The notes beneath the pieces are model-generated. The model was not told where the DNA came from. It saw only the letters and a list, made by a program, of their open reading frames with translations, and searched no databases. Made by a program: the position numbers and the translations under genes. Shown in pieces: positions 1 to 64,000 of a stretch of DNA of 64,000 bases (its first letter is position 1; each line of letters opens with the position of its first letter). Origin of the DNA: Macrostomum lignano. Taxonomy: Eukaryota. Location: contig NIVC01002189.1 in assembly GCA_002269645.1 (NCBI GenBank), positions 166,925 through 230,924 on the forward strand. The letters run 5' to 3'.

Positions 1-2187
1 AATTTACCTGGATATGGACGTACAGTGCGTCAGGCCATTCTTCCCAGCACTGGAGAATTTTAACAGCTTTTTGGACCAGGAGCGAATCGAGCAGACGAAC
101 ATCTTCTGGGGCTGGCCGTTCAGCGTGATGAACTCAGCAATGGGCTCCGCTCCCGGTCATCCGTTCTTCCGCGAGGTGATCAACGAAATGTTGCACAAGT
201 CTCAGATTGGCAACGCGTTTGCCACCACGGGCCCGGCCATCCTCACCCAGGTGTACAAGCAATATACGGCTGTCAAGCCCGCGGTGCCGGTCACCCTGCT
301 CGAGCCGAATGTGATGTCGCCCCTCATGGATGGCAACAAGAACTGGCGCAGCATGTGCGGCTCATTGGGTGAGATCCCTTTTGGAGCTTAAATTAATTGT
401 GCAGAGAGTTTAGGCAGGGAAAAATGACTAGTGACAAAAATAAGCAGAACGCTCAACGACTCGGACTGCTGCGACCTCATTCTGGGTTGTTTAGTGGTTG
501 TTGTTGCTAAATCACAGACGTTATTTGCGCAGAGGAAATGCTCGATTGATCAGTCACCACTTAGCTTCTAAAAGTATACTTGCTTGTAAAACTTGACCTT
601 GCAGTGCCGAAGCATTCACTTTGGAAACCTTACTATGATAACAGCGACGAGTATTGCTCTATGTAGCTGTTGCTCGTGCAGTACAGCGGCTTAGAAAGTC
701 GTACTTAGCGATTCTGTGCATATTTTAGCCTAGATAACAATTGGTGAGGTAGCTCGTACATGCGCTTAAATTTGGTAGTAGTATTTCACTATCAGCTACA
801 TGTGTGTGTACTAGCATGAAATGAAGCTCATCTTCAGACTGGAGCTGAAGGGTACGAGAATACAATGTAGAGACGTAATTAGGGGTTAAATAGGAGATCA
901 ATTTTCATAGCAGTCGTACTTATGCAATTCCGCCGCAATCAATAACTACGGCCCGGCATACATGGGACACGCTGCCAAACATAAAAGAGACGCGCGACCG
1001 CCATGCATGTGGATATGAAATACGTCTCACAACCCGAGCAGTTGTGAGACACTCTGCTGCACAATTTTTCTCTTACTGCAATGCTTAGTATTGGCAAACG
1101 TTGGTCTTATCTACGTGTGAGTCACATTTAGCAAACCCTGAATAGCTAGCGATATAGCTGAGAGCGAGCAAAGTCTTGCGGAAGAGAGTGGAAATATGAA
1201 TTCACATTTTTCCAAGTCGAGTCTTTGACCGGCTAGCTGGGTGCGTGCACAAGTCTGTCAGTTAATCTGCTTTCAAAACTTTTGCTTGACTGAATCGATA
1301 GGCACAAATAGCTGAAGGCGTGCAATTTTTCTACTTTTAAAAGCAGACAACACTTCAGTAAAGTTAGCAGATCCTGTAAGCAGGCGTCTATTCAGCTGAT
1401 TCAACAAGAGCGGATTAAAAACTGGAGTGACATGCGCGAATGACACACACAGACACATGCGGAACTTTTTCCCTGACGATTTTCGGGTTGATGAAATTGT
1501 TGACACACGCACGGAGTGAAGGCGCGGGTTTTTATTATCGATAGTTGAGAAAACTCTGCAAGAACAGTAGTCGAATGTTTTTTGTGAAAAAAGGGTTCCT
1601 AGGGGAAACAGGCACGCCATCAAGCCGCTCTGTTTTGCATGCGTAAGCTCTACAATTTCAACGCTGGCTGTCAGAGAAGATTTTAGTCAGATCTGATTTG
1701 GCATTCAGTGAGGACTGAGGATCAAACAGCAGTGAGGATCTTGATTGCGCTGGTAGTTTCATTCTATGAACAATGAGAGACCGGGAGGAAGCAGTAGGAT
1801 CCCAGGCAGTAGTCGCTCTCTCCCGCATTACCATCGCCGGACTGGGGCTGCACGGTTCTCTCCTCCAGATACTTATAAAGGCAGTACAGTGCTTGGCCGG
1901 AGAGAGAGTTTACTAGCTATACTACTGGATTGGAATCTATTAATAATTTAATTTTATGACCCCGCTTTTCAGCTGCAGCCAAATCGAAGCCGGACTCGCA
2001 GCGCAGCTGGAAAGAGCGCGGCTGCATCATGCTTGAGTCGAAGAACTGGCGCTACGATGACTCGGACAATTCCACAATCTGCGTTCACAGATTCCTTCAT
2101 CTTGGCTACGGCTTCGCTGCCGGGGCGCGCAAGAAGCCGTTTAATGTCACTGCCCGCTTCTGGCCCCGGGTTCGAACTTTCAAATGA
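1..2187 (+). CDS. GT32 glycosyltransferase paralog 1 (3' part; exons <1-368 and 1973-2187)
   Basis: IYLDMDVQCVRP DXD motif and MNSAMGSAPGHPFF. Donor GTGAGA at 369 (phase 1) joins acceptor TTTTCAG before 1973 in frame, giving AAKSKPDSQRSWKERGCIMLESKNWRYDD...VHRFLHLGY...FWPRVRTFK*. Upstream exons lie outside the window. Confidence 0.85.
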
Positions 2188-3721
2188 AGAGGTAAACAGG
2201 TGGCTGACTGTCAAGTGCCTAAGCTTCTAGTGATGCCATTTCATAACAGAAGGAAAGTTCACACTGCGAATTCAAAGAAACGCGTTGGAATGTCTCGTAG
2301 CTGGTTGGTGGACTTAGCTGCAGGGCAGAAGTAGTAGTGTTAAGTGTTTTAGAACATTTTCCTGTGCAATAAGTGTCAAATACTCGTATTCCATATCAAA
2401 TGTAATAGTGTTTGCTTATTTTAAACAAGATCTTGCTCTTGTACTGTTTTGTCATTGCACCTTGATCCGAATTGACTGGATGGCTTAGAATGCACATGAA
2501 CTATTCATCAGCTCATGCATCTCTACAGGTGCTTTGGAGGACAGATTCTACTGTAAACTAGTCATAATTACGCTCGTAGTTACTTACCATCATTCGGTGG
2601 ATGAGAGCACTGCCGTGTCTTGGCTGAATTTTGCGTATTGTTTGATTGAAACGAATTCTGACGGCTTGATGCGTGTCTGCTCATTCTGTCATATTCATCC
2701 TCCGCAGATGCAGCTATATTTTGCATGCGGCACCAATAGATTTGTGATGAAGCGTCAGACGGACATGAAAACTTCAGTTATGAGCACAATTTCGTATAAA
2801 GATTCCCTATGACTCACAATTTACCGTACGGATATATTTTACACATAATGCAATTGCGTTTCCGAGACTGTCAGATGCATTAGAAATTACATTTTTGCCA
2901 ATCAGTTCATGTTCCAATGTGCTGTGATTAGTTTTGTTACAAATAAGTAGCCGAATTAATTAATCTATAAAAGCTACAAATTCCCATGTAGGTTAAAGCA
3001 TTGTAAGAGCGAAAATGACATTCCATCACTATAATCTATCTAATACTTGTATATCTAATATATAGTCTTTATTATGTTTCTTCTTACTAGCTCTTATTAT
3101 TTCAATACCTCGTGACTGAGGTGTGTCAATGTTTTCGCTTCAATTTTTCCAGCAAATGCCTATCGTAATGAATGCGACGAAGATTCAGATAGATTTAACT
3201 TCTTAAATTTAATTTGCGTTGAAAATTGAGTCCTGGTAGTAAGCGGCAGTCTTCGTGGCTGAGAGGCCGTGCTCTTAGAGCTACTGACTTGTGCAAGATT
3301 CATTTAGCTTGCACTATAAATGTAAAGCTTACTTCCCTACGACTGCTTATAAAATCAAGAAAATTAGCCTATCAGGTAAGCCAGATAAAGCTGCATGTAC
3401 GCGCGTTACTCACTTGTAACTCTACAGCCGCGAGATAACGAGAAAACCTACTTATAATGTACACCCGTAACAAAAAATTACCTGCTTTAAAAGTACTCGC
3501 ATATTCTTCTAGCCAATAGGCATTACTCGTCAAGGAAATACTGGATGACTCGAAAAAGATGCAGGAGCGTGTGGACTACTAGACGTAGTCGAAGACGTAG
3601 ACGCTACTCTTGCAATTTCATTTTGATGCTAAAGATCAACCTCTTCTTATTTTTGGGCAGACATCGCCCTTCACTTAAAGAATTATAGCGTCTTTCTAGA
3701 CGTATGTCACTTAAATCGTAT

Positions 3722-4186
3722 GACGGCCGGTATATATGGTCTAAGACGGCCGATGTATGTAGTCCAAGAGGGCCGATGTCTATGGTCTAAGACGGCCGAT
3801 GTATGTAGCCTAAGAGGGCCGATGTCTATGGTCTAAGACGGCCGATGTATGTAGTCTAAGAGAGCCGATGTCTATGGTCTAAGACGGACGATGTATGTAG
3901 CCTAAGAGGGCCGATGTCTATGGTCTAAGACGGCCGATGTATGTAGTCTAAGAGAGCCGATGTCTATGGTCTAAGACGGACGATGTATGTAGTCTAAGAG
4001 GGCCGATGTTATGGTCTAAGACGGCCGATGTCTATGGTCTAAGACGGACGATGTATGTAGTCTAAGAAGGCCGATGTCTATGGTCTAAGACGGCCGATGT
4101 TTGTAATCTAAGACGGCCGATGTCTATAGTCAAGACGGCCGATGTCTATGGTCTAAGACGACCGATGTCTATGGTAGAAGACGGCC
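3722..4186. repeat. 23-bp minisatellite (GACGGCCGATGTCTATGGTCTAA), about 20 units
   Basis: Direct tandem copies visible; a second array lies at 29273-29709. Confidence 0.95.
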
Positions 4187-5876
4187 GGGGGTCGGACACT
4201 GATTCAACTTGAAGCTTAACTCAGTGACTCAGCTCGCAACGTTTCAAAAACCTTCAGAGCGAAAAATGAAATCCGAGCGTCTTTAACGCCTTGTAGGCCC
4301 TAAACGGTTTGACATGTAAACAAATGAATTTCATGCACTATACAACAAGACGGGACTTGATAAAACTAACATTTTTTACTTTCCTAAATTCAACCCTATA
4401 ATGTATCGTGCTTTTCCTTTACAGATTGAGCCATACCTCAGCTAGGAAACTCTACAAATAGGTCGATCTGTTGCACTTCCTGCCCACGGATATCTTTTTT
4501 ATAGAAAAAGTTTCGCGACATTCGCTTCCTAATATCGAATTATCCCTTAGCAGAAAGAGGAATCTTTCAGCTGCCTTTCTGCCTGCCCTATCTCTTTGAG
4601 TGTAGGGTGAACACGAATTGTCCACCCTACAATCCGTGCTCATTCTGAGTTCTATGGTTCTGTAGGGTGTAGAGAGCGTCTAGTCCAGTTTTACACAATT
4701 AATTTATGAGGACCCGAGACAGGGTCAGAGCAGGACATCTCAGTTTACTAGTGTGCTACATTGAGAAGTTATCGCTCCTATTCTATAGGTTTTTCCTGGT
4801 CAAGTAGTCAACACAGATTGCTTCCATGTCAAGGCTTCATGAAGAGAATTACTGAAATGCTGGGGCTGCTGGGGAGAATTTCTGAGACGTCAAGGTTCAT
4901 TAGAAAAATTGCTGAGATATCTGTCATGACTTATGGGGTGGGGCCGCGCGGTAGGGGTGAAGCTTGTTTAGTAAGCCTTGTGAGCAGTACGTACGGTATG
5001 TACATGCGCGGGCCACCGTGCCCCTTGGCCTATAAAATATACAGAGCGTGGAGGGTTTTGCCTCAAGTGAGTTACTCCAAAATAAGCGATTGACTTGACT
5101 TCATTACAATATCAACAATGGAGTTGCTGAGATGTCAAGGCTCATGAGGGGATTGCTGAAATGCTGTGGCTCATGGAGGGGGTTGCTGAGATGCCAAGGG
5201 TCAATTGGAAGCTGTTGGTAGGCCAAGCCGAAGGTAGATCAAAGAGGAGTTAGGATTAAGCCATGGCATAAAAGGGAAGCTTTGATGCCAAAGCTCACAG
5301 GGGATGCTAATATCTTAGGCTGGATAGCTGACTTTCAGGGCTCATGACTTTTACATTAAGCATCATTTTACTTCGAATACTAACAATGGAGGCTTTTCCC
5401 CTCCTTTTTCGCTCTGGCCTGGCGCGGAAGCGGTTAGCTTCCTCGTCTTGGTCTGCTGGTGGAGGACGGATCCCCCCTGCTGCTTTTTTGCAGGGCAGGT
5501 GGCTGCTAAGTAGTTGGCTGCTGGCTAAGCGCCAACTACCCATCGACAGCCCATAGTTGCAACTGGTACCACACGGGTTCTCGAGGGCCGCTCCTGTAGG
5601 GGAGGGCTCGGGCGTCGGCTGTCAACCCGACCTGGCGCTTGTGTCCCAAGCCCGCAGCCGGCCTCCCGCCCCCTGATCTTGCAGAGTGTGGACCGGGGGC
5701 CTGCCGGAGCCTCGCCTGGGAGCAATCCTGGGAAAAGACGGCAACCCAAAGCTTCTCTGCTGTTTACCGTGGCAGAGGGTAGCTCCACGGAGCTGGCTGG
5801 GGGTATATCCAGTCCCCGAGCGGTTACCCTCCCCTATTTTTCTACATTTCAGTTTTTCCATTTCAGCCTACTCTGC

Positions 5877-8577
<2,701 letters not shown>

Positions 8578-9031
8578 ATTAAACTCACAAGAGACTGTAC
8601 ATTTACGAGCTATATTGTCTAATTTGTGTAAAATAGGGTTAAAAAACTAATTGTTGTCCTGCTGAATGCTACTTGACGCAATATTATCAGCGCTTCAAAT
8701 TTATTCAGCAGATAATTTCAGCAATCATAGAATATAGAAGAGAGCAGGGTAAACGTTAAGGATATTCAGGTTATCAAAAACCGAAAGACATTGACACATC
8801 TCAAATAGCTTTTTTCTGACACGAATTATTGTAGCTAGTTTTAGTGCCACCACCACAAAAATAATTCTGTAGCGAAACTCCACTGTTCATGAACATGTAC
8901 TTTTTTATTATGACAGTAACATCTAAAATTACTCAAAAAGATTCGGCACATGAAATCCGTGTCAGCTATTTGGACCCGCTAAATACTAACCTAATAGGAA
9001 TGGAAAGAATCACACTATAACACAATAGTGC

Positions 9032-9192
9032 GGCTGTCCCAACAATGCTATCATAGCCAGTGTGGATAGGGCTGTCCCAACAATTCCATCATAGCCAGTG
9101 TGGATAGGGCTGTCCCAACAATTCCATCATAGCCAGTGTGGATAGGGCTGTCCCAACAATTCCATCATAGCCAGTGTGGATAGGGCTGTCCC
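9032..9192. repeat. 38-bp minisatellite, about 4 units
   Basis: GGGCTGTCCCAACAATTCCATCATAGCCAGTGTGGATA repeated. Confidence 0.9.
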
Positions 9193-9435
9193 GAAAATTA
9201 CACTAACACCATATTCATCAAGCGAAGTTTGAACTCTCCAAACATGCTAATATAAATCACTACTGTGTTGAAAGCACACTCTAGAGCTCTACCGAGTTCA
9301 TTGCACAGGTTCAAATTATAGACAGGTTGCAAAAAAATTGCGTCCACTGAGTAACACATTGTTGAGGCACACAGCAGTTAACTGACTTCACGATTCTGAA
9401 ACTTTAAAAAACCAGCTCCACAGGACGAATCAAAG

Positions 9436-10900
9436 GACTGGCTGCAGCCTGCCTGCGTGGGAAGTGTCTGTTGCTGCTCCTGAGCAGCTAGTAAACAAGA
9501 TGTGGCTAATGCGTCCGCGATATCGGAATGCTCGCTGTTAATTGTTGATGTAGGTCTTCTCTTTAAGGCATGTCGCTAGCGTTGCTGACTTCAGAAGCTG
9601 CGAAGAAAAGAAATTAAGATAGGTTTGATTTAGTAATAATTAATGGTCTAATCGAGAACTCTTTAATAGAATGTGTTCAACTAATGCTGGGTCTGTTTCA
9701 AAAAGTCAGAAGGAGTCGCGACTAGAATCAGCACTGTCCCAATAAGTGCGACATAAAATAGGCTGAAAAATAAGCCCAGCTGCAATGATGTCCCAATAAA
9801 TGCCCCGCAAATTACCACACTTGAGCTAGGCTAGGCTGTGTTTGCTAGGCGTAGATTGTGTCCCAACAATGCCTCTGAGATTGCTTACATTGATTTTAAA
9901 GTGCCAAGCTGCAATGATGTCCCAATAAATGCCCCGCAAATTACCACACTTGAGCTAGGCTGGGCTGTGTTTGCTAGTCGTAGTTTGTGTCCCAACAATG
10001 CCTCTGAGATTGTTACATTGATTTCGAATTGTGCTCTACCGGGCAACACAAATACTCTGGTTACTTCCACAGCAGATAATGCTCACCCAGAACAGATCGC
10101 CTCTTTCTCTTTAATCCTTTGCCGGACGAGTTGTCTTTAGCTCCACAAGACAAATCATCAATAGACTGGCTGCAGCCTGTCTGCATGAGAAGTGTCCGTT
10201 GCTGCTCCTGAGCAGCTAGTAAACAAGATGTGGCTAATGCATCCGCGATATCGGAATGCTCGCTGTTAATTGTTGATGTAGGTCTTCTCTTTAAGGCATG
10301 TCGCTAGCGTTGCTGACTTCAGAAGCTGCGAAGAAAAGAAATTAAGATAGGTTTGATTTAGTAATAATTAATGGTCTAATCGAGAACTCTTTAATAGAAT
10401 GTGTTCAACTAATGCTGGGTCTGTTTCAAAAAGTCAGAAGGAGTCGCGACTAGAATCAGCACTGTCCCAATAAGTGCGACATAAAATAGGCTGAAAAATA
10501 AGCCCAGCTGCAATGATGTCCCAATAAATGCCCCGCAAATTACCACACTTGAGCTAGGCTAGGCTGTGTTTGCTAGGCGTAGATTGTGTCCCAACAATGC
10601 CTCTGAGATTGCTTACATTGATTTCGAATTGTGCTCTACCGGGCAACACAAATACTCTGGTTACTTCCACAGCAGATAATGCTCACCCAGAACAGATCGC
10701 CTCTTTCTCTTTAATCCTTTGCCGGACGAGTTGTCTTTAGCTCCACAAGACAAATCATCAATAGACTGGCTGCAGCCTGTCTGCATGAGAAGTGTCCGTT
10801 GCTGCTCCTGAGCAGCTAGTAAACAAGATGTGGCTAATGCGTCCGCGATATCGGAATGCTCGCTGTTAATTGTTGATGTAGGTCTTCTCTTTAAGGCATG
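9436..10900. repeat. Tandem duplication of a ~600-bp unit (~2.3 copies) with an internal ~128-bp sub-duplication in copy 1
   Basis: GACTGGCTGCAGCCTG recurs at 9436, 10164 and 10764 (periods 728 and 600); copies are near-identical. Confidence 0.9.
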
Positions 10901-12323
10901 CCACTTAGCGGCTGAACCTGTGCGTACAAAGGAAAAAGGAAAACAGAAATCTATGTCGATGTCCTAATAAATTCTTCATTGCAAATGAAATTATGGTGTG
11001 TAACTAAAATGTGAGCGTGTAGTTTGTCCCAACAGTGCCGTCTATTTAGTCATTCAGATGAACTTTACATCTCACTGTCCCAATAGCCCTGCACAAATTC
11101 ACTCTCTCACTCTAGCTGTCTGCAGACTTGTTTGTTCCAATAAGCCCCTAGAAAGCAAAACACATTCCGATTCAGTTCCAGTTATGGAATGTGCAAGTTT
11201 CTGAGATTCTTTTTTTTGCCATCTTCCCAACCAAATCTTCCATAGAGAGCATTTTTGCTGCTGGCTTTACTCTGTTTGTCTTTGCAATATGCTCTTCGCG
11301 GTCTAGAACATTCTCATTTTTCATATTGTCCGAATAGAATAATTTAAAATTGGCCAAGCGCTCAATAAGTATTGTTTTTGGCTCCGCGCATGGCTGTGGC
11401 GCTGCAGCGATTTGGATGTGCCCAAAATGCTACTTGCGAAACCGATGTCAATTTCATTCAATAAACAACTATTTTGCTTCTCGTAGTGGGCTGCTTCTAA
11501 ATTTTTACCATGCACAAAAATATCCACATATACATGTAATATGACTTACTTGACAATAAAGGCAATTCGCTTGATAGAAGAAAACGATTGCTGAGCAAAT
11601 TTACATGTACATATATCTGGAATTGTAAAAATACATTTTAAGCTTGATTAGTTAAGTTTAGTTAAGTTAAGTTTATGAATCCTAAAAAGGATCTTTAAAT
11701 TCAACTTACATATTTGTAATGGTTCCTACGCTCGTATAGCCAAGTTTCCATGGAAAGAGGTCATGGAACTCTTGTGCCTTGGGCACATTTCGCCTGTGTA
11801 GGGCAGGCCTCGTAAATGAACTACATTCTTTTACCATATGCAGGATGCTGTTTGCCAAAGCGAACTTCTACCATTCTATTAAGATTTCGGGCCCGTTCTA
11901 TAAAGCCATTGTAAGATAAGATCGTTCTTAGCTCCTATGGGCCCGTTCTATAAAGCTTGCGTATCCTTAAGTTCGAACTTACGTTCGTACCGTGTCGTAA
12001 AATGTTCGGTGAAACCATCGTATCTTAAGACCGTTCTTAGATTTAAGAAGCTTCTTAAGTCATCGGGCACGCGTAAATTTGCGTTCGGTGAAACTTTCGT
12101 AAGTCACTTCGGCTTCTTAAGTTCCGCCGTAAATCTAAGACAGGTCGGACCTGTCGTAAGTCACTCTTTAGTTGTGAAAATGCACAGCGCCGACTTCATT
12201 CAGACAAAAAAATTGCATTTAAGTTTAAAGCATGTAAGTTTAAAGACTGAAAAAATCAAACAATAGCGAAATTTGTTAATTTGAAGTTTGAGTAGCAAGA
12301 AACACAAATTTTGTTTAAGTAAG

Positions 12324-13361
12324 TCACGGTGGGAGTAGCTCAATGATCCGCTGCCTTTCTGCTCGACCAGCAGCGGTGTCTTCAGCCAGTGCGGCTTCAT
12401 TTTCAGCAGTTGCTTCCATGGCTAGCGGCTGATGTTCAGGTGGAAGTGGAACGGCTCTGGCCACGGCGAAATTGTGGAGCACGCAGCATGCAACAATGAT
12501 GTTGCACACTTTACTCGGATTGAATTGTAAAGCTCCTCCGCTGTGATCGAGGCATCGAAATCTTGCTTTCAAAACACCAAAAGCCCTCTCGATTGTTACG
12601 CGCGTTTTGCTTAGTCGCCGGTTGAAATTTTGCTCGGAATTTGTTTGTGGATCCCTAAATGGCGTCATCAGAAACGGTCGGAGTGGGTAGCCCGCATCTC
12701 CAACCAAGAAGCCAGCGACCTTCCCATCCGCGAGGAGATCTTTCAGTGCAGATTGTTGAAAAATGAAGGAGTCGTGGCTACTGCCAGGCCAACGTGCGAC
12801 AACGTTTGTAAATGCGAGATTGGCACTACATACGGCCTGAACATTAATCGAGTGAAATCCTTTTCGATTAATGAAGATTCCACCGTCATCGGTAGGGCGC
12901 CGGATGCGGATGTGCGTGCAGTCTATGGCTCCGAGCACCTGAGGCATTCCGGCAATTTAAAAAAATGCACGTGCTGATGCTGCTGCTGCTTGCTGATTGC
13001 TTGGAAACGAAATGCAAATGGGTGCCATGTCCTGAAGTAGCAGGCAACCTCCAGTCACAACTCCGGACACCGTGACGCAGCTACAGTTGAAAACGTCCCC
13101 AATGACTTTGAGAAAGCTGCCTGTTGCAAAAAATCGGAGGGCAAGGCAAACCTGCAGTTCGACGGAAATAGCTCTGTTGCGACGCGTCTGACGTTGTAGT
13201 TGCGGCCGCAGCAACTCAATGAGCTCCAGCAAAAGTTGACGTGGCAGCCGGTACCGCTCGAAAATTTCCCGATTACTGAAGTCGAGAGGGTCAAGTCTGT
13301 CTCGAAACCTTCTCTCAGTTCTCAAAGCATGCTGAGCGAATGCGATGTCCAAAAAATTCAT
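12324..13361 (-). pseudogene. Harbinger DDE transposase (HARBI1-like) with one in-frame TAA at 12957-12959
   Basis: FERYRLPR...LQVCLALRFFATGSF...AFF*IAGMPQVLGAIDCTHI...NRKGFHSINVQAVC...WPGSSHDS...GDAGYP...FNRRLSKTRVTIERAFGVLKARF. The two listed ORFs are in the same frame. Confidence 0.92.
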
Positions 13362-13765
13362 TCTCGGATCTGACTTTGGCAATTGCAAGTGAGTTAGCAA
13401 TCCGATGGGGAATTTCAGCGCTAAGTTCTTGAAGCATAAGTTGCTTCAAATAGATAATTAGATAATAGATTTTATTGGTTAATTAAGTAAGTTTTAAGAG
13501 GGCCCGGGGCTGGTGTCAAACCACTCTAATTATCCTTAACTTTATGTCCCCTATACTGTGTGACTGGCTGACCGTCTTATCAGGCCGACCTGATAATTGC
13601 TCCTCAAATATACGTTCGCATCACATAATTGATTTTGCCGTCGAAGGGTTGCAAACAGCCTTGACCAATCGACATTTAAGTAGAGTGGCAATTACGCTCG
13701 TATAGCTCGTATAACAGCATAAAGAGAAGCTGATACGGTCGAAAGTGCCAAATAATTGGAATGCA

Positions 13766-14445
13766 ATGAATTCTTACGCAGCACAAAAACGCGCGGCGAA
13801 CTGGTCAACGGCGGAACTGGAGACGCTGCAAGAAGCAACGACCGAACGGAAAAGTTACCTGGAGAGCCCCAAGCGAATTTTCGCAAGAAACGCGGATGGC
13901 AGCAAATTGCCGATATCGTGAATGCAGTCGGTGGACAAGGACGTTCTGGAGAGAACTGCCGAAAGCGGTGGTCCGACTTCAAGAGTCAACTGAAGCACAA
14001 AGTAGCCAGCATCCGCAAGGAGCAAGCTAAGACGGGAGGCGGTCCATCGCAGGCCCCACAGCTGTCGAGTTTAGAGGAGAAGGCGGCGCAGTCCATCCGA
14101 AAACAGGTCGTGGAAGGCGTGCCACGTGGTGTTGACACGCTGCAGCTGCCTAAATCCAATAGTGCAGCATCAAGCTTGGCGGCCAAGTACATTGATATCG
14201 CAAGTGCGCCTGCTGATGAATTTTCCGAAGCTGTTGGCAGAAGCACATCGCCTGAGTACGAGACAGCTGACGACGAAAAAAGTGAAGAGTCTGTTGCTAA
14301 CCCCGCTGCCAAGAACACGAAGCGTCAGCGAAAGCAGAGCAAACTTGGGCTGATCGAAAGCTTAGAAATAAAACGTCTTCGGGTGGAGGAAGCTCGATTG
14401 GAAGTTGAAAACGACAGATTGTTTGTCGAGAGAGAGAGAGGCTGA
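13766..14445 (+). CDS. Harbinger Myb/SANT-like DNA-binding protein (one frameshift near 13867-13870)
   Basis: MNSYAAQKRAANWSTAELETLQEATTERKSYLESP from ATG 13766, then in the listed frame QANFRKKRGWQQIADIVNAVGGQGRSGENCRKRWSDFK; coiled-coil C-terminus. Confidence 0.85.
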
Positions 14446-16280
14446 AGATCGAGACGGAACGTCTACGCGTTGAGCAGGAAAGACTGACGATAGAAAATAA
14501 AAATCGAGGCAATGAGAGCAGTCAACAGCTTAATTTTAATGACATGTGATGCGTCAAAATGGCACTAGGAACGTAATTAAGGAATTCTCTAGGCCTTATT
14601 TGTATATGCGAATGAATAAGGCACCCTTGTTTGAATGTTTTTTAATGTGCCTAAATACAACAGTGGAATCGACCTGTGTCAAAATGGTCATAGCTCATAT
14701 TGCTTGTAATGGTAATGGATAAATGAGCTTAATTTTGTCTTACTTTAATTTAAGAGTGCAACGTGTTTTTTACGAGCTAAGTTCCAATTACGGTAAAATC
14801 AGTTCCAAAAAGACCACTGGCAGAGGAAAAAGTCAGGCATGAATTCTTAAGTTTGATCGCAGCTACTGCGTAAGTTATGACGCATCTGCGAAAGTTTCAC
14901 CGAACGCACTTAAGAACGTTCTGAGACGGTTCTCAACTCTCGTGCGTAAGTTGGATCGTACGACAGAACTTACGAAAGTTTTATAGAACGGGCCCTATGT
15001 CCGCAGTGTAGAAGTTCCGACGTACGATCAAACTTATGCTACGACAGCTTTATAGTACGACCCCTTTGTATGCCTCTCGTAGGCTCCAATCTTAGCTCTA
15101 CCTCCTCCGTAGGCCTCCGCCTCAGTGTTAAGGTGAAACTCCACCCCCTTGCGCCCGCCTCTCCTCCTCCGCGCGCTTCCCCTCCGCCTGGATAGGAATG
15201 TACACAATTGGCCCGGGGGAAGGAATTTCTTGGGTCTTGTACACGCTTGTCCTAATACTTCTGAATATATGCACACGGGTTTTATCTTTACGATCGAATG
15301 AGAAAGAACTGTTTTCCAGAGAGGGCTGTACAACTTTAAGTGGTCTAAGATACTATGTTGGAGGGTAATAGACTAACGCGACAATCTGGTTCTGTTAAGA
15401 GTACTCGTGCGCTAGTTAGTTTATGGCCAACAAATCGCCTTTGACCTTACAGTGACAGGCTAAAATGAGCTAGCAGTCCATGCAGTGATCTAAGTCTCAT
15501 TGTTTCTCAGTACATCAAATCACTATACCAAATAATAACTCTATGGAATATTTTGCAAATATGCTCGTAATACGAGCGTATAGCTAACCACAAACTCAGG
15601 CCAATTAAGAAGCCTTAGAGAACACGCTTCCTTTTAGTAACGTGGAATAACGTACTTTAACTACTATATAATAAAATCAACGATACTTGTTGGGGGAAAG
15701 CAAAGTTTTTCTTTGTCTTGCTAACACATTTCATATTTGAAAATAGGATTTTGAATCTTTATAGAATTATTTTTTATATCCGAAATTCAGAAAATACGCT
15801 GTCAAATACCATTGGATCCTTAGAGCGTCGATTAGCAGCTCTGTGGTGTACATACTTTGTTACTTTTACTAGAACTTCCACTATAATTGTAAGAAACATT
15901 GTAAAAGAGCGTGAATTCCTATTGTGACCCAATAGTTATGTTGGGTCAAAAGAAAATTTTCGCATAATTTTTTACCCTCTTGGGACGCTACAAATCATTA
16001 CATAGCTCGTGTTTGATTTAAAATATGAAAAAATGACCTTGATTTTTGAAAAGAGAATTGAAAGACGGTTCCAATGAATATTTTTTCATTTCTAAGGCTT
16101 TCATTTTTTGGTGTGTTGGGACGCACTTGTTGGGCCTGGCCCAACACTTTTTTGGTCCTAATAGCACGGGTCACTTTATACACGCACACACACACACACA
16201 CTGATTTTTGGCCTGACGAAGAGAACGGAGGCTTGAAACCGGTAGACTATATTCGAAAAAAATTTTTAACACGCCGTGAC

Positions 16281-16282
16281 CT

Positions 16283-16359
<77 letters not shown>
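16281..16359. repeat. (CT)n microsatellite; short (CA)n just upstream near 16182-16200
   Basis: Direct reading. Confidence 0.95.
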
Positions 16360-17470
16360 ACCTCTTTCCCCACCTCTGTAGACGCTCATAGAGCTGTTGT
16401 TCACGACCAGCTTGTGAAAGACCTCTCGCTGAGCTAGCTCTGGTTTGAGCTGTTTGGTTGTAAAATTGCATGCGCTTTCCATGACGAGCGAGCGACGTGG
16501 CGCAGAGGGCGGCGCGCAGATGAATAAGCTGGTGAGCAAACCCCCCACCCCACGTAGGGGTACAGAGGACAGCGCACAAAAGCGCACAATGTACAGCGCG
16601 AGGAGGGGTGGATGGCTAACACCCATTTCACTCCAGGCTCACAAAGGAGCCCTAAGAGAAATGGAGGCATTGGCTCGGATATGAATACATACAAGTCTAT
16701 ATAAATTCGTCTCCCTTTGGCGCCCCAGACACTCATTTTGCGCCTCAGACACACATTTTTGCGCCTCAGACACATATTTTTGCGCCTCAGACACTCATTT
16801 TGGCGCCTCAGGCATTCAGGCAATTAAGGTAGGGCGGAGGGACAAAGCATTGGCATTTCCCCCTTGGTGGCGACGTGTCTGTTATTTTTTATGCGTAAAA
16901 GACGGAAATGCATAACATGGATGGGTGTACATACACTCAGCAACATGTTAGTTTCCACCCCAGTGTTGTCAACAAGTAGGCAGCTTTAACCCAACTCTAG
17001 CCATCACTCTCCACTCCTCACCAGCCTAAGCTGGGGCCTTGTCCGCGAATTGCATCACCCGACAGTTAAAACGAGAACCGCTGGGTGTTGCGAATTGCGT
17101 CACTCGGGGCTGAGATCTGGGAAAAATTGGCCACTGGTTTTTTAGAGTGGAAACTTTGGAGTGGAAATGCAATGCTCTTTGCTATCTCATCTAGCTTATT
17201 AGTGATAAACGGCCGTTTGGGATAGCAATCGGCCGATAGCCGATCGGCAGGGCAGAGACAGGGCTTGGTGAGGCTCACTATGCAATCGACTGACGGATGC
17301 TTTACACGAACTTTATACCGCCTCCATTTCAGGCGTCTGAGCGTAGCCGAGAACAAGCTGCTCCCCCCAGCCAACTCAGACTGTGTGAGCACAGAAAAAA
17401 GCGATAATTGAACAGAGCGTTGGAATCGAGCCCAAGGGCTGCCTAAAGACCAGACAAAAGAGGCAGCTCG

Positions 17471-20400
17471 ATGACAAAGCAAGAGCTGTTCTTTCGAACA
17501 CTACTTGTATTCGGTGTCGTCTTTGTAAGTCACAGCTGTTACTTTTTACCTCATTTCGGACTTTGGTGTCTGTCTAAGCATTAATTGTTAATCATTGAGT
17601 GTAAGTCAGAGCAAGCACAAAGCAAATGCAATCCTCTGAAGCTCTCACGAGGCACAGGAGATGAAAAGTTACGAAGATTTTGTTCCGACCTTCCAATTAA
17701 CATCTGCTTCTCTGCATGTTGTGGAGCGGCGAAAAGCACAATATTAAAAGTGCACATTTAGCTTAGTTTGTTACGTTAAATATATTTATATATATTCGGA
17801 AACGGAAACTGCCGAGTGTAGTTGATATAGGAGCCAAAAAGGTTATTCAACTTAACAATTATATTTGCTAACTAACTAAATAAATCTTAAATTCTTTCTT
17901 CCACCGATATTTAGCAACTTATTACAGCATTGATTAATTACTCTGACGTACAAGGCTGTAGGGTAGGCACAAAACCAAAAACAAAACACAAGGCTAGCGC
18001 GGACTCGCTACGAGCACGTAGTTTAGACTAGAGTCTTAAGGCCGGCTCACATTACCGCTACCAATGTACAGTTGGTTGGCATGCCTAGTCTATGGTAGCT
18101 GTTGCTAGCTGGAGCTATTCTGCATAGTCTATGGTAGCTGTTGCTAGCTGGAGCTATTCTGCATAGTCTATGGTAGCTGCTGCTAGCTGGTGCTATTCGG
18201 CATAGTCTATGGTAGCTGCTGCTAGCTGGTGCTATTCGGCATAGTCTATGGTAGCTGCTGCTAGCTGGTGCTATTCTGCATAGTCTATGGTAGCTGCTGC
18301 TAGCTGGTGCTATTCGGCATAGTCTATGGTAGCTGCTGCTAGCTGGTGCTATTCTGCATAGTCTATGGTAGCTGCTGCTAGCTGGTGCTATTCTGCATAG
18401 TCTATGGTAGCTGCTGCTAGCTGGTGCTATTCGGCATAGTCTATGGTAGCTGCTGCTAGCTGGTGCTATTCTGCATAGTCTATGGTAGCTGCTGCTAGCT
18501 GGTGCTATTCTGCATAGTCTATGGTAGCTGCTGCTAGCTGGTGCTATTCGGCATAGTCTATGGTAGCTGCTGCTAGCTGGTGCTATTCTGCATAGTCTGC
18601 TCGTACTGCATAATTTCTCAAAGCAGCGATTTTCTCCCGACTATCTAGGTAGGGATCGGCAAACTATTTTACCTTAAGGGCCAGATAGAGAACCTTGCAC
18701 CGGCCCAGAAGAGGAGGAGAGAGGAGAGAGGAGAGAAGAGAGAAGAGAGAAGAGAGAAGAGAGAAGAGAGAAGAGAGAAGAGAGAAGAGAGAAGAGAGAA
18801 GAGAGAAGAGAGAAGAGAGGAGAGAGAAGAGAGAAGAGAGGAGAGAGAAGAGAGAAGAGAGGAGAGAGAAGAGAGAAGAGAGAAGAGAGAAGAGAGAAGA
18901 GAGGAGAGAGGACAGAGAAGAGAGCAGAGAGGACAGAGAAGAGAGCAGTGAGGAGAAAAAGAATGTTTAGCGATTTTCTAGACACCTGTTATCTTATGCC
19001 TTCAGACAGTGGAGGAAAAAACGACAGCACCGAAGATGCTTTTTGTCGTCACATTTTAGATATAAAACCAGCAGTGCCTCTTTGGGCCTCAAGATCGTGT
19101 GCGTTCTCTACAACTTCATCCCCTGCCACCGATGGTGTTGGATACCGCTTAGTTAGCGGGTTTACACAACAGCGCATGCAATCAAATCAGAAATAGACCT
19201 GCCCATTACTACGGGGCGAGGGTTAGGTGGTTAGCTGGTCGGGGTTGGCCATCAGTCCCGGACGTGCCAGCTGCTCCTCTCAAGGAGCGGCCTCCGCGCC
19301 GGGCTCATTTAGAATCCTCCGGCCGGCCGTGTCGGCCTGTCAACCGTCTGGGTCAACTTTCCGCCTCGCCTTTGAGTCTAAAATGAATGGGAACTGCTGT
19401 AGCCTTTCCATGCGCTGCTTGTACTATTGTAGACCCTATGAGCTGCATAGAATGCCGCCATATTTCCGAAGTGCGGCTGCGCCTAAAACGCGTAATTTGC
19501 ATTTTTTCGATGTAGCATAAGAGTTTACGGTCCCACGCGCATGTTCTTCAGTGTTTCAAATAAAAAGGAGAGACAGTGGAGGCGCTCGCTTCACTTTTCT
19601 CTCGCCCGCATTTGCGGGCCTAAAGGCATGGCCACTGACCGTGCTTCGAGTTCAATTCTTTGTTATCCGACGTGAGCAGAAGGTGCAGGCAGGACGCAAA
19701 ATCCTACCTGTTACAATGGTTCCCTGACCTCGTGAGTCTGCTGGACGAAATTCCTGTCACGAAGGATAACAGAGGGTTGAATAGAAGCCAGTTGACGGAC
19801 AGCACAACATCAACAAATCAGGATCCGGCGACCAGAGGACATCTTGCGTCGTTGGTGTGCTTGACGGCATTAAGTCGGAACGGTGGTTCAGTTCAACTGC
19901 CACCACGGTGCAGCCGCAGCCCCAGCTGACGCGTGTTCAACAGCCGTTCGGATGGATCGACAAGAAGAGTCAGCCCCGACGTCACTGTCTCGGCGACCGG
20001 CATGCAGATCAATTTTCCTGCCCTGAGAGGCGATCCGTCTCAAAAGCGGAGCAGTGTTTCGGTCCAAAGGCCAAGAGTCGTCTCTCCACAGCAAGAAGTC
20101 TGTGAGGGAAATTTGCGGTGCATCCGGAAAGAAGACCGGAGCACGATCGATGCATGCAATGGACATGCCAGTCAAGCTACTTAAGATAGCTCACGAGGAC
20201 TGCATGCCCGCGTTTCCGAGGTGGCGGACTTCGATGCTGACCCCCTTAGAGCAGCGCGTATTGAGGAATGGTGCGACCCGGCTGGAGGAGTTCAACATTA
20301 CTATACTAATGGCTGGTATTTTCAAGTACGGTTCAACTTTCAACAATACTTCGGGGTGTCGAAGTTTTTTGAACCACGGAGGGATATGAGCTGCATAAAA

Positions 20401-23400
20401 TGCCGCCATATTTCCGAAGCGCGACTGCGCCTAAAACTTGCTGCGTAATCTGCATTTTTTCTATGTCCCCCACAAGAGTTGTGGGGCATAAGAGTTTACG
20501 TTAACACGCGCAAGTTCTTCAGTGTTTCAAATAAAAAGGAGAGACAGTGGAGGCGCTCGCTTCACTTTTCTCTCGCCCGCATTTGCGGGCCTAAAGGCAT
20601 GGCCATTGCCTCGGCTGGGCTGTAGACCGCAGCAGCCTGGGCCCAGAAATACCGTGCTTCGAGTTCAATTCTTTGTTATCCGACGTGAGCAGAAGGTGCA
20701 GGCCGGACGCAAAATCCTACCTGTTACAGACCCTGCCTGTTTACCCAGCTCTATTGTTCTAGCTTAATTTCTAAGCCCTGAGGGAGAGAGGAGAAGCAGG
20801 GGAGAAAAAGAGAGGAGAGGAGAGGAGAGAGAAAAGGTAGAGCGGAGGTGAGAGAGAACATAACTGAGAAGCGAATTCCGCAATCTGTACTTCTATACTT
20901 CTCACCTCGACTTCCGCAATCTCCCAGGCCGCATGGAAAACTGTCGGCTGGTACTGGTCCGGCAGTCAGAAAATGTCCAGGTCAGTTATTTTGAATCAAG
21001 TGCCTTCTGTTGTGCAGCGGCTGCTGAACCGTGAGCCAAAGAAGCCGCCAACACAGCAGGCTTTGAATCTGTCTCCAACTTCGCTAAAGCTAGTGACGCT
21101 AACTGCCAGAACTACACCTACAACTCAGAGTACGCGAACAACCACAAGAGCTGCAGTCGCGCCCACAAAGAAAGCTGCACCAGCGTTCAATTCGTCTGCT
21201 CGCATACCGCGAATTCTGCACCAGGCGTTTGCATCCGAGATGGTCTACGAAAACTACCTGCCTTACATTAACGGCTGCATGTCGCTGAACCCGGACTGGA
21301 CATATTACCTGTGGCGGGACAGCGACGCGGAGGCGCTGATCAGCTCCGCCTACCCGGAGTTTCTCGCCAAGTACAAAAAATACTCTGACGTGCTGGAGCG
21401 GGCCGACTCTATTCGGTACATTGTTCTGCACCACTTTGGCGGTGAGCGGCTTTGAGGACTTGTTGTTCACCCTGAGCTTTGAGTGCCGAATCGAAGCTGA
21501 ATCATGCTTAATATAGATGCAAAATCGGTCAAATTGGATTGAAAGAAAATACGAGCTATAGCATTTCCCGTATCGACGCACATGAAGTAAAGAAAGAAGC
21601 ACTCAAGTTCTGCAGGTTGTAAAGAGCAGGCACTATGGGGTGGCAACCAATTTTCTTTCAGCAGGGTGATCTGTACCTCAGCTCGGTGGACTACTCTCTC
21701 ATTACCTGCCTATTATGCTGTGTTACTAACCGTGGTGGTAAATGCGCAATTTGCGCTTTTTTCTAGCGACCCCTGTAGGTTTTGATAAGGGCCCTGCAAT
21801 CTCAATCGGCTCCCAGGAGTGACATCAGACGTTTTTGTTAAATTGCATCATAGCTCTATGGCTCTTTGACAGTCGCAAATTACAATGCTTCAGGTGTAAA
21901 CGCATAACAACAACAACAACAACAATAACAACAATAAAGTTCGTTGTCAGCCGGTTATGCGAGTCATGAGAGGCAAATCAAATGTATGCATTCACATCTA
22001 CATAAACTTAAATTTTTGTAAAACCGGACACCTAGACTAAGCTTATTTTAGCATAAGCCTAAATGTGACAACAAGTCTGTCAAATGGGGTCGGTCGTCCC
22101 TCAGTGGCAGACATGCATCATTAGGTTTCGTTTTTTTCAGGATCTATTTCAGAGAAAGAATATTTCTGCTATTTGCAGGAATTTACCTGGATATGGACGT
22201 ACAGTGCGTCAGACCATTCTTCCCGGCATTGGAGAATCTTAACAGCTTCTTGGACCAGGAGCGAATCGAGCAGACGAACATCTTATGGGGCTGGCCGTTT
22301 GGCGTGATGAACTCAGGGATGGGCTCCGCTCCCGGCCATCCGTTCTTCCGCGAGGTGATCGACGAAATGTTGCGCGAGTCTCGGATTGGCAACGCGTTCA
22401 CCAGCACGGGCCCGACCATCCTCACCCAGGTGTACAAGCGATACACGGCTGCCAAGCATGCGGTGCCGGTCACTATGCTGGAGCCGAAGGTGATGTCGCC
22501 CCTCATGGATGGCAACAAGAACTGGCGCAGCATGTGCGGCTCATTAGGTGAGACCTGTTTTAATTAATTATGCATCGAGTTCTAGGCTGGGGAAATTACT
22601 GGTGACAAAAATTTGCGCAGAGCTCTCAAAACTCGGACTGCTGCTCAAATGTTTTAGTTTTCTATGAATATTTTTTCGTCTCTCATATTGTGACGTTGTT
22701 TCCAATTGTCTATGCTTCTAATCCAATTAAATAAGCCGAAGTTTCGATATGTTTCTCTCGATCTTAGCCTTCAATACGGATGTTTATTTCTAACTGCAAT
22801 TCCTGATGATTTCAGTTTGAGATGGATAATCAACACGCAATTGTTTTAAACAATTCAGAGAAATGAAGAGGGGTTACTAATCCATATTAGTGTACTTCGA
22901 TCTTGATGTCTCCAGATGGTCTCTTCGTTGGATCGGGATGCTGGAGTCTTGGGCTCGATTCAAAGGAAGAGGTTTCCGTGTCAGTCTTTTGATTCTAGGT
23001 GGGGTTTGATGATAACTCTGGATATTCGTCTGAGCATGCTAGTTTGGACTAGCGAAGGAGCGAAGGAGCGACGGAAGAGGGCGGAGTAGGAGTAGCAGGA
23101 GCGGAAAAGGAGGCGAGAGATTCATTCTCAGTGAACGCTGGAATATACATGTTTCTATAACGCTTTTTATTGGTGTTCGCGTCACGCAATAGGATATTTA
23201 ATGCCGCACAAGCATGTGCTGTACTTTCCTTCTAAAGTTCACATTAGACTGCAAATTAGCATTGAGCACCACATGTTTCAATTAAGATCACTTACTTTCA
23301 CTGTGACTTAATTTATAGTCGTCCAGCGTTTGGGCTTTTTGTGAATTTTGGCTCTCTTCTGACTGAATCTTATCGCTGCAATGCTCAATAACAACAATAT

Positions 23401-26400
23401 CGGTACTGAGGATGGATTGATCGGTCGCGAATTAGCCTCTAAAGGTATACTTTTTTCAATATCTCGTTCTTGCATTGCCGAAGCTTTCATTTTGAAGCCT
23501 TTAGGTGTCAGCAGCGACGAGCAGTGCTCGATTGTGATCTAGGGGGGAACGAGTACAGTCTCGGCCGCTTGGCTGTGACTCTCAGTAATAGCAAGCGGAA
23601 ATATGAATTTCGATTTTTTCCAAACCCTTATTTTTACTCTCTCACTGGGTGACGAGATGCGCTAATCTGCTTTCAAAACTTAAAGGTTCGTGCTTAAGGC
23701 TCGATAGGCACAGATAGCTGTAGGCATGCCCTTGCTTCTATTTTTAAAAGCAGCTAGACAACACTTCGTTGACCCTAGCAGATCCTGTGAGCAGGCGTCT
23801 ACTCAACAGCGAATTAAAACGTGATGTGAAATGACACGCGCAGACACGCGCAGAAAACTTTTTACCGACGATTTTCGGCTTGAAAATGTTGCAAGGGGAA
23901 CAGTTAACCATCGAGCCTATGCTCAGTTTTACACGTTTTACGAGGACCCAGCACAGGTGCGAATAATGCTTCATCTGGTAGAGTACTTCTCTGCAAAACA
24001 ATCGATGAACAGCGGACGGCTGGGGAGAGAGAAGCAGGATCTAACGCAGGCAGTAGTCGCTATCTCTCGCGTTATTATTTTTCCCTACTGAGCGGCCGTC
24101 GCCCGGGCTGGCTGCTCGGGTCTCTTCTCAAGATACGAGTACTTATAAACGCAGTACAGTGCTTGGCTGGAGAGAGAATTTACTAGCTGGTACTACTAAG
24201 TTAGAATCGATTGCATAGTTCTAATCCAATTCTAATTAATAATTCAATTTTATGCCCCTGCTTTCCAGCTGCAGCCAAATCGAAGCCGGACTCGCGGCGC
24301 AGCTGGAAAGAGCGCGGCTGCATCATGCTTGAGTCGAAGAACTGGCGCTACGATGACTCGGACAATTCCACAATCTGCGTTCATAGATTCCTTCATCTTG
24401 GCTACGGCTCATTCGCCGCGGTGCGCAAGAAGCCGTTTAACATCACTGCCCGCTTCTGGCCCCGGTTCGAACTTTCAAACGAAGAGGTAAATGACTTAAG
24501 GGTCAACGCTGAGGTGATGCAAGGTGATGCAAGTGCCAAAGTGCACAATGCGAATTCAATGAAAAGCTTTGGAATGTCGAACGAGTAGCTCTTATTATTA
24601 CAATCCATAAATTTAGTTAACAATAATGCCAGTGTTCAGAACATTTCTCCCTCGCAACAAGTGTGTCAAATATTCCTTGTAAACTGTCATTCTGTTTGCT
24701 TTTTAAATCAATATTTCGCTTTTTACTGTTTTTTTCATGGCACCCGTCCCGAATTGACCGAATGGCTTAACACATGGATGTATTACGCTTCAACTCAACG
24801 CATCTATATTATTTACTTAGCATTATTTAGTGAATGAAAGTAACTGCATCGTTTCTACCTGAGAAAATTCCCTGTTTTCCACTTTTCCACCTGTCGGAGT
24901 TTTGCATATTGTTTTATTAATTCCGAACAAAAAAGCCCCATAGACGTGGGACAATAAAACGATTTATTTTGAGTTAAACAAGCGATAAAACCTCTTCAGG
25001 ACTAGGCCTAAATTTTTATCATCTCCGTTTTAGTCTAATAGTAAACAGAGCTTACCATAGACCATTTGGCTTCTGACTGAGCCATAGGTATTTTTTCTCT
25101 CGTTCCGATCGGCATGGCAAGCAATGCTTATCTACAGATTTAGCCGACTAGGGTAGAAAATGAGACAAAACGTACATCTAGTAGTCTGTTACTAGACTGA
25201 AAGCACACTGGTCCCTGTAAAAAAAGGGATGGGCAACACGAACAGTATAAGAAGCGTGCTTTTTCCTAGCCCTTTAACGAACACCTTTCGGCCGCCGCAC
25301 TTACAGTATACAATCCAAGCGTTTCGGACCATCTGCAAGCACAGGTGCAAACCACAGATACTATATAACAGATAGTTTCTGGAAGCCAGCATTCGTGAAT
25401 TCGTGCAGAGCACTGAGATGACCAGAAGGCGACCAGCCGCTGCAGCTTAATTAAGCCTTCGGCCAAGTCAGCCCGCACTTTCCAATGCGGATTGCGGCCC
25501 GAGAAAGTCAGCCAAGACCAACTAAGCGGTGTCGCGTCTGCTACCGAGCTGAAAGAATCATTCGATCAATCTACTGCTGCCCTGCGTGTCCAGGTGAACC
25601 GGGACTGTGTCTGGAGACCTGCTTTCAGCAATGGCATTCTTGAATTTTTGATAGCTTTGGTTCCCGGTGCACGCATGCAGCAGGCAAAATATTTCATGCT
25701 ATATTCCCTTCTATAGGTGTGCCTCGAAGAAAATTGAGAAAATGGGCTTCTCACAGTTAGCTTTTTCTTTCTGAGACTATTATTAAATTAAAATCGGATC
25801 GGCGCTAACTTCTCAAGTTGCTAAGAATGTGCTATAAAAATTTGTTGAATGAATGCCAAAACCTAATCGTTTGTATACTTCCGGATGAAATAATATCTTT
25901 AGAGAGCTGAGAGACAAGTGGAAGTAATTTAATAACGTTTAATTTATTCTGTTTATCAATAAATTCTTGTTTCTTTTTCTTCATTTGGAAATCTTGAGCA
26001 CCTAAACGATCATTAAATTCACTAAATAGATGCATTAAATTCAATCCCAAATATTTTTACAAAGTAACGGAGCTTTTGTCTATGGTAGCAAGGCTGGCAC
26101 AGCAGCATTAATTTGGTCCATAGCGTCAATGAAACGCAATCATGATTTGAGCAGATTTCACTGTACCAATACAAGGTGGCTTCAACAATGCGATCTGCGA
26201 GAGGGCTGGAGAGGGAGAAGTAGGATCTAACAAAAACAGTAGTTGCTCTTTCCGGCGTTATCATTGCATAGTTCTAATCCAATTCTAATTAATAATTCAA
26301 TTTTGTGCCTTCCAGCTGCAGCCAAATCGAAGCCGGACTCGCGGCCCAGCTGGAAAGAGCGCGGCTGCATCATGCTTGAGTCGAAGAACTGGCGCTACGA

Positions 26401-26530
26401 TGACTCGGACAATTCCACAATCTGCGTTCACAGATTCCTTGATCTTGGCTACGACTCATTCGCCAAGGAGCGCAAGAAGCCGTTTAACATCACTGCTCGC
26501 TTCTGGCCCCGGGTTCGAATTTTCAAATGA
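17471..26530 (+). CDS. GT32 glycosyltransferase paralog 2 (type II membrane protein); exons 17471-17524, 20928-21441, 22179-22547, last exon 26316-26530 (alternative copy 24269-24588)
   Basis: MTKQELFFRTLLVFGVVF|AAWKTVGWYW (signal anchor), Thr-rich stem, IPRILHQ...ERADSIRYIVLHHFG|GIYLDMDVQC. All junctions are GT-AG and phase-consistent (0,1,1). Confidence 0.85.
18082..18597. repeat. 39-bp minisatellite, about 13 units (intron 1 of paralog 2)
   Basis: GCATAGTCTATGGTAGCTGCTGCTAGCTGGTGCTATTC(T/G) repeated. Confidence 0.95.
18706..18958. repeat. (GAGAA/GAGGA)n purine microsatellite
   Basis: Direct reading. Confidence 0.95.
19437..20728 (+). mobile_element. Miniature non-autonomous LTR retroelement (TRIM-like)
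   Basis: LTRs 19437-19715 and 20385-20728 (TATGAG...GTTACA); GACCC TSD at 19432-36 and 20729-33; PBS TGGTTCCCTGACC at 19717-29; purine tract GGAGGGA before the 3' LTR; ~670-bp internal region without a recognisable gene. Confidence 0.85.
25461..25643 (+). mobile_element. piggyBac transposase C-terminal cysteine-rich domain remnant
   Basis: Frame absent from the ORF track: HFPMRIAARESQPRPTKRCRVCYRAERIIRSIYCCPACPGEPGLCLETCFQQWHS*, matching the piggyBac CRD pattern CxxC...CxxC...LC...CFxxWH. No TIRs identified. Confidence 0.75.
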
Positions 26531-26899
26531 AGAAGTAAATTTGACAATAATTGCGTGACTGTCAAGTGCTTAAGCTTCTAGTGATGCCATTTCATAACAG
26601 AAAGAAGAAGTGCACAGTGCAAACTCAATGAAACGCGTTGGAATGTCTCGTTTCTCGTGTTGCAATCCATAAATTTAGTGTGCACGTGTATGTACTGCAG
26701 AACAGGAGCAACACTGCCAGTGTTCAGAACATTTTTCCTGTGCGATAAGTGTGTCAAATAGCTCGTACTGCTTGTCGAACGTAAACAGATTTTGCACTTC
26801 TATTGTTTTGTCATTGCACCTTGATCCATTTTTGACCGGATGGCTTAGCATACACATATTACTATTCATCCGCTCAATGCATCTCTACATGCGCTTTGG

Positions 26900-27253
26900 A
26901 TTTCTACAAGAGCGAATCTATCACAGACCTACACCAATCATTGTCTCCGTGCTACGGTTGTCACGACACTAGCAACCAAGGGCATTTCTGTTGGCGACCT
27001 TCAATTTGCTACCGGTCACAAGAGGCCAGAGTCGGTTCAGAGGTACGCAAAGCGGATCTCGCCAGCGAAGAAGCGTCAACTGTCCGATGCTCTGACAATG
27101 GATTCTTCACCGCCTGGTCCAATCGTTAAACGAGTCACGAGCGACGTCCCACTTCAATCGCCTGGTTTTAGCGTTGAGCGTGGCGACCTAAAAGTATCTG
27201 CTGTTGACTGCGAACAAAGGACTTTAATGGAGTTCTGCCGACTGCAGTGCTAG
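26900..27253 (+). mobile_element. Crypton-type tyrosine recombinase 3' fragment (insertion ~26900-27530)
   Basis: ISTRANLSQTYTNHCLRATVVTTLATKGISVGDLQFATGHKRPESVQRYAKRISPAKKRQLSDAL...*: HxxR, TGH and catalytic Tyr of the YR fold. Absent at the matching position in duplication copy A (~2530). Confidence 0.85.
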
Positions 27254-29272
27254 AGAAAAATAGATCCGTGTTCTATTTTTCCTATAAGTGAGTACCTCTG
27301 AATGTCACTTGGGCATTGAACTACCTTATGTACTGTAAAGACGGCGTGGGTTGCACCACAAGACTACTATATTAAATCGTTACTGTTGTCCTCTTTGTGA
27401 TGTTGCACTTTTAACGTTTTAAATACAATCGTTTCGTCTTCGTCTATGGCCAAGCCCGATATCGGACAGAGAATGGGCCGTTTCTTAAGCAGTCTTGCCC
27501 GCAAAGTCAAGCAGGAATAGATTTTACAGTGAATTAATTATATTATTTATTTAGCATCATTCGGTGAATGAGAGCACTACCGCACCTTGCCTGAATTTTG
27601 CGCATTGTTTTATTGAAGAGAATCCTGAGGCTGTTTGCTCGCTCTGTCAATGTATTGACTGAATCGAAGTTGCAACTGCATTTTGCATACTTCGTCAACT
27701 GATTCGTGGTGAAGCATCTGGCGGAAATGAAAACTTCAGTTACGAGTGCAATTTTTTATCCAGATTTCCTACTACTCATAATTCCCATATGAATATGTTT
27801 TACACATACTACGAGCGTACAAATGGCGTTTCAGAGACTGTCAGATACATTAGAATTGATATTTTGCAAATCAGTTTGTTCTCGTTTCAAAGTGCTGTCC
27901 TGTGATTTATTTTTTCATATATAAGTAACGGAGTTATGCACGAGTAGTTTAGCTACATTTTCCCCCTAATGTTTGTTAAATCCCTGTAAGAGCAAAAATG
28001 GCATTCCATCCCTCTAATCTATTTAGCTTGTACTACTCGTGTAATAATCGAATAAATAGCGCATAATATGTTCATTTTTTCTTACGATTATTTCAATACC
28101 TTATAATCGATTTGTGTCAATGTTTTCGCTTTAGTTTTTACAGCAAAATTTGTAGCTAATCGCATATAGGGTTTAGAAATTTGCAAGAATAGGGCTCATA
28201 AAATTATTAGCAAAGTACAAGAACGCCAAAAACGAGGTGAGCTTAGGTCAGAAGTGCGAGCTAAAATAAGTGAAAGTGAAAAGACACGGCGCATAAATGA
28301 AACGATTAGAGGTCAGTAGCGGGGAGTTAAGTCTGATAAGAATCTAACAGCAACCTCCATTCCAGATATCAGGCCAAGCGAGATGACAACATCAGCTGAG
28401 GCACTGGGCAGGGTCAGTCGGTGCGGTGCCAGGCAAGCAAAGACGGCAAGATATCCCGACTGGCGGGTGAGATAAAGCAACGGCTGACAGTCGAGGTCGA
28501 TCGGTGCAGGCGCGCGTGGAATTTGGCCGAGTGGAGAAAGAGAAGCAGCGGCTCACCCGGCACTGATAACCGAAGTGCTGGATCGGTGCGCGGACGTTGC
28601 ACAAAAGAGCAGAAAGTGAACTCCATACTGACCTCCTCTAATCACCTTGTAGCTAAAATAACTGGTACTAAATAAATTTATCTCGCCCTCGTAAGCAATC
28701 CGCTATATTAGTTTATAATGTTAATTGCGTCTGTTTTCTTGGACCCTGCCGTTGCTAACCAAAAGGAAATCTACCCCCTTTAGCGGCAAGGGATAACGTA
28801 TCATGGTATCTATAAAATGGACACAGCCTCGGCCCTTGAGCGGGCAATCTCGCTATATGCTTTGTTCAGTAGTCTCCCAAACACTTGAGTTTTATTATTC
28901 AATTGTGCTAAAGACGCAAAAATACTTTAGCTAAAAGCTAAAATTCATTTAGCTTGCACTGTAAATGCAAAGCTTACTTCTAATAAAATCAAGACAATTA
29001 GCCTTTCGGGTAAGCCAGATAAAGCTGCATGTACGCGGGTTACTCTTATGCAACTTACAGTCGAAAGATAACAACGATAAAACCTACTTGAAATTTAGAC
29101 GAATAAAAATATATAGACGAACCACAGAAAAAATCAGTTTTATAAGTACACAAATATTCTTTTTTCTATGAGTATACTCGCCAAGGAAATACTGGGGGAC
29201 CCAAAAAGAGAAGCAGGACTAGGAATAGGCATCGCATTTTCCAAGCGGGAGACGTGTGTCACTTTTTTGTAT

Positions 29273-29709
29273 GACGGCCGATGTCTATGGTCTAAGACGC
29301 CCGATGTCTATGATCTAAGGCGGCCGATGTCTATGGTCTAAGACGGCCGATGTCTATGATCTAAGGCGGCCGATGTCTATGATCTAAGACCGCCGATGTC
29401 TATGGTCTAAGACGACAGATGTCTATGGTCTAAGGCGGCCGATGTCTATGATCTAAGGCGGCCGATGTCTATGGTCTAAGACGGCCGATGTCTATGATCT
29501 AAGGCGGCCGATGTCTATGGTCTAAGACGGCCGATGTCTATGATCTAAGACGGCGGATGTCTATGATCTAAGGCGGCCGATGTCTATGGTCTAAGACGGC
29601 CGATGTCTATGATCTAAGGCGGCGGATGTCTATGGTCTAAGACGACCGATGTCTATGGTCTAAGACGGCCGATGTCTATGGTCTAAGACGGCCGATGTCT
29701 ATGGTCTAA
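29273..29709. repeat. 23-bp minisatellite, paralogous to 3722-4186
   Basis: Same consensus and same flanks. Confidence 0.95.
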
Positions 29710-30448
29710 ACATAGTGCCAAGAACAGTCGTTTTCTAGCATTCGTGGCTTCGCTATGGTATACACGTTTTATTGTTGCTGAGTTAAATGTACGAGCGTAA
29801 TAAAAAATTACTTTTGCAACTTTTTGACGATACAGCCTTCTCAGCTTGGTTTGGATGGGGTATACGATCGTATATGAAAGATCGTTAATAGATGAGATAG
29901 GTTTCTGACTTAACTTGAAGTGTAACTCAGTGACTCAGCTCGCACCTTCAGAGCGAAAATGAAATTTCTTTAACGTCTTGTAGGCCTTGAACGTCCTTAT
30001 GTATAAAGAAATGGCAATTACGATCTACATGCATGGATAAAACTGGCATCTATGTTTACTCTCCTCAAATTCAAACACAACTAATCGTCCTGTTCCATTA
30101 CAGATTGGGGCGTGTTTCAGTTAGGGAACGCTACAAAAAGCACTGATTCACGTCATGCCCACGGATATCTTGATTAGAAACAATTTCAAAATATTCGCTT
30201 CAAATACCTAATTATCCATGCCACTGGCTAAGAGAGGAACCTTTAAGTCGCCTTTCTGCCTGCGTCTATACCAGTAATTTTTGGTCACTCTGATGTTGAC
30301 CAAATTTCCATTGTTCTGTAGGTATAGGGAACGTCTGTAGTCTAGTCTAGTTTTACACTATTAAATAATGAAGGCCCCAGAGAGGGTCGGGGCAGGACTT
30401 TTCAGCCTACTGGTGCGCTGCATTATCGCTCCTATACACAAAACCTAG

Positions 30449-30756
30449 TAATAATAATAATAATTGATTGCACCTGCCCTAATGCGATGATGTGCAACCG
30501 ACAGCTCAGCCGCAGCTATTGCGCAGCGCATCTGAAGGCTGCGTACGGCTGTTCAGTCCAAGGACTGGGGGTGACGCCACAGACAGCCTCAATAACCCCA
30601 GCTAATGCATTTGCTGACCCATTTTACAGCTGAGTGAACTGAAGCAATGCAGAGTTAAGTGTCTTGCTCAAGGATACAAATTGTTCCGAGTGGGTCGAGA
30701 ATCGAACCTCTGACCTTTCAGTCGTGAGTTCGACGCTTCAACCAGTAGGCTACAAT
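30449..30756 (-). mobile_element. tRNA-derived SINE with CORE-like central block and (ATT)n tail (family 1)
   Basis: Minus strand: TAGCCTACTGG (A box), GGTTCGATTCT (B box), then TCCTTGAGCAAGACACTTAACTCT...CTGTAAAATGGG resembling the MIR/CORE block; tail at 30449-30464. Related copies at 62278-62526 and 40040-40105. Confidence 0.8.
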
Positions 30757-31443
30757 CCCTTTTACACAAAGCCTGCAACGTTGAATAGCGCTAGCAACTA
30801 TTTTATTTTCACAAGAGGCGCGCTAACTTTTCGGCAAGTGGCTCATAATTCGTTTTTTTTCAACATTAAAATACAAGAAAATGTTTGTCAAATGACTATT
30901 ATCATACGAGTATTCTATAGGTTTATCCGTGACTTTTTAGCGCATTGCAATGAAGAATCAATAGTCATTCACTCGACTATTTCAAATTAAAACGGCAAAA
31001 AACCCCGCAAATCAGGGCGATTTCTCGTGTTCATCACAGCTCTGTCACAGCATCTTTGCCTTCGCAAGGTCACTGCAAGCTGGGTGCCTCGCGCCCTGAC
31101 TACAGAGCATGACTCGAGTGTGTTTTGCTTAGCGTTTCATGCATGCAATACAAAAATAGAACTCAATCCTACACAAAACCACTACATACGTTTGTTAAAA
31201 AGATTTTTGTAAATTTTTACCGTAAAACCTTTTTGTCAATTTCGGGCTGGGAGCTTACAATAATTAAGAAATTAACTGTTCAATTTTTTTAAATGCTTTG
31301 TTTAATTTGATTAAAATTGATTTTACTTCTAGTTTTTTGCGGAGTCTAATCAATTTTAACAACCGAGGAGCAATCTGGAAAGTCATAAATACATCAAATC
31401 TAAACTCACAACCGTCTGCACATTTGCAACAGACATTCCAACC

Positions 31444-34078
31444 ATGGCTGCAGGCTTCTACAGAGCCCTGCAGTATCCATCTAAACGTTTAACTCTTTTT
31501 ACAACAATTCTGGTGAGTGTTTTTTGTTAACTAGTTGACAGGAGGGCTTCGGGCACTGGCACAACTCAACGCAGGTGACAGTTGACCCGTGTAGTGATGA
31601 TTTTCTTAGAAATGCACTGGAAGGACTTTCGTTTTTTGTATTGCCAGTGCATTTACACCTTTTTGCGTTCTATTTCGATAAAACTGCGTTCAAGTTCGGC
31701 AAACTGGCTTTCATTTTCGGCATCAGCTATGGCCGCACATCCAAACTGCATTCGAATTCGACAAACTGAGAACAAATTTCGGCAAACTGCATTGTCAAAC
31801 AATTGCGCTTTTGTTTTTACCATAGAAGCGTGCGGCAACGCAATGGGGCATTGCCGCACGCAAAACGGTACGTTTCCGCACGCTTCTATGGTAAAAACAA
31901 AATCGTTAGCCAATGATGTCGACGCACTGCTTTCGAGTGCAGCAACGACCATAGACACTCGTGCGCGGAGTGCGTCATCTCTACATTCAATTTCGCAGCC
32001 AGCGCCTCGTGCCACAGACTGTATTGAATATTGAATATAGAAATTGAATATCAGTTTTGGGTTTAGATGCGTCTATTTCCATAGACAGTTTGTGGCACGA
32101 GGCGCTGGCTGCCGAAATTGAAAATACGATGCCGAAATTGAATGCAGTTTGCCGAATTTGAATGCAGTTTACCGAAATTGGTTTTCGGTTTGTCGAATTC
32201 AAATGCAGTTTGGATGTGCGGCCATAGCTGATGCCGAAAATGAAAGCCAATTTGCCGAAATTGAATGCAGTTTGAGCACAGGCTGTTCAGCTGCCCTGAC
32301 TTTTTCATCTTCAAGAATGTATACATTCTGTGCCCTGAGGGATAGAAGTGAATCGAACAGCAAGCATTCAACAACAGTCAGACGCCACCTCCTGGTTGAG
32401 AGAAGCTTAGTGGATTATATCGCGTTTCCCGATCCACCAGAATGCCATAGATCTTAGTTTGGCAACATTAGTTCAGAACAACTTCAGGACAGTTAAAGCA
32501 GATGTCTTGAACTATAAAAAGGAAGTTGCCTGCTGACCCTCTGTAGAGCCTCACAGCCTCGTATAGTTGAGGACAGAACTTTTACCCAGAAAATCGCGGG
32601 ACATCGACTCCTCAGCCTTTTAGAAATAAAAAAAATGCTGTAAAAGTTACAGAGACGTCACAAGCTAATTACTGAGCACAGCGCACTATTAAAAAGCAGG
32701 CTCATTATTGACCATCTTCGCCGATTGCTGAACCTGAGCTTTCAGATCGCCTGCCCGCTGATTGTCGGCCTTCTTCATTGGCAGCTTCAGCAACGCCAGT
32801 CTCAACCGGGCGGTGCAGCTCCGTTCCGTCGCCTACTGCACCAGGTGTTCACCAGCGAGCTGGTCTATGAGAACTATCGGCCCTTCATCAACAGCTGTCT
32901 ATCGGCTAACCCGGACTTCACCTACGTGCTCTGGCGCAACTCGGACGCGGAGCGCCTGCTGGCAGACAATTTCCCGGACTTGCTGCCAGTGTACAGGGGC
33001 TACGGCAGCGACCTGCAGCGCTCCGATGCGGTCCGATATGCAGCGCTGTATCTCTTCGGGGGTATGCTATTAAGTACACCATTAAGTGCAGTGCAGAAAG
33101 GGTGTGAAATTGGCTACGCCAATTTCAAATCAGTAGACCTCGGGGATTTTATTGTAAATCTGAACGCTCCATACGGCTCCTTATTTCAATCCTCTTTATA
33201 TTAGCTAGACATGATTTTAGAAGACTTTAGAAGACCATATCGGATTCAATGAAGAAAGTAGTCAACCCTATACTGCACAGGTGTCTACCTGGACATGGAT
33301 GTTCAGTGCCTGCAACCGCTGACACCTCTCCTAGACAAGGCCTGGCAGATGTCTGCGGCCCTTCTCGACCAGGAGCGGCCGGAGCAGACTCGGATTGTGT
33401 GGGGCCGCGCCTTCCTGACCATGAACTCCGTCATGGCAGCTCCGCCGCGACACCCGTTTTTCCGGCTGATGGTCCGCGCGCTTCCCGAGCGGAGCGGCGA
33501 AGCCTCCATAGTGCACAGCACCGGGCCGCAGCTGCTCACCAGGAAGTACACCGAGTACTCCCTGGCTGGTAGAAAGCCACCCGTGCTGCTGCTGCCATAC
33601 GTCCTGTTCTCGGCCTGGATGAATCCGAATCGAAATTGGAAGGGGCTCTGCAACCACGAGTGTAAGCAGGTCTAAGATCAGACTAGTTTTGAAGCTTTCT
33701 GTGCGGCCCGCTGTGCATGTAATATTTAAGGTCATTTTAGTTTCAAATGCAGTGACAAAACCATCATCGCTAAGGACAGTGAGCCGCGAGGCGGAAGAAA
33801 CAGTGACCGGCACGCCGGAGGAGGTCGAGATTGACCACTGGCGACGACTGGGCTGCCGACAGTTGGCTGCGAAGCATTGGCAACTGGACGAAGTTAACAT
33901 CAGCCCGGAGGCCGGCCGTGAAGCCAGTCTGGGAGTCCACAGATTTCTACACTTGGGCTACGAGTTCGCGGCTTCTGAACGAATGCGCCGCTTCAACCTC
34001 AGCGAAGCCTTTCCGGGCCGAGTGGTCTTCTACGATAGGATCGCTTCCGTGCTGGAAGACCACCTTGGTGATGGGTGA
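31444..34078 (+). CDS. GT32 glycosyltransferase paralog 3 (diverged); exons 31444-31512, 32746-33061, 33281-33661, 33753-34078
   Basis: MAAGFYRALQYPSKRLTLFTTIL|IACPLIVGLLHW (signal anchor)...RRLLHQVF...QRSDAVRYAALYLFG|GVYLDMDVQC...HPFF...; last exon contains VHRFLHLGY. Phases 0,1,1 as in paralog 2. Confidence 0.85.
31681..32273. mobile_element. Foldback/MITE-like nested inverted repeats in intron 1 of paralog 3
   Basis: Outer arms 31681-31793/32161-32273; inner perfect 27-bp IR spanning 31809-31902; second inner IR 31989-32022/32085-32119. Confidence 0.7.
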
Positions 34079-34650
34079 CACCTGTCGCCAAAATTTGACA
34101 GTCTTTGTGTGGTGCCGGAATGCTGAGCTCATGGCACTGCCAGTGACTAACTAACCGATACGTGCACCGGCAACATGCACACTATTCTCTCCCGTTCTCT
34201 TTGCCCTGTCTGGCAGTATCCCTTAGCTTTCATGTACGTAGTAATTGTCATCACGTGACCTATTTCGTTAGTGATTTATAAGCCCTCTCTCATGTTATCA
34301 TTAAATAGGCTGGTTGCTAAGTGAAACAGATCGAAGAATTTTGTAAACTACACGGCACGACACTTTGATGCGAGTACTATAATTAACAATTAGAGGCTAA
34401 ACGGCGCCAATTCACTGTCAGTTGTTGAACTTCTACGGTCAAAAATTATTTAACAAATGCTAGAATACCCTGTATATTTTAAAACTACAAAATATTATTT
34501 TCGATCATCAAGCAATCTGCAAAACAATTAGTACACTTTCAGTATGCATGCGACGATTCAGTAGCAGTTGCATAAATTTGCTTCTCGCAGAATCTTGCCC
34601 ACTTTTCGTCCAAGCGTACGAGCGTCGCGTGTTCACAAAGCCCAATTATT

Positions 34651-35139
34651 TCACTCCTCCTTAGCTGCAGCATCAACCCTTTTCGAACTGTGCCGAGCCA
34701 TGGCGCCGAGAATGCGCAGATTTGCAGCCAGCAAGAGGCCGTGAACCACAGTCGAGTGCACAAGGTGCCACATCCAGTCGGTGTTGTAGTCGGTCGGCTT
34801 GTGCGAAATCAGCACGACGAGGGGCGCAACCAGCATCGCCAAGGAGCGCAGCTTGCTGCCCAAGGACACGCTGTCTAGAGTGCAGAATCGCAGCAGAATG
34901 GCCACAGCTGACAAAGCCAGCGGGAATCTGCCGATGTAGTTCTCCATGATCTGCGTGGTGTAGGCATGGTACTCAGTGGGCACGTAGGGCTCCACGTGAT
35001 CGCCGAGACCGCCAAACAGACCGGCAATGTAGCAGGCAGCGAAGAAACCAGGCAGAGCAGGCCAGCTCTTGTAGGCGATGATGGCATTGCTGACTAGGTA
35101 CCACAGAGTGCAGGCGTGAAGCCACAGCGGCAGGGCCAT
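34651..35139 (-). CDS. Uncharacterised 162-aa multi-pass membrane protein, single exon
   Basis: ATG-initiated GC-rich ORF in AT-rich surroundings; about five hydrophobic segments; His-rich last helix (WMWHLVHSTVVH). No family recognised. Confidence 0.7.
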   Translation of the reverse strand: MALPLWLHACTLWYLVSNAIIAYKSWPALPGFFAACYIAGLFGGLGDHVEPYVPTEYHAYTTQIMENYIGRFPLALSAVAILLRFCTLDSVSLGSKLRSLAMLVAPLVVLISHKPTDYNTDWMWHLVHSTVVHGLLLAANLRILGAMARHSSKRVDAAAKEE

Positions 35140-37668
35140 GGTTAGCTGTTTTTAGAAAACAGGCTGGTTACTGTGACTGTTGCTCTTGTTCAGGCCACGA
35201 TCGAGACTTACTTTTCTAACCCAGGCAGCCCTTTTATCTGTGCCAACTGAAATGATATGTAAGCTGCAGAAGCATGTTGGTAGAGATCAAAGCGCCTAGC
35301 TTGTACGCATGCAAATGAAAACCTTGTGACGTGCATTATTGTACAGTATCTGACCAGTTTTGCTTTGAATCGCTTGGCCTATATTTTGTATATTTGCATG
35401 AATTCAACTTCAAAAATATTTCAATTTTGAGGTAAACTTGATCATTGATTTATAATCATGACTTTTCTTTGTTTTTCATACAATGTACCATGATCTCTAT
35501 ATGCACGTACATACTCACTGCTCACTGCAACAAAAAACGATTAAAAAAGCGAAAGCAACACCGAATCGATAAAAGTACGTGTAAGCTGGGGGGTACATAT
35601 AAACTCTTGATTTTACATGTATTCAATATACAATTTTTTCGATATCGTAATGCATGTAAGGTCTAATGAGGCCAAATAAAAGTATACTAATCAGATGCTT
35701 TGTTAAATGCTACATGTTCATTTTTCGATTTTCATAGGTTACATGTATAAAAATATGCCCACAGATTTTTTCAAACCCACATGCGCTTCACAGGAAGTCT
35801 TAATTCCTTTTTTGGGATACAATCAAAGTTTCAAGATATCTGTACACATCTATTATACATTCTACTCCAGTATTACACCAGGGGGGACAGGGGGGGCATG
35901 TCCCCCTCCCAGTAAAACCTCTGGGGGCATGCCAATGCTTTGCCCCCCACCCCCACCTTGTGACCCCACCATGTACATGTTGAACTCTTGGCTTTGTCCC
36001 CCCACCATAAAATCCATGGCGACGGCCCCTGGTATTGCACAATAAAAATCCGCCATTTTTTGGTTCGCAAGCAATTTCATGTACATGTAGTAATAAGCTA
36101 TAAACTGAAAGTTGATACCGATCAAAATAGAATCGGAGAGTTCTGATAGTATGCATCACATACGTACGTGGCTAAAAGTATAGATGCACTGCAGTATATC
36201 ATGCAAAATGCAGCATATACATGTATGTTCTAGGTTTGAACTTTTGACAGTATATCAGTTTAGATGAGTTTGTTACAGGACCCCGAGTCAAAGAAAGTAT
36301 ATTCTATTTTACGTCATGTAAAATGCATGTATTCAACTTAACGTTATTCTGAATTGAGAAGAAGACGCAATGTAGCTCGAAGTAATTGTTGAAAAACTAT
36401 AAATTTTAATTTTTAGAACTTTAAATTTTCGAAATAACTTAACTAACATGATAAAATATTGAAAATTTCCACATTTCTTTCGTTTCATTAATATGTAATT
36501 AGACGGATTGGATGGACTGTAGTATATTAAAACAATTTTTACTAGCTCCATTCAAGTGAAGCAAAGAAATTTCTATTTACAAGAAAAAATTTAAAATAAA
36601 AAAATGCATCTTTATTTCCTAAAATCTACTATAGTTTTTACTCTTTATCAATTGCATGGCAGTTTTTCTCACGGCGTCCTCCCACCATTTCAGCTTCAAG
36701 AAAAATCTATATTAAATTTCGTTTGCTTTTTCATGTTACTGTTTTTTTAGAGATACTCCGCATTTGTATTCGATATTATCAGACAAATAAGTTGATTATC
36801 TGGCTGTCGAACTTTTACTTGGATATTGAAACTATCCACCTCGGTTTTTTAGCACTGAAGGTTATGGCTCATGATTTATTGTGCTTCAAAAGTTGTATCT
36901 TTTCCTATGGTTTCTGTGCTCATTAGCTGCAGCTTATATACTTAATAACATTTAAAAGAACAGAATGCATACAACGAGACTACGAGAGTAATTGGATGCT
37001 ATAAGCAAGTTTTAACTTGTAATATTTCTTATTGTTTTTTTGCTATCAAACAGTTTTGACTGGTTAGTGACAGCGACAAAAAACGAATAATTTTAACTAA
37101 AAAATGCTTGTAGCTTTTGGTTGTAGGTACGAATTGGATTAAAAATTAACTGCAATGTATTCAATAAAAATAGATAAGCCGATGCTTTATAAGATTGTCA
37201 AATAAAGCACTGCATGAATAAATGCTACTAATGCACACTAATTTCTATTTTTATTGTCTAAAAATTTAATCAAATTTTTCAAAAATTTTGTAATTTGGTA
37301 TAACTTTAAAAATTATAGTTATATAATTCTTTTAAAGAAATGAAATTTCTTTTCTTTCATGAAATTTCAATACTCATGTACAAAATGAGTAAAATTTAAT
37401 TAAATGTAGCAATAATAATATGTTACTAGCTTAAAGTAGGTAAATGCGCTTGTATATTTTTTATTTAATTATACCAAATTACAAGCTGAGCTAAAAGTAG
37501 TCTTTTTGTGAGAACTCAGCCGAAATAATTCATCTTAAACCGTTTTTGTCCTTCTAAACGAGTGAAAAATTTATGAGGTTTAAAGCCAAATATTCTCACT
37601 CACTTGTGTGGCTAAATTTCAGATCAAATAAATTTTATTCGAAAAAAAGTTGCAACAATGCAATTGTA

Positions 37669-40600
37669 ATGTCTGCAGTGAAGCTAATAAACTTTGAACA
37701 TTTCTACAATGAGCTGGAGGTGCAGGAGCAGATCCCACTTAAAAAGCTGTTGGTGAGTTTGTACGATTTGATTGGCTTTTTATTGTTTGAATGGATGCGG
37801 TCAATGCCTTGTTTTAGCGCAGCGAGTACTTATTATATTTACAATACTTATTTACGCATGTATTGCATATTGACAAGGCTTCCTCTAATAATATTTTGGC
37901 ATTATACCTTCACGCGTGATTATAAAAGCATGCGCACGCAGTCAATCCGCAGAAGTGATTACGGTAGACTCGCCTGACTGGCTTGATTGCAGAATTTGCT
38001 TCTATGAATCAAATTGTACTACTAGAAGTAGTATTGCACTTATCGCTGTAGCATTACAAACGATATGAAGGTTAAATAAAGATATATTGAATATAAGATC
38101 AGATGGTAAAATTAACGATACAGTTTTCACAATAGCAAAGATCCTTGGCGTGGATTCTTAAAAGTTTGCTGGTAATAAACAGGATTGGTACCATAAACCT
38201 GCATGGTACATCAAACCAGCCATAGACAGTCTACCTGGTACAATATCGATGCCACAGACCGTCCAACTTACAATATCAATGTCACAGATAGTCAAACTAG
38301 TACAATATCAATTTCATAGGCATTCTAACTTGTACAATATCAATGTCGTTGACAGTCCAACTGGTACAATATCAATTTCATGGACAGTCCAACTGGTAAC
38401 AATATCGATGCCATAGACAGTCCAACTGGTACAATATCGATGTCATAGACAGTCCAACTGGTACAATATCGATGTCATAGACAGTCCAACTGGTACAATA
38501 TATCAATGCCATAGACAGTCCAACTGGTACAATATATCGAGGTCATAGACAGTCCAACTGTTACAATAATGACGTCATAAAAAGTCTAACGGGTATAATA
38601 AATGTGCCGTGGACATGCTACATTAACGATCCATAAAACCGCCTTACGCAGGCAAAACTACCAACTTGGTTCGGCGAGAAAGGCGTAGAGTTTCACCTTG
38701 ATTTTGACGGCATAGAACAGCTAACTGATGAGGTGTTTCACCTGCTGGAAACATCCGTGCCATACGAGGCCAGAGTCCGAGTTGCTCGAGTCTCCTGCGC
38801 TGGTTGCCGGCACCTTCGGGATGACGGCATGGCTCACCTGGCCCGCGCGTTCCCCCGCCTTCAGCAGCTTAACCTTGACGGCTGCCGGCTGCTCACTGAA
38901 AGAAGTCTGCATTACCTGGGAAAGCACTGTCGAGACCTGAAGTCTGTCAGCATGCTGGGCACCGGACTGACACACTGCGGCTCCAGGCAGCTCGGTTTTC
39001 AAGTTCTGAGCGATCCGGCGTGTCAGTTTATTGACGGTGAGTGCCATTGCTTAAGAGCTACTTAACATGAGCAGCAAAAGTGCATGTAGGACGCTGCTAC
39101 ACTCGCAAGTCGAGCTATAAGTTCCAATTAGGAGGTCGGTTTCGGTAGACTTACACTGTAATAGCTAGACAAAGTGAGGAGAAATCAAATTTGTGCCCGA
39201 GGACAACAGGTCATTTAGGGTGGGCTCAAGCAGGACTCCAGTCCCGAATGATTGTTTCCCAGCTGTTGTGTTAAACATTTGGGCCATGGACTGACAGGTA
39301 GCTTTTATAACGGGCTCTGCACGGAAAAAATCGACTATTAACTAGAATATATGCATAGGGAAAAGTTCTCTTAGAATTTTTGCTGCTGTGCCTGTTGTAA
39401 CTGGGCATCGGATCAAATGTAGCTGCCCTTGGTAACGTGCATCATATCAGATTACTTATAGAGTTGGGACTATCTATGGAGAGCATTGATCAGACAGGAA
39501 AATGTTATGTTGTTTGTAAACGAACATGATGATGTCAGTTTACTTTGTTAGTTCGCAGTGGGGGCTTTGGGAACTGCCGAAAATCAAGGCGAAATTTGAC
39601 TACTTTTTTTACCAAGAACCCACTTGCTGTCCCCCCACACGCCAGGACCGGTGTCCACCACCGCTCGCCTACCAGTGAAGCTGGCCATCATCTGCGACCC
39701 GGCCGTAACCGTCAGCATTGGCGCCCTGGCTCTACCAGGCGCGGTGGGCGGAGCTCAGCCATCTTCCAGCTCCAAGTCGAGGCCGTCGTCCTCAAAATCG
39801 GCGGTAACGTCGTCTGTGCAGCCCCCGCCGACTTTTCAAGCGCTCTCAGCCACTGTTGGCGACCTGGACCTGACTGTGTTCGAGATGCGCGCAGACCTAG
39901 TAAATGCACTGGTCAAGTGAAAGGAGTGATAAACTGGGTGAAGTGAATTCAAGCGTGTTTTGATAGCCTTGCGTGTGCCGATCCCACGAGCAAGCACGGA
40001 CTGGGGGGGGGGGGTCGCCACACACACACCCCTCTCGATTACCCCAGCTAATGCTGGCACACATTTTACAGCTGGGTGAACTGAAGAAATGCAGAGTTAA
40101 GTGTCAAAACCTAATTCAAAACCTTGTCAAATCTATGAATTTGTTTAAATAGTTTAGCCTGTGCTTGACCATAGGCATCGCAGATGAGGACGATTTTCAA
40201 ATGTTTAGAATAGTACTTAGTCCCCAATTACTTTTCGCCAAACCCCTTGCTCAGGTGTACAGCTCGCTGTTCATGTCCAACACAGCCGGTTTCGTGCTGG
40301 TAGTGGATGCGGAGCGCACAGAGAATCCCCAGCTAGAAATTATGCGAATGATTGACGCAGTTCGTGGAGCGGTGAGTCTGACAGATCTGTCCATTTAATG
40401 TGCGCTCGTAGGTATTTCACCTTCATTAATCGTCACGCGCCTCGCCGTCGCAGGTGTTCGAAGCGCCGCTGCTTCTAGTCGCTACGGTGAGCAGCCAGAA
40501 AGGGGTTGAGAATGTTGCCTCGCTGAAATCCGACCTGGAAAACATGCTCAGGGATCAGGTAGACAACATGAAGGAGCACTTGGAGAAGGAGCACTTAAAT

Positions 40601-43600
40601 AGGTAAGAATAATAGTTTCGTTTTGTGCTCTGAGCAGCCTATCAGATAATCTCTCAGACACGAAATACGCTGCTTCAATCATAACTTCAGTTGCTACGAC
40701 AAGGACTTTCCGCACCAGTGGCGTTACGTTCAGTCGATTCAGTGCGCGGATGTGACCCACTTTCCCATCACTTTGGTCGCCGTTCCAGTCGAAGGCTTCA
40801 ATGAAGACTGGGTGAGCTTCAAATGAAAACTACTTGTATTCAATAAGACACCTAGGCTCAGAAAGAGACAGATTTTTTAAACCGGAATTTGAATTCAAAC
40901 ATTCTCAGGTATTCGAGACTACACTCCGGGAAGTAAAGGTGGACTCCAACGTACAAGCTCAAGTGCAGTATTGGGCGGAGCACGATTACGTAAGTTGCTT
41001 GTTCGCCATTTGCTTTAGGAATAGACTACTTCAAGTACAGTACGGGTACAAGTACTGTAAAACAAATAACAACTGCTTACTTGTTTGTAGATGTTTGCCA
41101 TTGACGCGTTGGACCGGTGCACCAAGGCGGACTTCATGGAGGTCAGTGTTAGCTGAATCTGACATGCAATCTGAATCTGAATGCACAGATTATCTTAACA
41201 GTTGTAAATGCTTATTCTGTTCTTTCAGTTGCGCTCCCTTTCGGCTCCGCCGTCCGTCGTAGTGACCACAATGAAGTGCGTTATGCTCATATTCGACATT
41301 CCATTCACGGAAGACGACGCCTGGCCAACGGCAAAGAACCTCGTGTCGGAGACGCGCTTTCTGTTGCGATTCAAGGACACGAATTACATTGTGAGAAACT
41401 TGGTGAACTAATCTAAAATTTTCCTGATTCGTCCTTAAGTCAAACCCAACAAATCCGCTTTCAGACGGAGTCTCTCTCGGGCAGACACGCCAAGCTGTTG
41501 GCGGACCTGACCGCCCTTGTTCCAGAGTGGGAGACCTTTGGAGAAACTGTGAGAGTTGCTTCTTTCTTCTGCGTATTTAATTTATAATTCCTAAAAACAG
41601 CGCTCATCTCGCAGGTGAAACGGTGGTTCAACATTATCAACTGCATGTGGCTCTACGTGTACGCGGTGATCAAGTACCTGCTGTTGGTGAAGGAGCACGA
41701 GCGGGAGCTGAATCCGGCTGGAGCAGCCGCGGCTGAGTCAGCGGGAATCGAAAAGGAGGTAAAAGTACATTGTGACGTTTAGACTGGCGGGAACTATTGA
41801 TATTTACTCCACAGCGAATGAGAAATCTATTCTAGGGACTTATTACTAACGAGTAGTGCGAAACTAAAATGAGAAACGAATCACAAACAGTAATTCGTTT
41901 CAGCAGTCTAACATAACAAAGTTCGTTCCTTGTTTCACTTGCATGTAGAATTTAGAGGCTCAGGTGTCAGCATGAGCGTCACTGCTTACCCCTCTTTACT
42001 GCTGCGGGTGAACTGTAGCCTTGATGTGCAATTTGCGATTTCCACTTCCCTCCTCACCTGTCTACCTCAGAGCAATCGTCTGGCGCGTCACGTGACCCAA
42101 CTGGCCAGAACAGCCGCCGAGTCGCTGCAGCTGTGGGAGACGCGTCGCCTCACCGAGTCCAACTGGCAACTGGCTGATCGGCTGAGCGACTTTCTGGCTG
42201 CTCAGCAGTCGCAACAACAGCAGCAGCAGTCGTGGCGGCGAATCTTCCCACTGAATGTGCTGATGTCTGAGCTGGGCCTGCCGCAGCGGGAGAGCCGGCG
42301 GATGGTGGCGCTGCTGAAGAAGCTGCATCAAATGGTGCGGGATTGCTGGACTGTGCGCCTTGGTCTGCCCAAAGAATGGAAGGATAGAAAAAAACATATA
42401 TTTTGATAGATTCAGTAGAATTTCGTATGAAACATTTATTATCTTTCCAAAGGGTTCATTTGCTACTATGCACTTGTTACTACGAGTAGTAAAACTCTCG
42501 ATAAGATAATCACAGTTCCTGCAAAATTCAATCGCAGGGCAAGCTGCTCTTCTTCCCGGAAGGGACGAACCAGCCAGTGGTGCTGGACCTGGCCTGGTTC
42601 ATGGCCTGTCTCGCCCATCTCGATGCCATCGCCGACTACCGCAACGGCGACAGCTGCTGGACGCTCGGCCGCAATGTGCCGGCCCTCAGCGAGGCGGAGC
42701 TGCGCGCTGAACTACTGGCTGCCGGAGCCACCGAGGATGAAGTGAGTCATGCATTTTGTGAGCTATTTAATACTAATTACTGACAAAGCTCAAAAGGCAA
42801 CAGTATGACTATTGACTAGTGATTCCTCAAGGCTGCCACCACGGAAATGAAGTATGTCTCTGGAAATGCAAATTTCCCTAAGACTTTTCTGTTTATTTGC
42901 TTTAGAACGACTTAGCCCGTGTTTTTCTGTTGTTTATGAAGTTGTTTTCATGTGTCTGGTGCTGTCGGACAAGCCATCTGGTTAATGTTTACGACGTGCG
43001 CACAGATGGCTTCAAATAGCAATCTGATGCACTAAATCGTTGACCATAACGTTTCTAAGGTATCGAGGGTCCATCATATTAGTAATAACTTAATGCTTAG
43101 CGATGCAAAAACCAAACTTCCGCAGGCTGAGACCTTACGCCGCATCCTCCTTCGCTTCGGCCTGCTCGGCCACACGGACACGGTTCGCGAGTCCACCCAG
43201 GCCGGCCGGGTCGCCCGCCTTCAGCACGCGGCGGAGGTCTCGAGCCGGCGCTACTTCCTCTGGTCGCGCCTGGAGCCCCGCGTGTCCATCCGGTTCAGCG
43301 CCACGGAAGAGAAGCTTTCCATGCGGCACCACAAGAGCATGTACATGCCGGACCTGCAGTCCGAGGACTTCCCACCCGGCGACATTTGCCTGCTGTTCTC
43401 CGTGAAGTTCCGCGTCGGCTTTCCGGCCAACCTGCTGGCGAGGTTCGCCACCGCCTGCATGCAGAGTCCCGTGGCCACCGGCGTGGTGCAGGTGTGGCGC
43501 ACCGGGATGCACGTGCAGCGCGGAGTCTGCGACATCCTCTGCACCTACGGCCTGCATTCAAGTAAGCCCTGGGTGTGGCAGGCAGAGCAGCTCAGCGGTA

Positions 43601-46600
43601 AACGCGTTCAACTCAAAGTCGATCCTGTGCGCGGCCACATTAATTTGGGACTCGAGCGCAAAAATCTGATTCGTGCTGCGCAGCTCGCCCCATGGCCATC
43701 CGTCCCCGACCCCAAGGGCACAGAGAGTGTACATGTTTGACAACGAAAAGGTTAGGGCCGAGTGTGTGCCTGCGAGCGCAGGGGCTTTAGCCCAGTGGTC
43801 CAGCGAAGCGCTCTGATGTGCCAGGCTCGATTCCAAGTGCAGTCGCATTAATTTGGGGCTGAATTGGAATCTCGGCTTGGCTCTGCTCGTGTAAATAACG
43901 TCCTTGATGGCCAACCCTGAAGGCACAGTGAAGTGTACATGCCTAACGATAAATTAAGTTAGGGCCGCTGTACACTCCTGTGTGAGTGTGTGCCGTGCCT
44001 GTGCGTATGACTGCGTACGTATCCGCGCGCTTGTGTGCCTGCTCAGGGGAGTCGGCGGAATGGGCAGTAATGCCTCTCGCCAGCTGTGTGAAATGGTTGG
44101 GTGCACACAGCCCCTGCCTCTAATAAAAATAGTATGCCTGCGCTGAAGGGTCTGAAGGGTCCTCCGCTTGATCCACGGCAGCGCCCAAAGCCACTCCACC
44201 ACAGTGCTGAATAGCAAAAAGTTCCGATTCTCTCTAAAGATTTAAAAATTCTGCGGGAAGCTGAATGCATGCCTATCTCTTTTTATCGCAAGTTACCGCA
44301 GCCATAATTTGCGCTTTCACCTCCTTCCTGGGCATAATTAAAATAATGATTTTTAAGTCACGTTTGAAATCTCATTTGCTTCGACAATTGACATCCAAAA
44401 TGAATGAGATAATTTTGTTTGTCTCATTAGTTTGTCTCTAATTTTATTTTTCCATTTGTGATGGAGCTACTCCATAATAGCGTAAATTGGGAATGCATAA
44501 ATGAGCCGCCTCAATCATTCTTTTTCCTTCACTGTTATTCCGTGACCCAGCTACAGCTACGCTAAACGGGAGGGATAAGCTTTGTGGTTTTCTCTGAGCA
44601 GTGTTTACCTTTGCAAAACGACTCCTAAAATCCGCACCGCACCGCAGCCCTGGCTTCGTCTTCCATTGACTTCGAGTGCCGCATGAATGAAACTGTGCCA
44701 GGGGCCAACAGTGACTCGCTCAAAGAGTACATCTGGTCCTGCTTCAGCGACCTGCTGACCACCTTGGAGTCCGTGGCTGCCGAGTATCCCTACCTGCATC
44801 ACAAGGTGCGTTTTTTATAGAGCATTAATTATTGCTTCATCATAATTACATGTATGCGTGCATACAGGCTTTAAGGTGCTTAGAAGTTCGCAATGAACAG
44901 TGTAATGACGTGCAACGCGTATTTAGATGTGAGGCAAGGTTTGGTGAAGGGTGATCTGAGTGAGGGGCCATCGAAGGTAATTGACGGTAGGAGAAATGGT
45001 TTGCCGTTTGTTGTGTAGATTAGTGGTCTCAGTACTAACTACAACTTAACTGGCACCAACCCAGCAACTTACCGCAACCCAAATGTCTACAATCCAACCG
45101 AACACAACCCATCCGATCATAACCAAATACCTAACAACAACTCAACTGACCACAACCTCACTGGCCGCAACCCAATTGACCACAACCTCACTGGCCGCAA
45201 CCCAATTGACCACAACCTCACTGGCCGCAACCCAACTGACCACAACCTCACTGGCCGCAACCCAATTGACCACAACCTCACTGGCCGCAACCCAATTGAC
45301 CACAACCTCACTGGCCGCAACCCAACTGACCACAACCTCACTGGCCGCAACCCAATTGACCACAACCTCACTGGCCGCAACCCAACTGACCACAACCTCA
45401 CTGGCCGCAACCCAATTGACCACAACCTCACTGGCCGCAACCCAATTGACCACAACCTCACTGGCCGCAACCCAACTGACCACAACCTCACTGGCCGCAA
45501 CCCAATTGACCACAACCTCACTGGCCGCAACCCAACTGACCACAACCTCACTGGCCGCAACCCAATTGACCACGACCCAACCGGATCAACTCCGCAGCTG
45601 CGAGTCTACTGCCGCGGTGAATGCTTTCACTCGGGCCTAAAGAACACCTTTTCGGTACCGGAGGTCGGCCGGACCCTCGCCAACCACAAGAGCTGCAGCA
45701 AGTGCCGCGCCAAGCAGATGACCGACGCCGAGTGGCGCTTCATGTGGTACCGTCTGGCGCCGTTTCCGCAGCACGACTGGATGGACCGATACCAGAACTC
45801 CTTCTCCTGCGAGCACTGCTTCTTGTGGAAGAACACCGTGGCGAAGATGTGGCGCCACTTCTGTCGTGTCTACCCGACCTTCGCGTCCAAGGCATTCGAC
45901 GTGGTGTCTGGCCTGCCAGCCTCTTTGCAGGGCAACCTGCTGGTCGCGGCCAGCCGGCCCAGATTCGACGAAGAAAAGTCTTCGGATCAGCCGGTGACGC
46001 TGGAGACGCTGCTCCGGTCTCGCCTGCCGATGCGGCACGCCAGCTTCGACCACCTGGAGGTCAGCTTCCTGCACCGTCCCGGCTGCGAACAGGCCGTCTG
46101 GTTGGCCCTGCATGACGACGCCAGTGAGGACGCCATCATTGGCCTGACGCTTCGCGATCGTCAGCTGAAGTTTAGCTTGAAGAAAAGCGCTCTTCACGAC
46201 TGGGAGTTTGTCAGGCAACTTGAGGACGACAGTCTGCCCGCTGACGAGCCGATCACGGATGTGGTGCTCAGAATCACCGGCTGCTGCTACAACGACCACT
46301 ACGATGTTAGCCGTCATTTAATCTTATTCTCTGATCAACTGCTTCTAATAGTTGTAAAGATGTAAAACCCTGTATAAAGACACCCAAATCGATACTTTTA
46401 AGCCTTACGGAATCGAAAATATTTTGTATTCTCTGATACGCTCGTAGAAGTGGCTGTATTCCTGAATTTTGTTCAGGCGTGACGGGGGGGGCAATCGTCT
46501 TTTTAGTTTATTTAAGTAGCGATATACTCCCAGAGTAGTGCAGTCCCAGACCATTTTGGCGATGCTAGTGCAGTCCCAGACCATTTTGGTGATGCTCGTG

Positions 46601-48628
46601 CAGTCCCAGACCATCTGAGTGATGCTAGTGCAGTCCCAGACCATTTTGGCGATGCTAGTGCAGTCCCAGACCATCTGAGCGATGCTAGTGCAATCCCAGA
46701 CCATTTTGGCGATGCTAGTGCAGTCCCAGACCATTTTGGTGATGCTCGTGCAGTCCCAGACCATCTGAGTGATGCTAGTGCAGTCCCAGACCATTTTGGC
46801 GATGCTAGTGCAGTCCCAGACCATCTGAGCGATGCTAGTGCAGTCCCAGACCATTTTGGCGATGCTAGTGCAGTCCCAGACCATCTGAGCGATGCTAGTG
46901 CAGTCCCAGACCATCTGAGCGATGCTAGTGCAGTCCCAGACCATCTGAGCGATGCTAGTGCAGTCCCAGACCATCTGAGCGATGCTAGTGCAGTCCCAGA
47001 CCATTTTGGGCGATGCTTGTGCAGTCCCAGACCATTTGTGTTATTCTGTTCGAGTGTTTGACACTGCAGACGCAATTGACTATAAAAAAACTCATTTCAG
47101 TGCTACTTCAACCAACTGGAAGTTTCAATCAACAGCGAAGTTTTGCTGCGAGCTCCCATAACGGATCAGCTGTACGCTTTTGTGCGAGCTCGCTACCCGC
47201 TCGAGGAGCAAGAGCCTTCATCCGAAAGTCGGAACCTGGCCATTCTGGGCTGTCCGCAGTTTGCGGTAATTTTATTTCATTTTTCAAGCCTCTAGGACGA
47301 ATTCAAAAAATGACAGAATGCATCTTTGTACCATACGGGTTCTACGCTCCAGTCAAATTAGTTGATTCACGTCGTTCGCATTTTCATATCTTGTTTGTAG
47401 TGGCGTCAACTTTTTATGTTCGGGCATATTGCACTGGATAAAATGTGTTACCTATTGCGCAAAGAAATTTAGTGAAGTAACCTTTATGATGCTCTCGAGC
47501 TGGGCCCAGCAAAAATAAAAGTACGCATAACGAACTGGGCACTCTAAATTCGTGATTGTTTCTACACTGTCCGCAGCACGTTTCCACCTTGCACTTCCAT
47601 CCCGGCATGCTGCTGCTGTTCCGCACCGGAGTCGGTCAGACCTGGTTGCCGGGCGTCGTCACCAGCATCCGCGACGGCCTTCTGGAGGTGGCGCCGCCGG
47701 AGGATCTGCAGCACGGCAGGCTGTTCGCTGTCGACTCTGACGACATCCGGCCGTTGGGCTTTTACCCGGAGGAGATCAACGCCGTAGTTGACAAGAGTGA
47801 GCAGATAAAACACTTCTCGTTCAGCTGATAGCATTGCTTAAGTCTTGGATGTACTTTAAGTCTAAAGGTCAATGCCAAAATTCCGCAGAACAACTGAAGG
47901 GCTTCGATCAGTGGTACGACTATCTGTCGGCTTACCCCACATATCTGCCCGTGCCGTTTGGAAACTTTCAATACCTGGACGTGAGTCTTGCTTGATTAAT
48001 TTTCACGCTTTTTGCACCTGGCAAGACATTGGCGAAGTTTCTGTAGTTTGAAATTAGAAATTATATTTTTTAAATAAGCTTCGTCGAATCGTCGGTGTTC
48101 ACCTATGCGCCTAATCAGCAGGTGGGTATGCCAAGGAGCTCTCAGTCAATATTATGGCAAGACTTCTGTAGCGAAGTATTAGAATTCAATGTAGAATGCC
48201 GCGTAGGCAAGGTTTGATAGCGAAAAATAAATTCAACTGTCGGACGGACTTTGACGAGGCTTAAGCCGCAGTCCCGACGCCTGACTTGAATGCTAATTCA
48301 GCTCTGGTTGGTGAAGAGAGACTGCTGACATCTGCCTGAACCCAGCGCTGACCTGGCCTGGCGCAACTCTCTCTCCCACCACTTCAGAGCCAGTACACTC
48401 CGCTGCCCATCCGGCACAAGCAGTCGAGACGCTGCACCTCCAGCGTGAACTCGCCCTACTCCCTGACCGCCGGCCTGACCGTCAAGTGGAACCCGGCCAG
48501 GAATGCCGGCTACTTTGTCGTGCTGCCGGGTACGCTCAAGTCCGAGGACATCTTCATCGCGCCCAGGATAAAGATGCAGTCGCCGAAAGATCAGCGGTTG
48601 CACTTTTTGTGTCGCGGTCTGCAGTGGA
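37669..48628 (+). CDS. ROCO-A: LRR - degenerate Roc with inserted dynein-MTBD-like domain - COR - SPRY-like - MBT-like - NHR-like
   Basis: Phase-consistent GT-AG exons: 37669-37752, 38721-39036, 39646-39899, 40255-40371, 40454-40602, 40691-40811, 40909-40989, 41091-41141, 41229-41390, 41465-41548, 41615-41758, 42071-42334, 42538-42741, 43126-43561, 44648-44805, 45598-46305, 47577-47796, 47889-47980, 48388-48628; a possible short last exon starts near 49142. FBXL-type LRRs (LQQLNLDGCRLLTERSL); COR-like LHQMGKLLFF...VVLDLAWF and FPANLLARF...VWRTG. Confidence 0.8.
38213..38590. repeat. Degenerate ~32-bp minisatellite (ROCO-A intron 1)
   Basis: ATAGACAGTCCAACTGGTACAATATCGATGCC-like units. Confidence 0.85.
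40040..40105 (-). mobile_element. SINE family 1 internal fragment
   Basis: CATTTTACAGCTGGGTGAACTGAAGAAATGCAGAGTTAAGTGTC matches the 30449-30756 copy. Confidence 0.75.
43575..44050 (+). mobile_element. Two tandem diverged copies of a second tRNA-derived SINE-like element
   Basis: A box TAGCCCAGTGG (43788-98) and B-box-like GGCTCGATTCC (43824-34); first copy has CAGCTCAGCGG (43588-98). Shared blocks CATTAATTTGGG, GGCACAG..AGTGTACATG and GTTAGGGCCG at ~205-bp spacing. Confidence 0.5.
45142..45573. repeat. 30-bp minisatellite (GACCACAACCTCACTGGCCGCAACCCAA(T/C)T)
   Basis: About 14 near-perfect units, intronic. Confidence 0.95.
46536..47037. repeat. 30-bp minisatellite (GATGCTAGTGCAGTCCCAGACCATTTTGGC)
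   Basis: About 16 units, intronic. Confidence 0.95.
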
Positions 48629-48895
48629 GTAAGTTGTTATCTAATTGCGTTGCCACCTTGCTTGCTGGATAATTAAAAGGGCAGAGCAGCTCAGTGGTAA
48701 CCGCGTCACATTCAATTGGGGCTGTCGTGCGATCACACCCATGAGAGCCAAACCTCCAAGGCACAGAGAGCGTACACGCTGTACACCTACGTGCTTGTAT
48801 GTTGTATTCAGGAGTCAAGAGTCGCCCAGCACTGCTTGTGGGATGATGTCGAAAGAAGCGTTGCGCCATGATGCCAAAAACCTCCTAAAAATTGC

Positions 48896-49100
48896 TTTTA
48901 CTTTTATTGTACTTATTTTGCCAGCTAGAAGTAATTGACCAAACGGCCAATCTACTGTGTAATTATTCTCGTTCAAGGCAGCAGGTGCAGGTGTGTGTGC
49001 AAAAATTGATTTTACTTTTATTGTACTTATTTTGCCAGCTAGAAGTAATTGACCAAACGGCCAATCTACTGTGTAATTGTTCCCGTTCAAGGCAGCGGGC
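48896..49100. repeat. Two-copy direct repeat, period ~114 bp
   Basis: TTTACTTTTATTGTACTTATTTTGCCAGCTAGAAGTAATTGACCAAACGGCC occurs twice. Confidence 0.9.
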
Positions 49101-49393
49101 GCAGCTGTGTCTCTATTAGGAGATTTTTTCCATTTTTTAAGGCAACTACGAACAGCGCTAAGCAAAATTTAAAACGCATTAAAGATGCTGAAGATTTCCG
49201 AGACAAGAACTGCTTCACTTTTTTACTTTCACACCTGCCTTATCTTGTAAATCTGCAACAAAAAACCAAACGCCTCATCGCGAGGTTGAGGCGCTTAAAA
49301 TGAGGAGGCACCGGCCAGGGAGGGACTGGCGACGCGCGTCTTTTATGAACTGAAAGCGAGCAGAGCTGAGCAGCAGCACTGCGAGACCGGCAT

Positions 49394-49686
49394 TCATTTC
49401 TCTGTCACTGGGTAGAAACCAATGTGCTGGAAGTTCTGCAGGAAGGCCAAATCTTCGGCTGCCGGTGCCGGTGCCTGCGGGTCGGCACCGTGGCACTTGT
49501 AGATGATCTCCATGGCCAGACCGAATGCTTCCGCCGTGATGGTCGGCAGCAGCCGCTCCAGTGTCCGGGTTTGCCGGCTGAGCGCGGGATCCGCGTTGGC
49601 CTCGATCAGCCAGGGCTTGCCGGCCGAGTCCACCAGCACGTCCAGGCCCAGCAGGCTGAACGTGTTCCGGCACGGGTGCCGCTCCC

Positions 49687-49735
<49 letters not shown>

Positions 49736-51001
49736 GCCGCTGCTGTTGCGCCGGTCCTTCTGCACCCGCTGCGCCAGCGCCTCAACCAGGGCGGCCACGA
49801 GCAACTTGACCTTCGGATGCAGCTCCCTGATCGTCCAGTCGTTGCCGAATTCGCTGCTCGGCAGCTGGTTGAGGTAGCTGTTCATCTGCTGCACCGTCCA
49901 GATGGTGTCCTCCTTGTTAGCCTCGTAACCAGACTGTTTGGCCTGCACTGCCTGGTTGGTGAGGTGCGTGTCTAGGCGCTGCTTGTCGCAGACCAGAAAG
50001 TCATTCAGCGCCAGCCGCACGTAGCCGGTGTGGTAGAACGCCAGCAGCCCCGAGCCGGTGGTTACTAGGAGTAGGAAGACGCGCAAGTCGAACTTCTTGC
50101 CGCTGAGCAGCATGGGGTCGGTCATGTAGCACTGCACCACCTTGCCGATGCCCCAGCGGTCGCTGGACAGGCTGCGCAGCATCGCTGCCTCGCCGTCCTC
50201 GCGAAATGCCAACTGAATTCCTTCGCCCTTTGCAAAGTTGTGCGGCTTCACTATCCACACCGGGTGCATGGCCAGGAGGCGCCGGGCCAGCGCCGGCAGA
50301 GAGCTCCGGTCTGTGTCTCGATCAACGATGAATGTAGCCGGTATATGGCTCTGCAGGCAGAGGCTGGTGCTGGAGTGCTTGTGCGCCATGCAGGTGACGG
50401 CCAGTTGGCTCTTGTTGCTGATCAACGTCACCCAGGGTATTCGGTTCATCACCATCGGCCTGTGGCGCTGCTGGCTGGCCGCCATGCACAGGGCATATGT
50501 GCTGGACGACAGGTTGCCCCAGAAGAAAGCGAAGTCGGGCATGGCCGCGAGGGCGGACTGCACGCAGACACAGCTCCACTGCCGGTTGGCTGGGCCACAG
50601 GTACCGACGCTTTTGGCTACGCTGCTGCCGCTGCCGCCGCCGCACATTTTCTCGCTGGGCCTCGGCAGCAGCTGCGGCCAGCCGAGGTGGGCGAAGAACT
50701 CGCGCACATCGGCGGCGCCGTTGCGGTACTCGCACATGAAACCGCCGGCTGGAAGCAGCTGCAGCGGCGGCGGCGGCGCAGAAGCCAGCCGGGACGGTGG
50801 CGCCTGAGGGATTGTCGCCGCGAAGCGGAGCAACTTCTCGGGCACCGAGAAAGTGTTGACTGAGTCGAGCCGGTTCGCTTCCGAGCCCACATTGTTCGAC
50901 TGCTTTGCCGCTGGAACGGGCTGGCGACTGCTGGTCGACTGGCGCTTCTGCGGTTGCTGCGGCTGCGGCTGCGGCTGCGGCTGCTCGAGAAGTCTGCCCA
51001 T
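49394..51001 (-). CDS. TTLL10: Tubulin-tyrosine-ligase-like protein, closest recalled match TTLL10 (polyglycylase); intronless; polyQ tract
   Basis: WIVKP...GEGI; VVQCYMTDPMLLSGKKFDLR; GYVRL; HLTNQ; DTIWTVQQMNSYL; LLGLDVLVD...PWLIEANADPAL (ExN motif intact); (CTG)n at ~49688-49733 encodes a Gln run. Confidence 0.85.
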
Positions 51002-51812
51002 AATAAACCTCCTTTGCCCTTTGATTTCCGGCTAGGCGAGCGGTAGATTAATGAATGTGGCCATAATTCATATTCGGGCGCGAGTTCGTGCAGATTAAAG
51101 GCGGGTGGGCCATAGACTTAAACGGCTCATATGGTAAAAAAAGAGAGATATGATGGTTGACTTCAGGTCCTCAAAGCGCGCTGACTGCTATTTGAGACGT
51201 AAGATGCCTCATAGTTGTCGGTTTAAACTTGTGCTACAGTGCTCAACAGTGCTCCATTTGGGGATTGGAGTGCTTGAGCTCCCGCTGATGTCTCGCGCTG
51301 TGACGTCAATATCAAGCTATACGGCAGATGCTTCTCCCGCCTCATGTGGCTCCGGCTCGCTTGGGGAATTTCTATAATCCCATCGCTTCTCGTTTTGATT
51401 CGCATGACAAGCTGAGGCTAATGGCCTGGATTGCATTGATGCCCTGGGCGGCCGGTTGCCCGAGCCGGAGTCCGCTTGGCTAAAAGCAAGGCCTGCCGCT
51501 AATCCGTTGTCTGATTGACTTTCGGGTAAACTTTTCCGCTGCCTGTTTTTCCCAGTGTTTATGTCGCTCTCTCTTTGCGAACTGCAGCAGGGAGGCGGGA
51601 GTGTCTGTCCCCGGTCCCCGGAACGCACTTGTGCCTAGGCCGGGCTTTCCGGCAGGACTGTCTGATTGCCTGATTATTCAATATTTGCCTGGCCAGTTGC
51701 TCCGGAATTTTGGCTCTTCGATAATCGATTGAATGCGCGGCTTGCTTTTTTGTTTCTTTTTGCTCCCAAATTGCTTCTTAGTTCCCATTTTCTATCGCCG
51801 AATTCGCTCTCA
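51002..51812. promoter_or_regulatory. Probable bidirectional promoter region between TTLL10-like (-) and ROCO-B (+)
   Basis: Divergent start codons ~810 bp apart; inferred from geometry only. Confidence 0.35.
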
Positions 51813-54800
51813 ATGAACGCAACAGGTGCCAACACGAGCGACATGCACCTGCTGGACAAGCAGGGAGTGGAGCTGTCCGAGGACGAGTATCGATATGTAG
51901 TGAAGCACTACGATACCAACCTCATCTATCTGATTGGAATGCTGCTTCGATTCACCGTGAGACTCTTAATTTGCTTTCTCTGCTGTGTCTAGCGACTGGC
52001 ATAAATGTGTGTATTTGTTTATTTACACACCTGTTAATGCGCCCAATTTGCAGTCCTTTCTGTCCAAGGCAGACTTGGCTTACCTGCCTGGAATCGACAG
52101 CGAACTGGGCGTCAATCAGGTAAGCAGTGCTGGCACCGGCCTCTCTTAATCCCCAAGACTTAGCTGGACTGATGCCCCTGCCCGCAGATCACGCAGGGAA
52201 TCTGGCCGGTGCTGCGCAGCTACAGAGATCAGCTGCTGCTGAAGCGGATGCTGGAACAGGACGGCTACAAGGAGAGCAGCCTATGCGCCAAAACTGGACC
52301 GGTTGCTAGGGTCAGATCTGGCAGGGCGGTAAGTGGCAGGTGCACCTGTATAGGGGAAGTGATTCGCGGGGGCTGAGATGCTATTGTGGGCAGATACGAG
52401 TGTAGCAATGCATTATGAAGAGTATGAAGGGTATGAAGGGTTATGACTAATCCCGTTGGTTGCGGTCTCCAATGTCAGACGCACTGCTTGCCAGCAGTCG
52501 AAAGTTGCATATTATGCAGCGCGTTCCTTCCTCAGGGGACAAAATGACGTCTAAAAGTAATGTTGTGTTATACATTGTTTTATCGCTGAAGGAAATACAA
52601 AAAATCGTAATTCCTTGAGTTAAGACCCGAAGAAATACACTGCAGCAGACAGAGAAGATGACAGGAACGAAGACGCTATGACTGACACACCATTACACTA
52701 TAAGCGATACTATGAAGCGAGACTATGACACTGCAATACTTTAGGAAAGAGACAAAAATTATGGATATGTAGGCAGAGTTGCTGCATATCTAACCAAAAT
52801 TTAACCAACCATACCTACGTTTCTAACGATAAAATCCCATCAAAGCTTATGGATTAACCGTGGCAAGCCCGTGGAAAAACCCCTCTAGGACGCTCGTCCG
52901 GAATCCGCCAGCGGCAACGGGCTGCGCATCGCCCAGATGCTACATTCGCACAGCCGCGACCTCTGCGACTCGCACACGGCGGCCAAGACCGTCCTGACGC
53001 AAGACGACCTTGGCCGCCACGTGGACTGCCTTCGCAACATTCGCGCCAAGAACCAGGTGCTGCCGCAGCCGTTCCCCAACGCCGCTTTGCTCTCGGCGGC
53101 CAACCTCACCAACTTGGAGCTGTCGCGGTGCAAGATGCGCGACACCGGCTGGCTCAGCCAGATGTCCGAGGGCCTCATCAATCTGCAGTTGCACGAAAAC
53201 TTCATCACTAAGCTGGACCCCAGCCTGAGCAGGCTGAAGCGTTTAAAGTTTCTCAACTTGAGCTACAATCCCATTAGCTACCTGCCCACCTTCGTCTGCG
53301 ACCTGCCTTCGCTTTCGCTGCTGGACGCCAGCGGGACGCAGCTGAACCGCTTGCCGGAGGAGATTGGCCGCATGTCGGCGCTTACGAACCTCCTGCTAAA
53401 GGAGACGCTGATCCGGCGCCTTCCAGCCGGATTCGGCCGGCTAAAGAAGCTCAAGCAGCTCAACTTGTCCGGCGTCCCGCTGCCCAAGATGTCTAAAAGT
53501 CGCGGCGGTCGCGGCGGCGGCGGTGGCGGCGGCGGCGGCGGCGGCGGCAGCGATGGTGGCGGCGAGGGCGGCGGCGAGGGCAGCTCCGGAGAGGCTCCGC
53601 GGGCCCGGCGGATCAGCCAGGCACAGCGCAGCCGGGCGGCGGGGGCGGCGGCCTGGGCGCCGGGCTGATCATGTCCTACAAGGCCTGGTCCGAGTACCGC
53701 AACCACGGCTTCGCGGTGCAGAAGGCGCTGAAAGGCATCGGCGAGGAGCTGTTCGCCCGACACGACGTTAACAATGATAAAATCCTGCAGGCGCAGGAGC
53801 TGCAGAACTTCCTAGCCGAGCTGTTCGCCGTGGTGCCTCGTCTGTGCGTTGAGGACGGCGGCGGGCCGAGTGAGGCCGAGTTCCCTATAGAACTGCTGGG
53901 CTGCCGCAGCTTGGAGTCGCTGGTGCTCAGCAACCAGGGCATCCGGCGGGTGCCGCAGGAGATCTCGGCCCTCAAGCAGCTCCGGACCCTCGTACTGGAC
54001 AACAATCTCTACCTGGAGAGCGTCCAGGGCAACCTGCCGGAACTAAAAGGTATGGTGGCTGAGGAGCCTGCGTTGTCATGCACTCTTTCGACAGTAGAGA
54101 TGGACGGGGAGATGCGCAGTGAGGCGGGGCCGTCTCGGCAACAATAAAATAACATCGCGTGCTGGGGGAAGCGGATAAATGCAAACAGTGCAGATGAGGA
54201 TTTCACAGAGCATCTGGCTTCTGCAGCAGCGCCAAGCTAGTTGCAATTTCAAAAGCCATGTCTGATTGTTTTTTCCAGTCTTTTCAAGGCTGGACTTACA
54301 GGCGTGTTGTGCATTGGCAGATAAATGCGATGCAGATAAAGTATAATTGAAGCCAAATAAACAGGATATAAATGCATTCATCCTGGACCCCGGACAGACG
54401 TAGAAAAGATGAGATAGAATAAGATAGATACGATATAGATGTCAGGCAGACACAAGCGGCAAGCCACATCGCAAACCTGCACTCCCCGCTACGTACCCGA
54501 ACCTCAGTGCTGTCGATGCAGGGTTGCGAGAACCTGAAGACGCCGCCCCAGGAGATCCTGGCGCAGGGCATGATGGCCACCATCGCCTACCTTCGCCGAC
54601 TGGCCAGCGGCAGCGTCGCCTGCTACCGCACCAAGCTCATGTTTGTCGGCCTGGGCGGCGCTGGGAAGACGAGGTGAGACTGGCCTAAACGGCTACTCAT
54701 TTCACTTTGCAGTGGATTGAAAGTTTCAGTGTCTCTAAAAATAGAAACTAATAAATCGGCTTTGGAAATGGAATCTATTGTTACATCCATTGTTCATTGA

Positions 54801-57800
54801 TGAATTGATGAATTGTGACTAATGCACTGCCGTCTATTGAAGCTTGTACGAGTAACTTCACGCGACAGTCAGAGCCTCACGTTTCATGCCCAAATTGGAG
54901 CCAAAGCGTCACTTAAGTTCTTCAAGTCAGTGTCAAAGCGTCACTTCACTGCTTCAAACCCCCAGAGTCAAATCGTCACTTCACTACTTCAAACCCCCAG
55001 AGTCAAATCGTCACTTCACTACTTCAAACCCCCACAGTCAAATCGTCACTTTACTAGCTCGTACTTCAAACCTCCAGAGTCAAATTGTCACTTTACTGCT
55101 TCAAACCCCCACAGTCAAATCGTCACTTTACTGCTTCAAACCCCCAGAGTCAAATCGTCACTTTACTGCTTCAAACCCCCACAGTCAAATCGTCACTTCA
55201 CTACTTCAAACCCCCAGAGTCAAATCGTCACTTTACTGCTTCAAACCCCCAGAGTCAAATCGTCACTTTACTGCTTCAAACCTCCAGAGTCAAATCGTCA
55301 CTTTACTGCTTTAAACCTCCAGAGTCAAATCGTCACTTTACTGCTTCAAACCTCCAGAGTCAAATCGTCACTTCACTGCTTCAAACCTCCTGAGTCAAAT
55401 CGTCACTTTACTGCTTCAAACCTCCTGAATCAGAGTCGGTGCTCAAGGATCATAAGCTCCCGCCCCATCCCCGATCCCCGTCAGTCTCATGCGAGCCCTG
55501 ATGTCGCCGGACTTCAAGGCGCCGCAAATTCGCCTGGAGGCCATCACGGATGGCATTGACATCAGCACATGGACAATCAACAGGTCAGGCCAGTCCGTCA
55601 CCTTCAGCGTGTGGGACTTCGCCGGCCAGACGCTGTACTACAACACGCACCAGTTCTTCCTGACCGCCCGCGCCGTGTACCTGCTGGTGTGGAACATGCG
55701 GCTGGGCTTCGAGCACGCTGGCCTGGACTTCTGGATGAACAGCATCTCCTGCCACGCTCCCGGCGTGCCAATCTTTGTTGTGGGGACTCACTGCGACAAG
55801 GTGGCGAAGTTCGACATGCCAGTGCAGGATCTCAAGGATAAATATCCCGGAATTGTGGGATTCTTCTCAGTCAGCTCAGCGAGCGGAGAGGTGAGGCGTG
55901 AGGGAAACTGAATGCTTCAGATGGTCCAGTGAGAACTACTAAAAAGCCTGTGAATTCACTGAGAAGGTCTGCGAGTCCGGTAAAAGTCAGAGCGTCGTGT
56001 GGGAAGTTAGATTGTCCTGTACTGGGAGGTCAGATTGTCCAGTACTGGGAGGTCAGATTGTCCTATACTGGGAGGTTAGATTGTCCTGTACTGGGAGGTC
56101 AGATTGTCCTGTACTGGGAGGTCAGATTGTCCTGTACTGGGAGGTCAGATTGTCCTGTACTGGGAGGTCAGATTGTCCTGTACTGGGAGGTCAGATTGTC
56201 CTGTACTGGGAGGTTAGATTGTCCTGTACTGGGAGGTCAGATTGTCCTGTACTGGGAGGTCAGAATGTACTGTACTAGGAGGTCAGAATGTACTGTACTG
56301 GGAGGTCAGATTGTCCTGTACTGGTAGGTCAGATTGTCCTGTACTGGGAGGTCAGATTGTCCTGTACTGGGAGGTCAGATTGTCCTGTACTGGGAGGTCA
56401 GAATGTACTGTACTGGGAGGTCAGAATGTACTGTACTGGGAGGTCAGAATGTACTGTATATGCCAAGTGCTTTTTTACGCGTAGAAGAATTTTTGAAGCG
56501 ACGCGGGGTTGAAAGTGATTGACAACCTGATACTGTAAAGCAACAGGTGCATTGCACAGAATAGTGTTTTGCTTTCACCTTCGGCTTACCTGAAACTTCT
56601 TTCTATTGATTTTTTAAATTCAGTCTTCGATACCCTTTCTCTGAGAATGTAAAAATAGTTCGTGTCTGACCTGCGCCCTGCTCCGCTCCGGTTTCTCATT
56701 GTATTAAAAGCACTTGATTGATTGATTGATTGATTGCCTGCTTGGCGGCCGCTCCTCATCGACTCTCACGGCGCAGCAGGGGGGGGGGGGGGAGTGCCGG
56801 CCCGCGGCTCCACTCCCGCTAATAACGCGGATTAACCCAGCACTGCACTAGCGGGCGGGAGTCGCCTTTTGGGCTCTTTGAAGTCGCAGCCTCCATCCGC
56901 TTAGGATGGAAGATTAAGGAGGCATCGGGGATGCGAATTTCCTCATATCATTCCGCGTTTCAAGGGCTGAGCGAATCTGCAATCCCATTTAGATTTTCTT
57001 TGTCGCTCTCAGGGAGACTCTAAGACAGATGTGGAATTTGCGTGAACTCCGAGGATCCGGAATCTGGGAACCGGGATCTGGTTACCCGAGGCGCAACTTG
57101 AGAGCCTGCAGGGAGGGGTATCGGGCTAATGCATCATCTCTGATTGAAGGCCACTGCAAGGCGTGTGATCGTGCTATTTGATTTGCGAGTCGAGAGGAGG
57201 TCTGTTTAGAAATGCTAGCGCCAGCCGGTATTCACCAATATTTCACGAGAATAATTTGGTGATATTCCGCAAAGCACATCAGCTAAATGAATTGAATATA
57301 GGTATGAATTTATCTGATTTTAGCCTCAAATTGACAATATTTTGCCTTTTTGGACTTTCCAATTTGCAGATAAAGCAAGTATGGCTGTTGTCATTGCTGA
57401 TGTAAAATTTATGGCAAATTTCTGATAGAGAGAAATCCAGCCAGCCCGAAATCGGACATCCAAACTTGCGCGCTGTCTATGGCCCAACCTGCCTTTACTC
57501 TGTAGGATTCCAACATTGGATGTTTTCTTGTAAAAAACTGGAATCTTTTCAGTACTTTCAAACTTTCTAGCTTAGCAAAACAAAAGCAATAATAAAAACG
57601 ATCGGCTGCCTTCAAACCGTGTTGAAAAGCAAAAAAAAACAAAAATTGATGCAGAGCTCCGGAGTCGACTTTCACAGAATTGACAGCTTCAACAAATTTG
57701 AAATATGGGTTCATTTTCAATGGGATTTATTATGAGAGTTGCGCGAGAAATTTGTTGAGAAATCTGCTGATCCTCTCCATACTCTACAGCCGTTTAATCA

Positions 57801-59562
57801 GCGGAAGCAGGTTTCGCAATTAATTAAATTGCAGGCAAGACAAGAAGCATTATTTTACAAATCCAATTCCGCGAATTCCAGTTTACATTTTCCCTCATCA
57901 GGAGGCTGCAGTCTACTGGAGTTTACGAGCGTACGCCAGTCAGTAGTGTCAGTGACGTTATCAGAGAGATTAGGATTAGAGAGAGATTGCTCTGGTAAGT
58001 GGATCTAAGAGATTATATGGATTAGAGAGAGATTATATGGATTAGAGAGAGATTAGGTGGATTAGGGAGAGATTAGATAAATAAGAGAGAGATTAGATAG
58101 ATTAGAGCGGGGTTAGATGGATTGGATAGATGAGAAAATAATGAGAGAGATTAGATGGATTAGAGAGAGATTATATGGATGAGAGATAGAGAGATTCGGC
58201 CGATTAGAACGAGATCAGATGGATTAGAGAGAGATAGAGAGAGAGATTCGGCGAATTCGAGAAAGATTAGACGGATGAGAGATAGAGAGATTCGGTGGAT
58301 TAGAGAGAGATTCGGCGGATTAGAACGAGATTAGATGGATTAAAGAGAGATTAGATGGATGAATTAGAGAGAGATTCGGTGGATTGTAACGAGATTAGGT
58401 GGATTAGAGAGAGACCAGATGGAATAGATGGATCAGACAGTAATGAGAGAGATTAGGGGCAGTGCATGGATACTTTAGTGGGTTCAAAGCGGCTGAGAGA
58501 GGCCATCAAATGCCTGAGGAGGCTGCTGATTGCTCCCTGCTTGCTTGGACTGGCTAAAAGAAGCAGACAGGCCAAGATTGTAGCAATATTGAGCGATCAG
58601 CTCTGCCTTCAACAGCTTCTGCCTGCTTCTTCTGGCCTAGAAAAAAGCCAAATCGGCCTCCTCGAGCAGAGTCTAAATTTAACTTTAGCACGAGAGCCAA
58701 CCCCCCCCCCAAGTTGCGTATTATTAAAAACATCAATCTGGTTTACTTCAGCCAAGCTGCTGTGCATCCAGTTCTCAGTTTCTGCTCACAGGTGAACAGG
58801 ACTTAAGATATTCTCACATTCATTTCCAACATTGAAAATCCGCTGAAAAAATGTCTGAAAAAAAGACACGACAAAATGACATTTGAGGAAAGAAAGAAAG
58901 TTTCAAGCGCAATAAACTTCTACTGCAAGCAGACCTCTAGCTTGGATTGTACGCGGTTGCTGAGCGCTTGAATTCGCGTCTAACTGGGCCGGGTGCAACT
59001 CGGTCAATCTCCGATATGTATCGAAAACAATCGAAAACTAAGAGTCCGATTGGGAGGAGAGCGGGAAAAAGGGGAAGAGTGAGGATGACCGGGAGGGAGA
59101 CGGGGAGAGGGGGAGAGGAGAGGGAAGGAGAGGGAGAGAGAGGAAAGTGAATGAAGAGCTTCCACCGTGACATCAATAAAGTTGCCACTAAGCAGGCAGC
59201 CCGGAGACTATATTTGCACTCAGTTGTACCTTCGGCCCGGCCGCACTATCGCAGTCGTGGCCAACCCATCAAATTTTTCTTTTTCTGTCTGAGCGACTGA
59301 TGGGGGGCCCTCCCCGCTCTCATCACACGCGGCGCGGCGAAGGACAGTCGCTCAAGCCAGCTGGGCCGCGAATTCCGTCAAAGTGTCCCCGATTGTCCCC
59401 TCATGAATAAAACATCGGCGCAGACTCGAGTAAAAACGCTCAAACGACGAGTCGAGTCGCGGGCGCCAGATCTCCGTCAGTAATTCCTACTTTCTCGCTA
59501 CGTCCCAGACAGTCGTTGTGAGGATAAAACTGGAGCTGGCGATGAAGATTTGAGCCGGACCG

Positions 59563-59607
<45 letters not shown>

Positions 59608-62600
59608 AACTCTCCTCTGAATCCCTGGAGGCAGCGAGATTGTAATCGGCTCTTTGATGAAGGCAAATATTTGCGCGGCGGAATTGCAAATGTGCCGCTC
59701 GGGTTTCGGGGGGGCAATCGCGGGGTCCGCCGGAGGGCAGGGGAGCGGACAGGCCCAGACAGACGCCCCAGAGCGATAGCTCAGGAGTTCAAAGTCTTTC
59801 GAGAGTCGGCGAACGAAAACTGACCTCGGGCAATTAGATAGTTGTGGACAAAATACGCGAAATTCGATTATTTCAAATTCGCGAACTTAATCCGATTATT
59901 AACAGGGAGTTGAGCAGCTGCTCAAGCAGATTCTGGAGACAACACTGAGCCAGCCATACATTGGCGAGCACGTGCCAGAGGCTTGGCTTAACTTTGAGAA
60001 GGCGATTATCAGGTAAGTGGCTAATTGGCGAGTGCTATTTCTGACCGTCATGTCCTCGGAATGAAAAGCACACATTTTTCATCCTTCAGCAACCGGAGCT
60101 CGAACAGTCTGCTCAAGTGGAGCGAAGTGATGCAGCTTGGCAAGAAGACTGGAATTTACGGCGAAGAGGTGCAATTTTATGCTTGCTTGAACTGCGGAAT
60201 TAGCAGCAGGATTAACAGCAGGATTAACAGCAGGATTAACAGCAGGATTAACAGCAGGGTTAGCAGCAAGATTAACAGCAGGATTAACAGCAGGATTAAC
60301 AGCAGGATTAACAGCAGGGTTAGCAGCAAGATTAACAGCAGGATTAACAGCAGGATTAACAGCCGGATTAGCAGCAGGATTAACAGCAGGGTTAGCAGCA
60401 GGACTAACTATGGGATTAACAGTAGGATTAACAGCAGGATTAACAGCAGGATTAACAGCAGGATTAACAGCAGGACTAACTATGGGATTAACAGTAGGAT
60501 TAACAGCAGGATTAGCAGCAGGATTAACAGCAGGATTAGCAGCAGGATTAACAGCAGGATTAGCAGCAGGATTAACAGCAAGATTAGTAGCAAGATTAAC
60601 AGCGGGATTAACAGTAGGATTAACAGCAGGATTAAGAGCAGGACTAACTGTGCGATTAACAGTAGGATTAACAGCGGGCTTAACAGTAGGATTAGCAGTA
60701 GGATGAACAGCAGGATTAACAGCGGGATTTAACAGCAGGATTAACTGCGGGATTAACTGCGGGATTAACAGTGGGATTAACTGCGGATTAACAGTGGGAT
60801 TGATAGCGGATTTACAGCAGGGTTAGCAGCAGGATTAACAGCGGTATTAACAGCAGGATTAACAGCAGGATTAACAGTGGGATTGATAGCGGGATTAATT
60901 CTTCCAATTCCGGCAGGTGCCGCAAGCTGTGCAGTTTCTTCACGACATGGGCAGTCTGCAGCACTTCGACTCTGACTTGCTGTACGACATTGTCATCATC
61001 AATCCGCAGTGGCTGGTGGACGTGATGGCTTGCGTTGTCACCGTGCACAATCACGTGATCAAGGTAGGCTGGTGCGCGTATCTTCAATGGGGTGGGGGGG
61101 GGGAAGATGAGGCCTGCCACAAATCAAGGGAAAGAGTAGTCGTTGGCCACTGAGCACAAAACCGAGTAGCTGTTGACCATTGAGCACAAAGTCGAGTAGC
61201 TGTTGAGCCTTGAGCACAAAGTCGAGTAGCTGTTGACCATTGAGCACAAAACCGAGTAGCTGTTGAGCCTTGAGCACAAAATCCGAGTAGCTGTTGTCCA
61301 TTGAGCACAAAGTCGAGTAGCTGTTGACCATTGAGCACAAAACCGAGTAGCTGTTGTCCATTGAGCACAAAGTCGAGTAGCTGTTGACCATTGAGCACAA
61401 AGAGTAGCTGTTGACCATTGAGCACAAAGTAGCTGTTGACCATTGAGCACAAAGTCGAGTAGCTGTTGACCATTGAGCACAAAACCGAGTAGCTGTTGAC
61501 CATTGAGCACAAAGTCGAGTAGCTGTTGACCATTGAGCACAAAGTCGAGTAGCTGTTGACCATTGAGCACAAAACGAGTAGCTGTTGACCATTGAGCACA
61601 AAGTCGAGTAGCTGTTGACCATTGAGCACAAAACCGAGTAGCTGTTGACCATTGAGCACAAAACCGAGTAGCTGTTGACCATTGAGCACAAAGTCGAGTA
61701 GCTGTTGACACTCACTCAGGATGCACAGCGGCCCTGATTGTCTGATGGTCGGGCGTGTACGTAAATACTGTGAATTTCACGAAAAGCATTTTGTTCATGG
61801 GATCGAACTTCTATAAGTTGGGGCGGTCTTGAGGCACCTGTTCAGCATAGAGGAAATTGAGTCTGGGAGCGGCGACCGTGGAACAGGGAGCAGCGCGGGC
61901 TCCCCAACTGGATGTCAAACAAACCTCCGGACTTTCTCCTCTCATTTCACTTCCCTCATCCGTGCCCTCCCTGCCTTTTTAGTCCGCGTAAGCGCTTTGG
62001 TTTTGGAATTTCAAGCAGCTGGCCTGATGTTGATTCCAGGTTAGACTCAAGGAAGCGGCGCCCTTCTCCCCAAGCCCCTTTCTCCTGTCATATCGTTCTC
62101 CGGATTTCTGAACTCAGAAGACTGCGTTTGAATTGACGCGAAAAGCGCCACTCAAGCGAATTCTCCAATTCTCTCCCTTATTCAAACAGTATTGGAATAT
62201 CAGTGGAGAAAAGTGCGTTTCGCCTTTGGTAACATCTTCCCACTACAGGCGAGAAATGAGCTGGCCCAATTGGGCCAGATGTGCAACGACAGCTCAGCCG
62301 CAGCTATTGCGCGGCGCATCTGAAAGCTGCATACGGTTGTCAGTCAAAGGACTGAGGGGTTGCCGCACACACCTTATGTAATGCTGGCACCCATTTTACA
62401 GTTGGGTGAACTGAAGCAATGCAGAGTAAAAGTGTCTTGCTCAAGGACACAAATTGTTCCAATGGGATCGGGAATCGAACCCCAACCTTCTAGTTGCGAG
62501 TCCGACGCTCTAACCTCTAGGCTACAGCAATGAGGACATACAAGCGCGTCAATGCCTGGCCGGGTACGGGGATCCAACCTACACCTACACCTACACCAAC

Positions 62601-63395
62601 CCGCAGGAGGGCCGGTTCAAGCACGAAGACATCCACACTATCTGGAAGGACTACCCGGCCCAGCTCCACGATTGGCTCCTCACCCTGACGGAGACTTTCG
62701 ACTTGACTTTCCCGCTCACCGACTCCGGTGTCAGCGTTGTGCCCTGCCTTCTGCCGCAGAAGAAGCCCCAGTTCGATTGGGACGACGTCACCGCGCTCGG
62801 CGACATCCAGGAGGCCAAGATGAAGTACACCTTCGACTACCTGCCGGCTGGTCTGTTCAACAGGGCCCAGGTGCGATTGTGCCAGTTCTCCGACGACCTG
62901 GTGATCTGGCAGCGGGATCCCTGCTGTGCAAGGGCGACCACCGGCCCTCATGGTCAAGAAGGGGTGCGTCTGGGTGCCCAATACCAGCCTGCTGCCTTTT
63001 TGTTGCGAGAGAAAATTATCAAAAATATTTTCCCTCATCGCCCGTTTTTCATTTCACAGGGAACGCACAGTGATAGTGAAGGTGCAGGGCTCATCTCCCG
63101 AGAACATGCTGATGCTGATACACGAAGTGTTTGAAGGCCTCATCGCCGAGGCGTTCGCGGGGTCTCCTACGTGTACGAGGTGCCGTGCATTGACTGCGTC
63201 AGACAGGTGAGCGAATGCCGTAGCATGCCGGCACGCTTGGGTTAAACTGATCAACCTGTGTGCTTTTTTAATTTCAGAAAATCCAAGAGCCGGCCATGTT
63301 CAGCAGCCAGGTGCTGCGCAGGGCCATCGAGATGCGGGCCTTGTTTCTCCAGTGCCATTCCATGTTCCACTGCGTGCCGATTCCCACTCTGCAAG
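51813..63395 (+). CDS. ROCO-B: death-fold-like N-terminus - LRR - Gly-rich linker - EF-hand - LRR - Roc GTPase - COR (continues past the window; apparent frameshifts)
   Basis: Exons 51813-51956, 52054-52119, 52188-52328, 52889-54049, 54508-54673, 55485-55890, 59906-60012, 60090-60168, 60917-61063, 62607-62963, 63060-63206, 63278-63395. Roc motifs KLMFVGLGGAGKTS, ITDGIDI, WDFAGQ, VVGTHCD; COR FLHDMGSLQHF...INPQWLVDV and YLPAGLFNR. Confidence 0.9.
54940..55428. repeat. 35-bp minisatellite (CTTCAAACCCCCAGAGTCAAATCGTCACTT(C/T)ACTG)
   Basis: Lies in the intron just after the Roc P-loop exon. Confidence 0.95.
55998..56460. repeat. 23-bp minisatellite (TGGGAGGTCAGATTGTCCTGTAC)
   Basis: About 20 units, intronic. 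Confidence 0.95.
57960..58460. repeat. Degenerate ~20-bp GGATTAGAGAGA-type repeat
   Basis: Direct reading. Confidence 0.85.
59568..59608. repeat. (GA)n microsatellite
   Basis: Direct reading. Confidence 0.9.
60198..60897. repeat. 12-bp minisatellite (TTAACAGCAGGA) filling almost the whole intron 60169-60916
   Basis: Direct reading. Confidence 0.95.
61150..61710. repeat. ~30-bp minisatellite (GAGTAGCTGTTGACCATTGAGCACAAAGTC)
   Basis: About 19 units with small indels, intronic. Confidence 0.95.
62278..62526 (-). mobile_element. SINE family 1 copy
   Basis: A box TAGCCTAGAGG, B box GGTTCGATTCC (62471-81), then GTGTCCTTGAGCAAGACACTTTTACTCT...CTGTAAAATGGG. Confidence 0.8.
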
Positions 63396-63703
63396 GTACC
63401 GGGAGCTTTTTTGTCACTTTTTCTTGTACTATACTGGTTTAAAAATATCCACAAGTCTAACAAAGCTTTGCTATCAAGCACTAGTTGCTAGGCGCTGTGC
63501 AGTGGGCACAGACGGACTGCATAGGTACAGTCGCGCTTCTATCATGCGACGAACGAAATAACGAAGCAAGCATCCTAACTGGAGTTTCGGTGCATCAAAA
63601 CTCAAGCAGGTGCAACAAGCAACAGAGCAAATATGCGTAAACACTAATTATCATTCAGTTGCAAAACCGCCCGATCTCTTGCAATTTGAGCTTTATAGAG
63701 GCT

Positions 63704-64000
63704 CAGCAATGGGGCTGGACAACCGTCAGACACTCAGTCCACAGTGCACACAGAGGCTCAGCAATGGGCTGGACAACCGTCAGACACTCAGTCCACAGTG
63801 CACACAGAGGCTCAGCATTGGGCTGGACAACCGTCAGACAGTCAGTCCACAGTGCACACAGATACTCAGCATTGGGGCTGGACAACCGTCAGACAGTCAG
63901 TCCACAGTGCACACAGATACTCAGCATTGGGGGCTGGACAACCGTCAGACACTCAGTCCACAGTGCACACAGATACTCAGCATTGGGGCTGGACAACCGT
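63704..64000. repeat. 54-56-bp minisatellite running off the window end
   Basis: GGGCTGGACAACCGTCAGACACTCAGTCCACAGTGCACACAGAGGCTCAGCAATG-like units. Confidence 0.95.

What the first reader, a model, noticed from the sequence alone, without database searches (positions are those of the whole stretch)
40909..41758. Dynein heavy-chain microtubule-binding-like domain inserted into a ROCO protein
Seen: small in-phase exons splice to ...MFAIDALDRCTKADFMELRSLSAPPSVVVTTMKCVMLIFDIPFTEDDAWPTAKNLVSETRFLLRFKDTNYITESLSGRHAKLLADLTALVPEWETFGETVKRWFNIINCMWLYVYAVIKYLLL. Known (recalled pattern, not a database result): the axonemal dynein stalk-tip MTBD reads AxxALxxIxxxDIxELKSxxxPPxxVxxxMxCVxxL...WxxAKxxxxxxxFLxxL...LCxWVxAxxxY, and the match is close through the first helices. 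It sits after the G4-like strand of the dead Roc and before COR. Inference: an LRR-pseudoRoc-COR scaffold that replaced GTP-regulated function with a borrowed motor-type microtubule anchor. I know of no described ROCO with this domain. No AAA ring sequence is present nearby.
Basis: partly seen in the sequence, partly recalled or inferred. Interest (0 to 1): 0.9.

Follow-up and report, generated by a model that had tools for sequence, protein, structure and literature searches.

The report
Dynein-type microtubule anchor in ROCO-like protein
A flatworm (Macrostomum lignano) gene encodes a dynein-style microtubule-binding knob spliced into the middle of a GTPase-dead, ROCO-like scaffold protein; I found no description of this domain combination, and its microtubule binding is inferred, not shown.

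Summary
Exons 40909-40989, 41091-41141, 41229-41390, 41465-41548 and 41615-41758 (+ strand, GT-AG, all phase 0) splice to the quoted peptide. The window is M. lignano contig NIVC01002189.1. An RNA-seq-guided gene model on a 96%-identical duplicate (PAA49605.1, 1755 aa) uses the same junctions. It joins these exons upstream to LRR and Roc-like exons and downstream to COR exons.

The peptide is homologous to the dynein stalk tip:
- phmmer against PDB gives DNAH6 at E=1e-8.
- The AF2 model has pLDDT 85.
- The top 48 Foldseek PDB hits are all dynein stalk or MTBD (TM 0.75, 2.4 Å to the yeast MTBD).
- Pfam MT is sub-threshold (16.7 against 24 bits).

Between the two copies the exons show dN/dS of about 0.12 and no indels. 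No AAA sequence occurs anywhere in the 64 kb.

The host is ROCO-like only by weak but colinear evidence: Pfam COR-A E=0.0065, and profile alignments through Roc, COR-A and COR-B. G1, G3 and G4 are all degenerate. The insertion lies inside the start of COR-A, not between Roc and COR.

Non-dynein MT-domain proteins do exist, as tandem repeats in protists, so the module is not dynein-exclusive. Microtubule binding is untested, and the H6 hallmark residues are replaced. I rate it a new domain architecture, lineage-restricted, of moderate to high interest.

The parts
37669..37752 (+). Exon 0: probable start codon, MSAVKLINFEHFYNELEVQEQIPLKKLL (aa 1-28); donor GTGAGT
   Evidence: Matches the N-terminal part of P0131; located
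38652..39036 (+). Exon 1: FBXL-type (cysteine-containing) leucine-rich repeats, about aa 29-156
   Evidence: phmmer against PDB gives FBXL2 E=1.6e-14 and FBXL17 E=2.7e-9; the junctions are as in P0131
39646..40602 (+). Exons 2-4 (39646-39899, 40255-40371, 40454-40602): Roc-like pseudo-GTPase, about aa 157-330. G1 is CDPAVTVS, G3 is EMRAD and G4 is TVSSQ. A Ser/Pro-rich stretch replaces switch I.
   Evidence: Colinear MAFFT and hhalign alignment to the ROCO family. There is no Pfam Roc or Ras hit. Against the duplicate: 6 synonymous and 2 non-synonymous changes, no indels.
40691..40811 (+). Exon 5: first COR-A element (CYDKDFPHQWRYVQSIQ...), about aa 331-370, directly upstream of the insertion
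   Evidence: Aligns to the family motif 'GExIPxxWLxxE' that opens COR-A
40909..40989 (+). Exon 6: N-terminal stalk stub (CC1-like helix), aa 371-397
   Evidence: AF2 helix at residues 13-35 of the 281-aa piece; the Pfam MT alignment starts at residue 23
41091..41758 (+). Exons 7-10 (41091-41141, 41229-41390, 41465-41548, 41615-41758): MTBD helices H1-H6 and the start of CC2, aa 398-544
   Evidence: phmmer against PDB gives DNAH6 E=9.6e-9. AF2 pLDDT is about 95 in the core. The Foldseek top 48 hits are all dynein stalk or MTBD. Against the duplicate: 6 synonymous and 2 non-synonymous changes, no indels.
42071..42334 (+). Exon 11: long helix (ESNRLARHV...QQQQQQS), then the resumption of COR-A (SWRRIFPLNVLMSELGL...KKLHQM), aa 545-632
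   Evidence: AF2 helix 171-232; Pfam COR-A hit, E=0.0065, spans this exon and the next
42538..44805 (+). Exons 12-14 (42538-42741, 43126-43561, 44648-44805): rest of COR-A, and COR-B, about aa 633-898
   Evidence: Colinear alignment to ROCO COR-A and COR-B, including 'flPaglfxR', 'WxxG' and the C-terminal 'PCxxC'. AF2 was poor. Against the duplicate: 15.5 synonymous and 3.5 non-synonymous changes.
45598..53668 (+). Remaining exons of the same ORF: 45598-46305, then approximately 47101-47267, 47577-47798, 47888-47980, 48382-48629, 51828-51956, 52054-52131, 52185-52328 and 52889-53668. They encode about 590 aa with no recognisable domain, then about 8 canonical LRRs and a poly-Gly tail. The stop codon is at 53666-53668.
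   Evidence: P0002 and P0131 map exon by exon. Pfam and PDB searches of the middle part find nothing.

Best explanation
The window (Macrostomum lignano, Mlig_3_7 contig NIVC01002189.1) carries a transcribed gene under purifying selection for a protein of about 1,760 aa.

Its order is: a short N-terminus, FBXL-type LRRs, a Roc-like domain with no intact nucleotide-binding motif, and COR-A/COR-B, followed by an unknown region of about 590 aa and a second LRR block. About 35 residues into COR-A sits an insertion of roughly 230 aa. The insertion consists of a short CC1-like helix (about 23 aa), a six-helix dynein-type microtubule-binding domain, the first turns of CC2, an Ala/Gly linker and one long helix.

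Shown here: the exon structure, homology and predicted fold of the MTBD, selective constraint, and the absence of any AAA motor sequence.

Inferred: the module still binds the microtubule lattice at the tubulin intradimer groove, as dynein's MTBD does. Because it has no AAA ring and only a stub of stalk, its affinity would be fixed rather than ATP-gated. It would then act as a passive tether that places the pseudo-GTPase scaffold, and whatever its two LRR blocks bind, on microtubules or axonemes.

Probable origin: exon-level insertion of a stalk-tip fragment into a diverged ROCO paralogue. A canonical ROCO ORF (EF-hand, LRR, Roc, COR) begins 2 nt after this ORF's stop codon.
For: - Splicing: GT-AG borders and phase-0 exons. 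The transcript-guided model P0131 has identical junctions from the LRR through the Roc-like, MTBD and COR exons. The annotation is RNA-seq based (PMC5730564).
- Constraint: window against the duplicate L003 shows 0 indels in 3,402 exon nt, compared with 450 gap columns in introns. pS=0.041, pN=0.0048, dN/dS=0.116. The MTBD exons have 6 synonymous and 2 non-synonymous changes.
- MTBD homology: PDB phmmer E=9.6e-9 over residues 31-167 to DNAH6. 30 MT-domain proteins are found among 1.84 billion representatives. The alignment keeps K-x-D-x-x-E-x-[KR], PP, W-x-x-A-K and the six best-conserved basic columns: K39, R46, K80, R91, K128, R129.
- Fold: AF2 mean pLDDT 85, core about 95. The Foldseek PDB top 48 hits are all dynein stalk or MTBD: 6kjn TM 0.75 at rmsd 2.4 Å, 6rzb_C TM 0.69, 6l4p_B TM 0.71.
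- ROCO frame: Pfam COR-A is the best hit of the whole protein (E=0.0065) and sits at the expected place. hhalign against a 21-member ROCO family is colinear over 183 columns. The Roc part and the COR part each match separately at the right family positions; the whole-construct score is 24.9 against 16.6±2.6 for shuffles, with 2 of 150 shuffles reaching it. MAFFT of the insertion-deleted construct aligns G1, G3, G4, COR-A and COR-B in order.
- No AAA sequence in the window.
- MTBDs grafted with a short coiled coil onto an unrelated base are the constructs used to decorate microtubules in vitro (SRS-MTBD fusions, PMC6629372).
Against: - Pfam MT is below its gathering score (16.7 against 24 bits).
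- Four near-invariant H6 positions of the family (S, A, A, W) are F, I, I, Y here. The 'DKDNI' motif between H4 and H5 is lost. The microtubule-facing or stalk-coupling surface may therefore be altered.
- The Roc-like part gives no Pfam Roc or Ras hit.
- phmmer of the insertion-deleted construct hits no ROCO structure in PDB.
- The AF2 model of the COR region is unreliable (pLDDT 46.6), and Foldseek returns only weak winged-helix matches.
- No gene is annotated on the window's own copy; both transcript-based models lie on the 96%-identical duplicate.
- No orthologue with this architecture was found outside Macrostomum, so there is no comparative support for function.
Confidence: 0.6

Rival explanations
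1. The domain is a true MTBD homologue but no longer binds microtubules. With H6 repacked and no long stalk, it serves as a helical protein-protein interaction or structural module within the scaffold.
For: Near-invariant H6 residues S, A, A, W are replaced by F, I, I, Y, and the DKD motif is lost. Pfam MT is sub-threshold. CC1 is only about 23 residues, and CC2 is broken by an Ala/Gly linker of lower confidence.
Against: All hallmark residues of H1-H3 and the six best-conserved basic columns are kept. The predicted core superposes on microtubule-bound and high-affinity MTBD structures at 2.4-3.7 Å. Strong purifying selection applies, though that fits any function.
Confidence: 0.25
2. The host is not a ROCO derivative. 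The weak Roc and COR similarities are chance, and the protein is an LRR protein with an MT domain and otherwise novel regions.
For: There is no Pfam Roc or COR-B hit, and COR-A is below threshold. There are no PDB ROCO hits. A family HMM gives only p of about 0.001, ranking second among 2,000 shuffles. The COR fold was not recovered.
Against: Two independent local profile matches (Roc G3-G4 region and COR-A core) fall in the right order and at the right family positions. The colinear alignment extends to the COR-B 'PCxxC' end. COR-A is the top Pfam hit of an unbiased scan. A canonical ROCO lies immediately downstream on the same strand.
Confidence: 0.13
3. The main mRNA starts at exon 40909 by spliced-leader trans-splicing. 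The M. lignano leader ends in ATG, in frame with GTA TTC GAG. The mature protein would then begin with the MTBD and lack the LRR and pseudo-Roc part, which would be a separate upstream cistron.
For: P0002's coding sequence starts one codon before exon 40909, although the reading frame is open further upstream in that contig. The leader sequence ends in ATG (PMC8629364). Reading through the 40811 donor reaches a stop after 4 codons, about 85 nt before the 40909 acceptor, which is a typical operon spacing.
Against: P0131, from the same allele on another contig (99.75% identical to L001), joins exon 40691-40811 to 40909 in frame. The truncated P0002 lies within 1.4 kb of an error-rich contig end. 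The Roc-like exons are under purifying selection and free of indels. COR-A is split by the insertion, so it is complete only if both sides are in one chain.
Confidence: 0.15

Closest known systems
Dynein heavy-chain microtubule-binding domain (stalk tip; Pfam MT PF12777). Closest solved relatives: DNAH6 (9fqr_Xz, 9d2f_T, 8j07_g5), cytoplasmic dynein MTBD (6kjn, 6rzb_C, 3err) and DNAH7 (6rza_X).
   Same: Six short helices flanked by CC1 and CC2. The motifs K-x-D-[ILV]-x-E-[LVM]-[KR], PP and W-x-x-A-K are conserved, as are basic residues on H1, H3 and before H6. The predicted fold superposes at 2.4-3.7 Å.
   Different: There is no AAA+ ring, linker or long stalk anywhere in the 64 kb. CC1 is only about 3 heptads. 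H6 carries F, I, I, Y instead of S, A, A, W. Identity is only about 25-30%, and the Pfam score is below the family cut-off. There is no H2-H3 flap.
Non-dynein proteins with single or tandem MT domains from protist transcriptomes and metagenomes (P0003, P0005, P0006, P0010, P0015, P0021, P0032; MMETSP, Tara Oceans, Diphylleia rotans)
   Same: The MT domain stands outside a motor, with only short flanking helices. These proteins are the best non-self hits of the flatworm peptide (E=2e-11 to 1e-5).
   Different: They carry 2-5 repeats at a period of about 170 aa, score well above the Pfam MT threshold (E=1e-18 to 1e-58), keep the H6 hallmarks, and have no ROCO, LRR or COR parts. None is from an animal. 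I found no paper describing them.
ROCO proteins (LRRK1, LRRK2, MFHAS1, DAPK1, bacterial Roco); the canonical ROCO ORF in this window starts at 53671
   Same: The order LRR, Roc-like, COR-A, COR-B, with colinear motif positions. LRRK2 is also a microtubule-associated ROCO (established knowledge; LRRK2/LRRK1 context in PMC10643122).
   Different: G1, G3 and G4 are all destroyed, so GTP binding is not expected. The LRRs are FBXL-type. No kinase or death domain was seen. About 17% identity to the neighbouring ROCO. LRRK2 contacts microtubules through its own Roc-COR surface, not through an inserted dynein-type domain.
Engineered SRS-MTBD chimeras (dynein MTBD plus a few heptads of stalk grafted onto seryl-tRNA synthetase)
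   Same: An MTBD on a short coiled-coil stub attached to an unrelated globular base. These constructs are the ones used to decorate microtubules without a motor (PMC6629372). From established knowledge, their affinity is set by the fixed heptad registry.
   Different: Those are laboratory constructs with symmetric, registry-locked arms. Here the C-terminal arm is broken by a flexible linker, and the registry is unknown.

Membership tests
Dynein MTBD / Pfam MT (PF12777) | Score at or above the curated Pfam gathering threshold | tested here: not met
   16.7 bits (E=0.0039) for the peptide and 13.5 bits in the whole protein, against a cut-off of 24
Dynein MTBD / Pfam MT (PF12777) | Significant sequence homology to bona fide MTBDs over the whole domain | tested here: met
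   phmmer against PDB: DNAH6 E=9.6e-9, residues 31-167 aligned to 2780-2907. Representative library: E=2e-11 and downward.
Dynein MTBD / Pfam MT (PF12777) | Six-helix bundle between CC1 and CC2 | tested here: met
   AF2 pLDDT 85, with helices in the expected order. Foldseek top 48 hits are all dynein stalk or MTBD; TM 0.69-0.75 to isolated MTBDs.
Dynein MTBD / Pfam MT (PF12777) | Conserved H1-H3 motifs (KxDxxExK/R, PP, WxxAK) | tested here: met
   K39, D41, E44, R46, P51, P52, W76, A79 and K80 are all present
Dynein MTBD / Pfam MT (PF12777) | Conserved H6 motif (S-x-A-A...L-C-x-W-V) | tested here: not met
   F131, I133, I134 and Y140 replace S (95%), A (97%), A (62%) and W (93%)
Dynein MTBD / Pfam MT (PF12777) | Microtubule binding at the tubulin intradimer interface | not testable with these tools
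   Needs co-sedimentation or cryo-EM
Dynein heavy chain | AAA+ ring and long antiparallel stalk flanking the MTBD | tested here: not met
   tblastn with a 4157-aa dynein and five dynein fragments finds no AAA sequence in the 64 kb. The flanks are Roc-like and COR exons.
ROCO | Roc (Ras-like) domain immediately N-terminal to COR | tested here: inconclusive
   No Pfam Roc or Ras hit. hhalign places residues 72-135 of the construct on the family's G3-G4 region (score 23.1, against 16.6±2.6 for shuffles of the full construct).
ROCO | Intact G1 (GxxxxGK[ST]), G3 (DxxGQ) and G4 ([NT]KxD or THxD) motifs | tested here: not met
   The aligned positions read CDPAVTVS, EMRAD and TVSSQ
ROCO | COR-A domain | tested here: inconclusive
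   Pfam COR-A E=0.0065, 16.8 bits against a cut-off of 35.3, at the expected position. The hhalign COR part scores 24.8 on the 'FLHDLG...NPQW' core. The AF2 secondary structure is winged-helix-like but of low confidence.
ROCO | COR-B domain | tested here: inconclusive
   Only a colinear MAFFT alignment ('lPaGlfxR', 'WxxG', 'PCxxC'). No Pfam COR-B hit. AF2 pLDDT below 50.
ROCO | N-terminal repeat domain (usually LRR) | tested here: met
   LRRs are present but of the FBXL type (FBXL2 E=1.6e-14)

The most novel reading that the evidence does not exclude
The dynein microtubule-binding domain is not a motor-only invention. It would be a portable module that evolution has reused at least twice outside dynein: as tandem arrays in protist proteins, and, in an animal, as a nucleotide-independent microtubule anchor grafted into the COR-A domain of a pseudo-GTPase ROCO scaffold. 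This flatworm protein would then be a natural counterpart of the engineered SRS-MTBD chimeras. It would also be a second, independent route, besides LRRK2's own Roc-COR surface, by which a ROCO protein reaches microtubules.
Probability: 0.45. Interest if true: 0.72.

Novelty: new variant of a known kind. Interest (0 to 1): 0.62.

Why it matters
The dynein MTBD is usually treated as part of the motor's allosteric chain: AAA ring, stalk registry, MTBD.

A naturally isolated copy under selection in a non-motor protein offers three things:
- It is a ready-made test of what the domain does without the ring, in particular whether its affinity is fixed.
- It gives an example of domain shuffling into a ROCO scaffold, a family whose best-known member (LRRK2) has a much-debated relation to microtubules.
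- It points to a wider, apparently undescribed set of non-dynein MT-domain proteins.

The limits are real. The gene is known only from Macrostomum, its host domains are highly diverged, and no binding or localisation data exist.

Tried and rejected
1. Folding the whole Roc-MTBD-COR piece. The tools accepted only sequences already on record, and MAFFT stacked ROCO rows onto the MTBD whenever both kinds of homologue were mixed. I therefore folded the MTBD piece and the COR piece separately.
2. COR fold test. AF2 on P0002 residues 229-594 with 15 ROCO rows gave pLDDT 46.6. Foldseek gave only MarR-type winged-helix noise at E>0.3. This is uninformative and does not count against COR.
3. Homologues of the host. 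Word-indexed searches with the 281-aa and 807-aa pieces returned only Macrostomum models.
4. Pseudogene or decay of the Roc-like exons. This was suggested by 7 small indels in L001. I rejected it because L003, the same allele (99.75% identical, 8 mismatches against 30 gaps), is indel-free and gives the intact P0131. The L001 indels are errors near a contig end.
5. Trans-splicing at 40909 as the only form. I considered it and kept it as a minor rival after finding P0131.
6. Origin from a DNAH6-type dynein. DNAH6 is the best PDB hit, but single-domain scores to protist dyneins and to stand-alone MT proteins are similar (27-37 bits). The donor is unresolved.
7. A second MTBD copy or a paralogue in the window: none.
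8. The region after COR: no Pfam or PDB match.
9. Published expression data for Mlig030103: none found. I did not search for Mlig032810.
Full report
**What is in the sequence**

The region is eukaryotic, with short GT-AG introns. Exons 40909-40989, 41091-41141, 41229-41390, 41465-41548 and 41615-41758 are all multiples of three. Spliced, they read VFETTLREVKVDSNVQAQVQYWAEHDY-MFAIDALDRCTKADFME-LRSLSAPPSVVVTTMKCVMLIFDIPFTEDDAWPTAKNLVSETRFLLRFKDTNYI-TESLSGRHAKLLADLTALVPEWETFGET-VKRWFNIINCMWLYVYAVIKYLLLVKEHERELNPAGAAAAESAGIEKE.

I built the rest of the gene by hand and later found independent confirmation:
- The window is 100% identical to Macrostomum lignano Mlig_3_7 contig NIVC01002189.1.
- A 95-96% identical duplicate of the locus lies on contigs NIVC01003779.1 (L001) and NIVC01003833.1 (L003). 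These two are the same allele: 99.75% identical, differing by 8 mismatches and 30 gaps.
- On that duplicate, the RNA-seq-guided annotation (StringTie/TACO/TBONE; PMC5730564) gives PAA49830.1 (P0002, 1371 aa, 5'-truncated) and PAA49605.1 (P0131, 1755 aa).
- P0131 uses exactly my junctions from an N-terminal exon (37669-37752) through the LRR exon (38652-39036), the Roc-like exons (39646-39899, 40255-40371, 40454-40602), 40691-40811, the five MTBD exons, the COR exons (42071-42334, 42538-42741, 43126-43561, 44648-44805), 45598-46305 and on to a stop at 53666-53668.

No gene is annotated on the window's own copy apart from an antisense TTLL gene.

**Is it a functional coding sequence?**

Window against L003:
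- 3,402 exon nucleotides contain no indel, whereas the introns contain 450 gap columns and 3.2% substitutions.
- Overall there are 33.5 synonymous and 12.5 non-synonymous differences: pS 0.041, pN 0.0048, dN/dS 0.116.
- The MTBD exons have 6 synonymous and 2 non-synonymous changes. The Roc-like exons have the same counts.

An earlier comparison with L001 gave the same ratio for exons 40909-46305. It also showed seven small indels in the Roc-like exons. These are assembly errors near a contig end, because the same allele in L003 lacks them.

**Is it a dynein MTBD?**

- Pfam MT (PF12777) is the only Pfam hit of the peptide, but it is sub-threshold: 16.7 bits, E=0.0039, cut-off 24.
- phmmer against all PDB chains is clear. 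DNAH6 gives E=9.6e-9, aligned over residues 31-167 to 2780-2907, which covers H1 to the first turns of CC2. About twenty other dynein heavy chains follow.
- A filter-free search of 1.84 billion representative proteins gave 32 hits. Two are the Macrostomum models, seven are dynein heavy chains or fragments of them, and the rest are non-dynein-length proteins with 2-5 MT domains.
- In an alignment with 40 such domains, the flatworm sequence keeps K39, D41, E44, R46, P51, P52, W76, A79 and K80. It also keeps the six best-conserved basic columns.
- In the same alignment the near-invariant H6 residues S, A, A, W are F, I, I, Y, and the DKD motif is lost.
- AlphaFold2 with this alignment gave mean pLDDT 85, about 95 in the core. 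The helices run in the order CC1 (13-35), H1-H5, H6+CC2 (132-158), a lower-confidence Ala/Gly linker, and one 62-residue helix.
- In Foldseek against PDB the top 48 hits are all dynein stalk or MTBD: 6kjn TM 0.75 at 2.4 Å, 6rzb_C TM 0.69, 6l4p_B TM 0.71.

Homology and fold are established. Family membership by the curated Pfam criterion is not.

**Is the host a ROCO?**

The evidence is weaker but consistent.
- On the whole protein, the best Pfam hit is COR-A (E=0.0065, 16.8 against 35.3 bits), at the expected place. Roc and COR-B give nothing.
- phmmer of an insertion-deleted construct hits only FBXL2 and FBXL17 LRRs in PDB.
- The canonical ROCO ORF downstream (its Roc and COR exons lie at about 54.4-63 kb) retrieved 88 ROCO proteins.
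- A 21-member family profile aligns colinearly with the insertion-deleted construct over 183 columns, P=0.034.
- In a local control the score was 24.9 against 16.6±2.6 for 150 shuffles, with 2 shuffles reaching it. The Roc part (family G3-G4 region) and the COR part (the 'FLHDLG...NPQW' core) each match on their own at the correct positions.
- MAFFT of the insertion-deleted construct lines up, in order: KLAIICDPAVTVS with KLLIIGLAGAGKTS; LTVFEMRADLVY with LTFSVFDFAGQTVY; APLLLVATVSSQ with CPIFVVGTHVDE; DFPHQWRYVQ with KIPKCWLDLE; KKLHQMGKLLFF...VVLDLAWF with QFLHDLGSLMHF...VIINPQYM; and then the COR-B motifs down to PCxxC.

G1, G3 and G4 are therefore all destroyed. The insertion lies inside COR-A, after its first helix, not between Roc and COR. 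The structure test of COR failed for lack of a good alignment: pLDDT 46.6 and no meaningful Foldseek hit.

I put ROCO descent at roughly 0.8.

**How it probably works**

Shown: an MTBD with about three heptads of CC1, the start of CC2 and no motor.

From established knowledge (summarised in PMC6629372), the MTBD binds the tubulin intradimer interface. Its affinity is set by the CC1/CC2 registry. MTBDs on short coiled coils grafted to seryl-tRNA synthetase bind microtubules without a motor.

Inferred: this protein uses the module as a passive, nucleotide-independent microtubule tether for a scaffold made of two LRR blocks and a dead Roc-COR. The retained basic residues on H1, H3 and before H6 favour binding. 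The H6 substitutions and the broken C-terminal arm are the main doubts.

Rivals: loss of microtubule binding (0.25), a non-ROCO host (0.13), and a trans-spliced mRNA that starts at the MTBD (0.15). The third was suggested by P0002's start and by the spliced leader ending in ATG, and it is countered by P0131.

**Comparison with what is known, and novelty**

Literature searches for dynein MTBD with ROCO, 'MTBD-like', PF12777 and ROCO domain architectures found no description of this architecture.

The module outside dynein is not unique. Protist proteins with tandem MT domains score E=1e-18 to 1e-58 on Pfam MT. They come from MMETSP, Tara Oceans and Diphylleia data, and I found no paper on them.

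No orthologue of the flatworm architecture was found outside Macrostomum. This is a new domain architecture built from known parts and restricted to one lineage. It is real and under selection, with its function inferred.

Noticed in passing
window 49394-51001 (- strand): An intronless 535-aa ORF of the tubulin-tyrosine-ligase family (Pfam TTL E=4.9e-35) lies antisense inside the 48.6-51.8 kb intron of the MTBD-bearing gene. It is the only gene annotated on this contig stretch. A tubulin-modifying enzyme nested in a gene with a microtubule-binding domain may be coincidence.
   Followed up: partly
window 53666-53673: The long ORF ends at TGA (53666-53668). An ATG at 53671 opens the next ORF: a weak, sub-threshold EF-hand hit, LRRs, then an intact Roc with GKT and DFAGQ, then COR. 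The sequence reads ...GGC TGA TC ATG TCC.... The frames overlap open for about 170 nt in a GGC-rich stretch. The arrangement is the same in the duplicate. It could be a gene boundary, a reinitiation site, a frameshift site or an undetected intron; this is not resolved.
   Followed up: partly
proteins P0003-P0032 (representative search): Many proteins of 370-1280 aa from protist transcriptomes and metagenomes (MMETSP, Tara Oceans, Diphylleia rotans) carry 2-5 tandem dynein-type MT domains at a period of about 170 aa and have no AAA modules. Pfam MT scores are E=1e-18 to 1e-58. I found no paper describing them.
   Followed up: partly
window 38221-38600, 45138-45577, 46536-47038, 54928-55422, 56000-56458, 60199-60898, 61134-61709, 63697-64000: Long minisatellites (periods 12-54 nt, 6-58 copies, 83-96% matches) sit at the 38.2-38.6 kb intron, in introns further along this strand and at the window's end. 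Several stay open in one or more reading frames and mimic repetitive coding sequence, for example NLTGRNPIDH x15.
   Followed up: no
window 5849-8392 (- strand): An 847-aa ORF with reverse-transcriptase and RNase H domains lies in a GC-rich (61%) block. It is a retroelement remnant or copy.
   Followed up: no
window 32644-34151 (+ strand): The upstream neighbour encodes a glycosyltransferase with the DXD sugar-binding region (Pfam Gly_transf_sug E=6e-7).
   Followed up: no
L001 1-1400 compared with L003 9251-10650: Two contigs of the same assembly carry the same allele but differ by 30 gaps and only 8 mismatches. The indels cluster near the end of L001 and truncate its gene model (P0002). UniProt A0A1I8FPG5 (P0001, named 'FSA_C domain-containing protein') is a frame-scrambled model of the same gene from an older assembly.
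   Followed up: yes
window 40487-40558: A 72-nt in-frame stretch with GT...AG ends (SSQKGVENVASLKSDLENMLRDQ) is removed as an intron in P0001 but kept as coding in the RNA-based P0131. It may be an alternative intron inside the Roc-like domain.
   Followed up: partly
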